In this document: piece by piece, positions 1 through 64,000 of the stretch
Position numbering within the stretch: position 1 is the first letter of the stretch
Layout of the letters: each line of letters opens with the position of its first letter
DNA from: Eledone cirrhosa
Taxonomy: Eukaryota
NCBI GenBank assembly: GCA_964016885.1
Contig: OZ024743.1
Coordinates: 249,550,001-249,614,000, forward strand
Length of the DNA: 64,000 nucleotides
Reading direction: 5' to 3'
Notes under the pieces: generated by a model
What the model was told of the DNA's origin: nothing
What the model saw: only the letters and a program-made list of their open reading frames with translations
The model's database searches: none
Position numbers and translations under genes: made by a program

Positions 1-123
1 GTTGGATAGCATCCATGAGCTTGGCTGGTCACACTTGGGGACGGTTGCTTCTGACAGGACTTGCTGGAGGGAGTGTTTGAGGACTCTGCCCCCACGACCC
101 TCTCAGGAATATGTCGATGAAAT
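1..123 (+). mobile_element. 3' end fragment of an RTE-like LINE
   Basis: Reads ...LGTVASDRTCWRECLRTLPPRP, the AxDRxxWR C-terminal motif of RTE-type ORFs. Confidence 0.45.
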
Positions 124-1659
124 AAAGAAGAACTGTATTTATGTGAATATATGTCTGTAAGTGTGTATTTTTGTAAGTGTGTCTGTGTTTGCGCATTTAT
201 ATTTATATACTCATACATATAAATGTATGCATATGCACATACACACATGCATATACACATACACGTGAGCGTGTTAAAAAAATCCTAGTAATTTACATTT
301 TAAAAGGAAACCTGCTGCTCTGTATTCCCATCACACTTCATATGTATATGTGTGTGTGTGGAAAACATTCAACATATAGGCAATGCAACTTAAAAAATGG
401 ACAAAAAACCTGTATTTTTCTCTATGTCCTTCAACATATACATAACGCAACAGTCTTCAAAAGATTTTCTCGGAAAAAAATGTATGTGTCTAACGAGCTT
501 TGACTGAAAATGCGGCAATTTCAGTGCAAGTCTGTCATCATGGAAACGTTAACTGTCTTCAATAGTATGGTGGATAATTCTAATATGCGGCCCTCATCTA
601 AATTTGGAATGTTAATGTGGCCCTTTCATGCAAAAAAGGTTGTGGAGCTTTGATGTAGTGAATTTGTGAAACAAAAACTAAACTCTTAAATGACACTTAA
701 AACATTTTAAACATCAAAATATTAAAACTTCGTAAATATATTCTCCATTCATGAGAATTTCAAAACAGCGTCATAATGTGTTTATTAGCTGTATCGGCTT
801 ATAAACAGGGTTTGGATTTTGTCCATTTCTCAGACATAAAATAGGGGTCAACTTACATTCGAGTATATACGGTAGGTCATATTTGCAATTACTACTACAT
901 CAACCACTACTGCGACAGCTAATACTACTGCGGCTGCTGCTACTGCTACTACTGCTAGTAAACTCTTCTAATAGGACATTCACTAACACTTGAAACTAAA
1001 GTAATGTAAAGTTTGTACTGGTAGCCACAGCTAATCATTTCTTACCTCTGGTTTTGTTGTCAGACAATCCTGCACAAACTGGGAGCTTTGAAAGACACAT
1101 GTATTAGTGCCATAACATCGATCTAGTGTGAAGAAAAACAACTCCTTACTGGGAAAGCAAATCTTACAACTACAGATACTGACCATTACTCCAATACCTC
1201 TATCTCTAAAACATTTACTTTATAGGGTCAAAGCCCATCTACACAGGTGAAAAAACTATATATTATCGTCTGTTTCAAGTTCCAGCAGAGAGCAGGGGAA
1301 GCACTATCCTGATGACAACCAAAGCCAGAAATGTGCATCGACATGCTTTTGCTGGAATCCGCTAGACAGTGTTAGCCATCGACCTTTCAATATTCATTGC
1401 TAGAAGGCTTTCCAAATGTTTATTTAATAAACATACTGTATATCTTTAGATATATGAAATTCACATACTTAAGTAATTTATATTTTCAACACACAAAATT
1501 TCACAATGTCATGAAAGGCTATTGGCATTATATAAAAATAATTGAGCAGTAACTAATAAAAACAAAGCACATAATCAAAGAACAGAAAAGAAAAAAAAAA
1601 AAGAAAATGGAAAGGAGAAAAAGAAAGAAGGATCAAGCAACGAATAAAGGGAGAGAGGG

Positions 1660-2560
1660 GCAGTCACTATACTCCAGTCGGAGTGCTGCCTCAACCGCAC
1701 CACATGGACAAAATGACAAAAGTGTTACTGTGGAGAATGGTTAGAAACACTTGCTGTAATAGCCAACCCACCTCATGGGGCTTCCTCCTGAAGTGGACTG
1801 CTGTCTTATGGAGAAAATCAGCAGTGTAGAAACCAAAGATGCCAGAGGTCTCGGCAGAGATCGATACAAAGAGGAAGCTGTCGGTCAGGCCCTGGTATTT
1901 GACTGCCTTTGTCTCCTTTGCATTGTGGACAATGGAGCCCAGGTTTGTGGCCAAAGTGACAAGGCTGGAGTCAGAAAACGAGTCGCTGCACATCGCCTCC
2001 CAAATTATGGATTTTTTCCCCCTCAAAAGGGAAGAGGGTTAATCTGCATTTACCATCGTCATGGCTGAAGCCAGCTGGCTCCAATTGTGATGGGAAACCG
2101 GCTGCGTTGAGGCTCATTCTGATGATATCACTCAGAGCAGTGTGACTGGGGAGCCGGCCTGCACTAAGGTGGTAGATAACAAGTGCAGACCGAACTCATT
2201 GACTTCTTCTCCACAATGGTATCTGTGTGGTTCACATGTAAAAGCCGACGCACTATGTCACTCCAATGCAAGTGCACTTCTTATCAAGAAGTGGATCAGT
2301 TGGTGAGGAAGGAACCGAATTGAGCCAAGCACCACAGTTTGGTTGCAAGGTGGAGCATAGGTTGGCAAGATGGTGTTGGTCCAAGGAAGATTCAATCCAC
2401 TTGAAGGAAGACCTGCCCCTGACGTCATCCCAGTTATGTTGGACATCGGTATATTGGGGGCGACAAGGCCTTTGTTAGTCCAATCAGCTAGAGCTGACTC
2501 CAGTTCCCAGGTCACACCGGATTCAATCATCTTGTGGAGGATCTCATTGATGAGAGTGTG
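1660..2560 (-). mobile_element. Decayed 3' region of a CRE-clade non-LTR retrotransposon (post-RT region, zinc knuckle, restriction-like endonuclease)
   Basis: Across frameshifts it reads QHNWD...QPNCGAWLNSVPSS...CEPHRYHCG...AGRLPSHTALSDIIRMSLNAAGFPSQLEPAG..DGK..LTLFP..GK.IIWEAMCSDSF...ETKAVKY..L...F..ETSGIFG...WLLQQV. This is the pattern of REL-type CRE-like elements. Confidence 0.8.
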
Positions 2561-2639
2561 GTTAGAGGAGAGGTTGGCTGGCAGTCCTGCTAGGGACTTG
2601 CCTATGGCTAACAATATTAGGCATCACAAAAAAATGTCA

Positions 2640-3049
2640 CATATCAAGCGATATCTGTGTTTGAAGCTTTTTAAGTGAGGAAAGGTTTTGCATGGGGCCA
2701 AACTAACTCTCGGAATATTGAATGCATTTGGCCAAAAAGAAGAACTGGTCTACATCAGTGGATGCAAACGAAGTTGCAGGCTTTTTATCAGAGTGACCTT
2801 CTCCGGGAGAAATGTCTTAATGAAGACTAGGAGTCTCTTCCCCCTCCCCCTCAAAAAATATTGGACCGTCGTTGACTTTCATGCGTTCCTCCAATCTTTC
2901 GCGGGTTTTGTTTTTTATCCCACAGGTGTCCAAAATCACCTTCCTCACCAAGCAAGCTTGGTGGGGTTGCCGATTTAATTGCTGATGACCCGACCATGCA
3001 CAGGTTGTACTGGGTTACATGTTACCAGTAGCATTGAAGAGCGACCTGA
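2640..3049 (-). mobile_element. Diverged homologue of the 5' ~400 nt of the 608-bp array unit
   Basis: Starts TATG|TCAGGTCGCTCTTCAATGCTACTGGTAACATGTAACCCAGTACAACCTGT and stays colinear with the array unit through ...AAAAGCTTCA..ACAG...GCTTGATAT. Confidence 0.85.
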
Positions 3050-3360
3050 CATACATACACATACATATATACATGCATACATACACATATATGCACATAT
3101 ACATACACATACATATATACATGCATACATACACATATATGCACATATACATACACACACATACATACATGCATGCATACATACATACACACACACAGAC
3201 ATACATATACATACATATATACATAAATACATGCATACATACGCATATATACACACATATATATATATATATATACATACATACTCACACATACATACAT
3301 ACATATATACATACATGCATACATACACACGCATACATACGTACATATACATACAGACAG
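3050..3360. repeat. Degenerate (CATA)n/(CA)n microsatellite
   Basis: Direct inspection. It explains the HIYT/MYVC low-complexity ORFs. Confidence 0.95.
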
Positions 3361-3700
3361 ATGTGTGAGTGTGTGCATTGTTATGTGGTTTTCGAGAAAT
3401 ATATTTTAAGAATTTCCACATCGGTATGTATCAATTATCTTTGTTGTGTAATTATCCTGTCTCGTGATTCCAAATGAGCGATCACGTAATAATTAGGGCT
3501 TGTTAAACAATATCACATTATCACTAATTACTCATTAGTAATTACTAATTAATTTTGTAGATCAGTGAAGGGATTAACTTAACAATCTTCGTTGTTTGTG
3601 TGTATGGTTTTGTGTGAGTGAATGTGTATACCCATATATGTGTGAGTATTGATCTGTGTGTTTAGCTGTATATATATGTTTCTGTATCTGTATGTGTGGG

Positions 3701-4085
3701 TAATAATAATAATGAAATTATTGTGTACAGTGCTCAGGTGCACTACAACTCGTCAAATGTGCATGTATAGTACATAGAATAATATACAAATGTCAGGGAA
3801 GTGAATAGTGTATGAGTCATGATATACATGTATGTATGTGTATGGAGGGGGAACATTAGGTGTAGTGTTGGCGAATCTCGGGAAGCATGGAGGTTTTAAA
3901 GGATGCTGTGTCTCGGCAGCTAACAACTGATGCAGGTAGTTTGTTCCATGCTTCAGCAACTCTGACCGTGAAAAAATGTTTCCGAAAGTCATGGGAACTG
4001 TGCCTTTTTCGGACTTTGTGGGCGTGTCCACGTGTGTTAGACACATGGAAATCAAAAAGGTACTCAGGGTTGTTGTTGGCAAGAT
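3701..4085 (-). mobile_element. 5'-truncated CR1/L2-group LINE 3' end with (TTA)n tail
   Basis: SNTRGHAHKVRKRHSSHDFRKHFFTVRVAEAWNKLPASVV is the TRGH..K..R..FF..RV..WN.LP CR1 C-terminal motif. A (TAA)n run lies at 3701-3713. Confidence 0.85.
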
Positions 4086-4748
4086 GGTCTATATATACAT
4101 ATGTGTGTATGTGTGTGTGTGCAGTGGCAGACTGGGTCTAAAGATATTAGTTGCCAGGAGATAAAGGTTGCCCACCCACATATAGAATGTTATCATTTAA
4201 TTATTAATTATCATTTAATTTTTAATTCAATGAATATATAACATTTTCAAAAAATACATAAGTAAAACAAAACAGTGCAATCAAATTTTTGCGGGAAAAA
4301 TGTATTTTTTACTAATTATAGAGTATATACATACTGTACATATTACTGGCAGTATACTGTAATACTAAATGTTAATACCGAATGTTATAATTGAATCTTT
4401 AAATAATTTTGAATGTATAGTATACTGTTATTTAGAGTAGAGTATGCAAGTGATCGTTCTTTCTTTCTCCAATAAAAAATATAAAGTACCTTGTGAAATA
4501 TACACATCTAGAGACTTTCAATGACCTTTGGGCTTTCACACTCACTCAATATATATGTATCTGGGAGTGTGTGTATGTGTGTACATGTACATGTGTATAT
4601 ATAGTTTTACATATATGTATACAAACATGTTTTTAACTCATTCTCCCTAGGGAGTTTAGACTGAAGAACTGACCACTAATTGATTTTACATGTCTTTAAC
4701 CCATTAATATCAAACGCTATTTGGCCAGTAGCTCGTGTGTATGCGTAA

Positions 4749-4821
<73 letters not shown>

Positions 4822-4958
4822 CGTGTGTGTGTCCATGTATGTGTAGCGGCCCCTTACGGCTGTAACTCAGCACGTATTTTGTTTTCCTTTTCCCTTGTGT
4901 TGGAGACATTTTTCCAGACGGAGACAATTTTTTTTTGCAGATTACCTACGGTATACCA

Positions 4959-5755
4959 ATGGCATCTCATTCTGTTCTACCTACGTACACGGGCGACGTA
5001 AGGTTATGGTTCGCCCAACTCGAAGCATTTTTCGAGGCGAACAGAATTGACGAGGCACAACAACGTCCTCTGGTCCTTAGTGCAATTCCGCCGGCACTTA
5101 TCCCAGCGATTAAGGACCTGGTGTTAGAGACACCAACCGACGCGACGTACAAGCCTCTGAAGGCTGAAATACTCAGCCGGACTGCACAGTCTGCAGAAAA
5201 ATGATTTAGGGCTCTGGTCCATCTGGAGCATATCGGTGATGGCACCCCATCGAACCTCCTAAGGCGAATGAAGGACCTAACGGAGGGGTCGGTAGCGGAA
5301 GCTGCCATGCTGAAGCAGTTGTTCTTCTCGCGCCTACCGACCAACGTACAGGCAATTTTGGCCCCCATTAGGGATACTTGCACGGTGGATCAGCTTGCCG
5401 CCTCTGCGGACAAAGTTTTCGAAGTCACGGGTGCTGGAGGCAGCGAAGCCCTTGCCGCTGTTTCCCAACCAGCTCAGGCCATGCCATCTGCGCGGCAGCT
5501 CTTACAGAGAGCTCAGCTGTTATGGCGATGCAGAGGGCCATTCAGGAACTCACCCTGGAGCTCCAGAAGATGAAGGTCTGGTGTGGTGCCCGTTCGCGCC
5601 CCCGCAGCCGCGGGAGATCTCAATCTTTTAGACACCACTCCAAGTCACCAGCTTCATCTTTATGCTGGTACCATGAGCGATTTGCCGAGAACGCGAACCA
5701 CTGCATGCAACCTTGCTCGTTTCATAAGGCGGGAAACGCCAAAGAGGTCTGCTGA
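4959..5755 (+). pseudogene. gag: Gypsy gag (stop codon and frameshift)
   Basis: LPTYTGDVRLWFAQLEAFF N-terminus, LKQLFFSRLP, and a CHCC knuckle CWYHERFAENANHCMQPCSF. A slippery heptamer GGGAAAC sits at 5731-5737. Confidence 0.85.
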
Positions 5756-8700
5756 TGAGGACAGTTGACTTCAACATAAAGCCACCAAACCGCCATTTCT
5801 TCATTAAGGACCTTATGTCGGGAAGAGGTTTCCTCGTGGATACAGGATCCTCCTGTAGTATTTGGCCGGTCCATTGCCTGAAAAATACCCCCGTAGAGTA
5901 TTCCGTTACTCTGCATGCCGTTAATCACTCGTATATAAAGACGTACGGACAAATCTCGCTTCCTCTCAAATTCCCAAATCTTCGTAGGGATTTTAAGTCG
6001 ATTTTTACGGTTGCCGATTTGCCATACCCTATCTAAGGAGCGGATTCCTCCACAACTTCTCTTTGACTGTGGACGTCCGTGGCCAACGCCTGGTGGATGA
6101 CATCAGTTTTTCAATTCGTGGCCGGAAAGCCAATGCTCCAATAGTCAGCCCCATATTCTTCATCGCTGCCGCTGGAGACGCCTACCATTCGTTGTTAGGT
6201 TCTTTCCCGGAGCTCACCGATGGAAATTTTCGAGTCACTGAGCCAACACACTCAACTGAACATTTCATTTCCACCACCGGTGCTCCAGTGTTTTCGCGTC
6301 CACGCCGCTTACCGGTGGACAAATTAAAGGCAGCACGGTCTGAGTTCGACCATATGCTGCAGCTAGGCATTATTCGCCCATCTACGAGTCCTTGGGCTTC
6401 ACCGTTACACATGGTGCCCAAGACTTCCGGCGACTGGAGACCCACTGGGGATTATAGGAGGTTAAATGCTATGACCGTCCCGGATAGGTATCCCATTCCC
6501 CATCTCCAGGATTTCGCATCTTCATTGCAGGGGTGTAAGATTTTCTCAAAACTAGATTTATTGCAAGCCTACCACCAAATTCCGGTCAGGAAGGAGGATA
6601 TTCCGAAAACGGCGATTACAACCCCTTTCGGATCCTTCGAATTTTTTACCATGCCTTTCGGACTCAGGAACGCCGCTAGCACTTTTCAGCGGTTCATAGA
6701 CGAAGTCACTCGTGGTCTGGACTTCGTTTGTGCTTACATAGACGATATTCTCGTCGCTAGTTCCTCTCCGGAAGAGCATATGCGCCACATGCATCTCTTA
6801 TTTCGGCGACTTCAGGATTACCGCATTCGTGTGAATGCCGCAAAGTGTGTTTTCAGTTCCACTTCGTTAAATTTTTTAGGCCACCTCATCGACGCTGAAG
6901 GTGTTAGGCGGCTCCCTCAGCGAGTTCAAGCCATACAGGATTTACCTCCGCCTACTACACTTCACCAGTTGCGTCACTTCTTAGGCCTAATCAATTTCTA
7001 TAGGCGTTTCGTTCCTCATTGTGCTAATTTGCTATCTTCCCTTACTGACATTTTGAAAAATCGTCGTAAGAAGAAAGAGGATATTTCCTTGACACAAGGA
7101 CAGCTTCAAGACTTCCAGACAGCACTCGCTACTTCATCTTTGCTAGTCCACCCAGTACCAGAGGCCAAGCTTTCGCTTTGTGTTGATGCATCTGATACCG
7201 CTGTGGGAGCAGTTTTACAGCAGTACAACGCTGGAAACCAACAACTTTTGGCATTTTTCTCAAGGAAGCTGAAACCAGCAGAAACGCGTTACAGCACATT
7301 TGGGCAGGAATTATTAGCCATATATCTGTCGGTGAAACATTTCTCTCATATTCTTGAGGGGAGAATTTTACTGTTTTAACCGACCACAAACCCCTGACCT
7401 TCGCTTTGAGGGCTAAAGCCGACAGATATTCGCCCAGAGAGACAAGGCACCTGGATTACGTTTCGCAATTTACAAATGATATCCAGCACATTGCTGGCTC
7501 GCATTACATAGCTGGAGACGCACTGTCACGTTTGCCAATCAGCTACATCTCGTCATCCCAGGAGATCAACTTAGGTCGTTTAGCTGCACTCCAATCGTTG
7601 GATACTCTTTCTGCCGAATTTGCGACTTGCATCTTCAAATATCTGCCCTTGTCGACCACCGACAGGCAGATTCTATGTGATGTATCTACGGATTCACCAC
7701 GACCATTTGTTCCTGAGACTCACCGTCCAATTGTGTTCCTTGCTTTGCACAGCATTTCTCACCCAAGAATTTCTGCCACAGTAAAGCTTATAACGGCTAA
7801 ACTTTTCTGGCCCAATATGAGGCGAGCAATTACTGTCTGGTGCCGTTCCTGCACACAGTGTCAGAGATCTAAAATCCACAGACACATCCGGACTCCACTT
7901 GGTACTTTCAGTACTCCAGATGCTCGGTTTCAACACATCCACATTGATATCGTTGGACCTTGGCCATTCAGCAGTGGATATTCGTACCTCTTGACCTGTA
8001 TCGATCGCCTGAAGCCATCCACTTAAAAGATATTACTGCTGAGACTGTAGCGCGTGCCCTGGTATCAGGGTCGATTACCCGCTTTGGGGTACCAACTACA
8101 GTCACCACAGACCGTGGTAGACAACTTGAGTCTCATCTTTTCTCTGTGCTTACAAAGATCATTGGCGCTCAACGGATTCGGTCCACAGCTTATCATCCTG
8201 CTTCAAACGGAATGGTGGACGATTCCACCGCCAAGTAAAGGCCGCTCTTCGCGCCTATCCAGACTCTCAACGTTGGAGCGAGTACCTTCCTATTGTGTTG
8301 TTAGGAATTCGGTCATCAATAAAGGAGGACCTTGGGTTCTCCCCGGCCGAATTACTGTATGGTGCTCCTCTAGCGTTGCCTGGGCAAATGCTTGCCCCTG
8401 TTGATCTTGCTTTCCAGGACCCTGTTTCCTACGTATCTTGTTTGCGCTCCTATTTTCAGGACTTTCCGCCCATGGGAAACAAACTATTAAAGCTGCAGTT
8501 CCGAGGGATATTGCCTCTCGTGGACACATGTATTCGTCAGAAACGATGCAGTTACTCCACCCCTCACACAACCGTACTCTGGACCCTACCGTGTGTTAGC
8601 ACGTACTGACAAACATTTCACTGTAGACATTAAGGGGTCCAGAGAGACAATTTCGATGGATAGACTAAAAAGGGCATACAATGACGCTCATACACCCGAG

Positions 8701-8805
8701 CCACAAATACCCCAATCTTTCTCTCTTGTGCATACACCTGCTCCTTCTGCCCCACCTTCACCTACATACAAGACCACGACCCGTTCCAGTCGAAGAGTCC
8801 TCTGA
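5755..8805 (+). pseudogene. pol: Gypsy pol (protease, RT, RNase H, integrase), multiple frameshifts
   Basis: FLVDTGS protease; [20 protein letters not shown] and YIDD for RT; VDASD..VGAVLQQ for RNase H; H..SHP...CTQC, HIDIVGP and TTDRGRQ for integrase; PYSGPY GPY/F module. Confidence 0.93.
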
Positions 8806-9052
8806 TCAAAAAAACTCTGCCAAACTGTTTTCATGTGAACTGGCCACTGGAGCCCTTTTTGTTTTTCTCTTTATTGTATTACCGTGTACCTTTTCGTTAC
8901 CATTTCATGCCTGTACCTTTGCGTTAATATTTCATGCCTGTGCTGGGAGCCCATGCTTGTGGGTTCGCTACAGTTACCTTCGGGCTTTTTGCCTAGCGTC
9001 TGGAGGAGGGTACTGTAGCGGCCCCTTACGGCTGTAAGGGGCCGCTACAGTA

Positions 9053-9394
9053 TAGAAGTTGTGCCCCTTTGCGACGATCGCGACTCGCAGTGGCAGATAC
9101 GTATAGGAGTTGCGTCCCTTTGTGATGGTCGCGACTCCCAGTGGCAGATCCATGTACTAAATGGAGTTGCGTCCCCCTGGGGACTATATATTTGAGGACA
9201 ATCAAGGCATCACTCTCACTTCCTTCGCCGCAACAAGAAGAACACTTCAGACCTTGTCAAGAGATGACTCCTGTCTCACTTCCTGCGCCGGCAGCCTAAA
9301 GAAACACTTGTACCTTACGAAGAGAAGATTTCTGTTCTTCTCTACACACTCCGGTCTGGGAGTTGTGACCAACTGACCATCAACATGTGGTAAC
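9053..9394 (+). mobile_element. Possible unrelated LTR-like fragment
   Basis: Contains ~50-60 bp internal tandem repeats (GAGTTGCGTCCC...CAGTGGCAGAT) and a TATA-like CTATATAT, and ends ...GGTAACA. No second copy is present in the window. Confidence 0.35.
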
Positions 9395-9897
9395 AATTAT
9401 TTATATTAATTTATTTGACTTCTATGAAGTAAAACCACATCATAACACTCACCTGCATTTATTGTCATTCTTAAATATATATATATACACTGATACTAAC
9501 ATTCTAAATATGTATGCATGCATGAATACAGTAAGCTAGACAACCAGTGATTCTAACTGTTGCCACTATCATATATTTTGGTTTCTATTAATTCCTAGGG
9601 AATTGTTTGACCAAATGCTTTACTTAATTGTTTATTTATTTTTTTAAAATGTTTATTCTCTCTCTTAGACTTATTTTTTGAAAGCAAAGCATTGACCCCT
9701 AAAATACTACAGTGGGCCTCTGCAATGCTACTGTGGGCATCCTGGGGCCCACCTGCCATTGGGCAACGTAGCCAGTCTGCCACTGTTTGTGTGTGTTTGC
9801 GTGTTAGAGGTTGTATGAATGTTTATGATTGTATGTGTGGCTGTGTATGTTTGTGTATTTGTAGTGTGTGTGTATTTGTAGTGTGTGTGTGTGTGTT

Positions 9898-9935
<38 letters not shown>

Positions 9936-10193
9936 CCCTTGTGTGTTTGTATGCGTGGATGTGTGTGTGTGATGGGTGGATGTGTATATTTACATCTTAC
10001 TGTCCCTATGGTGGTGTTAAAATGGTTAAATTCAGCTTGAACTTCTGTAGATTGATACATGTGGAAAAATGTTAGATATTGACGACCTATCGAAAGTGCC
10101 TCTACGTAATCCCTCTCTCTGTTAGAAATAGCAACCAAAGTCATCGGAAACTACATCTTACCATCCTAAGAAGTAAAAGAGAATATTAAATAA

Positions 10194-10587
10194 TTGTTTC
10201 TACTTTTGGCACAAGGCCAGCAATTACCCAGTGCATTACTGGTACTTTATTTTATCGACCCCATAATGATGAAAGGCAAAGTTAACCTCGACGGGATTTG
10301 AACTCAGAATAGCAAGAATACGTCAAAGCATGGCGTCCGACCCTCTACCGATACTGCCAATTCACATGATTTCTAGTATAGGCACAAGGCCAGTAATTTT
10401 GGGAGGAGGGGAAAGTCAATTAAATGGATCTCAGTATGTTACTGGTACTTTATTTTATCGACCCCCCCATAAGGATGAAAGGCAAAGTTAACCTTGGTGG
10501 AATTTGAACTCAGATCGTAAATGGCCATAACTATGCTACAAAGCATGGCGTCCGACCCTCTACCAATACTGCCAACCCACCGCCCTT
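10194..10587 (-). mobile_element. Two adjacent copies of tRNA-derived SINE family 1
   Basis: On the minus strand: A-box-like TGGCAGTATCGG, B-box GAGTTCAAATCC, core GCCTTTCATCCTTA.GGGGTCGATAAAATAAAGTACCAG, and 3' end GGCCTTGTGCC...AGAAACAAT. Confidence 0.85.
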
Positions 10588-11003
10588 AGAATATTAAATA
10601 ATGAAGTTATAGATGCATTGTCTGTAAATGAATTGAATTGATCATGATTGTTACACGTAAGTGTATCATTTACACATGTACAGTATTTATAATTGGATAC
10701 ATACAAACATACATACGCACACACAGACACATACTACCATACACACATGCGAACACACAAGCATACACACAAACATACACATACGTGCAAACACACTCGA
10801 GCACACAACCGCGAACACAAACACACGCGCACAAACTGCGGCACATATTCACATTCACACTCGTCACAAACTCACGCTCACTTAGGTGCATGCATGCGTG
10901 CGCACACATACGCACAACAGACTTCTGCACGGTTTTGTTTTACTAAATTTAACTCATAAACATTGGTCAACCTGAGACTATAATACAAGACAAATACCAA
11001 ATT

Positions 11004-12693
11004 GCCTATATAACTACACATTCATACCTGTACCTATATAACTACACATTCATACCTGTACCTATATAACTACACAATTACACCTGTACCTACATAACTA
11101 CACCTGCACTTATATAACTACACAATTACACCTGTACTTATATAACTACACAATTACACCTGAACTTATATAACTACACATTCATACCTGTACTTATATA
11201 ACTACACAATTACACCTGAACTTATATAACTACACATTCATACCTGAACTTATATAACTACACATTCATACCTGAACTTATATAACTACACAATTACACC
11301 TGCACTTATATAACTACACAATTACACCTGAACTTATATAACTACACATTCATACCTGTACTTATATAACTACACAATTACACCTGAACTTATATAACCA
11401 CACAATTACACCTGAACTTATATAACTACACAATTACACCTGAACTTATATAACTACACAATTACACCTGAACTTATATAACTACACAATTACACCTGGA
11501 CCTACATAACCACACAATTACACTTGAACTTATATAACTACACAATTACACCTGAACTTATATAACTAAACAATTACACCTGAACTTATATAACTACACA
11601 ATTACACCTGAACTTATATAACTACACAATTACACCTGTACTTATATAACTACACATTCATACCTGTACCTATATAACTACACAATTACACCTGAACTTA
11701 TATAACTAAACAATTACACCTGAACTTATATAACTACACAATTACACCTGTACTTATATAACTACACATTCATACCTACACTTATATAACTACACAATTA
11801 TACCTGAACTTATATAACTACACAATTACACCTGAACTTATATAACTACACAATTACACCTGAACTTATATAACTACACAATTACACCTGTACTTATATA
11901 ACTACACAATTACACCAGTACCTATATAACTACACAATTACACCTGCACTTATATAACTACACAATTACACCTGGACCTACATAACCACAATTACACCTG
12001 AACTTATATAACTACACAATTACACCTGAACTTATATAACCACACAATTACACCTGAACTTATATAACTACACAATTACACCTGAACTTATATAACTACA
12101 CAATTACACCTGAACTTATATAACTACACAATTACACCTGAACTTATATAACTACACAATTACACCTGGACCTATATAACCACACAATTACACCTGAACT
12201 TATATAACTACACAATTACACCTGTACTTATATAACTACACAATTACACCTGTACTTATATAACTACACATTCATACCTGTACCTATATAACTACACAAT
12301 TACACCTGAACTTATATAACTACACAATTACACCTGAACTTATATAACTACACAATTACACCTGTACTTATATAACTACACATTCATACCTGCACTTATA
12401 TAACTACACAATTACACCTGAACTTATATAACTACACAATTACACCTGCACTTATATAACCACACAATTACACCTGCACTTATATAACCACACAATTACA
12501 CCTGAACTTATATAACCACACAATTACACCTGAACTTATATAACTACACAATTACACCTGCACTTATATAACTACACAATTACATGTGCACTTATATAAC
12601 TACACAATTACACCTGAACTCATATAACTACACAATTACACCTGTACTTATATAACTACACAATTACACCTGCACTTATATAATTACACAATT
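11004..12693. repeat. 28-bp minisatellite, about 60 copies
   Basis: Unit CTTATATAACTACACAATTACACCTGAA with variants (TGTA/TGCA, CATTCAT). Confidence 0.95.
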
Positions 12694-12722
12694 AATTTAG
12701 AATAATTAACTTTGACAGTTAC

Positions 12723-13060
12723 CAGCTGCCACATATTTTAAAAGTAATCATTGATATCCGCCATGTCCTGAACAGATCAATACATGTGTATGTCTTTTGT
12801 AAGTCTTGTGGTTTTGTTTTCACAGCATTGTTTTGGAATTTATCAATTTCTGTTGGCATCACATCAATGCTTTCCATCATCATAATCGTTTAACGTCCGT
12901 GTTCCACGCTGTTGATTCTACATTTACTTCACTATTTTGATCAACGTTTAATGTTGATTGCTCCAACATTTTGACTGTTGCTATATAATCAGATTTATTT
13001 GTCTTGCTCATTCTATTTATAATGTCTGCTGCTTTCTTAAGCCGATTGTTTCCAATAAGC
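12723..13060 (-). pseudogene. SLC22-like exon 5, interrupted by a 35-bp RTE 3'-end insertion
   Basis: LIGNNRLKKAADIINRMSKTN...NVEST[insert]ESIDV...YTCIDLFRTWRISMITFKICGS-TG|GTAA. Removing 12875-12909 restores the frame (303 nt). The usual PESPRW motif before it was not found, so the 5' boundary is tentative. Confidence 0.8.
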
Positions 13061-13559
13061 CTGAGCATAAAAAACTGAAACTGATCCCTAAAGTCATAAA
13101 AAAGTGATGATGATGATGATAATGATAATGATGATGACATTTTTAATCTAATGATAATGGTTTCTGGCTTAGGCACAAGGCCGGCAATTGTGTGAGGCAG
13201 GAAAGCCAATTATATTAACATCAGTATTTGACTGCTACTTTAATTTATCAACCTCAAAGGGCTACAGGACAAAATGGAACTCAGTGGATGTTTTACATCA
13301 GGGGCATGAAACAGGCAGCCTGCAGGCCACAATCTGGCCTCCCAGACCAGTTAGAGTGGCCTGCGATGACTGTTATTAATTTTTACCTTGTAGGCTTATT
13401 TAGAATTTTTTCGTAACTATAATACAATTTTCTGTTAGTTGACCTATACTAAAGGGCTTCACTAATAGGGTTATGTGTGCTATAAGTTCCCAGTTCCATT
13501 TTATGGAAAGAAGTTGTGGTGAATCTTTGAAATAGTGCTTAAATATTAATGGCCCTAAT

Positions 13560-14770
13560 TGTTGGTAGTGGTGATGGTGTTGTTGTTGTTGGTGTTGGTG
13601 GTTGTGATGGTGTTGTTGGTAGTGGTGATGGTGTTGTTGTTGTTGGTGGTGGTGATGGTGTTGTTGTTGTTGGTGGTGATGGTATTGTTGGTGTTGTTGT
13701 TGGTTATGGTGTTGTTGGTCATGTTCGTGATGGTGTTGTTGGTGGTGGTAATGGTGTTGTTGTTGTTGGTGTTGTTGTTGTTGGTTGTCATTGTGATGGT
13801 GTTGTTGGTCATGTTGGTGTTAGTGGTGGTGACGGTGTTGTTGTTGTTGGTGTTGTTGTTGATGGTGGTTGTGATGGTGTTGTAGGTCATGTTGGTGTTG
13901 GTGGTGGTGATGGTGTTGTTGGTAGTGGTGATGGTGTGGTTGGTGTTGTTGTTGTTGGTGGTGATGGTATTGTTGGTGTTGTTTTTGGTTATGGTGTTGT
14001 TGGTCATGTTGGTGTTGGTGATGGTGTTGTTGGTGGTGGTAATGGTGTTGTTGTTGTTGGTTGTCATTGTGATGGTGTTGTTGGTCATGTTGGTGTTAGT
14101 GGTGGTGATGGTGTTGTTGTTGTTGGTGGTTGTGATGGTGTTGTAGGTCATGTTGGTGTTGGTGGTGGTGATGGTGTTGTTGGTAGTGGTGATGGTGTTG
14201 TAGGTCATGTTGGTGTTGGTGGTGGTTGTGATGGTGTTGTTGTTGGTAGTGGTGATGGTGTTGTTGGTCATGTTGGTGTTGGTGATGGTGTTGTTGGTGA
14301 TGGTGTTGTTGGTCATGTTGGTGTTGTTGGTGGTGGTGATGGTGTTGTTGGTGATGGTGTTATAGGTCATGTTGGTGTTGGTGGTGGTTGTGATGGTGTT
14401 GTTGTTGGTAGTGGTGATGGTGTTGTTGGTCATGTTGGTGTTGGTGATGGTGTTGGTCATGTTGGTGTTGTTGGTTGTGATGGTGTTGTTGTTGGTAGTG
14501 GTGTTGGTGTTGTTGGTGTTGTTGGTGATGGTGTTGTTGTTGGTAGTGGTGATGGTGTTGTTGGTGATGGTGTTTTAGGTCATGTTGGTGTTGTTGGTGG
14601 TTGTGATGGTGTTGTTGTTGGTAGTGGTGATGGTGTTGTTGGTCATGTTGGTGTTGGTGGTGGTGATGGTGTTGTTGTTGGTAGTGGTGATGGTGTTGTA
14701 GGTCATGTTGGTGTTGTTGGTGGTTGTGATGGTGTTGTTGTTGGTAGTGGTGATGGTGTTGTTGGTGTTG
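13560..14770. repeat. Cryptic (GGT/GTT/GAT)n triplet repeat
   Basis: G/T-dominated triplet mosaic inside an SLC22 intron. It produces spurious long ORFs on both strands. Confidence 0.9.
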
Positions 14771-14881
14771 CTCAGAAAGTAAGAAATCAAGAAAGGAAGG
14801 GAAGAATGAAGGAAGAAAGAAATATGCAAATTACAAAATAAAACTGATGTTATAAAAAATAAAAAAGAGAAAAAAACTTAT

Positions 14882-15050
14882 GGCCACAAGAAGTAGATAG
14901 AAATGAAAGGTAAACACACAGCATATTCCAAGTGCTCCCACTGATGGATCATATAAGCCAAACCTACCAAACACAGGGCACCAAATACGAAAAACAAATG
15001 GTAAGTGAAGGTAATGAATGTTCGGTATTTCGCTTGTGAAAATTCAATCA
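14882..15050 (-). pseudogene. SLC22-like exon 4 (169 nt) with mutated donor
   Basis: ttgcag acceptor, LIEFSQAKYRTFITFTYHLFFVFGALCLVGLAYMIHQWEHLEYAVCLPFISIYFLWP, followed by ATAAGT where GTAAGT is expected. Confidence 0.88.
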
Positions 15051-15134
15051 CTGCAAGGTAAAAGAAAAACCACCATCATCATCATCACCACTTTACATCT
15101 ATTTTCCATGTTTGTATATGTTAGACATTTTATT

Positions 15135-15730
15135 GTGTCACCACTACTATCACCTGACAGGGTGCATTTTATCATGGCACCTGTACTACCACTTTATAAA
15201 GTGGGCTTGGTACATTTTATCATGGCACCAGTACTACTACTTTACAGAGTGGGCTGGGTACATTTTATCATGGCACCAGTACTACCACTTTATAAAGTGG
15301 GCTTGGTACATTTTATCATGACACCAGTACTACTACTTTACAGAGTGAGCTGGGTACATTCTATTGTCATACCAGCACTACCACTTTATAAAATGTGTTT
15401 GGTACACTAGTAGTACCACTTTACTGGGAGGGATGGGTGCATTTTATCATGGCACCAGCACTATCACTTTACAGAGTGGGCTGGGTGCATTCTATTATGG
15501 CACCAGCACTACCACTTTACAGAGTGGGCTGGATGCATTGTATTGTGGCACCAGCACTACCACTTTACAGAGTGAGCTGGGTGCATTTTATCATGGCAGC
15601 AGCACTACCATTTTACAGAGTGGGCTGGATGCATGTTATCATGGCACCAGCACTACCATTTTACAGAGTGGGCTTGGTATATTTTATCGTGGCACTAGTA
15701 GTAACAATTTACTGAGTGGGCTGGGGGCAT
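15135..15730. repeat. 48-bp minisatellite, about 12 diverged copies
   Basis: Unit CATTTTATCATGGCACCAGTACTACCACTTTACAGAGTGGGCTGGGTA. It resembles the retroposon segment at ~16375-16421. Confidence 0.85.
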
Positions 15731-16429
15731 AGAATAATATTCAGATTCTTCATATATATGTTGTAGTTTAGTATCCTTAATGCATATCAACTGTTACCAT
15801 CTTAGATTGTGCCTTATTTACAAAAGATCTCATTCTTTGTCTTAATTAATTTTTTCCTAATTCAGGAAAAATAACTCTTGGCAGCTTATAATTAAGTTAT
15901 TTTGTTCTTCCTAATTCAGGGACAATAGATCTTTCTAATATTATATTTATTCAGGTATAATAAGGTGTGCATTATTTGTGTGTATGCAATTATACGTATC
16001 TTGGTGTGTAGTTATCTAAGGTGGTTGTAGGTTTATGATATTATAGTGATATTGGTTATTAAGCTTATTGTTATTATATAGAGCTTGTTTGAGATACATA
16101 GTATATGCATAGCCTGGTATAGAGGAAAGTATAGACCTGACTACAACTCCATGCGGTGTGTATATGTACACGCCCTTGAAAAGGCTTGCTTAATACAAGC
16201 CGAAACTGCATGGAGTTGTGGTCGGGTTTATAAATTTCTCTCTCTCTCTCTGTATATATATATATATAAAAGATATATCATCATCATCATTTTACGTCCG
16301 CTTTTCCCTGCTTGCAAGGGTGGGATGGGAACTGATTCTGGCTTGATTTCTACAGCTGGATGCCCTTCCTAACACCAACCTCATTTACAGTGAGTGCTGG
16401 GTGCTTTTTATCCGTGGCACCTCCACGTC

Positions 16430-16612
16430 CACTTCACAGTGGAATGATAGGGACCCCAGTCCTATCATCTCATTTCTACAGCTGAGTAAACTGGAGCAAT
16501 GTAAAAAAAAGGGTCTTCCTCAAGGAAACAACACATCACCCAGTCTGAGAATTGAACTCACAACCTTTAGATTGCAAGGCCAATGCTCTAACCACTAAGC
16601 CATGTGTCTCCA
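16430..16612 (-). mobile_element. tRNA-derived SINE family 2
   Basis: TGGCTTAGTGG A box and GAGTTCAATTC B box, then GTTGTTTCCTTGAGGAAGAC. A related decayed copy lies at ~36790-36880 (+). Confidence 0.7.
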
Positions 16613-16621
16613 TTGTATATA

Positions 16622-17373
16622 CAGGGTGTGGACGATATTTGTTCTCAATTTTCAACTGCTAATTTTATGCAAATTTTTTAACTTCCAATGTCATTCTTGT
16701 CTTCATAAAAACAGTGACTATATTTCCATTATATATTTTCAGAATAATTGATTATGAATAATTTTGAACCTCCAAATTTGTGGAAGAGACACGGAGTTCT
16801 TCTTGGAATCCGCGCCGGGAGGACAAATAAGGAAATTTCAGACTTTCTCAGCATCAGCTGGTGGAAAAGGTCAGAAAGGAATTGGAAGATTCAGGATTCG
16901 ACTACGAAGCAACATCAGAGAGGAAACCACATGATCGACGATCTGACGCCTTCAGAACGCCCAAGTTCGTCGCTGAAGTTCAGGTTATCATCAACAATGA
17001 ACCTAGCAAGTCGATGCGTGCCATTGCAAGGGAAAAAGGCGTGGATGAAAAGCTCATTAGGCTGGTGGTACATGAAGACATTCGCTACGTTTCATACAAG
17101 ATGAGGAAAGGACAATTTCTGTCAAAGGCGATGCAAGAAAAGCGACTGAAGCACGCAAAGAAGCTGATCAACAAGTTGAAACACCCACTGGAGCCAGATA
17201 TGCTGTGGTTTTTCTCCGATGAGAAAAACTTCTGCCAAGACCAGAAGATCAACTCTCAGAACAACAGGTGGCTCGCTGTCTCATCCAAAGATGTGCCCAG
17301 AGTCATGCAGACAAAATAAAACTACTGTGTTATTTTTTCATAGACAGTAATCTTGCGAACAAATATCGTCTGC

Positions 17374-17379
<6 letters not shown>
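16622..17379 (+). mobile_element. Internally deleted Tc1/mariner (maT/DD37D-like) transposon
   Basis: Imperfect ~23-bp TIRs CAGGGTGTGGACGATATTTGTTC / GAACAAATATCGTCTGCACCCT flanked by TA. The transposase fragment has an HTH (SMRAIARE) and WFFSDEKNF..N.QNNR, and is truncated after the first catalytic D. Confidence 0.88.
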
Positions 17380-17420
<41 letters not shown>

Positions 17421-17422
<2 letters not shown>

Positions 17423-18100
17423 TAGCTGTCTCCCGGCCTTCACCCTGGTCTGTACTGTGTTCAAATCTATTTATAAGTTACCTATTGTCATCTGTCATAA
17501 TGTCTATTTTCCTTATAATAAAAGATGTTCAAAGGTATTTAAATATTTTATAACATAATTTAAAAAATTTATTTACAATATCTAAATACGGAAAGTAATA
17601 AAAAAAATAATAGAAAAATGTGTTTTACGAAAATTATAAAACATTTACAGAACTTCAGTATAAACAATGCTTTTAGCCTGGAATAACCTACATACAATTG
17701 GCCATGTGAGAAACAGCCTTCTTCTAGATGGAGACTGACAAGCTGCAACATTTGACTTCGGAACTTGTTGATAGTCATTGCATGATTGACTCTCACTGGG
17801 AATTGCAATCATTTGAAACAAAAAGGGACATCTTTTAGTATTAGCAGCATTTTAAGCATAAACGTGATGTCTCCCATACCACATCCAGTGAGGATTTTGG
17901 CTTCTCTAATGTGAGGCTGTAGTTCAGTCATGACTATATGTGTCCCATTGTACAATCGTGGCTGATCCAGGTTTCTGAGAAGCATGGTGACTGTGCCCTT
18001 CTTCAATTTAAGGTTGTGTGGCAGCATATCTGACAGTTTCAGATTGTTGAGAAATTGATGGGATAATGAACAGCATTTCCCTTATTGACAACTTTGTTGA
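17421..18100 (-). mobile_element. Helitron 3' fragment (PIF1-like helicase C-terminus)
   Basis: LPHNLKLKKG..MLLRNLDQPRLYNGT, QFPVRV..AMTINK, FSHGQLYV.YSR. It ends in a GC-rich hairpin and CTAG-T. Confidence 0.85.
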
Positions 18101-18809
18101 TCTGTATACATATAAAATTCTTTGTCTCTCTGTCTCTCTGTCTGTCTGTTCCTATGCATTCTCAAACGGCTGGACCAAATTAAATCAAATTTTACTAGGT
18201 AATAGTATTAGCCCCCGGGGGTGTCAACATGTAATTTTTATTTTCATTTTGGATTAAAAAAATATATTTTATCTAAAATAACCTATTAATATTGAACTAT
18301 AGTAAACCACCACCACCACCACAATGATGACGAGTCACATTTTGTATATGAGTGTGTATGTGGCTGAGTGTGTTTGCAAGTTCGTTACTACGTAAGTTGC
18401 ATACATATTATCTCCACACACAGACAATTAAACACACACACACACAGCTACACATACAGATACAAATGTGATGACAGACAGGTGTGCGTGAATGTATGTC
18501 TGTGTGTGTCTGTCTTAGTATATGTATGTGAGTGTGTGTGAGTGTATGTGTGAGTGTATGTGTGTGAGCAACAATTTATTCATTTGGACACCAACAAAAA
18601 ATGACAATGAATATTGTTTACCTTAAGGTGCTTTAAGATTGACAGGTTTTCATTTCTAAATTCTATTATCATTACAATTTTGATATTTTTTTTATAAAAT
18701 AGATATTTTGAAATAATTATGAGAAAAAAAAAACATATCTTCATATTTATTGTTTACTAATCTGAATAAGAACAGCAGTAACCCAGGCAACGCTGGCTAA
18801 TTCAGCTAG
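18101..18809 (+). mobile_element. Non-autonomous Helitron
   Basis: 5' TC..TATAAAA with a (CTGT)n tract; 3' CCCAGGCAACGCTGG hairpin followed by CAGCTAG-T. Confidence 0.65.
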
Positions 18810-18994
18810 TATATGTATATATATATATCATTTCATTTTCATCATTTATATATATATGAAGAAACTGAATATCATTCTGTCTGAAAAACAAAGGGCTGGG
18901 CTATGTACTATTAATGTAATAATATTTATAAATGAAACATAATTATTTGTTAATTAGGATAGGTCTTTTTATGTATGCGAGGAGTGTTGTAGGT

Positions 18995-19590
18995 ATCATC
19001 ATCATCATCATCATCAACGTTTAACGTCCGTGTTCCACGCTTGCATGGGTTTGGACGGGGGTAGTCCCACTTGAGGCAAGAGTGATTGTCTTGCTCGCAT
19101 AGGACTGCCTGGCAGGTTTTCTACAGTTGGATGCCCTTCCTAACACCAACCACATTTACAGTGTGGGTCTGGGAGGTTTTTACCGTGTTGCCTACACGGC
19201 CACATTACAGCGTGGACTGTGTGTTTTTTTGTCGTGACACCTACACGATCTCATTTGTTTCGGCCTGGATGGCGTGGCACCGCCATAACTTTACATAGAA
19301 GGGGGTGGTGTGGATGGGGTGGGGGTGGTGGGACGGGGTGTATTTTGTTAGAGATGCCTACTGGCTGTAGTAGGTTTTACTATGTATTTAGGTAAGGCGG
19401 GTCTTCTCTGTTACTGAGTACCGCCAAAGGTCTCGGTCCAGTGACATTGTCTTGGAGAGGTGTAAGTGTGTGAGGTCGGAGTTTATCTGCTCGTCCCAGG
19501 TTTTTCTAGGTCTGCCTATACCGTGGCTACCGTCTATCTTTATTGCCCTGCACTTTGTTATACAGCTATCGACTTTCATGCGCATCACGT
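18995..19590 (-). mobile_element. 5'-truncated copy of the RTE LINE at 29721-33553
   Basis: Same C-terminus (GRPRKTWDE...DRDLWRYSV.EKTRLT), same 3' UTR and a (GAT)n tail. Confidence 0.92.
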
Positions 19591-20357
19591 ATATATGTGA
19601 TATTTTTGTTCCAGGCCTATGGATTTACTGCATAGAATTTATCCTAATAATTTCGTGGTCAGTGGTTTCAATGTTAATAACTTTAATAACTATTTAGTTG
19701 TTACTATTGAAAGGAGCAATGGGTCTGTCATGACAAACGTTTACAATAAGACTAAAGTTTTGAGGTAGCTTAGATGTCCTTTGTCTCCGACTGTATTAAC
19801 AAAATAATGGGTTATATTGTTTTCAAACCAAGTATTAAGGTACAGTAGAATTAGTAGCTGAGTTAAGGTTCTTGTGAAGGAGATTAAAAGATTGTTAATA
19901 CCTATGTTTAGACAAGGTTATGATAAAATAAAATGTTGATATTGCATTTTTGTCATAGCATGGGCATGAGGAGAGAGACTTAAACAAATTTTTAGATTAT
20001 TTTGAGCTAGCAGTTGAGTATTGGATGGCTCGGCATCAGGGTTGATAAAATGTTTTTAAAATAATTGATATTATTTGATTTATTTGTTGTAATTTAGTCA
20101 ATTGTGAGTGTTTGTTATATTTCATTGATTCATTTGTGTCATTATAAATGAGGAGAGGTTTTATGTTTTGCTGAGTTCAGCTAAGAGCATATATCACTAA
20201 TGCTATTTGTGTTGTGGCAAAGATTATTGCTTGCTCAGCATAGCATGGGGAGGGTGAGTGGACATTTGGTTGGAATGCTAGATAGTGGGGTAAGGATGCT
20301 GTCAGGGATGGAAACTGACTTTGGCCACTTTCACGTGAAGGCACATGTGACCATTAT

Positions 20358-21200
20358 GTGGATTGGCAGTATCGGTAGAGGGTCGGACGCCATGCTTTCC
20401 AGCATAGTTACGTCCCTTTACAGTCTGAGTTCAAATCCCGCCGAGGTTGACTTTGCCTTTCATCCTTATGGGGTCGATAAAATAAAAGTACCAGTAATGC
20501 ACTGGGTAATTGCTGGCCTTGTGCCTAAAGTAGAAACAATTATATCATTTAGTTGATAATTCACTAGAATATTCACATTCTGTGGAAATTGGACAATATG
20601 TGTGAGTGGTATTTGTGTAAGATATCTCAGTAATTATTAACTGTTTAGTAAAGAATGTACTGTATCAAGTTTACTTTTTTCTGTTGTATTCAATTACTTC
20701 ACTATATTAATATTATTTTATATCACTGTATCCTTTATTTAGGGCGGTGGATTTGCAGTATCGGTAGAGCGTCGGACACCTTGCTTCGTGGCAAAGAGTT
20801 ACGGCCCTTTACGATCTGGGTTAAAATCCTGCTGAAGTTAGTTTTGCCTTTCATCCTTATGGGGTCGAAAAAATAAAATACCAGTAATGCTCTGGGGTCA
20901 ATTTAATCGACTTTCCCCTCCCCTAAAATTGTTGGCTTTGTGCCTAAATCAGAAACCATTATCATTTTTTCCTTTATTTAGGGCAGTGGAGTTGCAGTAT
21001 CGGTAAAGCACCAAACACCATGCTTTGCAGCATAGAGTTACAACCCTTTAAGGTTTGAGTTCAAATCGTGCTGAGGTTAGTTTTGCTTTTCATCCTTACG
21101 AGGTTGATAAAATAAAGTACCAGTAGTGCACTGGGGTCGATTTCATTGACTTTCCTCTCCCCCCAAATTACTGGCCTTCTGCCTATTGCAGAAATCATCC
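20358..21200 (+). mobile_element. Three copies of SINE family 1 (~20358-20540, ~20741-20960, ~20980-21200)
   Basis: Same A/B boxes and core as 10194-10587. Further copies lie at ~24200-24382 (+) and ~40728-40830 (+), with fragments at ~13158-13280 and ~23827-23905 (-). Confidence 0.85.
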
Positions 21201-21433
21201 TTTTTTTCTTTATTCTATTCATACTCAGTAGTTTTATATTGTTCAATGTTAGATAATAGTTGTATTTACTCAGTGATTTAATTGCTGAGCCTGTAGCTTC
21301 CGGTTTATTTGGTTTGGGGATAGCATGGGGGTAGTTTATATTTCTTTACATTCTAGTGGAGGCATATGCAGCCTAACTTATATATGTTATATGATGATTC
21401 AGATATAATAAATGAATGTTAAATTATACGTAC

Positions 21434-21588
21434 ATAATGTATAAGAACACACGAGGGTGCCAATAACACCAGAAGACTGGAGAAAATAAAAGAAAAGGAA
21501 AAGAGACACTGGCCTCATAAATAGTTTAGTAATGCTAGAAACTAGGAAAACTGTTAAGGCCATGTAGTAAGCTGTTTGTCTACCATAT
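21434..21588 (-). pseudogene. SLC22-like exon 3 (155 nt)
   Basis: Polypyrimidine tract and ccag acceptor, (K)YGRQTAYYMALTVFLVSSITKLFMRPVSLFLFFYFLQSSGVIGTLVCSYTL, GTACG donor. 155 nt, and phases fit exons 2 and 4. Confidence 0.9.
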
Positions 21589-21989
21589 CTGGAAATACAA
21601 AAGAAAATATATTATATATTACACACATTAAAATGATGATGATGATTGCATATATATATATACATATATATATAGTGAAAGAATGAAGAGTAATTCCTAG
21701 GAATTACTGCGAACTCGCTGCCTAACTATGGAAACATCTTGTTGAGTTAAACAATCCACGTTAAAACTATCCACGACGCAGAGTACTCACAACCTGTAAC
21801 TGGATTACCTATAACGATAACTTGTTACCCCATATATATATATATATGTGTATGTATGTATGTATATATATATGTAAAACTTGGGTACACGAAAGATATA
21901 GTGGGATAACATGTAGATTAACAGGAGGAGAGAACTTTGCTTCTTGAAGATGCACAGGAGAAATCAAGAGGAAGACTGCTCATGGTGTA

Positions 21990-22640
21990 AACCTTTTTCA
22001 GTCACAGGAAGGATACATAGATGTGGTTGATAGCTTCTGCTATCTAGGTGACCTAATTAGCAGCAGAGGAGGGTGCACTGAAATAATAATAGCTAGAATA
22101 AGGATAGGATAGAAGAAGTTTAGAGAATTGCGCCCACTGCTGACAACAAAAGGTTTCTCCCTACATACAAAAGGAAGGCTGTATGATGCCTGTGTGTGAT
22201 GCACAATGCTGCAAAGTAGTGAAATATGGGCTGGACTGTAGAAGATATGCATAAACTGGAGAGAAATGAAGCAACCATGTTTCGTTAGATGTGCAATGTG
22301 AATGTGAGAGAAAGGCAGAGGATGGACAAGCTGAGGGAGAAGCTGGGCTTAAAGGGAAACCAAGATAGTGTGCAGGAGAGAAGACTGCATTGGTATGGAC
22401 ATGTGATGCACATCGAAAATGACTGATGCGTGAATAAATGCCAGCAAATCCCAGTGGAGGGAAGCCGCCATAGAGGACGACTGAGAAAGACCTGGGTAAA
22501 GGTTGTGAAAGTGGACCTTAAATCGCTATGACTGGCAGAGGAGATGATGAAGGAATGCAACAAGTGGAGAGATGTCATGCTGAGAAGGACCCGTTCAATC
22601 CATGCAAGCATGGAAAAGTGTACTTAAAAACAATGATGAT
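21990..22640 (+). mobile_element. Old diverged RTE LINE 3' fragment
   Basis: VVDSFCYLGDLISSRGGC...KKFRELRPLLTTKGFSL..KGRLYDACV...RRLHWYGHVM with stops. It ends CCATGCAAGCATGGAAAA...ATGATGAT. Confidence 0.85.
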
Positions 22641-22784
22641 ATATATATGCTGCAAACAATTAGGGTGTTATTCCATCAAGTTATGGTATAATGTTGCAAA
22701 GATAATCTGGTTTAAGCAGTTAAAAAGCACTCCACACCAGTTATAGATATTCAGCATTTATATATATACTTGAAAGCTACACAG

Positions 22785-23016
22785 AGGAGATTGAGGTTAG
22801 CTGGACATGATCACTGACATTCAGAGTTGACACTGCACACAGTGTTCCTGTGGGAGCCCCTACACGGACACACTAGAAGAGGGAGACTGAGGTTGACATA
22901 TGTTGATGCCCTAAGGACAGACACAGGTCTCTTGGAGACGCAGGACATGGTGGCGATAATGAGGGACAGAGACCGCTGGAGAGAACTCGTCCATGGATCT
23001 CAGGAATTTTACCCAT

Positions 23017-23020
<4 letters not shown>
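22785..23020 (+). mobile_element. 3' fragment of another RTE-like LINE
   Basis: RRLRLAGH...LWEPLHGHTRRGRLRLTYVDAL...DRDRWRELV, followed by (TA)n. Confidence 0.7.
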
Positions 23021-23066
<46 letters not shown>

Positions 23067-23969
23067 AATGATGAATCACAACATAACAAATATGTTTAGA
23101 ATTTTGTGTTTCTCAATAAGTAAGCTCAATAGACTTTATCTAGAGCTATAATAACCAAATTAAAAGATATTATATCTTTTAATTTGGTTATATATATATA
23201 TCCTTATCATCATTTAATATAAACTTTTCTTGCTAGTAAGAGTTGACAGGTCTTCACGACTGAGTTAGTACTCAAGCGGGTCTACTGGTATTGCAAACTG
23301 ACCAGAGGTCCACATGTTGCTTACATATGGTCCAACACTCTATCAAGTACATTTTATTGTAACACCAACACAAGGGTGGTTGTCACGTCTTTGAGACAAC
23401 TGAAGGATCCTTCCAATTCTTGTTTTGCAAGCTTTCTATGGTTAGATACTTTTCCTATTGCCAACCAGCATATATTGGGTGCATCTATTATATAGATCAC
23501 CAGCACTAAAGAGGTTGTCACACTGGTGACACAATAGAAGGGTCCTCTCAAGGGCTGGAGGAGTCTTCAGCATTGCCAAATGCACAATAACCTCCCTAGT
23601 GCTAGTGCTATTATAAAATGCAGGAATTATAGAGTGCAGGAATGTATGTAAGCAAGGTGAATATCCCTAGCCTGTATGGGAGGTCAGTAGCTCTGCTTAA
23701 GTACTGACTTGATCTCTGAAAACCCATCCAACACTTGCTAGCAGGGAAGACAGACGTTAAGTGATGATGAATGGAAAAAATATTGCAATGCCTTAACTCC
23801 GGTGCTCTAATGCTCATTTGAAATAATTGTTTCTACTTTTGGCACAAGGCCAGCAGTTTGAAAGGAAGGAGAAATTGTCCCTACGACATTACTGGTACTT
23901 TATTTTCTTTACTGATGCTCTACTGATACTGTAAACTTATTTGAAATAATAAAAATATTAGAATATTAC

Positions 23970-24073
23970 TTGTCTGACAATGTTCCATATAAAAATGATC
24001 CAAAAAGATAACCAGCATAGTAGACAGATTGGCTACCAGCTCGTAGCCATTTTCTCTCACAGACCAAATCGAA
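23970..24073 (-). pseudogene. SLC22-like exon 2 (104 nt)
   Basis: ttctag acceptor, FDLVCERKWLRAGSQSVYYAGYLFGSFLYGTLSD+AA, GT donor. 104 nt is the usual size of this SLC22 exon. Confidence 0.92.
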
Positions 24074-24939
24074 CTAGAACAAAATAGAATAGAAATAATC
24101 AAAACAAAAGCCTGATGTATGTTAGAATTCACAATTTTGTAAATTAAATTTATTTTTTAAAGTTATTTCTTTTATTTTTTAATACAAAATTAACTGTTAG
24201 TGGATTGGCAGTATCGGTAGAGGGTCGGACGCCATGCTTTGATGCATAGAGTTACGGCCCTTGCTATTCTGAGTTCAAATCCCGCCGAGGTTAACTTTGC
24301 CTTTCATCCTTACGGGGTCGATAAAATAAAGTACCAGTAATGTACTGGGTAATTTCTGGCCTTGTGCCAATAGTAGAAACAATCTAAACTATAATAAAGC
24401 AAGGCTGTGGGACTGTGTATGGTTTATTTCTTTTAATCCAGTTAGTAAAATAAGTTGGATTACTTTGAATAAATAATGAATGAATATTACATAATTTATG
24501 TGCTAAATTTCGTAAACAATTAATTTCGTAAAAATAAATAATCTAAAATTGACTTCTTTTCAAAGTTGCACTTCCGGTATATCGTCGCCACCACCACCAC
24601 TTCAACTACCATATATATATATATAGAAAGAGAGAGTGTGTGATGAGAGAGATAGAGAGATTATGATTTTCTACACACTGATGCGTATGAGTGTGCACAT
24701 ACATACATCTACATGTATGAGTATATAACTATAATCGCGCAAACACAAACTTATAAAAATACACTCTCACAGACATAATTCACACAAATACACATACTTT
24801 CACACAAACATATATACATTTACACAAACACACACATACAGTCATGATAGCGTTCGATTTAATTGGAAATGGGAGGATAAAACAAGTACAACGTTTTATT
24901 TATTTATTAACTCTTTTTTTTTTAACTCATTTAATATAA

Positions 24940-25623
24940 CTAGCAGAAAAACCACCCTTTTGGTGTTTTTCTGCTAGCATGTGTAGTGTGTATATTGATA
25001 TTATATGCAAGTATATATACATGTAGATATGATACATCAAATAAAACCGTAATTGACAATATACACAGAAATTAAACAAATACTATGTTACGATGTCTTC
25101 TGTAATCAGTAACGTAATCCATGATACATTAAAAAAAGACGATATTATATATCTGCTAGCATGTGTAGTGTGTATATTGATATTATACGCAAGTGTATAT
25201 GCATGTAGATATGATCAAATAAAATCGTAATTGACAATATACACAGAAATTGAACGAAGACTGTGTTACACTGTCTTATGTAATCAGTAACGTAATCCAT
25301 GATACATTAAAAAAAGACGATATTATATATAAACTGCATTAGGAGAAAATTAGTGACAGAAATATATGAATATTTATTTAAACGATTGCTAATCGGAAGT
25401 GTTGACATTTGAAAATTTTAAAGAAGTGAATCTTTAAATAAGTAATAAAATATATTTAATGAACAGTCACGAAATTTAGTAGATAAATTATGTAATATTC
25501 ATTCATTTGTACCTAAAGAAGAAACAATTATTTATTCAAAGTAATCCAACTTATTTTACTACGGGGATAAAAAAATTATAAACCGTACGCAGTTCCGCGC
25601 TTCTTACTTTATTATAGTTTAGA
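24940..25623 (-). mobile_element. Non-autonomous Helitron, same family as 41024-41497, with an internal ~180-bp duplication
   Basis: Starts TCTAAACTATAAT and ends in a GCAGAAAA...TTTTCTG hairpin and CTAG. The segment CTGCTAGCATGTGTAGTG... is repeated at ~24971 and ~25153. Confidence 0.8.
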
Positions 25624-25686
25624 TTAAGCACTGTTGTATGCCATATATATAAATGTAATAGCATATAAATTGTCTGATGCAGACAT

Positions 25687-25733
<47 letters not shown>

Positions 25734-25902
25734 CACACATACATACCACACCACACACAATCGTCTTCCGAAGTTAGTGAAGACCTTATTAATCCTCCCC
25801 GGGTGAAGTAACAAATTCTTTGTAATTCATGAAATGCAATAATACATCTAACGGACACACACACACACACAAATATATCTATGATAGATAGACATATATA
25901 TA

Positions 25903-26169
25903 GGCGAAGTCTAGTCCGAAGTGTGCATGCGCTAAGTCTGGTCCAAAGTGCGCATGCGCGAAGGCTGGTCCGAAGTGCACGTGTGCGAAGGCTGCTCCGT
26001 ACTGTGCTTGTGCGAAGGGTGGTCCATACTGCACATGCGCGAAGGCTGCTCCATACTGCGCATGCCCGAAGGCTGGTACTAAGTGCGCATGCGCGAAGGC
26101 TCATCCGAAGTGCGCATGCGCAAATGCTGGTACGTACTGCGCATGCGCGAAGGATGTTGCGTATGTACT

Positions 26170-26175
<6 letters not shown>
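25903..26175. repeat. 27-bp CpG-rich minisatellite, about 10 copies
   Basis: Unit GCGCATGCGCGAAGGCTGGTCCGAAGT. Confidence 0.9.
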
Positions 26176-26221
<46 letters not shown>

Positions 26222-26251
26222 AAATATAGTTTCCATTTATTAATATCGTAT

Positions 26252-26295
<44 letters not shown>

Positions 26296-29200
26296 ATACG
26301 ATATTAATAAATGGAAACTATATTTATAAAACCATATTTATTTCATTATACATATTTCAGGGATACCAAATTAAATTATGGTATGTCTTCATCAGACAAA
26401 ATACAATATATAACAGTTTTACAAATAAGCTTTGACGTACCCTATTAAAATGCAACCATTGTTTTTGGAATCCATCCGGATAGTGATTTGTTTATATTAC
26501 TTTAATAAGTCATAGTGTTAAGGACAATTAGAAAAAGACGGAGAGAAAGAAAAAAAAACGTGGAGAAATATCGGAGAGAGAGAGATGTATGGAGAAAAAA
26601 GAAAGAGATAAGTAAAGACAGGAGGAAAGGAAGAAAGAAGAAAAAAGGAAGAAATAAGAAAAACAGAGGAAAGCAACAGAGAGATATTAAGTCAACAGAC
26701 AGATAGAAAAACTCAAGAGAGAGAAATATTATATATGTCATATTAAGTTGAGTTAACAATTCATATAAAATGAATAATAAAAATATAAATATTAATATTC
26801 ATGAATGGGACATACATATATAATATGAGAAATTAAACATTGTTTAATAATGACTATATGTTTAGTTTAAACCTTGAGATCAATATACCAAAATTTGGGT
26901 TTAATCTCCAAACTGTACACATTGCTAGAGAAGTCAGTATCTCAGGCAAAGACACACAAATATATATATATATATATATATATACACGCACGTCCTGAAA
27001 ATAGAAATTATATTTACTCAAGTCAACAATATAGACATATAAAACGCAGACGATTTCTCTTAATCACTGCTATACATTCCTTGTGTTATAAAGAGTTCAC
27101 AGTATATATACATAAATATATACGATTAACATTCATGTCTTCATGTATATGATTACCATTCATGCATTTAACATTTTGTTAAAATTATGCATATCTGTAA
27201 TCCAAACTGCGTGGTTATGCAACATAACTCTTACCCACACATATATATACACACACACATATACATATACACCTATATATGTATAAATAAATATCTGCGT
27301 GCGTCTTCACGCATCACTCATGTATACATACAGACATATATACAATCATAAAAAACCTATAACACTTTTATATGCATGTCAATACACACATAGACATTTG
27401 TATAGAGATAATCAAATATCAATATATTACTAAGGATTATACGTTGGAAATATAATTATACCAATATAAATTTAAAATACCAAAGGATTATATTTTGGAA
27501 ATACAACCATATCAATTTGTCAAAAGGACAAACGAATTCTAGAAATGTCAAAGCATTAAATATCTTTAAAACACTATAGAGTATCTTAAGTTAAAATAAT
27601 ATGTTTCATATATTTAGTATAGAAAATTATCCTACTTATATTTCAATCAAGATATTGAAAGGGTAGACTTATGAGAATTATGAGAAACTATCAGAATCAA
27701 AGCAAAACTAATAAAAATAAATAAAAATAAAAAAAGTTAAATAAATATTATATCAATATAATTTAAAAATTTAAAAATTTAAAAATTTAAAAACTTCAAA
27801 AAATTTAAAAAAATTTTAAAATTCAAAAATTTAAAAGATTTAAAAAACCCAAGGATTCTACAGATATCCTTATATTTAGTATAGAAATTTATCCTACGTA
27901 TATTTTATTTAAGATATTGTAAATATAGACATTTTAAAGTAGTTTATTATATCTATGTTTATATTTAGGAAGAAAGTTTAAAAAGAAAAAGGTGAAGGAA
28001 TCTAATGATTTATCGACAGGTTTTATATATTAACTAGATTACTTAATTAATTATACTACATTTTAAATTTATATTTATATTTAAACGTTGAGTTCAATCT
28101 ATGTCTGCAGCAACTGAATAAATTGTTCCTTAAATTAAGGGAATTTTTGGACTTTAATATAAAGGATATTTCTTCAATACAAAGATCACACTTTTCTGAA
28201 GAGGAATTAAAAGGAGTAGCTTTTGAAATAATATTCCAAGTCATCGAATATTTAACATTATCTCGTTTTAGGTCCCATAGTAGGCTAGATAGCGATGTTG
28301 CAGATTTTTTGTTTGGATCTGTGAAAGAATTTTTATGATTATTGAAGCGAAATTTAAATTCAATAGAGGTAGAACCAACATAGTTAAATGAATTTAAATT
28401 AGTTTTAACATTACAATTGTACACTACATTTTTAGCTAAGCAGTTGTTATTTAACGGACAGTTAGATTTATTTCTACAGTTACAGTTATTCAATTGAATA
28501 TTGCTTGGGTTATTATTGGTATTTTGGTTAGGTTTTAAATTTCTGTTATTAATTCTATTAATATTTTGTGCTAAAGTTTTGGTGGACGAGTAAGTTAATT
28601 TTATAGTGTGTCTATTAAAAATTGAGTAATAATTATGTGTTCTAGGGAAGCATTTGTCAAGAGCTTTAAAGAATAGTTTAGCAATAGGGGTTTTAATATT
28701 TAGTGAGACAGGGGGAGCAAACTATAATATGTTTCTAGTTCTATTTCTTTTTCGGCTTTTGGAATTATTGTAATGTTTTCTATTATAGTTGCTAAAGTTG
28801 TTACCATAATTAAAATTGTTATTATTTTGGTTAGTTTGCTTATTATTATTATTATCAATGTATTTAATTTGATTTCTATATCCAGCTCTACCTAACGCTT
28901 CGTTGTAATACTGCGCTTTTTCATCAAATATATTTTTATTAGATGAAATTCTTGAAATTCTTTCTTGAACAGAGTTCACTATAGTATTTTTAACAGATCT
29001 GGGGTGATTAGAGTTAAAATTAACATAATTCAAGTTCTCATTTAGTTTGTGAAATGGATAATGAAGATGTGTTGAGATTTAGTGTTACGTCAAGAAAATT
29101 GACTATTTTATGGTTTTTCTCTATTTCTACTTTTAGATTAAGGTAATTAAAAAATTGTATAATTTGTTTTCTTTTCCTATTTAGTTCACAGCTATTATTT

Positions 29201-29325
29201 TGTATAACTAGAAGCATGTCATCACGATATAAGCCTCCGGTTACACCTGGTATTTTTCTATGTAGCGAATTAATTATAAATAGGCCCACAAGGTCCGTTA
29301 CCTGAGCTGAGTCTGATGATCCCAT
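26222..29325 (-). mobile_element. Penelope-like element, 5'-truncated (RT C-terminal half, GIY-YIG endonuclease, long AT-rich 3' region)
   Basis: MGSSDSAQVTDLVGL..GGLYRDD and VNFLDVTLNL (RT); YVNFNSNHP; CNCRNKSNCPLNNNCLAKNVVY...YVGST...FKFRFNNHK...CDLCIEE...CRH (GIY-YIG, 28056-28493). Extent beyond 28056 is inferred from the hammerhead and the terminal palindrome. Confidence 0.85.
26339..26403 (-). ncRNA. Minimal type I hammerhead ribozyme (partly decayed), Penelope-associated
   Basis: Minus strand: TATTTTGT-CTGATGA-AGACATACCA(loop)TGGTATCCCT-GAAA-TATGTA-TA-ATGAAATA. Stem I is 8 bp (2 GU), the CUGAUGA and GAAA cores are intact, stem III is short and near-palindromic, and stem II has 2 mismatches. 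Confidence 0.7.
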
Positions 29326-29697
29326 ACTTTATATCCATGTAGGAGAACCCCTACCGATGCGCTGAACGAGTGTGACTTTTTAGTCCAGCCAGCGACTTGA
29401 AAACTCTGGTACAAACACTACACTTATGACAATTATTGACACATAGTGTTGGGCCCATGGTACCATGTGACGACAAGTGCAGAGAGATCTCCAGATATAA
29501 AGCAATGCCTGTGCCGTGAAGCTTTTATAGTGAGCAAAGGCACTGCACAAAGCCAGTCCCACTCTCTTAACCAAGATGATATTTACCAAAAAGAAGAACA
29601 AGTCAACATCATTGGATACCATCAGGGTTGCAGGTGTTATATCAGAGTTTTCCTTCTCCTAGAATTCTGCCTTGACAAAGGCAGAATTCTAGGAGAA
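29326..29697 (-). mobile_element. Dispersed partial copy of the 608-bp array unit with a fold-back end
   Basis: Near-identical reverse complement of unit positions ~217-573; shares the 79/80-aa ORFs seen in the array. Confidence 0.95.
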
Positions 29698-29720
29698 TGT
29701 ATGTACGTATATATATATAT

Positions 29721-32700
29721 ATCATCATCATCATCATCATCATCATCAGGTTTAGCGTCCGTGTTCCACGCTTGCATGGGTTTGGACGGGGGTTTTCCCA
29801 CTTGAGGCAAGAGTGGTTGTCTTGCTCGCATAGGACTGTCTGGCGGGTTTTCTACAGTTGGATGCCCTTCCTAACACCAACCACATTTACAGTGTGGGGC
29901 TGGGAGGTTTTTACCGTGTTGCCTACACGGCCACATTACAGCGTGGACTGTCTGGCGGGTTTTCTACAGCTGGATGCCCTTCCTAACACCAACCACATTT
30001 ACAGTGTGGGGCTGGGAGGTTTTTACCGTGTTGCCTACACGGCCACATTTACAGCGTGGACTGTGTGTTTTTTTGTCGTGACACCTACACGATCTCATTT
30101 GTTTCGGCCTGGATGTTGTGGGACCAACATAACTTTACATTGAAAGGGGCGGTGTGGATGGGGTGGAGGTGGTGGGACGGGGGTGTGTTTTGATTGAGAT
30201 GCCTACTGACTGTAGTAGGTTTTTACTTTGTATTTAGGTAAGGCGGGTCTTCTCTATTACTGAGTACCGCCAAAGGTCTCGGTCCAGTGACATTGTCTTG
30301 GAGAGGTGTAAGCGTGTGAGGTCGGAATTTATCAGCTCGTCCCATGTTTTTCTGGGTCTGCCTACTCCGTGGCTACCGTCTATCTTTATTGCCCTGCACT
30401 TTGTTATACAGCTGTCGTCTTTCATGCGCATCACGTGACCGTACCAACGTAGCCTTCTCTCGAGTAAACAACATCTGATCCCTCTTATTTCTAATTTTTT
30501 CCTTAGTTCGTTTATGCTTTGCCGTTCACGTATATTACTATTGCACATCCAGCGGAGCATGCAAGCTTCGTTCCTCTCTAGTCTGCGTATATCCTCTGCA
30601 CACAATGCCCAGGTCTCACTGCCATGCAGCATTGCTGTTCGTATGCAGGCATCGTATAACCTGCCTTTCATTTTTAGGGAGAACCCTCTAGCGGCTAATA
30701 GTGGTATAAGCTCTCTGAACTTTTTCCATCCAGTTCTGACTCTAGCTACTGTACTTTCAGAGCACCCTCCCCCACTGCTGATTTTGTCACCCAGGTAACG
30801 GAAGCTGTCCACTATTTCTATAGAACCCTCTGCGCAGTTGAAGGAGCTAGTATTCTGTGGGCACTTGCTGCTACTTATTGCACCAGAGCACCGGCCACAT
30901 GTAAAATCTATGTTCTTAGTTAGCTTACCTGTGATCCCACTACATCTTTTATGCACCCATACTTTGCATTTGGGACATAAAATGGAGTTTCTACCTACGC
31001 CTTTCCTACACACTGAGCATGGCCATTTCCCAGATGGGACCGTCGCCTTATTTTCTTTCCTACAAACTAGAACTTTAGTCTTAGCCAGGTTAATTTTAAG
31101 GCCTTTTGATTCTAGGCCGTGCTTCCATGTTTGGAATTTCTTCTCTAGTTCGGTCATTGATTCAGCTATGAGCGTTAGATCATCTGCGTATAGGAGTTCC
31201 CATGGGCAGCCGGTCTTGAACTCCTCTGTTATAGCCTGAAGGGCAATAATAAATAGTAGGGGGCTAAGAACAGAGCCCTGATGGACACCAACTTTTACGC
31301 TAAACTCTTCACTATATTCGTTGTTAATTCTAACCTTACTGACTGTTTCTTTATACATGGCTTGTATAGCTCTCACAAGCCATTCGTCAACACCTAGTTT
31401 TCTAAGAGACCACCAGATAATGGAACGGGGGACTCTGTCGAAGGCCTTCTCCAAGTCGACGAAAGCTAAGTATAGGGGTTTACTTTTAGCTAGGTACTTC
31501 TCCTGTAGTTGTCGTACAATGAAAAGAGCGTCTGTGGTACTTTTGCCTGACACAAACCCGAACTGCATTTCATCTAGATCAATTCTCTCTCTGATTAGTT
31601 GCGCTATTACTTTTTCCGTGACCTTCATGACCTGGTCGATTAATTTAATGCCTCTATAGTTACTCCTATCTAGGGCATCTCCTTTTCCCTTATAGCAGTT
31701 AACGATGATGCTGCTACGCCAGTCCTTCGGAACAACCCCATTCTGTACGACTTGGTTAACTATCCGGGTGACCATGGTGTGTCCCACCGAACCAGATGCC
31801 TTCAGCATCTCAGCAACTATTTCCGAAGGACCAGCCGCCTTACCCGTCTTCATATCTTTGATTGCCTTGCTTATTGTACTACCCTGGACTAACACTACTG
31901 GTCCCTCTATTGGGTCGATGTGGGGGAGACTGTCTTTCTCCCATTTGTTCTCCTCATTTAGAAGCCTTTCGTAGTGACACTTCCAAGCTACCTTCTTATC
32001 AGCGTCGGTGATGGCAAGTATGCCATCATCGTTAAGTACACACTTCTCCCCGACAATATCACGGTTTTCCTTGACACATTGCCTGGCAATCCTGAACACC
32101 TCACGTTTTTGGTCCTCACGTTGTAGAACATGCTTGAACTTTCTTTCCTCTGCTTCCCTTCTTGCGAAGTACACTTGTCTCCTAGCTTCCCTCCTGGCCA
32201 CTTGATAGTCTTCTCTACTTCCCCCATCCCGCCATACTTTCCAAGCCTGCTTTTTGGCCTTAATTGACTCCTCCACCTTACTGTTCCACCACCATGTTAC
32301 TCTCCTCCTACCTACAGGCCTGCTCCAGCCACAGACTTCGTTTGCCGCCGTCAGCAGGTTTGCTTTCAGGAATTCCCACTGTTCCTCTATATTATACGAC
32401 TCTAATTGCTCTTCCTTACTGTCGAAAGCGTCAAGTAATATGCTTTGAAACTTATTTCTGGCTATGGGGTCCTTTAGCTTCCATATTTTTCTCCTGAGGA
32501 TAGTCCTCTTCCGCTGTCTAGTACGTCTCGTCCTGACTATGAGGTCGCTAATTATCAGTCTATGTTGGGAGGGATTTAGTGTTAACAACAGACACTCTGT
32601 CACGTCTTCTGGTAGGGATATAATCTACCTGGCTTGTGTGTTCCCCCGATCTATAGGTGATCAAGTGATTGTCTCGTTTTTTGAAGTTAGTGTTACAGAT

Positions 32701-33553
32701 AGTTAAGTTATTTGCGTCGCAGAATTCCAGGATTCTGGAGCCTTCCTCATTTCTAGTACCGAACCCGTAGCCTCCATGGATTCCGTCATAGTCGTCACAA
32801 TGTTGTCCAACGTGACCATTTAGGTCGCCTGCAATAACTATATAGTCACTGTCGGTTATTTGGGAGGTAGCGAGCATCAGTGTCTCGTAGAATCTGTCTT
32901 TTATAGCGCCGGGCAGTCCGGATTGGGGTGCGTACGCAGATATTACTGTCACCGTAGTTTTATTGAGGACAAGTCTTATTTTAATTATTCTGTCGTTCAC
33001 TCTATTTACGTCTATTATCTTATCTGCCCACTTTTCTGCTAACATGATTCCTACCGCACCCAGCCCATTGTCATTTCCCACCCAGAAAAGCTTATAGCAT
33101 CGTTTTTTACCCACAATGAATCTAGCAGACCCGCCCCTCCACCTGGTCTCTTGGATGCAGCAGACATCAACCTCCTTACGTTCAAGCATTTCTACAACCT
33201 CGTTTGAGCGGCCTTTTAAGGTCCCTACATTCATGGTACCAACTCTGAAGTTTTGGATTGCGTTTGGTGGGTGGGGTGCAGGGAGGGGTGTGGTTGATGG
33301 GGTTGGGGTTATGTTGGCCATCCGCGGCCGCAACAAAGAGGGTGGGGCTTTGCCTTTTCGTCCGGCAGCATGAGGTGAATTTGTCGTTATCTTTTGCATT
33401 GTCTTCGGGTGTCCAGATTCTTCTGACTCTCCAGAAATTCCCTACTTCATCCATCATATCGAAAAAGCAACCAGAAGAGCTAGCATAGGTCGTTTACTTG
33501 TGATTGGTCCAAATAATAAGGTGGAGAGTGGGTGCGGGAGGGAGGGGGTAGTT
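29721..33553 (-). mobile_element. Near full-length RTE-clade LINE with (GAT)n tail
   Basis: APE and RT ORF, ~490-nt 3' UTR with a ~113-bp tandem duplication (29834-30060), and a tail at 29721-29746. The 5' end is approximate and no TSD was found. Confidence 0.93.
30234..33399 (-). pseudogene. RTE ORF (APE endonuclease, reverse transcriptase, PHD-like Cys cluster), broken by one frameshift near 32568
   Basis: GTMNVGTL..CCIQETRW, SAYAPQ, GDLNGHVG, QVDYI; AFVDLEKAFD, GVHQGSVLSP, LLYADDL; WPCSVC..SILCPKCKVWVHKRCS..CGRC. Confidence 0.93.
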
Positions 33554-36159
33554 TGCGAGGAGCAGAATTATTTTTAGAACAACGGTGAGAAAGAACAGAA
33601 TTATAGAAAGCCAATTTTGAATACGATTTTTTGATTCTGGGGGATTGTAAGATATATAGATGAATGAACCGAATGTGGAGAGTTGAAAAGAAATGGATAT
33701 GGACGTTACATTTCGTAGAAGAAAACTGAACAAGCGACCATCAATAATAGGAGACAAATTCTGGGTTTAGTCCCCTGTAGCATGGCTTATTTATATTTGG
33801 TTGGCAAGGAGTGAGGAGGAGTGTGAGACCAGCGTATATGATAGAGAGAGTGAGGGGGTGAGAGGCGATTTCAGCAGGCCAAGAGAGAGAGAGGGAAATC
33901 CCTAATTTAACCTGGCATAATTTCTTTTTTCGGCCAAAATGGTTGCAGGAATATTATTTAGAATTGTAGAAAGACAAACAATTATGAACATGATTTTTTT
34001 TTTTATTCTGGGGGATTGTAAGATATATAGATGCGAGGAGCAGAATTATTTTTAGAACAACGGTGAGAAAGAACAGAATTATAGAAAGCCAATTTTGAAT
34101 ACAATTTTTTGATTCTGGGGGATTGTACGATATATAGATGAATGAACCGAATGTGGAGAGTTGAGAAGAAATGGATATGGACGTTACATTTCGTAGAAGA
34201 AAACTGAACAAGCGATCATCAATAATAGGAGACAAATTCTGGGTTTAGTCCCCTGTAGCATGGCTTATTTATATTTGGTTGGCAAGGAGTGAGGAGGAGT
34301 GTGAGACCAGCGTATATGATAGAGAGAGTGAGGGGGTGAGAGGCGCAGAATTATTTTTAGAACAACGGTGAGAAAGAACAGAATTATAGAAAGCCAATTT
34401 TGAATACGATTTTTTGATTCTGGGGGATTGTAAGATATATAGATGAATGAACCGAATGTGGAGAGTTGAGAAGAAATGGATATGGACGTTACATTTCGTA
34501 GAAGAAAACTGAACAAGCGACCATCAATAATTGTTTCTACTTTAGGCACAAGGCCAGCAATTACCCAGTGCATTACTGGTACTTTATTTTATCGACCCCG
34601 TAAGGATGAAAGGCAAAGTCAACCTCGGCGGGATTTGAACTCAGATCGTAAAGGGACGTAACTATGCTGGAAAGCATGGTGTCTGCCAATCCACCGACCA
34701 TCAATAATAGGAGACAAATTCTGGGTTTAGTCCCCTGTAGCATGGCTTATTTATATTTGGTTGGCAAGGAGTGAGGAGGAGTGTGAGACCAGCGTATATG
34801 ATAGAGAGAGTGAAGGGGTGAGAGGCGATTTCAGCAGGCCAAGAGAGAGAGAGGGCAATCCCTAATTTAACCTGGCATAATTTCTTTTTTCGGCCAAAAT
34901 GGTTGCAGGAATATTATTTATAATTGTAGAAAGACAAACAATTATGAACATGATTTTTTTTTTATTCTGGGGGATTGTAAGATATATAGATGCGAGGAGC
35001 AGAATTATTTTTAGAACAACGGTGAGAAAGAACAGAATTATAGAAAGCCAATTTTGAATACGATTTTTTGATTCTGGGGGATTGTAAGATATATAGATGA
35101 ATGAACCGAATGTGGAGAGTTGAGAAGAAATGGATATGGACGTTACATTTCGTAGAAGAAAACTGAACAAGCGATCATCAATAATAGGAGACAAATTCTG
35201 GGTTTAGTCCCCTGTAGCATGGCTTATTTATATTTGGTTGGCAAGGAGTGTGAGACCAGCGTATATGATAGAGAGAGTGAGGGGGTGAGAGGAGCAGAAT
35301 TATTTTTAGAACAACGGTGAGAAAGAACAGAATTATAGAAAGCCAATTTTGAATACGATTTTTTGATTCTGGGGGATTGTAAGATATATAGATGAATGAA
35401 CCGAATGTGGAGAGTTGAGAAGAAATGGATATGGACGTTACATTTCGTAGAAGAAAACTGAACAAGCGACCATCAATAATAGGAGACAAATTCTGGGTTT
35501 AGTCCCCTGTAGCATGGCTTATTTATATTTGGTTGGCAAGGAGTGAGGAGGAGTGTGAGACCAGCGTATATGATAGAGAGAGTGAGGGGGTGAGAGGCGA
35601 TTTCAGCAGGCCAAGAGAGAGAGATGGCAATCCCTAATTTAACCTGGCATAATTTCTTTTTTCGGCCAATATTGGTTGCAGGAACATTATTTAGAATTGT
35701 AGAAAGACAAACAATTATGAACATGATTTTTTTTTGATTCTGGGGGATTGTAAGATATATAGATGCGAGGAGCAGAATTATTTTTAGAACAACGGTGAGA
35801 AAGAACAGAATTATAGAAAGCCAATTTTGAATACGATTTTTTGATTCTGGGGGATTGTAAGATATATAGATGAATGAACCGAATGTGGAGAGTTGAGAAG
35901 AAATGGATATGGACGTTACATTTCGTAGAAGAAAACTGAACAAGCGACCATCAATAATAGGAGACAAATTCTGGGTTTAGTCCCCTGTAGCATGGCTTAT
36001 TTATATTTGGTTGGCAAGGAGTGAGGAGGAGTGTGAGACCAGCGTATATGATAGAGAGAGTGAGGGGGTGAGAGGCGATTTCAGCAGGCCAAGAGAGAGA
36101 GAGGGCAATCCCTAATTTAACCTGGCATAATTTCTTTTTTCGGCCAAAATGGTTGCAGG

Positions 36160-36165
<6 letters not shown>
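33554..36165. repeat. Tandem array of ~478-bp long and ~295-311-bp short units (about 6 units)
   Basis: Recurrent GCAGAATTATTTTTAGAACAACGGTGAGAAAG at ~33562, 34040, 34344, 35000, 35294 and 35772; recurrent MSPIID.RLFSFLL ORFs. Confidence 0.92.
34532..34694 (-). mobile_element. SINE family 1 insertion with 14-bp TSD
   Basis: CGACCATCAATAAT at 34518-34531 and 34695-34708. The other tandem units show the empty site. Confidence 0.93.
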
Positions 36166-36244
<79 letters not shown>

Positions 36245-37204
36245 TACATACCGCACACAAATCGTTTTCCGAGGTTAGTGAAGCTATTATTAATTCTACC
36301 CAGATGAAGTAACTAGCAAATTCTTCGTAATTCTTGAAATGCAATTATACATCTAACGGACACACTCTCTAGAATAGATATATTTGTGTGTGTGAGAGAG
36401 ATAGAAGTAGATAGACAGGGAGGTTGGTAGGTAGATAGATCGATACGTAGATATATAGGTAGGTAGATAGAAAGATAGATGATAGTGTTGTTATCTGTGT
36501 ATGTGGCTGTGTGTATGTATGTGAAGATGTGGAAATAAGGAAAGGATAATTTACTACAGTACTAATGATTCAATCCACAGGTGTATATTCTTTTTACCAT
36601 TGCATATGTACATAGACTCACTCACACACGTATATATATATATATATATGTATGTGTGGTGTGTTTATGTGTGTGTATATGTGTGTATCTGTGTGTACAT
36701 AAGTGTTTATGTGTATATATATGTATATGTGTGTGTGTGTATCTGTTTGCTTATGTGTGTGTGTGCATTTATGTCCATGTGTGTGTCTCGTGATTGTAAT
36801 GTTGAGAGTTTGAATCCCATCAGTGCGTTGTGTTCTTGAGCAAGACACTTCATTTCGCCTTTCTTCTCTCCACTGAAGTAAAAAAAAGTGTACTCTGCCA
36901 GTACGTTGAAGAACCAATGTAGTCCCACCCTGAAACCCTCCATTATACGTGTCTATGGAATGCTCAGACACTCTCACCTTAATTTCAAGCAATTCCATTT
37001 GAGAAACCTAGCTGGAAGAATCCTCGTCGCAATCGATAGGGTACCATCATACATATGAACACATAGAGACACACAAGTTTCAAAGAGAATAGAAGAGATC
37101 AATAAAATAAGTACTAGATTTTAAAATATATGTACTGGAATTGAGGTCAAGAAAATCCTTTAATCGTGGTACCCCAGCATGGGCACAGTCTAACGTCTGA
37201 AACA

Positions 37205-40200
37205 AGTGCAGGCCGGAGAATTGTTCTTCCTCCTTCAATCTATGGTTCCCCTCGATTCTACAGTGAGTGCTTTCAGAATTCGATGACTGTGGTTCGACAC
37301 ATGGGAAAGCCATCTTATTTCATCACAGTCACAACTAACCCTAACTGGGATGAAATAAAAAATAGTTTGCACCCTGGTGAAGAACCTAGAGACCGTCCTG
37401 ATATTTGTGAAAGAGTCTTCTAGATCAAGTATGACAGCCTCATGGATGACATACTGAAAAAAAAAATGTCCTAGGAAAAGTTGTGGCTCATTCTGCTACA
37501 ATAGAGTGGCAGAAAACGAGGTCTCACTCCTGCTCATATTCTGCTGATAATGGCTGAAGATAGCAAGCCCAAAACTGCCGATGCCATTGATCAGGTAGTG
37601 TACTGTGAGATTTCTGATAAAGAGACCAATCAAATTCTGCATAAGATCATCACATCCTGCAACATTCATGGCCCATGAGGGCAAGCTAATATGATGTGCT
37701 CATGTATGGAAGGGCTAGGACAACAACGCCATTGCTCAAAAAGTTATCCCATGGCATTCAGACAAACCACATTTGTTGCCGAAAATTTCTTTCCGGAGTA
37801 TAGAAGGGATAGACAGCATGGTGGTCACACCCATACAATCCAACTTAAAGGTCAAGAATTTACTGTTGATAATCGTTGGATTGTTCCATACAACTCTTTC
37901 CTCTCATTGAGATATCAGTGCCACATCAATTGTGAGGTTGTCCACAGTGTCAAGGCTGTTAAGTACTTATATAAGTACATCACAAAAGGATCAGACAAGA
38001 TCACTTTCACTATTAAGGATGATCAAGGAAATTGTGTCCATGCCCAAAATGAGATTGAGACCTATATCAATGCAAGGTACATCTCAGCCAGTGAAGCATT
38101 CTGGAGAATCTATAAATTTCCATTACATCATCGAAAACCGCTAGTTGAAAAGTTGCCTTGCCATTTACCTGGAGAACAGAGGGTCATGTATGAGCAAGGG
38201 CAGGAAGAAAGTTTTGTTTCTAGGGGACAGCCAATGACTAAGTTGACGGAATATTTTCAACTGAATATTAGAGACCCACTGGCACAAAACATATTGTATA
38301 TTGATATTCCTAAATATTTCACTTGGACAAACAAAAAGTGGCAAAGAAGAAAAAAGGGACATCTGGATGGTGATCAACAATTTATGAGTGAATCTCATGG
38401 GCGCATTCCAACAGTATCTCTCAGTAGACATCAATCTAAATTATATTACCTTAGGATGATCCTACATCACAAGGCTAGGTCAACTTCATACAAAGATTTG
38501 AGGACAATTGAAGGAGTTGAATTTCCAACATTCCAAGAAGCATGCAGGAAACTTGGTCTGTTAGATGAAGATGGAGAAAAAGACAAAGCTATGGAAGAGC
38601 CCTCATCCATTATGCTTGATCCTCAGCTGCGAGAGATCTTCTGCATCATTTTATTGTACAGCATGCCAAATGACCCTCTGCAGTTCTGGGAGAAATGGAA
38701 GAATTGTCTTGCAGAGCATATGAGCAAGTAATGTCCATGTAAACCGTGCAGATTGTTCTACAGAAGATCGAACAAAGACTTCAACATGATGGCTTGGACA
38801 TTCATGCCAACTATGGACTTTCTCGGCCAGACCTAACTATTGTTGCCATACCAGAAATCAACAGGGTTCTTATGGCAGAAATTGGTTTCAATACACACCA
38901 ACTGCAACCAAACATAAATGAACTTCTGCCAACATTGGATCCTGAGCAACTGGTTATTTTTCACAAAGTAATCACCTCTGTAAATGAAAATGAAGGCAGA
39001 ATTTTCTGCTTGAATGCAAGTGCAGGTACAGGAAAGACCTATGTCATAAACATCTTACTGGATTACCTCCGATCTAAAAAGAAAATTACACTTGCCACTG
39101 CCCTATCTGGAATAGCAGCCACTTTGCTTCACAAAGGTAGAACTCTTCATTCCAAGTGGAAGATTCCTCTCAATGTGACTGCTGAATCAACTTACTTCTT
39201 CACAAAGAGGAATGACACAGGTAAACTTATGCAGCAAGCTGACCTGCTAATCATTGATGAGACAGGTATGGGACATAGGCATATCTTTGAATGCATTGAC
39301 AGGAGCTTCAAAGATGTTCAAGATTGCAAAAAGCCATTTGGTGGTCTAACAGTATTACTATCTGGTGACTGGAAGCAAATTCGTCCAGTTGTACGTCATG
39401 GTGTTAGACCACAAATAGTTGAGGCAACCATCAAGAGATCCTATCTCTGGGACTATGTGGAAACCATGGAGATACAACCAATCAACGGTTAATTAATGCA
39501 AAAGGATTCTGATGAAAGACAGTTTGCAAACTACCTTCTTGATGTGGGAAATGGTAACATTCCAACTGTTCCAACTGTAGGTGCATTCACAATTCTTCTG
39601 CCAAATGAACTTTATCTGGAATATGGTAATGTGTCAGGACTGTGTGATTTTGTGTATACAAATATTCCAGGAAATTACACAAACCCACTATGGCTTGCAA
39701 ATAGAGCCATTATCACTCCAACAAATGATGCAAGATTGGTGAATGAGTTCATGGTCAACAAGTTTCCTGGTCATGAAATAATCTACAGAGGCTCTGATAC
39801 AGTAGATAATTACCCCAGTGTATTACTGGTACTTTATTTTATCGACCCCGTAAGGATGAAAGTTAACCTCGGCGGGATTTGAACTCAGACCATAAAGGGC
39901 CGTAACTCTTTGCTGCAAAGCATGGCATCCGACTCTCTACCGATACTCTGATACAGTAGATAATGAACTGCAATATCCAATTGAGTTCATCAACAAACTT
40001 ACCCCATCAGGCTTCCCAACACACATACTTAAACTGAAGAAAGGCAGTTGCATCATGCTTCTGAGAAATCTGGATCCTCTAAATGGGCATTGCAATGGTA
40101 CACGCTACATCATCATAGTTTACATAATCATGTAATTGAAGCTGAAGTGGCATTGGGTCCCAATGCTGGAACAAGGTTGCTAATCCCAAGGATGCCACAT

Positions 40201-41023
40201 ATATCTCAAGAACTTGAGTTCCCTTACACCTTTACACACAAGCAATTTCCTGTCAAACCAACCTTTGCCCTTACATGCAACAAGGCACAAGGGCAGATAT
40301 TTGAAAAGATAGGTGTATATCTACCAACACAATTCTTCTCATATGGCCAGATATATGTTGCATTATCACGAGTTACAAAAAAAGAAAATATAAAAATATT
40401 AAATGAAAGGGGTCTGTTTGCTGACAACTGTGTCTACAAAGAAATTGTACAGTGATGTGAAACAGCTACCACTCTCTTTTAGTTGAAAAGCATTTCAGTT
40501 TCTTTTTAACTGTTAGAAAAGGGACACTACAAAAACTTAAGAAGTCTATATGCGAATACAGTAAAACAACAATATAGCGAAGGTCAACTCTTCATATTGG
40601 TAAATGTAATTCATTCATTCATACCAGCAGCATCTATTTTCAAATTCACTGCTTGAAGCTTCCCATCGACATTCTCAAGTGAAGATTCATGAACATTTTC
40701 TGTCAACAGTTTCATCACTTTTCCATCTCCGCCGAGGTTAACTTTGCCTTTCATCCTTACGGGGTCGATAAAATAAAGTACCAGTAATGCACTGGATAAT
40801 TGCTGGCCTTGTGCCAAAAGTAGAAACAATTATTTCCTTTCTTTTTTAATGTATCATGGATTACTTTACTGATTACAGAAGTAAGTGTAACACAGTCTTT
40901 GTTCAGTTTATGTGCATATTGTCAATTTGCGTATTATATCTATGTGCATATATATTTGCGTAAATCAATATACACACCATTTATAGTAGCAGAAAACCGC
41001 CCACAGGGCGGTTTTTCTGCTAG
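37205..41023 (+). mobile_element. Decayed autonomous Helitron (Rep/HUH and PIF1 helicase), 5' part missing
   Basis: GRRIVLPPS..GSPR, GKPSYFITVTTNPNW, IEWQKRGL, VDNRWIVPYN; ASAGTGKT, IIDE, GDWKQIRPV, NGTR, QFPVKPTFALTCNKAQGQ. The terminal hairpin GCAGAAAACCGCCC ACA GGGCGGTTTTTCTGC is followed by TAG. Confidence 0.92.
39811..39945 (-). mobile_element. SINE family 1 inserted in the Helitron helicase, 19-bp TSD
   Basis: CTCTGATACAGTAGATAAT at 39792-39810 and 39946-39964. Confidence 0.92.
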
Positions 41024-41497
41024 TCTAAACTATAATACAGTAAGAAGTGCTGGACTGCGTACGGTTTATAATTTTTTATCCCATTAGTAAAATAAGTTGG
41101 ATTACTTTGAATAAATAATGAATGAATATTACATAATTTATCTACTAAATTTCGTGGTTGTTCATTAAATATATTTTATTATTTATTTAAAGATTCACTT
41201 CTTTAAAATTTTCAAATGTCAACACTTCCGGTGGCGATTGCTTAAATAAACATATTAATTTTCTGTCACTAATTTTATCCTAATGCAGTTTATATATAAT
41301 ATCGTCTTTTTTTCATGGATTACATTACTGATTACATAAGACAGTGTAACACAGTCTTCATTCAATTTCTGTGTATATTGTCAATTACGATTTTATTTGA
41401 CGTATCATATCCACATGAATATATACTTGCGTATAATATCAATATGCACACTATACATGCTAGCAGAAAACCAGCCGAAGGGTGGTTTTTCTGCTAG
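41024..41497 (+). mobile_element. Non-autonomous ~475-bp Helitron directly following the large Helitron
   Basis: 5' TCTAAACTATAAT; 3' AGAAAACCAGCC GAA GGGTGGTTTTTCT hairpin and CTAG-T. Confidence 0.8.
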
Positions 41498-42813
41498 TAT
41501 CTTGTAATGATTCAGCAGAAAATATTAAAAAATAGGTTTGTTAATTCAAATGTTTATTGTATATTTACTAGTAGATAGATTGTTGTGAACATTTTCAGTA
41601 TTAAATATTTTAATTTCGAAAAATGGGCTTGTTAGTTTAAATGTTTATAGTATCTTTACCAGTGAATGGATTGTAGTGAAAATTTGCAATATTTAATGTA
41701 GTGTTGTTTTGTAATTTTCAATAAAATTTTGTTAATCTAATTTCATGTAGTTTGTTAATTCAAATATTTATAGTATATTTACTAGTAGACAGATTGTTGT
41801 AAAATTTTGCAATGTGATGCAGACAATATAGTGTCTAAAAGGACTCTTTAGTCTGGATGAGCATGTGACAACTTTTCTAGTGTTGGTGCAGTAATTAAAC
41901 GCACTCAGTCCTTGCTATAAAGTGGTAGTGATGGTACCATGATAAAACATACACAGACGACTCTGTAAAGTTGTAGTGCTATGAAAAATGCACTTAATAC
42001 ATCCTGTAAGGTGGCTGGTGTTAGGAAGAACATTGAGTCATAGAAACCATTCCAAACATGGAAAGAATGAGCAAAATGAAGGTGCATTGACCTGTCTCAG
42101 ACCATGACAAACTATCCAACACATGCCAGAATGGAAAGCGGACATAAAAAGGATGATGATAATGAAAATGCTGTCATGGAGCTGTTTTGTACATTTAAAG
42201 AATATCTTGATAAAATGGTTTCATATGATTTGTTAATTCAAATGTTTATAGAATCTTTATTAGTGGACAAATTGTGAAAATTTGCAGTATTAGAGTAAAG
42301 ACTTTTAAATGTGCTGCTTTTACACTGATGTTTCGTACTTTTCTACACTGTCTTGCTTATGTGGTTTGATGTGGTACAGGACGTTAAGTATTAACAATAA
42401 GGAAGGACAATATATATTAAAGGCATCTAACAATGGATTTGTCAATGGTTTCAAAAGTTGACATTCAGTTGTTTGGTCAATTGAACATCAAACTCATGAA
42501 TTAACATGTACATGGTTGAGTATTCCACAGATACATACATAATTAACATAATTATCAACCAGAATCAGTTTGATAGAATATGTGACAAGCAGAGGCAAAA
42601 CTAGCAAAAATAGCGCCTATGGCAAGCAGTGAAATTTCACCCCTGTATTTTTACCTATGGATCTAATAATTCATGTACACGTAAGGGTGGTGCCCCAGCA
42701 TGGCCCCAGCCGGATGGATGGAACAGGTAAAAGAGTAAAAGAGTATGGTCTAATGATCCAGCCACCATAGTGGCTGGATCATTAGACCAAAAGTATATAA
42801 CCTCAACATTTAC

Positions 42814-42905
42814 CTTGCTTATAATTGTCGATCCATTCTCTGTGAGAAATTTCCGTCCATAAAAACAGTGTAGTTTAGATGAATTGTTTAGTGGTATTGT
42901 ATAGA
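42814..42905 (-). pseudogene. SLC22-like exon 1, 3' remnant
   Basis: Reads YTIPLNNSSKLHCFYGRKFLTENGSTIISK, then donor GTAAAT (phase 0), joining FDLVC. The 5' part is missing or displaced at a hAT-like end near 42907; that boundary is approximate. Confidence 0.75.
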
Positions 42906-42906
42906 A

Positions 42907-43045
42907 TAAAGGTTCTCAACGGGGGGGGGGGGGGGGGGTTCGTTGCTCCAAGGGGGCGTTATGCTGTGAGGTGACGTTAGGGGGGCGTTGTTATGCAGTA
43001 AGGGGGCGTTTGAAACTTTGAGGGCGCTAGAAGCCCCTTTAGTTT
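42907..43045 (+). mobile_element. Probable hAT-type DNA transposon end
   Basis: GGTTCTCAAC-G run resembling hAT/Charlie TIRs, with repeated GGGGGCGTT subterminal motifs. Confidence 0.45.
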
Positions 43046-43444
43046 GGTAAGCTTGACAAGTCATATTTGTACGTCTCTTAGACAGTCAGTGATTTGAATG
43101 AAGAAAACGAAGAAAATAAATAAAAGAAGCTTGTCAACGAATTCCCTAGGGAGATAAAAGGAAATCAAAAGAAATCAAAGAGAATGAAAGTAAGGACTAC
43201 TTCAACAGAAATGACAAGAAGAAGCAATGGTGGTGAACATACACACACACATATACACACATACATATATACACATACATACACACACACAGGTCGGCAT
43301 TAGTGTTTGATGAGGTTGAGAACCTGGACAGCTTTCAGCCAGAAGTGTGGTATTTATTCTCCCTAGGTAATAAAATCTGGCGACAAAAATTTTCTCCTTA
43401 CAAAAAAAAAGAAGACATAGATCATATCAACATCCTTACACACT

Positions 43445-44960
43445 TATGTATGTATGTATGTATGTATGTATGTATGTATGTATGTATGTATGTATGTATG
43501 TATGTATGTATGTATGTATGTATGTATGTATGTATGCATGCATGCATGCATGCATGCATGCATGCATGCATGCATGCATGCATGCATGCATGCATGTATG
43601 TATGTATGTATGTATGTCAGGTCACCAGTTGGTGCTACTGGTAACATGTATCCCAGTACAACCTGTCCCATGGTCGGGTCGTTGGCGACTAAACTGGCAA
43701 ACCCACCAAGGTTTCTTGGTGAGGAGGGTGACTTTGGACATCCTGCAGGACTAAAAACAAAACCTGTCAAAGGGCAAAGGAGCTCTTAAGAGTCAATGGC
43801 CATCCAAAATCACCGGGAGAGATGACCCCTTAGCTTTTGTCAAGGCAGAATTCTAGGAGAAGGAAAACTCTGATATAACACCTGCAACCCTGATGGTATC
43901 CAATGATGTTGACTTGTTCTTCTTTTTGGTAAATATCATCTTGGTTAAGAGAGTGGGACTGGCTTTGTGCAGTGCCTTTGCTCACTATAAAAGCTTCACG
44001 GCACAGGCATTGCTTTATATCTGGAGATCTCTCTGCACTTGTCGTCACATGGTACCATGGGCCCAGCACTATGTGTCAGTAATTGTCACAAGTGTAGTGT
44101 TTGTACCAGAGTTTTCAAGTCACTGGCTGGACTAAAAAGTCACACTCGTTCAGCGCATCGGTAGGGGTTCTCCTACATGGATATAAAGTAGTGGCCGTAC
44201 TCGAAAACGAGTTGGCAGCCACCATGTATGTATGTATGTATGTATGTATGTATGTATGTATGTATGTATGTATGTATGTATGTATGTATGTATGTCAGGT
44301 CACCAGTTGGTGCTACTGGTAACATGTATCCCAGTACAACCTGTCCCATGGTCGGGTCGTTGGCGACTAAACTGGCAAACCCACCAAGGTTTCTTGGTGA
44401 GGAGGGTGACTTTGGACATCCTGCAGGACTAAAAACAAAACCTGTCAAAGGGCAAAGGAGCTCTTAAGAGTCAATGGCCATCCAAAATCACCGGGAGAGA
44501 TGACCCCTTAGCCTTTGTCAAGGCAGAATTCTAGGAGAAGGAAAACTCTGATATAACACCTGCAACCCTGATGGTATCCAATGATGTTGACTTGTTCTTC
44601 TTTTTGGTAAATATCATCTTGGTTAAGAGAGTGGGACTGGCTTTGTGCAGTGCCTTTGCTCACTATAAAAGCTTCACGGCACAGGCATTGCTTTATATCT
44701 GGAGATCTCTCTGCACTTGTCGTCACATGGTACCATGGGCCCAGCACTATGTGTCAGTAATTGTCACAAGTGTAGTGTTTGTACCAGAGTTTTCAAGTCA
44801 CTGGCTGGACTAAAAAGTCACACTCGTTCAGCGCATCGGTAGGGGTTCTCCTACATGGATATAAAGTAGTGGCCGTACTCGAAAACGAGTTGGCAGCCAC
44901 CATGTATGTATGTATGTATGTATGTATGTATGTATGTATGTATGTATGTATGTATGTATG

Positions 44961-44994
<34 letters not shown>

Positions 44995-45335
44995 TGTATG
45001 TAAATATCATCTTGGTTAAGAGAGTGGGACTGGCTTTGTGCAGTGCCTTTGCTCACTATAAAAGCTTCACGACACAGGCATTGCTTTATATCTGGAGATT
45101 TCTCTGCACTTGTCGTCACATGGTACCATGGGCCTAGCGCTATGTGTCAATAATTGTCACACGTGTAGTGTTTGTACCAGAGTTTTCAAGTCGCTGGCTG
45201 GACTAAAGTCACATTCGTTCAGCGCATCGGTAGGAGTTCTCCTACATGGATATAAAGTAGTGGCCGTACTCGAAAACGAGTTGGCAGCCACCATGTATGT
45301 ATGTATGTATGTATGTATGTATGTATGTATGTATG

Positions 45336-45369
<34 letters not shown>

Positions 45370-48300
45370 TCATCTTGGTTAAGAGAGTGGGACTGGCTTT
45401 GTGCAGTGCCTTTGCTCACTATAAAAGCTTCACGACACAGGCATTGCTTTATATCTGGAGATTTCTCTGCACTTGTCGTCACATGGTACCATGGGCCTAG
45501 CGCTATGTGTCAATAATTGTCACACGTGTAGTGTTTGTACCAGAGTTTTCAAGTCGCTGGCTGGACTAAAGTCACATTCGTTCAGCGCATCGGTAGGAGT
45601 TCTCCTACATGGATATAAAGTAGTGGCCGTACTCGAAAACGAGTTGGCAGCCACCATGTATGTATGTATGTATGTATGTATGTATGTATGTATGTATGTA
45701 TGTATGTATGTATGTATGTATGTATGTATGTATGTATGTCAGATCACCAGTTGGTGCTACTGGTAACATGTATCCCAGTACAACCTGTCCCATGGTCGGG
45801 TCGTTGGCGACTAAACTGGCAAACCCACCAAGGTTTCTTGGTGAGGAGGGTGACTTTGGACATCCTGCAGGACTAAAAACAAAACCTGTCAAAGGGCAAA
45901 GGAGCTCTTAAGAGTCAATGGCCATCCAAAATCACCGGGAGAGATGACCCCTTAGCCTTTGTCAAGGCAGAATTCTAGGAGAAGGAAAACTCTGATATAA
46001 CACCTGCAACCCTGATGGTATCCAATGATGTTGACTTGTTCTTCTTTTTGGTAAATATCATCTTGGTTAAGAGAGTGGGACTGGCTTTGTGCAGTGCCTT
46101 TGCTCACTATAAAAGCTTCACGGCACAGGCATTGCTTTATATCTGGAGATCTCTCTGCACTTGTCGTCACATGGTACCATGGGCCCAGCACTATGTGTCA
46201 GTAATTGTCACAAGTGTAGTGTTTGTACCAGAGTTTTCAAGTCACTGGCTGGACTAAAAAGTCACACTCGTTCAGCGCATCGGTAGGGGTTCTCCTACAT
46301 GGATATAAAGTAGTGGCCGTACTCGAAAACGAGTTGGCAGCCACCATGTATGTATGTATGTATGTATGTATGTATGTATGTATGTATGTATGTATGTATG
46401 TCAGGTCACCAGTTGGTGCTACTGGTAACATGTATCCCAGTACAACCTGTCCCATGGTCGGGTCGTTGGCGACTAAACTGGCAAACCCACCAAGGTTTCT
46501 TGGTGAGGAGGGTGACTTTGGACATCCTGCAGGACTAAAAACAAAACCTGTCAAAGGGCAAAGGAGCTCTTAAGAGTCAATGGCCATCCAAAATCACCGG
46601 GAGAGATGACCCCTTAGCCTTTGTCAAGGCAGAATTCTAGGAGAAGGAAAACTCTGATATAACACCTGCAACCCTGATGGTATCCAATGATGTTGACTTG
46701 TTCTTCTTTTTGGTAAATATCATCTTGGTTAAGAGAGTGGGACTGGCTTTGTGCAGTGCCTTTGCTCACTATAAAAGCTTCACGGCACAGGCATTGCTTT
46801 ATATCTGGAGATCTCTCTGCACTTGTCGTCACATGGTACCATGGGCCCAGCACTATGTGTCAGTAATTGTCACAAGTGTAGTGTTTGTACCAGAGTTTTC
46901 AAGTCACTGGCTGGACTAAAAAGTCACACTCGTTCAGCGCATCGGTAGGGGTTCTCCTACATGGATATAAAGTAGTGGCCGTACTCGAAAACGAGTTGGC
47001 AGCCACCATGTATGTATGTATGTATGTATGTATGTATGTATGTATGTATGTATGTATGTATGTATGTATGTATGTATGTATGTATGTATGTATGTTATGT
47101 ATGTTATGTCAGGTCACCAGTTGGTGCTACTGGTAACATGTATCCCAGTACAACCTGTCCCATGGTCGGGTCGTTGGCGACTAAACTGGCAAACCCACCA
47201 AGGTTTCTTGGTGAGGAGGGTGACTTTGGACATCCTGCAGGACTAAAAACAAAACCTGTCAAAGGGCAAAGGAGCTCTTAAGAGTCAATGGCCATCCAAA
47301 ATCACCGGGAGAGATGACCCCTTAGCCTTTGTCAAGGCAGAATTCTAGGAGAAGGAAAACTCTGATATAACACCTGCAACCCTGATGGTATCCAATGAGG
47401 TTGACTTGTTCTTCTTTTTGGTAAATATCATCTTGGTTAAGAGAGTGGGACTGGCTTTGTGCAGTGCCTTTGCTCACTATAAAAGCTTCACGGCACAGGC
47501 ATTGCTTTATATCTGGAGATCTCTCTGCACTTGTCGTCACATGGTACCATGGGCCCAGCACTATGTGTCAGTAATTGTCACAAGTGTAGTGTTTGTACCA
47601 GAGTTTTCAAGTCACTGGCTGGACTAAAAAGTCACACTCGTTCAGCGCATCGGTAGGGGTTCTCCTACATGGATATAAAGTAGTGGCCGTACTCGAAAAC
47701 GAGTTGGCAGCCACCATGTATGTATGTATGTATGTATGTATGTATGTATGTATGTATGTATGTATGTATGTATGTATGTATGTATGTATGTATGTATGCA
47801 TGCATGCATGCATGCATGCATGCATGCATGCATGCATGCATGTATGTATGTATGTATGTATGTATGTATGTATGTCAGGTCACCAGTTGGTGCTACTGGT
47901 AACATGTATCCCAGTACAACCTGTCCCATGGTCGGGTCGTTGGCGACTAAACTGGCAAACCCACCAAGGTTTCTTGGTGAGGAGGGTGACTTTGGACATC
48001 CTGCAGGACTAAAAACAAAACCTGTCAAAGGGCAAAGGAGCTCTTAAGAGTCAATGGCCATCCAAAATCACCGGGAGAGATGACCCCTTAGCCTTTGTCA
48101 AGGCAGAATTCTAGGAGAAGGAAAACTCTGATATAACACCTGCAACCCTGATGGTATCCAATGATGTTGACTTGTTCTTCTTTTTGGTAAATATCATCTT
48201 GGTTAAGAGAGTGGGACTGGCTTTGTGCAGTGCCTTTGCTCACTATAAAAGCTTCACGGCACAGGCATTGCTTTATATCTGGAGATCTCTCTGCACTTGT

Positions 48301-49166
48301 CGTCACATGGTACCATGGGCCCAGCACTATGTGTCAGTAATTGTCACAAGTGTAGTGTTTGTACCAGAGTTTTCAAGTCACTGGCTGGACTAAAAAGTCA
48401 CACTCGTTCAGCGCATCGGTAGGGGTTCTCCTACATGGATATAAAGTAGTGGCCGTACTCGAAAACGAGTTGGCAGCCACCATGTATGTATGTATGTATG
48501 TATGTATGTATGTATGTATGTATGTCAGGTCACCAGTTGGTGCTACTGGTAACATGTATCCCAGTACAACCTGTCCCATGGTCGGGTCGTTGGCGACTAA
48601 ACTGGCAAACCCACCAAGGTTTCTTGGTGAGGAGGGTGACTTTGGACATCCTGCAGGACTAAAAACAAAACCTGTCAAAGGGCAAAGGAGCTCTTAAGAG
48701 TCAATGGCCATCCAAAATCACCGGGAGAGATGACCCCTTAGCCTTTGTCAAGGCAGAATTCTAGGAGAAGGAAAACTCTGATATAACACCTGCAACCCTG
48801 ATGGTATCCAATGATGTTGACTTGTTCTTCTTTTTGGTAAATATCATCTTGGTTAAGAGAGTGGGACTGGCTTTGTGCAGTGCCTTTGCTCACTATAAAA
48901 GCTTCACGGCACAGGCATTGCTTTATATCTGGAGATCTCTCTGCACTTGTCGTCACATGGTACCATGGGCCCAGCACTATGTGTCAGTAATTGTCACAAG
49001 TGTAGTGTTTGTACCAGAGTTTTCAAGTCACTGGCTGGACTAAAAAGTCACACTCGTTCAGCGCATCGGTAGGGGTTCTCCTACATGGATATAAAGTAGT
49101 GGCCGTACTCGAAAACGAGTTGGCAGCCACCATGTATGTATGTATGTATGTATGTATGTATGTATG

Positions 49167-49200
<34 letters not shown>

Positions 49201-49541
49201 TGTATGTAAATATCATCTTGGTTAAGAGAGTGGGACTGGCTTTGTGCAGTGCCTTTGCTCACTATAAAAGCTTCACGACACAGGCATTGCTTTATATCTG
49301 GAGATTTCTCTGCACTTGTCGTCACATGGTACCATGGGCCTAGCGCTATGTGTCAATAATTGTCACACGTGTAGTGTTTGTACCAGAGTTTTCAAGTCGC
49401 TGGCTGGACTAAAGTCACATTCGTTCAGCGCATCGGTAGGAGTTCTCCTACATGGATATAAAGTAGTGGCCGTACTCGAAAACGAGTTGGCAGCCACCAT
49501 GTATGTATGTATGTATGTATGTATGTATGTATGTATGTATG

Positions 49542-49575
<34 letters not shown>

Positions 49576-52500
49576 TCATCTTGGTTAAGAGAGTGGGACT
49601 GGCTTTGTGCAGTGCCTTTGCTCACTATAAAAGCTTCACGACACAGGCATTGCTTTATATCTGGAGATTTCTCTGCACTTGTCGTCACATGGTACCATGG
49701 GCCTAGCGCTATGTGTCAATAATTGTCACACGTGTAGTGTTTGTACCAGAGTTTTCAAGTCGCTGGCTGGACTAAAGTCACATTCGTTCAGCGCATCGGT
49801 AGGAGTTCTCCTACATGGATATAAAGTAGTGGCCGTACTCGAAAACGAGTTGGCAGCCACCATGTATGTATGTATGTATGTATGTATGTATGTATGTATG
49901 TATGTATGTATGTATGTATGTATGTATGTATGTATGTATGTATGTATGTCAGATCACCAGTTGGTGCTACTGGTAACATGTATCCCAGTACAACCTGTCC
50001 CATGGTCGGGTCGTTGGCGACTAAACTGGCAAACCCACCAAGGTTTCTTGGTGAGGAGGGTGACTTTGGACATCCTGCAGGACTAAAAACAAAACCTGTC
50101 AAAGGGCAAAGGAGCTCTTAAGAGTCAATGGCCATCCAAAATCACCGGGAGAGATGACCCCTTAGCCTTTGTCAAGGCAGAATTCTAGGAGAAGGAAAAC
50201 TCTGATATAACACCTGCAACCCTGATGGTATCCAATGATGTTGACTTGTTCTTCTTTTTGGTAAATATCATCTTGGTTAAGAGAGTGGGACTGGCTTTGT
50301 GCAGTGCCTTTGCTCACTATAAAAGCTTCACGGCACAGGCATTGCTTTATATCTGGAGATCTCTCTGCACTTGTCGTCACATGGTACCATGGGCCCAGCA
50401 CTATGTGTCAGTAATTGTCACAAGTGTAGTGTTTGTACCAGAGTTTTCAAGTCACTGGCTGGACTAAAAAGTCACACTCGTTCAGCGCATCGGTAGGGGT
50501 TCTCCTACATGGATATAAAGTAGTGGCCGTACTCGAAAACGAGTTGGCAGCCACCATGTATGTATGTATGTATGTATGTATGTATGTATGTATGTATGTA
50601 TGTATGTATGTATGTATGTATGTCAGGTCACCAGTTGGTGCTACTGGTAACATGTATCCCAGTACAACCTGTCCCATGGTCGGGTCGTTGGCGACTAAAC
50701 TGGCAAACCCACCAAGGTTTCTTGGTGAGGAGGGTGACTTTGGACATCCTGCAGGACTAAAAACAAAACCTGTCAAAGGGCAAAGGAGCTCTTAAGAGTC
50801 AATGGCCATCCAAAATCACCGGGAGAGATGACCCCTTAGCCTTTGTCAAGGCAGAATTCTAGGAGAAGGAAAACTCTGATATAACACCTGCAACCCTGAT
50901 GGTATCCAATGATGTTGACTTGTTCTTCTTTTTGGTAAATATCATCTTGGTTAAGAGAGTGGGACTGGCTTTGTGCAGTGCCTTTGCTCACTATAAAAGC
51001 TTCACGGCACAGGCATTGCTTTATATCTGGAGATCTCTCTGCACTTGTCGTCACATGGTACCATGGGCCCAGCACTATGTGTCAGTAATTGTCACAAGTG
51101 TAGTGTTTGTACCAGAGTTTTCAAGTCACTGGCTGGACTAAAAAGTCACACTCGTTCAGCGCATCGGTAGGGGTTCTCCTACATGGATATAAAGTAGTGG
51201 CCGTACTCGAAAACGAGTTGGCAGCCACCATGTATGTATGTATGTATGTATGTATGTATGTATGTATGTATGTATGTATGTATGTATGTATGTATGTATG
51301 TATGTATGTATGTATGTATGTTATGTATGTTATGTCAGGTCACCAGTTGGTGCTACTGGTAACATGTATCCCAGTACAACCTGTCCCATGGTCGGGTCGT
51401 TGGCGACTAAACTGGCAAACCCACCAAGGTTTCTTGGTGAGGAGGGTGACTTTGGACATCCTGCAGGACTAAAAACAAAACCTGTCAAAGGGCAAAGGAG
51501 CTCTTAAGAGTCAATGGCCATCCAAAATCACCGGGAGAGATGACCCCTTAGCCTTTGTCAAGGCAGAATTCTAGGAGAAGGAAAACTCTGATATAACACC
51601 TGCAACCCTGATGGTATCCAATGAGGTTGACTTGTTCTTCTTTTTGGTAAATATCATCTTGGTTAAGAGAGTGGGACTGGCTTTGTGCAGTGCCTTTGCT
51701 CACTATAAAAGCTTCACGGCACAGGCATTGCTTTATATCTGGAGATCTCTCTGCACTTGTCGTCACATGGTACCATGGGCCCAGCACTATGTGTCAGTAA
51801 TTGTCACAAGTGTAGTGTTTGTACCAGAGTTTTCAAGTCACTGGCTGGACTAAAAAGTCACACTCGTTCAGCGCATCGGTAGGGGTTCTCCTACATGGAT
51901 ATAAAGTAGTGGCCGTACTCGAAAACGAGTTGGCAGCCACCATGTATGTATGTATGTATGTATGTATGTATGTATGTATGTATGTATGTATGTATGTATG
52001 TATGTATGTATGTATGTATGTATGTATGTATGTATGTTATGTCAGGTCACCAGTTGGTGCTACTGGTAACATGTATCCCAGTACAACCTGTCCCATGGTC
52101 GGGTCGTTGGCGACTAAACTGGCAAACCCACCAAGGTTTCTTGGTGAGGAGGGTGACTTTGGACATCCTGCAGGACTAAAAACAAAACCTGTCAAAGGGC
52201 AAAGGAGCTCTTAAGACTCAATGGCCATCCAAAATCACCGGGAGAGATGACCCCTTAGCCTTTGTCAAGGCAGAATTCTAGGAGAAGGAAAACTCTGATA
52301 TAACACCTGCAACCCTGATGGTATCCAATGAGGTTGACTTGTTCTTCTTTTTGGTAAATATCATCTTGGTTAAGAGAGTGGGACTGGCTTTGTGCAGTGC
52401 CTTTGCTCACTATAAAAGCTTCACGGCACAGGCATTGCTTTATATCTGGAGATCTCTCTGCACTTGTCGTCACATGGTACCATGGGCCCAGCACTATGTG

Positions 52501-52699
52501 TCAGTAATTGTCACAAGTGTAGTGTTTGTACCAGAGTTTTCAAGTCACTGGCTGGACTAAAAAGTCACACTCGTTCAGCGCATCGGTAGGGGTTCTCCTA
52601 CATGGATATAAAGTAGTGGCCGTACTCGAAAACGAGTTGGCAGCCACCATGTATGTATGTATGTATGTATGTATGTATGTATGTATGTATGTATGTATG

Positions 52700-52733
<34 letters not shown>

Positions 52734-54477
52734 TGTATGTAAATATCATCTTGGTTAAGAGAGTGGGACTGGCTTTGTGCAGTGCCTTTGCTCACTATAA
52801 AAGCTTCACGACACAGGCATTGCTTTATATCTGGAGATTTCTCTGCACTTGTCGTCACATGGTACCATGGGCCTAGCGCTATGTGTCAATAATTGTCACA
52901 CGTGTAGTGTTTGTACCAGAGTTTTCAAGTCGCTGGCTGGACTAAAGTCACATTCGTTCAGCGCATCGGTAGGAGTTCTCCTACATGGATATAAAGTAGT
53001 GGCCGTACTCGAAAACGAGTTGGCAGCCACCATGTATGTATGTATGTATGTATGTATGTATGTATGTATGTATGTATGTATGTATGTATGTATGTATGTA
53101 TGTATGTATGTATGTATGTTATGTATGTTATGTCAGGTCACCAGTTGGTGCTACTGGTAACATGTATCCCAGTACAACCTGTCCCATGGTCGGGTCGTTG
53201 GCGACTAAACTGGCAAACCCACCAAGGTTTCTTGGTGAGGAGGGTGACTTTGGACATCCTGCAGGACTAAAAACAAAACCTGTCAAAGGGCAAAGGAGCT
53301 CTTAAGAGTCAATGGCCATCCAAAATCACCGGGAGAGATGACCCCTTAGCCTTTGTCAAGGCAGAATTCTAGGAGAAGGAAAACTCTGATATAACACCTG
53401 CAACCCTGATGGTATCCAATGAGGTTGACTTGTTCTTCTTTTTGGTAAATATCATCTTGGTTAAGAGAGTGGGACTGGCTTTGTGCAGTGCCTTTGCTCA
53501 CTATAAAAGCTTCACGGCACAGGCATTGCTTTATATCTGGAGATCTCTCTGCACTTGTCGTCACATGGTACCATGGGCCCAGCACTATGTGTCAGTAATT
53601 GTCACAAGTGTAGTGTTTGTACCAGAGTTTTCAAGTCACTGGCTGGACTAAAAAGTCACACTCGTTCAGCGCATCGGTAGGGGTTCTCCTACATGGATAT
53701 AAAGTAGTGGCCGTACTCGAAAACGAGTTGGCAGCCACCATGTATGTATGTATGTATGTATGTATGTATGTATGTATGTATGTATGTATGTATGTATGTA
53801 TGTATGTATGTATGTATGTATGTATGTTATGTCAGGTCACCAGTTGGTGCTACTGGTAACATGTATCCCAGTACAACCTGTCCCATGGTCGGGTCGTTGG
53901 CGACTAAACTGGCAAACCCACCAAGGTTTCTTGGTGAGGAGGGTGACTTTGGACATCCTGCAGGACTAAAAACAAAACCTGTCAAAGGGCAAAGGAGCTC
54001 TTAAGAGTCAATGGCCATCCAAAATCACCGGGAGAGATGACCCCTTAGCCTTTGTCAAGGCAGAATTCTAGGAGAAGGAAAACTCTGATATAACACCTGC
54101 AACCCTGATGGTATCCAATGAGGTTGACTTGTTCTTCTTTTTGGTAAATATCATCTTGGTTAAGAGAGTGGGACTGGCTTTGTGCAGTGCCTTTGCTCAC
54201 TATAAAAGCTTCACGGCACAGGCATTGCTTTATATCTGGAGATCTCTCTGCACTTGTCGTCACATGGTACCATGGGCCCAGCACTATGTGTCAGTAATTG
54301 TCACAAGTGTAGTGTTTGTACCAGAGTTTTCAAGTCACTGGCTGGACTAAAAAGTCACACTCGTTCAGCGCATCGGTAGGGGTTCTCCTACATGGATATA
54401 AAGTAGTGGCCGTACTCGAAAACGAGTTGGCAGCCACCATGTATGTATGTATGTATGTATGTATGTATGTATGTATG

Positions 54478-54511
<34 letters not shown>

Positions 54512-57500
54512 TCATCTTGGTTAAGAGAGTGGGACTGGCTTTGTGCAGTGCCTTTGCTCACTATAAAAGCTTCACGACACAGGCATTGCTTTATATCTGG
54601 AGATTTCTCTGCACTTGTCGTCACATGGTACCATGGGCCTAGCGCTATGTGTCAATAATTGTCACACGTGTAGTGTTTGTACCAGAGTTTTCAAGTCGCT
54701 GGCTGGACTAAAGTCACATTCGTTCAGCGCATCGGTAGGAGTTCTCCTACATGGATATAAAGTAGTGGCCGTACTCGAAAACGAGTTGGCAGCCACCATG
54801 TATGTATGTATGTATGTATGTATGTATGTATGTATGTATGTATGTATGTATGTATGTATGTATGTATGTATGTATGTATGTTATGTATGTTATGTCAGGT
54901 CACCAGTTGGTGCTACTGGTAACATGTATCCCAGTACAACCTGTCCCATGGTCGGGTCGTTGGCGACTAAACTGGCAAACCCACCAAGGTTTCTTGGTGA
55001 GGAGGGTGACTTTGGACATCCTGCAGGACTAAAAACAAAACCTGTCAAAGGGCAAAGGAGCTCTTAAGAGTCAATGGCCATCCAAAATCACCGGGAGAGA
55101 TGACCCCTTAGCCTTTGTCAAGGCAGAATTCTAGGAGAAGGAAAACTCTGATATAACACCTGCAACCCTGATGGTATCCAATGATGTTGACTTGTTCTTC
55201 TTTTTGGTAAATATCATCTTGGTTAAGAGAGTGGGACTGGCTTTGTGCAGTGCCTTTGCTCACTATAAAAGCTTCACGGCACAGGCATTGCTTTATATCT
55301 GGAGATCTCTCTGCACTTGTCGTCACATGGTACCATGGGCCCAGCACTATGTGTCAGTAATTGTCACAAGTGTAGTGTTTGTACCAGAGTTTTCAAGTCA
55401 CTGGCTGGACTAAAAAGTCACACTCGTTCAGCGCATCGGTAGGGGTTCTCCTACATGGATATAAAGTAGTGGCCGTACTCGAAAACGAGTTGGCAGCCAC
55501 CATGTATGTATGTATGTATGTATGTATGTATGTATGTATGTATGTATGTATGTATGTATGTATGTATGTATGTTATGTATGTTATGTCAGGTCACCAGTT
55601 GGTGCTACTGGTAACATGTATCCCAGTACAACCTGTCCCATGGTCGGGTCGTTGGCGACTAAACTGGCAAACCCACCAAGGTTTCTTGGTGAGGAGGGTG
55701 ACTTTGGACATCCTGCAGGACTAAAAACAAAACCTGTCAAAGGGCAAAGGAGCTCTTAAGAGTCAATGGCCATCCAAAATCACCGGGAGAGATGACCCCT
55801 TAGCCTTTGTCAAGGCAGAATTCTAGGAGAAGGAAAACTCTGATATAACACCTGCAACCCTGATGGTATCCAATGATGTTGACTTGTTCTTCTTTTTGGT
55901 AAATATCATCTTGGTTAAGAGAGTGGGACTGGCTTTGTGCAGTGCCTTTGCTCACTATAAAAGCTTCACGGCACAGGCATTGCTTTATATCTGGAGATCT
56001 CTCTGCACTTGTCGTCACATGGTACCATGGGCCCAGCACTATGTGTCAGTAATTGTCACAAGTGTAGTGTTTGTACCAGAGTTTTCAAGTCACTGGCTGG
56101 ACTAAAAAGTCACACTCGTTCAGCGCATCGGTAGGGGTTCTCCTACATGGATATAAAGTAGTGGCCGTACTCGAAAACGAGTTGGCAGCCACCATGTATG
56201 TATGTATGTATGTATGTATGTATGTATGTATGTATGTATGTATGTATGTATGTATGTATGTATGTATGTATGTTATGTATGTTATGTCAGGTCACCAGTT
56301 GGTGCTACTGGTAACATGTATCCCAGTACAACCTGTCCCATGGTCGGGTCGTTGGCGACTAAACTGGCAAACCCACCAAGGTTTCTTGGTGAGGAGGGTG
56401 ACTTTGGACATCCTGCAGGACTAAAAACAAAACCTGTCAAAGGGCAAAGGAGCTCTTAAGAGTCAATGGCCATCCAAAATCACCGGGAGAGATGACCCCT
56501 TAGCCTTTGTCAAGGCAGAATTCTAGGAGAAGGAAAACTCTGATATAACACCTGCAACCCTGATGGTATCCAATGATGTTGACTTGTTCTTCTTTTTGGT
56601 AAATATCATCTTGGTTAAGAGAGTGGGACTGGCTTTGTGCAGTGCCTTTGCTCACTATAAAAGCTTCACGGCACAGGCATTGCTTTATATCTGGAGATCT
56701 CTCTGCACTTGTCGTCACATGGTACCATGGGCCCAGCACTATGTGTCAGTAATTGTCACAAGTGTAGTGTTTGTACCAGAGTTTTCAAGTCACTGGCTGG
56801 ACTAAAAAGTCACACTCGTTCAGCGCATCGGTAGGGGTTCTCCTACATGGATATAAAGTAGTGGCCGTACTCGAAAACGAGTTGGCAGCCACCATGTATG
56901 TATGTATGTATGTATGTATGTATGTATGTATGTATGTATGTATGTATGTATGTATGTATGTATGTATGTATGTATGTATGTATGTTATGTATGTTATGTC
57001 AGGTCACCAGTTGGTGCTACTGGTAACATGTATCCCAGTACAACCTGTCCCATGGTCGGGTCGTTGGCGACTAAACTGGCAAACCCACCAAGGTTTCTTG
57101 GTGAGGAGGGTGACTTTGGACATCCTGCAGGACTAAAAACAAAACCTGTCAAAGGGCAAAGGAGCTCTTAAGAGTCAATGGCCATCCAAAATCACCGGGA
57201 GAGATGACCCCTTAGCCTTTGTCAAGGCAGAATTCTAGGAGAAGGAAAACTCTGATATAACACCTGCAACCCTGATGGTATCCAATGAGGTTGACTTGTT
57301 CTTCTTTTTGGTAAATATCATCTTGGTTAAGAGAGTGGGACTGGCTTTGTGCAGTGCCTTTGCTCACTATAAAAGCTTCACGGCACAGGCATTGCTTTAT
57401 ATCTGGAGATCTCTCTGCACTTGTCGTCACATGGTACCATGGGCCCAGCACTATGTGTCAGTAATTGTCACAAGTGTAGTGTTTGTACCAGAGTTTTCAA

Positions 57501-57644
57501 GTCACTGGCTGGACTAAAAAGTCACACTCGTTCAGCGCATCGGTAGGGGTTCTCCTACATGGATATAAAGTAGTGGCCGTACTCGAAAACGAGTTGGCAG
57601 CCACCATGTATGTATGTATGTATGTATGTATGTATGTATGTATG

Positions 57645-57678
<34 letters not shown>

Positions 57679-60600
57679 TGTATGTAAATATCATCTTGGT
57701 TAAGAGAGTGGGACTGGCTTTGTGCAGTGCCTTTGCTCACTATAAAAGCTTCACGACACAGGCATTGCTTTATATCTGGAGATTTCTCTGCACTTGTCGT
57801 CACATGGTACCATGGGCCTAGCGCTATGTGTCAATAATTGTCACACGTGTAGTGTTTGTACCAGAGTTTTCAAGTCGCTGGCTGGACTAAAGTCACATTC
57901 GTTCAGCGCATCGGTAGGAGTTCTCCTACATGGATATAAAGTAGTGGCCGTACTCGAAAACGAGTTGGCAGCCACCATGTATGTATGTATGTATGTATGT
58001 ATGTATGTATGTATGTATGTATGTATGTATGTATGTATGTATGTATGTATGTATGTATGTATGTATGTATGTATGTATGTATGTTATGTATGTTATGTCA
58101 GGTCACCAGTTGGTGCTACTGGTAACATGTATCCCAGTACAACCTGTCCCATGGTCGGGTCGTTGGCGACTAAACTGGCAAACCCACCAAGGTTTCTTGG
58201 TGAGGAGGGTGACTTTGGACATCCTGCAGGACTAAAAACAAAACCTGTCAAAGGGCAAAGGAGCTCTTAAGAGTCAATGGCCATCCAAAATCACCGGGAG
58301 AGATGACCCCTTAGCCTTTGTCAAGGCAGAATTCTAGGAGAAGGAAAACTCTGATATAACACCTGCAACCCTGATGGTATCCAATGATGTTGACTTGTTC
58401 TTCTTTTTGGTAAATATCATCTTGGTTAAGAGAGTGGGACTGGCTTTGTGCAGTGCCTTTGCTCACTATAAAAGCTTCACGGCACAGGCATTGCTTTATA
58501 TCTGGAGATCTCTCTGCACTTGTCGTCACATGGTACCATGGGCCCAGCACTATGTGTCAGTAATTGTCACAAGTGTAGTGTTTGTACCAGAGTTTTCAAG
58601 TCACTGGCTGGACTAAAAAGTCACACTCGTTCAGCGCATCGGTAGGGGTTCTCCTACATGGATATAAAGTAGTGGCCGTACTCGAAAACGAGTTGGCAGC
58701 CACCATGTATGTATGTATGTATGTATGTATGTATGTATGTATGTATGTATGTATGTATGTATGTATGTATGTATGTATGTATGTATGTATGTATGTATGT
58801 ATGTATGTTATGTCAGGTCACCAGTTGGTGCTACTGGTAACATGTATCCCAGTACAACCTGTCCCATGGTCGGGTCGTTGGCGACTAAACTGGCAAACCC
58901 ACCAAGGTTTCTTGGTGAGGAGGGTGACTTTGGACATCCTGCAGGACTAAAAACAAAACCTGTCAAAGGGCAAAGGAGCTCTTAAGAGTCAATGGCCATC
59001 CAAAATCACCGGGAGAGATGACCCCTTAGCCTTTGTCAAGGCAGAATTCTAGGAGAAGGAAAACTCTGATATAACACCTGCAACCCTGATGGTATCCAAT
59101 GAGGTTGACTTGTTCTTCTTTTTGGTAAATATCATCTTGGTTAAGAGAGTGGGACTGGCTTTGTGCAGTGCCTTTGCTCACTATAAAAGCTTCACGGCAC
59201 AGGCATTGCTTTATATCTGGAGATCTCTCTGCACTTGTCGTCACATGGTACCATGGGCCCAGCACTATGTGTCAGTAATTGTCACAAGTGTAGTGTTTGT
59301 ACCAGAGTTTTCAAGTCACTGGCTGGACTAAAAAGTCACACTCGTTCAGCGCATCGGTAGGGGTTCTCCTACATGGATATAAAGTAGTGGCCGTACTCGA
59401 AAACGAGTTGGCAGCCACCATGTATGTATGTATGTATGTATGTATGTATGTATGTATGTATGTATGTATGTATGTATGTATGTATGTATGTATGTATGTA
59501 TGTATGTATGTATGTATGTATGTATGTTATGTATGTTATGTCAGGTCACCAGTTGGTGCTACTGGTAACATGTATCCCAGTACAACCTGTCCCATGGTCG
59601 GGTCGTTGGCGACTAAACTGGCAAACCCACCAAGGTTTCTTGGTGAGGAGGGTGACTTTGGACATCCTGCAGGACTAAAAACAAAACCTGTCAAAGGGCA
59701 AAGGAGCTCTTAAGAGTCAATGGCCATCCAAAATCACCGGGAGAGATGACCCCTTAGCCTTTGTCAAGGCAGAATTCTAGGAGAAGGAAAACTCTGATAT
59801 AACACCTGCAACCCTGATGGTATCCAATGATGTTGACTTGTTCTTCTTTTTGGTAAATATCATCTTGGTTAAGAGAGTGGGACTGGCTTTGTGCAGTGCC
59901 TTTGCTCACTATAAAAGCTTCACGGCACAGGCATTGCTTTATATCTGGAGATCTCTCTGCACTTGTCGTCACATGGTACCATGGGCCCAGCACTATGTGT
60001 CAGTAATTGTCACAAGTGTAGTGTTTGTACCAGAGTTTTCAAGTCACTGGCTGGACTAAAAAGTCACACTCGTTCAGCGCATCGGTAGGGGTTCTCCTAC
60101 ATGGATATAAAGTAGTGGCCGTACTCGAAAACGAGTTGGCAGCCACCATGTATGTATGTATGTATGTATGTATGTATGTATGTATGTATGTATGTATGTA
60201 TGTATGTATGTATGTATGTATGTATGTATGTATGTTATGTATGTTATGTCAGGTCACCAGTTGGTGCTACTGGTAACATGTATCCCAGTACAACCTGTCC
60301 CATGGTCGGGTCGTTGGCGACTAAACTGGCAAACCCACCAAGGTTTCTTGGTGAGGAGGGTGACTTTGGACATCCTGCAGGACTAAAAACAAAACCTGTC
60401 AAAGGGCAAAGGAGCTCTTAAGAGTCAATGGCCATCCAAAATCACCGGGAGAGATGACCCCTTAGCCTTTGTCAAGGCAGAATTCTAGGAGAAGGAAAAC
60501 TCTGATATAACACCTGCAACCCTGATGGTATCCAATGATGTTGACTTGTTCTTCTTTTTGGTAAATATCATCTTGGTTAAGAGAGTGGGACTGGCTTTGT

Positions 60601-63600
60601 GCAGTGCCTTTGCTCACTATAAAAGCTTCACGGCACAGGCATTGCTTTATATCTGGAGATCTCTCTGCACTTGTCGTCACATGGTACCATGGGCCCAGCA
60701 CTATGTGTCAGTAATTGTCACAAGTGTAGTGTTTGTACCAGAGTTTTCAAGTCACTGGCTGGACTAAAAAGTCACACTCGTTCAGCGCATCGGTAGGGGT
60801 TCTCCTACATGGATATAAAGTAGTGGCCGTACTCGAAAACGAGTTGGCAGCCACCATGTATGTATGTATGTATGTATGTATGTATGTATGTATGTATGTA
60901 TGTATGTATGTATGTATGTATGTATGTATGTATGTTATGTATGTTATGTATGTTATGTCAGGTCACCAGTTGGTGCTACTGGTAACATGTATCCCAGTAC
61001 AACCTGTCCCATGGTCGGGTCGTTGGCGACTAAACTGGCAAACCCACCAAGGTTTCTTGGTGAGGAGGGTGACTTTGGACATCCTGCAGGACTAAAAACA
61101 AAACCTGTCAAAGGGCAAAGGAGCTCTTAAGAGTCAATGGCCATCCAAAATCACCGGGAGAGATGACCCCTTAGCCTTTGTCAAGGCAGAATTCTAGGAG
61201 AAGGAAAACTCTGATATAACACCTGCAACCCTGATGGTATCCAATGATGTTGACTTGTTCTTCTTTTTGGTAAATATCATCTTGGTTAAGAGAGTGGGAC
61301 TGGCTTTGTGCAGTGCCTTTGCTCACTATAAAAGCTTCACGGCACAGGCATTGCTTTATATCTGGAGATCTCTCTGCACTTGTCGTCACATGGTACCATG
61401 GGCCCAGCACTATGTGTCAGTAATTGTCACAAGTGTAGTGTTTGTACCAGAGTTTTCAAGTCACTGGCTGGACTAAAAAGTCACACTCGTTCAGCGCATC
61501 GGTAGGGGTTCTCCTACATGGATATAAAGTAGTGGCCGTACTCGAAAACGAGTTGGCAGCCACCATGTATGTATGTATGTATGTATGTATGTATGTATGT
61601 ATGTATGTATGTATGTATGTATGTATGTTATGTATGTTATGTCAGGTCACCAGTTGGTGCTACTGGTAACATGTATCCCAGTACAACCTGTCCCATGGTC
61701 GGGTCGTTGGCGACTAAACTGGCAAACCCACCAAGGTTTCTTGGTGAGGAGGGTGACTTTGGACATCCTGCAGGACTAAAAACAAAACCTGTCAAAGGGC
61801 AAAGGAGCTCTTAAGAGTCAATGGCCATCCAAAATCACCGGGAGAGATGACCCCTTAGCCTTTGTCAAGGCAGAATTCTAGGAGAAGGAAAACTCTGATA
61901 TAACACCTGCAACCCTGATGGTATCCAATGATGTTGACTTGTTCTTCTTTTTGGTAAATATCATCTTGGTTAAGAGAGTGGGACTGGCTTTGTGCAGTGC
62001 CTTTGCTCACTATAAAAGCTTCACGGCACAGGCATTGCTTTATATCTGGAGATCTCTCTGCACTTGTCGTCACATGGTACCATGGGCCCAGCACTATGTG
62101 TCAGTAATTGTCACAAGTGTAGTGTTTGTACCAGAGTTTTCAAGTCACTGGCTGGACTAAAAAGTCACACTCGTTCAGCGCATCGGTAGGGGTTCTCCTA
62201 CATGGATATAAAGTAGTGGCCGTACTCGAAAACGAGTTGGCAGCCACCATGTATGTATGTATGTATGTATGTATGTATGTATGTATGTATGTATGTATGT
62301 ATGTATGTATGTATGTATGTATGTATGTATGTTATGTATGTTATGTCAGGTCACCAGTTGGTGCTACTGGTAACATGTATCCCAGTACAACCTGTCCCAT
62401 GGTCGGGTCGTTGGCGACTAAACTGGCAAACCCACCAAGGTTTCTTGGTGAGGAGGGTGACTTTGGACATCCTGCAGGACTAAAAACAAAACCTGTCAAA
62501 GGGCAAAGGAGCTCTTAAGAGTCAATGGCCATCCAAAATCACCGGGAGAGATGACCCCTTAGCCTTTGTCAAGGCAGAATTCTAGGAGAAGGAAAACTCT
62601 GATATAACACCTGCAACCCTGATGGTATCCAATGATGTTGACTTGTTCTTCTTTTTGGTAAATATCATCTTGGTTAAGAGAGTGGGACTGGCTTTGTGCA
62701 GTGCCTTTGCTCACTATAAAAGCTTCACGGCACAGGCATTGCTTTATATCTGGAGATCTCTCTGCACTTGTCGTCACATGGTACCATGGGCCCAGCACTA
62801 TGTGTCAGTAATTGTCACAAGTGTAGTGTTTGTACCAGAGTTTTCAAGTCACTGGCTGGACTAAAAAGTCACACTCGTTCAGCGCATCGGTAGGGGTTCT
62901 CCTACATGGATATAAAGTAGTGGCCGTACTCGAAAACGAGTTGGCAGCCACCATGTATGTATGTATGTATGTATGTATGTATGTATGTATGTATGTATGT
63001 ATGTATGTATGTATGTATGTATGTATGTATGTATGTATGTATGTATGTTATGTATGTTATGTCAGGTCACCAGTTGGTGCTACTGGTAACATGTATCCCA
63101 GTACAACCTGTCCCATGGTCGGGTCGTTGGCGACTAAACTGGCAAACCCACCAAGGTTTCTTGGTGAGGAGGGTGACTTTGGACATCCTGCAGGACTAAA
63201 AACAAAACCTGTCAAAGGGCAAAGGAGCTCTTAAGAGTCAATGGCCATCCAAAATCACCGGGAGAGATGACCCCTTAGCCTTTGTCAAGGCAGAATTCTA
63301 GGAGAAGGAAAACTCTGATATAACACCTGCAACCCTGATGGTATCCAATGATGTTGACTTGTTCTTCTTTTTGGTAAATATCATCTTGGTTAAGAGAGTG
63401 GGACTGGCTTTGTGCAGTGCCTTTGCTCACTATAAAAGCTTCACGGCACAGGCATTGCTTTATATCTGGAGATCTCTCTGCACTTGTCGTCACATGGTAC
63501 CATGGGCCCAGCACTATGTGTCAGTAATTGTCACAAGTGTAGTGTTTGTACCAGAGTTTTCAAGTCACTGGCTGGACTAAAAAGTCACACTCGTTCAGCG

Positions 63601-64000
63601 CATCGGTAGGGGTTCTCCTACATGGATATAAAGTAGTGGCCGTACTCGAAAACGAGTTGGCAGCCACCATGTATGTATGTATGTATGTATGTATGTATGT
63701 ATGTATGTATGTATGTATGTATGTATGTATGTATGTATGTATGTATGTATGTATGTATGTATGTTATGTATGTTATGTATGTTATGTCAGGTCACCAGTT
63801 GGTGCTACTGGTAACATGTATCCCAGTACAACCTGTCCCATGGTCGGGTCGTTGGCGACTAAACTGGCAAACCCACCAAGGTTTCTTGGTGAGGAGGGTG
63901 ACTTTGGACATCCTGCAGGACTAAAAACAAAACCTGTCAAAGGGCAAAGGAGCTCTTAAGAGTCAATGGCCATCCAAAATCACCGGGAGAGATGACCCCT
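43445..64000 (+). repeat. Retroelement-derived tandem array: 608-bp unit A (25 full plus 1 partial) and ~294-bp 5'-truncated unit B (7 copies), separated by variable (TATG)n; runs off the window
   Basis: A starts at 43617, 44295, 45739, 46401, 47109, 47875, 48525 ... 63062, 63787. B starts at ~45000, 45363, 49206, 49569, 52739, 54505 and 57684. Copies of each type differ by only a few SNPs. Confidence 0.97.
43617..44224 (+). mobile_element. Representative unit A: bipartite non-autonomous non-LTR retroelement (LINE-like 5' leader plus LINE 3' end), probably RTE-related
   Basis: Hairpin-rich leader; ORF remnant MGPALCVSNCHKCSVCTRVFKSLAGLKSHTRSAHR* at 44057-44164; short 3' UTR with stem-loop GTGGC..ACTCG AAAA CGAGT..GCCAC (44191-44222); microsatellite tail. 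Dispersed relatives lie at 2640-3049 and 29326-29697. Confidence 0.75.

Follow-up and report, generated by a model that had tools for sequence, protein, structure and literature searches.

An RTE-clade 5' leader joined to a decayed CRE-like endonuclease half next to a TATG-type microsatellite in Eledone cirrhosa

Results

The stretch of DNA analyzed here (the window; 64,000 nt of Eledone cirrhosa contig OZ024743.1) carries a composite retroelement on its reverse strand. Read 5' to 3', it consists of a leader (2638..3049) belonging to a very high-copy family, the rest of that family's part, likely a zinc-finger remnant (2583..2637), a 5'-truncated and decayed CRE-like C-terminal half (1691..2584), and an end hairpin (1659..1690). 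A degenerate (TATG)n-type microsatellite (about 3049-3359 (-)) lies directly upstream of the leader and is likely its insertion target or an older tail. The forward strand at 43445..64000 is occupied by a head-to-tail array of 33 related units, with (ATGT)n behind every unit. Of these units, 25 are full length (606-607 nt), 7 measure 291 nt, and 1 is cut off by the end of the window. The 3' end of the array unit comprises a C2H2 finger (zf-C2H2, E 5e-5), a hairpin, and the (ATGT)n tail.

A reading made from the sequence alone had identified the leader (3049-2640 (-)) as a diverged homologue of the first ~400 nt of the array unit, and the alignments confirm this. Homology covers nt 1-407 of the 607-nt unit, and 3033-2638 (-) aligns to nt 17-407 at 71.1% identity over 402 columns (BLASTN, E 1e-46; also 301/395 aligned columns). 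The first letters of the leader, TCAGGTC at 3049 (-), directly adjoin the degenerate TATG run, as that reading had also stated. The array unit contains at 43852-43873 a 22-nt exact match to the RTE part of OegopSINE and Sepioth-SINE1 (supplement of PMC5786205), within that half of the source's Ceph domain which stems from an RTE. This conserved RTE 5'-untranslated-region (5'-UTR) domain is still recognizable, in decayed form, at 2804-2788 (-) in the leader. Compared by eye, a second stretch of the leader family resembles the 5' UTRs of RTE-3_AMi, RTE-2_Croc, and IdioSINE2.

A 25-nt pattern taken from where the leader begins picked out eight metagenome loci (L001 to L008). In three of them (L003, L004, and L007), all of one family, the 5' motif heads one open reading frame (ORF) that encodes an APE endonuclease and a reverse transcriptase (RT) (Pfam Exo_endo_phos plus RVT_1); homology of the leader to these three spans only the first 40-55 nt. 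The same family has a short derivative in two parts, L002. The ORF of L004 is presumably that of an RTE, a label that we take from domain order and motifs. None of the eight loci matched any of 150 CRE-like proteins. CAGGTC is unchanged in 7/7 aligned leaders, five of which come from other organisms and lack a TATG flank; it is therefore the element's own 5' end and no target signature. By its motifs and by the ORFs that its relatives head, the leader is an RTE-clade 5' UTR. A word-index protein search found no autonomous parent with this leader from this genome.

The leader 5' motif (3049-2990 (-), 43617-43680 (+), and L001 to L008) is nearly invariant when compared with that of unrelated metagenome hosts. 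It has a conserved fold, a pair of nested stems, to which a loop pseudoknot may by eye be added; it matches no Rfam family and is a candidate internal promoter or unlisted RNA element. Rfam searches gave no ribozyme family at the RTE 5' end at E<=10 and none at gathering score in three loci, the matches obtained being only microsatellite driven or below threshold; the leader was also compared by eye with HDV-like, twister, and pistol consensus, and these readings were dropped. Six RTE relatives (L001, L002, L004, L005, L007, and L008) begin after short (GGTCA)n-like repeats, and the TCAGGTC start seen here may thus have come down, as a fixed relic, from a repeat of this kind.

The downstream half contains the CRE-like knuckle and restriction-like endonuclease (REL) region that had been reported from the sequence. 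It consists of a post-RT linker, a CCHC knuckle (2248-2168), the REL region, and a stop (1693-1691). A profile built from 38 long homologues has matches, shifting between frames, at 2584-2471, 2456-2019, 2248-2168 (the knuckle), and 2014-1706, the best with i-E 1e-24, and phmmer with the CRE-region query yielded 245 matches at E<=0.001, the best at 44% identity. One of the 20 matches looked up, Octopus sinensis XP_029656802.1, is 41% identical over 80 amino acids, and CRE types have been noted in cephalopods (PMC10294476). In the homologues, the CCHC knuckle and a PD-(D/E)xK endonuclease lie downstream of the RT: RVT_1 is present in 12 of 15 scanned long homologues, and among 37 long homologues the knuckle occurs in 24 and the RPDG motif in 33. 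In the window copy these motifs are decayed, and the REL is dead, with frameshifts, a stop, and the RPDG motif gone. The best PDB matches of one homologue (P0018) are R2 proteins. A profile search found no RT or N-terminal CRE sequence between the leader and the REL region, Pfam gave no informative match on five CRE-region frames, and there were no matches in word-index protein searches or in scans of viral and prokaryote collections. The name CRE is our assumption from motifs; the analysis itself supports an R2-group architecture, and the RT is missing from the locus. Among the 15 scanned homologues, seven (P0028, P0038, P0062, P0067, P0110, P0119, and P0120) contain a C-terminal ubiquitin hydrolase (UCH) domain, and four contain PHD fingers.

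The join between the two parts (2580..2586 (-)) was placed farther downstream than the position near 2640 first suggested. Nucleotides from about 2600 to 2583 (-) match array nt 500-517 at 15/18 positions, the three differences all being synonymous, and both encode KSLAGL, part of the C2H2 finger (here about 2600-2582). This match was reached in 11/5000 shuffles, and 0.005 such matches are expected from real window sequence; the match is short, a second 15/18 chance match sits inside the CRE part, and MAFFT instead favors a colinear alignment of the KSLAGL stretch to the ATG region of the unit. CRE homology starts at 2584, in the same Leu codon with which KSLAGL ends, giving a join at ~2583|2582 with a 2-nt overlap, in frame, within the left copy of a 7-nt direct repeat. 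Leader-family depth is ~2000 at 2620-2628 versus 320-380 just inside the CRE part, and a 2-kb contig aligns over 2590-2779 and then runs for 917 nt unlike CRE; 2638-2583 still belongs to the leader family. Judging from the KSLAGL match, the CRE piece probably broke, at 2583|2582, a bipartite RTE unit of the array type. The claim that the CRE part stands instead of the zinc-finger end is, by the same match, probably wrong. The join region (2603-2580 (-)) folds as an 8-bp hairpin, which shares its final 7 nt with the 3' hairpin and may have favored the breakpoint.

Read contigs indicate that the join is single copy. One unitig spans 1620-2612 at a depth of 8-11, versus 7-11 for unique flank, in all three runs (X1 to X3) of one sample, perhaps the source sample, and there is accordingly no near-identical second copy of the join. 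An assembly artefact is ruled out by this unitig, which shows one difference across the three runs of that possibly original sample. The unitig stops at 2612 in each run, adjoining the first wholly RTE-side 31-mer (2613-2583), which would be the expected branch point; a heterozygous base at 2613 would give the same end. By rough sums, leader-family depth is 460-29,000 times unique and that of the CRE part 5-62 times unique (mean 32, or ~30 relatives), with no fall toward the join; the former exceeds the latter 15- to 900-fold. No second leader/CRE junction occurs among the best 15 of 259 joints and the 8 pieces listed per contig run. With coverage of the best 15 of 259 joints and 24 of 27,326 pieces, the single-copy result refers to near-identical joins. 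Among the matches listed, long contigs of CRE relatives align over only 170-240 nt at ~80%.

At the 3' end, a hairpin is present at 1690-1659 as had been described, but whether it is the CRE element's own is uncertain. Its fold is no better than that of shuffles (z 0.30; 111/200 shuffles as good), and its core resembles RTE 3' ends. A motif drawn from the ends of the array unit and IdioSINE2 occurs in 32 units of the array and, beyond it, just once in 43.4 kb, at 1684-1659; it was reached in 36/20000 shuffles, having been defined after the hairpin had been seen. The alignment of 1697-1652 to the array 3' UTR was reached in 1 and 22 of 1000 shuffles; of 1214 real segments from the window, the target among them, 9 and 59 scored as high or higher. 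The hairpin lies roughly where one is expected 23 nt after KSLAGL. Some 9-14 relatives cover position 1694, and depth in 1621-1689 is above that expected if relatives ended at 1659, which suggests that these relatives continue through the hairpin. It would then be either the CRE family's own 3' UTR or part of a sandwich that is itself multicopy.

The direct repeat (381/20000 shuffles, P ~0.02) has its left copy at 2586-2580 and its right copy in the last 7 nt of the hairpin, at 1665-1659. A unique junction together with a target site duplication (TSD) of the CRE piece had been named beforehand as the mark of a chance nested insertion; the join is unique at near identity, and a 7-nt repeat flanks the piece. 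CRE elements produce TSDs (PMC3636483), and the repeat may be one. It also overlaps CRE codons, and the unitig break suggests that its last 3 nt are CRE derived, so that it is possibly not a TSD. Of the array unit's RTE 3' end, which has a hairpin and a microsatellite tail, the locus shows the finger remnant and the ambiguous hairpin; after the CRE piece neither an RTE remainder nor an (ATGT)n or TATG tail was detectable, and 1200-1700 contains no TATG dimer. The outer flanks of the whole element share no TSD, only one AT-rich 8-mer far from the ends. Another repeat family at 1207-1620, at ~100-600 times unique depth, abuts the 3' side of the element. A long-gap global alignment of the element to the array unit was uninformative, giving scattered chance matches.

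The TATG fit beside the leader is 13/16 nt, against a background of 0.64% of positions, and TATG runs precede the two leader starts of the window that are intact and independent of each other (3049 and 43617). None of the seven metagenome loci with the CAGGTC start (L003 is without it) has a TATG flank (scores 5-9 of 16). Among the best 24 of 3433 loose ends, 84 contigs (X3) and 2112 reads (X4) have (TACA)n behind 3059, and copies truncated near 3012 are likewise (TACA)n flanked in 1861 reads, counts that array copies may inflate; mixed AT-rich flanks lie behind 3033. The proposed TATG preference is supported as a bias, not as strict specificity.

Discussion

Several lines of evidence favor an old RTE copy that was broken once by a CRE-like 3' half, through nesting or recombination, a reading to which we assign a probability of roughly 0.55. 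First, the evidence for an RTE leader and the KSLAGL match place RTE-family sequence up to the join. Second, the join lies in a single-copy unitig. Third, there are the 7-nt repeat around the CRE piece and the TATG flanks. The order and single occurrence of the events are what we infer: a nonautonomous bipartite RTE copy would first have inserted at a TATG repeat; a 5'-truncated CRE copy would later have broken it once, by nested insertion or by recombination at the 2-nt overlap; both parts would then have decayed, and the rest of the RTE unit would have been lost. The undetectable RTE remainder and (ATGT)n tail mean that this account needs that further loss, and by our estimate the chance that a ~30-copy family hits the RTE family is a priori ~1% or less. 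The likeness of the end hairpin to RTE 3' ends, the ~9-14 relatives covering 1694, the doubt over the repeat as a TSD, the shortness of the KSLAGL match, and the alignment preferred by MAFFT also count against it.

The RTE-like end hairpin and the ~10 relatives that reach the CRE stop keep alive a second, tentative reading, in which the locus is a copy of a small, old nonautonomous hybrid family. Its members would consist of the 5' UTR of an RTE with what is left of the finger, a body acquired from CRE, and a 3' end of either RTE type or CRE origin; they would go back to a single template jump or recombination, after which tens of copies were made. The locus could then be a once-mobile hybrid, in which the promoter leader and 3' signal of an APE-type RTE enclosed a captured REL-type CRE knuckle-endonuclease half, with the frame kept across a Leu codon, and which RTE machinery multiplied to some tens of copies; we regard this, too, as possible but doubtful. 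The hairpin motif directly after the CRE stop, the alignment of 1697-1652 to the array 3' UTR, relatives that probably extend into the hairpin, and a CRE depth that does not drop toward the join all fit such a family, for which the R2/R1 hybrid SIDEs are a precedent (PMC3414825). Against it stand the lack of a second junction among the best 15 of 259 joints and the 8 pieces listed per contig run, the real window segments that match or beat the 3'-UTR alignment, a motif set after the fact, the absent microsatellite tail, and the short alignments of long CRE-relative contigs.

Two further explanations are unlikely. A CRE family might target the finger-coding sequence of the RTE family and insert repeatedly and independently at this site. 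REL clades are mostly target specific, with transposons among their listed targets (PMC4640811), and such targeting would account for both the improbable nesting and the 7-nt repeat; only a single insertion is seen, however, and no RTE remainder follows the CRE end. Equally improbable is a one-off template jump from CRE RNA to RTE RNA during reverse transcription, with the product inserted whole. The shared orientation, a 5' partner complete to its 5' end, and the 2-nt overlap recall Alu/L1 and U6/L1 chimeras (PMC13174262), but the outer flanks share no TSD, and the TATG 5' flank fits an RTE-led insertion, yet the 3' flank lacks TATG. A related suggestion of the sequence-only reading, that the leader is a module swapped between 3' ends by template switching, is possible, and tail changes of RTE 5' UTRs are known (PMC5786205); against it are the single-copy depth, the listed joints with no second junction, and the leader's own RTE 3' half, which seems to be partly kept.

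That a (TATG)n-specific REL element is the true parent of the array, with the leader as its 5' end, is very improbable: leader and REL region are contiguous here and the TATG flank is real, but the leader motifs are of RTE 5'-UTR type, APE-RT ORFs follow homologous leaders and a REL protein follows none of the eight, leader-family depth far exceeds CRE depth, and no RT or N-terminal CRE sequence intervenes. No REL element with TATG at both junctions was found at the locus, the 5' TATG junction belonging to the RTE leader. With an RTE leader and an RTE-like 3' end, the array unit is best read as a bipartite nonautonomous RTE, and the REL parent is rejected.

Pairing of an RTE tail with its target accounts better for the TATG flank than a REL endonuclease does. 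Such pairing has been proposed for the microsatellite tails of RTEs (PMC6007223), while RTE insertion elsewhere has been described as not sequence specific (PMC2887409). An (ATGT)n RNA tail could pair with the nicked target, which would place units into TATG repeats and into one another's tails and so produce both the bias and the array.

Comparable composites are known. Bipartite RTE LINEs and RTE 5'-UTR modules in SINEs, among them RTE-N2_Lch, WALLSI3, and the Ceph-SINEs, exchange tails, and RTE-like 5'-UTR pieces are reported even in Ingi-3_AC and R4-1_ADi (PMC5786205). As that source describes them, bipartite RTEs combine a 5' UTR carrying the same conserved motifs with a short RTE 3' end. 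In contrast to them and to Ceph-SINEs, the locus has no tRNA head and has a 0.9-kb CRE coding piece in, or replacing, its 3' part, and it is seen as one join. The Drosophila R2/R1 hybrid SIDEs likewise set the 5' end of one LINE clade on the 3' part of another, by a proposed recombination or template jump, but they are multicopy, site specific, and TSD flanked, and they take the 5' end from a REL clade and the 3' end from an APE clade, the reverse of the order here (PMC3414825). The Alu/L1 and U6/L1 chimeras also join a complete, sense-oriented 5' partner to a 5'-truncated LINE and, unlike the locus, have outer TSDs (PMC13174262). The Octopus vulgaris element RTE-2_OV, an RTE with a C2H2 finger, a ~600-nt 5' UTR, and a microsatellite at its 3' end, is by its description the kind of parent that the array unit needs (PMC9115989). 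No RTE/CRE hybrid was found in open-access text, Repbase and Dfam aside. CRE-clade REL elements (CRE1, SLACS, and MoTeR) share with the homologues of the 3' piece a CCHC knuckle and PD-(D/E)xK endonuclease after the RT; the locus itself differs in its missing RT and broken ORF, its clade name coming from motifs.

As a one-off, the locus is an ordinary nested retroelement, and it shows that the family derived from an RTE is an old one, whose association with TATG goes back further than the young array. If the join proved multicopy, it would be the RTE/CRE counterpart of the R2/R1 hybrid SIDEs, and RTE cis signals would be able to carry REL-clade cargo.

Other elements in the window

A near-complete RTE-type ORF of a different family (33273-30230 (-); tblastn E 7e-63) is without the leader and was on that ground ruled out as parent of the leader family. 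A dispersed, 5'-truncated copy of the array unit (29325..29682 (-)), 98.6% identical and not preceded by a TATG run in the same phase, is young; it sits next to another repeat's (GAT)n tail, has an 18-nt foldback at its 5' end, and is cut on its 3' side by an AT-rich ORF that by eye is Penelope-like. The array unit itself retains a short ORF running in frame from ATG to finger. Within the array, 606-nt units (99.5-99.8% identical) and truncated units 291 nt long, which belong to a 96.9% variant, are mixed in a repeating pattern that suggests block duplication after insertion.

What the first reader, a model, noticed from the sequence alone, without database searches (positions are those of the whole stretch)
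43445..64000. A >20-kb head-to-tail array of a (TATG)n-tailed non-autonomous retroelement: a possible self-targeting, self-stacking retro-satellite
Seen: every unit has the same orientation, ends in a stem-loop followed by (TATG)n of variable length (roughly 45-170 nt), and starts at the junction TATG|TCAGG. The unit has retroposon anatomy (leader, ORF end with stop, 3' hairpin, microsatellite tail) rather than satellite anatomy, and relatives occur dispersed in the window. Established: RTE-clade LINEs end in short-repeat tails and give rise to internally deleted bipartite derivatives, and some non-LTR elements target microsatellites. Inference: the element inserts into (TATG)n and brings a new (TATG)n tail, so each insertion regenerates its own target. 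Arrays would then grow much like telomeric retrotransposon arrays and be amplified further by recombination.
Basis: partly seen in the sequence, partly recalled or inferred. Interest (0 to 1): 0.85.

Follow-up and report, generated by a model that had tools for sequence, protein, structure and literature searches.

The report
Retroposon array that exports multimer copies
A 25-kb head-to-tail run of 38 copies of a short parasitic retroelement that sits in TA/TATG microsatellites; it likely grew from a few insertions by DNA duplication, and likely sent chains of 2-5 copies to three other places through RNA, which would be a route for satellites to spread.

Summary
The array is real: 38 same-strand units over 25.2 kb (32 complete in the window), interstitial on a 379-Mb contig. 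The 608-bp unit is a non-autonomous, internally deleted derivative of an RTE-type LINE (5' UTR plus last zinc finger and 3' hairpin); the family has at least 26,781 3' ends. An intact, high-copy APE-RT-zinc-finger LINE shares its 3' end and target and is the likely mobiliser, though not the direct parent. Two corrections. The (TATG)n "tail" is mostly target: solo copies end in (TA)n or (TATG)n matching their upstream flank. And this array did not grow by serial insertion: ordinary stacks of the family are independent, 3% divergent insertions, whereas here units are near-identical, one truncated insertion is repeated seven times and a 7-unit block is duplicated with its spacers. That fits the known double-insertion-then-unequal-exchange model. 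The new part: a spacer mark found at only four loci genome-wide, and a rare haplotype, tie the array's right arm to three distant 2-5-unit copies, each 5'-truncated with an exact 3' end, the form of retrotransposed multimers. No RNA evidence yet.

The parts
43445..64000 (+). Array, window part: 32 complete units (25 full, 7 truncated) and the start of unit 33; continues 4.6 kb past the window to 38 units and a terminal (ATGT)173
43445..43615 (+). Left microsatellite tract, (TATG)n with a (CATG)n patch; the patch recurs before unit 8
44294..44901 (+). Representative full unit (608 bp, starts GTCAGG, ends GCAGCCACC)
44294..44484 (+). 5' head, 73-81% like four metagenome contigs, two of which carry an RTE-type endonuclease ORF downstream; shared with two older non-autonomous families here; no Rfam, tRNA or conserved HDV-like match
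44485..44691 (+). Segment homologous to the 5' UTR of the intact LINE 'RTE-A' (73-81%)
44669..44842 (+). ORF remnant ending in a C2H2 finger and stop; its last 88 nt are 65-67% like the last finger of RTE-A
44869..44900 (+). 3' terminal hairpin, 85% like the RTE-A terminus over 34 nt
45000..45292 (+). First of 7 identical 5'-truncated units (others start 45363, 49206, 49569, 52739, 54505, 57684); 9 substitutions and a 2-bp deletion against the full unit; one insertion, later duplicated
43445..47715 (+). Higher-order block 1 (units 1-7 with spacers)
47716..51941 (+). Higher-order block 2 (units 8-14): same order of unit types, variants and spacer marks as block 1
47092..47124 (+). First double-T spacer mark joined to a unit start; 29 matches genome-wide at 4 loci
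59420..64000 (+). Homogeneous right arm (units 27-38, no variants, every spacer with 2 or 3 extra T); best match to the three distant multimers
29325..29682 (-). Dispersed fragment of the same family (unit positions about 216-573, 98.9%)
2638..3050 (-). Older relative (71%) with the same head, preceded by TATG-rich microsatellite

Best explanation
The array is 38 head-to-tail copies of a 608-bp non-coding derivative of an RTE-type LINE; it likely began as two to four reverse-transcribed insertions in one (TATG)n tract, likely grew by DNA-level duplication, and its right arm likely gave read-through RNAs that were reinserted elsewhere as chains of 2-5 units. Step 1 (anatomy shown; mobiliser inferred): the unit keeps a LINE 5' UTR and the last zinc finger and 3' hairpin; the intact LINE RTE-A has the same 3' terminus type and the same junction and would supply endonuclease and RT in trans. 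Step 2 (pattern shown; chemistry inferred): insertion is before an AT in (TA)n or (TATG)n, with fixed polarity on TATG; the tract is split and partly duplicated, so targets remain on both sides and later copies land head-to-tail. Step 3 (pattern shown): identical truncated units, shared variants and duplicated blocks with their spacers mean copying of existing array DNA, most simply unequal exchange or slippage. Step 4 (inferred): transcripts spanning several units end at a unit's 3' hairpin and are copied with 5' truncation, carrying the (ATGT)n spacers with them.
For: Bipartite homology: of 20 RTE-A loci, 17 match the unit's 5' UTR segment, 20 the finger, 17 the terminus; RTE-A has APE, RT and C2H2 domains in one 1206-aa frame and 150 of 150 listed hits are identical over 200 aa of RT. 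Family size 26,781 exact 3' ends and 9,776 exact 5' ends. Junctions: 73 ATGT, 48 ATAT, 0 ATAC of 129; flank ATGT:ACAT 1821:84; RTE-A-type termini 25 of 26 ATGT or ATAT. Flanks correlate (rho 0.63, n 122); irregular duplications in 12 of 126 (10 after dropping 2 array-internal spacers) against 0.4% in shuffled pairs. Ordinary stacks: neighbours differ 3.2% against 3.4% for random pairs, 0 of 26 pairs within 0.5%. This array: full units differ by 0-2 bases; 7 identical truncated units; blocks 1-7 and 8-14 repeat; spacer lengths 119/78/110 repeat; variants A384, T412, C474, G290 absent from 119-128 dispersed copies. Daughters: the mark is at 4 loci only (20, 4, 4, 1); 3 of 3 have a 5'-truncated first unit (starting at 39, 167, 580) and an exact 3' end; the C2 copy carries an ATGT spacer inside TA-type flanks; the C498 mark order 3-2-2-2 occurs once in the array; the four-allele haplotype is in 0 of 46 and 0 of 19 copies picked without regard to it; flanks share only dispersed repeats with the array's flanks.
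Against: RTE-A is a sister, not the parent: 65-85% identity, a different 5' end, and two searches for a closer partner found none. No transcript was seen. The head fits no promoter or ribozyme model tested, so how monomers get their sharp 5' G while multimers survive is unexplained. Daughter spacer lengths only roughly match (151/86/98/106 against 103/78/98/110). Only three daughters are known, one on an 8.5-kb unplaced contig. Four solo copies also carry the rare haplotype, so a third master locus could have seeded both array and daughters. RTE clade membership rests on architecture, not a tree. Flank statistics include non-independent neighbours and loci chosen for identity or clustering.
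Confidence: 0.72

Rival explanations
1. One reading: each unit is a separate insertion that brings its own (TATG)n tail, as in telomeric retrotransposon arrays.
For: Serial same-strand stacking is common in the family: 22 of the first 100 3' ends lie in same-strand clusters within 1 kb, none in opposite-strand pairs (counted by eye); the truncated unit is an independent insertion.
Against: Serial insertions should be about 3% apart and truncated at different points; here 31 full units differ by 0-2 bases and all 7 truncated units share one breakpoint and array-private variants. Tails follow the target; two insertions into the same host repeat (L033, L109) show no added tail and an 8-bp duplication (read).
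Confidence: 0.06
2. Concatemers are made during reverse transcription: the RT jumps between monomer RNAs (each with its downstream spacer) from the array, so daughters, and perhaps parts of the array, are single-event chains rather than copies of one long RNA.
For: Full-length 5' ends are sharp at GTCAGG, as if monomers are cut or started there; stutter fragments at 5' junctions (L035, L039, L040) show template switching. End-to-end jumping by LINE RTs is recalled, not tested.
Against: Jumps should draw on the whole family's RNA, yet daughters hold only array-haplotype units with array marks; the C498 mark order matches one place in the array; no conserved ribozyme fold found; a 4.3-kb block including the left-flank (CATG)n patch is duplicated in place.
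Confidence: 0.1
3. The three distant multimers were copied as DNA (ectopic conversion, break repair or circles excised from the array) with no RNA step.
For: Microsatellite flanks and about 27,000 near-identical copies give ample homology; the array itself grew at the DNA level.
Against: All 3 end exactly at a unit's 3' end and break mid-unit only at the 5' side; terminal units show no trace of a pre-existing divergent copy (0-1 differences); C2 ends in (TA)n, unlike the array; lengths (0.74, 3.3, 3.4 kb) fit RT run-off.
Confidence: 0.15
4. The array, or much of its length, is an assembly artefact.
For: Twelve identical right-arm units, and one triplet of spacer lengths repeated exactly; 25 kb is near common long-read lengths (general knowledge).
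Against: No gaps, unique flanks on both sides, ordered internal variation, and independent small arrays carrying the same marks with private substitutions.
Confidence: 0.04

Closest known systems
Bipartite non-autonomous RTE derivatives (Bov-A, RTESINE1/2, MAR4, WALLSI3, RTE-N2_Lch; Kojima 2018, PMC5786205, parts 1-2 of 5 read)
   Same: 5' UTR plus 3' end of an RTE-type LINE joined by internal deletion; no small-RNA head; high copy number; Bov-A2 is a dimer of such a unit.
   Different: Keeps a zinc-finger ORF remnant; has no fixed tail; sits almost only in TA/TATG microsatellites; forms a 38-mer and variable multimers.
Double insertion then unequal exchange (R1 array on the Drosophila X, hobo and jockey tandems; McGurk and Barbash 2018, PMC5932611, passages)
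   Same: Target-specific element, units separated by duplicated target, distinct truncations mark independent insertions, later DNA-level expansion.
   Different: The target is a microsatellite present genome-wide, the element is non-autonomous, and the array appears to export multimers; the passages seen describe no such export.
Tandem SINEs and SINE-derived satellites (jerboa Dip multimers up to eight; squamate sSats; Vassetzky et al. 2023, PMC10702118, passages)
   Same: Short retroposons in head-to-tail multimers and arrays.
   Different: sSats come from portions of SINEs; here whole, likely still mobilisable units are repeated, and 38 is well above eight.
Target-specific non-LTR elements of microsatellites (HERO families, Togen on (TG)n; most target-specific families are early-branched, Tx1 or R1; Kojima and Jurka 2015, PMC4640811, passages; Dong, Waldo, Mino recalled)
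   Same: Repeat targets, precise 3' and variable 5' junctions, occasional tandems.
   Different: The partner here has RTE architecture, a group not among the three named there.
RTE insertion signature and microsatellite ends (Bov-B and Sauria SINE, PMC13295347, passages; octopus RTE-2_OV, PMC9115989, passages)
   Same: Bov-B duplications start with A then usually T, as the junctions here; RTE-2_OV has one EN-RT-C2H2 ORF with a microsatellite-rich 3' UTR, like RTE-A.
   Different: Those elements carry their own 3' repeat and are described as indiscriminate; identity of RTE-A with RTE-2_OV was not tested by alignment (1109 aa against about 1180 aa).
Drosophila telomeric retrotransposon arrays (passage in PMC5932611)
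   Same: Head-to-tail, one orientation, 5' truncations.
   Different: Those grow by consecutive insertion at chromosome ends; this array is interstitial and mostly duplicated DNA.

Membership tests
Bipartite non-autonomous RTE derivative | 5' part homologous to a LINE 5' UTR | tested here: met
   73-81% to RTE-A over unit 192-398; head 74-78% to two contigs with an RTE-type endonuclease downstream
Bipartite non-autonomous RTE derivative | 3' part homologous to the LINE 3' end | tested here: met
   finger 65-67% in 20 of 20, terminus 85% in 17 of 20 RTE-A loci
Bipartite non-autonomous RTE derivative | No RT or endonuclease coding capacity | tested here: met
   longest frames overlapping a unit under 140 aa
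Bipartite non-autonomous RTE derivative | Marks of target-primed reverse transcription (exact 3' ends, 5' truncation, duplications) | tested here: met
   26,781 3' against 9,776 5' ends; 41 of 126 copies not full at 5'; duplications above shuffled pairs
Bipartite non-autonomous RTE derivative | Partner belongs to the RTE clade by RT phylogeny | not tested
   no named reference RTs at hand; single ORF with APE, RT and C2H2 fits RTE by recalled architecture
Bipartite non-autonomous RTE derivative | Direct autonomous parent with near-identical ends | tested here: inconclusive
   only the sister RTE-A found; searches list only top hits
Classical SINE (tRNA, 5S or 7SL head) | Small-RNA-derived head | tested here: not met
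   no tRNA in the window; no fitting Rfam family on the unit or four relatives
Retrozyme or ribozyme-headed retroposon | Known self-cleaving ribozyme in each unit | tested here: not met
   no Rfam ribozyme; own relaxed HDV-like descriptor (recalled) hit 2 of 8 heads, in different non-canonical registers; an undescribed ribozyme is not excluded
Telomere-type serial insertion array | Units are independent insertions | tested here: not met
Telomere-type serial insertion array | Chromosome-end location | tested here: not met
   249.6 Mb on a 378.8-Mb contig
TE-derived satellite by double insertion and unequal exchange | At least two independent insertions separated by target sequence | tested here: met
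   full and truncated types differ at 10 sites; spacers are target repeat
TE-derived satellite by double insertion and unequal exchange | Higher-order duplication and homogenisation | tested here: met
   blocks 1-7 and 8-14; identical right arm
TE-derived satellite by double insertion and unequal exchange | Copy-number variation among individuals; heterochromatin | not testable with these tools
   one assembly; only short contigs of one sample laid
Helitron or rolling-circle tandem | TC...CTRR ends, no duplication, seamless junctions (recalled) | tested here: not met
   ends GTCAGG...CCACC, variable spacers, duplications, 5' truncation

The most novel reading that the evidence does not exclude
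A complete element-to-satellite-to-element cycle caught in one genome: a microsatellite-targeting RTE parasite stacks on itself, one stack expands into a 25-kb satellite, and that satellite acts as a master locus whose read-through RNAs are retrotransposed as 2-5-unit chains, spacers included, seeding new mini-arrays and new (TATG)n targets on other chromosomes. This would be an RNA route for satellite dispersal, with each event traceable by a spacer barcode.
Probability: 0.55. Interest if true: 0.72.

Novelty: new variant of a known kind. Interest (0 to 1): 0.52.

Why it matters
How satellites arise from mobile elements and how they jump between chromosomes are long-standing questions. Here the stages sit side by side and can be dated against each other: solo copies, divergent stacks, one homogenised array, and barcoded daughters. 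The multimer-export step is testable with long-read RNA and population long reads. The family also shows strong, polar microsatellite targeting by an element with RTE architecture. Nine literature searches (open-access library only, Repbase not searchable) showed no report of this family or of multimer export from such an array; each separate ingredient is known.

Tried and rejected
A-to-G excess on the sense strand (RNA editing fixed by retrotransposition): rejected; singletons 34 A>G against 24 T>C (p 0.19), rare variants 63 against 57; the excess seen with all variants comes from shared subfamily sites. Ribozyme, tRNA or Rfam head: none; the 107-nt head folds no better than shuffles (z -1.4). 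Partner hunt: the top 30 RVT_1 loci are one unrelated, CR1-like family with no match to the unit; the finger peptide found no longer protein and only 150 of 150 non-coding copies in the genome; a pattern for an in-frame parent gave 2 mutant non-coding copies; the second-best outside homolog returned RTE-A-like loci only (41 scored). Sequencing runs: 20 of 24 listed runs hold half or more of the unit's words (16 studies, 17 coded organisms); no RNA holder listed. Contigs of 4 runs of one organism laid on a truncated unit cover its 5' junction bin in 3 runs of one sample, which may be the assembly's source; no piece spans the stretch, so array length is untested. Earlier findings of the scan: nothing. 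A genome-wide count of the array's haplotype and the DNA context of outside homologs were not obtained. Supplements of PMC9115989 were only partly searched (files 5-8 not searched, 2 too large) and may hold the RTE-2_OV sequence. PMC13282606 (part 1 of 3), PMC2887409 and PMC12628747 (passages) added nothing specific; PMC8501958 was seen as a listing only. The host looks like an octopus by recall of its repeat landscape; no call shows this.
Full report
Observation. The window is contig C4 249,550,001-249,614,000 of a 3.0-Gb genome. From 43445 on it holds 32 complete same-strand units: 25 of 606 bp (608 with the leading GT) and 7 of 293 bp, separated by 44-173 nt of (ATGT)n. The neighbouring stretch adds the rest of unit 33, five more units and (ATGT)173, for 38 units and 25,167 bp. 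There is no N in the window. The site is interstitial (249.6 of 378.8 Mb).

What the unit is. It has no long frame, but one frame ends in a C2H2 finger and stop. A LINE found right of the array and at another copy, here called RTE-A, has one 1206-aa frame with endonuclease, RT and C2H2 domains; 150 of 150 listed genome hits are identical over 200 aa of its RT, many with frames near 1200 aa. Of 20 RTE-A loci fetched, 17 match unit positions 251-398 (73%), 20 match the finger (65-67%) and 17 the last 34 nt (85%); the misses are 5'-truncated or lack the terminus in the stretch fetched. RTE-A has a different 5' end. The unit's head is 73-81% like four metagenome contigs, two with an RTE-type endonuclease ORF behind it (47-62% amino-acid identity to RTE-A), and is shared by two older non-coding families here. 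So the unit is LINE 5' UTR plus LINE 3' end, the bipartite type described by Kojima 2018 (PMC5786205, parts 1-2 of 5). RTE-A is a sister lineage and the likely mobiliser (inference); a closer parent was not found. The RTE label rests on architecture, not on a tree.

Family and target. Exact 19-nt 3' ends number 26,781 and exact 21-nt 5' ends 9,776 (lower bounds). I held 139 copies of 85% or more in 90 of 136 loci examined; loci were picked by identity (L032-049), by peptide (L080-109), by position or clustering (L133-172) or as RTE-A sites. Of 129 3' junctions, 73 start ATGT, 48 ATAT, none ATAC; 105 match AT(RT)4 against 0.57% and 0.12% of background positions; flanks hold ATGT against ACAT 1821 to 84; RTE-A-type termini are 15 ATGT and 10 ATAT of 26. 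Upstream and downstream TA content correlate (rho 0.63, n 122), and irregular duplications occur in 12 of 126 copies (2 of them array-internal spacers) against 0.4% of shuffled pairs; one of about 55 bp is visible in L039. L033 and L109 are insertions in the same host repeat and serve as each other's empty site: no added tail in one, an 8-bp duplication in the other (read). The 'tail' is therefore mostly target. An A-then-T start of the duplication is also reported for Bov-B (PMC13295347, passages); most target-specific non-LTR families are said to be early-branched, Tx1 or R1 (PMC4640811, passages).

Stacking. Among the first 100 3' ends listed (19.3 Mb), 22 lie in same-strand clusters within 1 kb (12 adjacent pairs) and none in opposite-strand pairs (counted by eye); uniform placement would give about 0.5%. 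In 22 ordinary chains, neighbours differ by 3.2% (26 pairs, none within 0.5%), as random pairs do (3.4%, 5,206 pairs); 14 of 31 downstream members are 5'-truncated, of which 5 are split pieces or another family.

This array. It differs from ordinary stacks. Full units are within 0-2 bases of each other; the 7 short units share one breakpoint, 9 substitutions and a 2-bp deletion; units 1-7 recur as 8-14 with the same types, variants, spacer marks and the left-flank (CATG)n patch; spacer lengths 119/78/110 recur at the right end. Variants A384, T412, C474 and G290 were in none of 119-128 dispersed copies. Two to four founding insertions followed by DNA-level duplication explain this (inference), the path described for R1 and other elements by McGurk and Barbash (PMC5932611, passages).

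Export of multimers. The spacer mark with two extra T joined to a unit start occurs 29 times genome-wide, at four loci: 20 in this array, 4 on C3, 4 on C498, 1 on C2. Each distant locus has a 5'-truncated first unit (from position 39, 167, 580), then 4, 4 and 1 full units each with the mark, and an exact 3' end. All carry the array's four-allele haplotype, found in 0 of 46 position-picked and 0 of 19 peptide-picked copies, and in four solo copies among identity-picked ones. None carries G290 or a short unit, which points to the homogeneous right arm; the C498 mark order 3-2-2-2 occurs once there, with roughly similar lengths. At C2 an ATGT spacer sits inside TA-type flanks, so there the element did bring (TATG)n with it, as an internal spacer. 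Flanks share only dispersed repeats with the array's flanks. Private substitutions differ among daughters (6, 1, 1), which suggests separate events. The asymmetry and sizes (0.74-3.4 kb) fit reverse transcription of read-through RNA; template jumping, DNA-level copying and a third master locus remain possible. No RNA was seen.

Open points. The promoter and the cause of the sharp 5' G are unknown; no known ribozyme or small-RNA head was found. Array length rests on one assembly.

Verdict. Real feature; known kind of element and known route to an array; new in its polar microsatellite targeting at this scale and, if confirmed, in the export of multimers from the array. Interest 0.52; novel reading probability 0.55, interest 0.72 if true.

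Noticed in passing
L031 4603-9464 (right of the array): An RTE-A copy directly follows the terminal (ATGT)173: its first 284 bp are inverted relative to three other copies with a short duplication at the break (looks like twin priming, recalled term), and it lacks about 600 bp of the ORF. The array grew in this copy's 5' flanking tract.
   Followed up: partly
L046, L047, L048, L087, L105, L108: Elements with RT and a restriction-like endonuclease motif (Dong/R4-like by recall) lie beside the same (TATG)n tracts, in L048 and L105 on the opposite strand, tail to tail with the unit; the tracts look like shared landing sites for two LINE groups.
   Followed up: partly
L049 2606-3236 (-), L131 696-1221, L090 1760-2200, L091 (-), window 2638-3050 (-): At least two older non-coding families share the head and a GCAGCCATC end; one joins an RTE-A-like 5' UTR directly to the RTE-A 3' end.
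   Followed up: partly
L174, L175, L176: In other organisms the same head is preceded by (GTCAG)n repeats rather than TATG; its core is nearly invariant across these contigs and may be a promoter or an undescribed structured RNA.
   Followed up: partly
L113-L132: RTE-A's UTRs are full of simple repeats and its 3' UTR varies from about 240 to 500 nt or more among copies with identical RT segments; two copies have frames of 1671 and 2144 aa that run in from upstream microsatellite.
   Followed up: no
L050-L079: A second young LINE family (CR1-like by recall, 945-aa frames) dominates the RVT_1 hits; in L055 it is followed by a short-period tandem repeat.
   Followed up: no
window 5997-8606, 16831-17316, 28059-28721, 30237-33441, 37679-39489: Fragments that look like a Ty3-type LTR element, a Tc1 transposase, a GIY-YIG/Penelope-like element (with a unit fragment inserted near 29325-29682), another APE-RT LINE and a Helitron helicase; labels by recall from translations.
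   Followed up: no
window 11007-12694, 13559-14770, 15160-15730, 25904-26153: Unrelated minisatellites with periods 28, about 24 (TGG/TGT-rich), 48 and 27.
   Followed up: no
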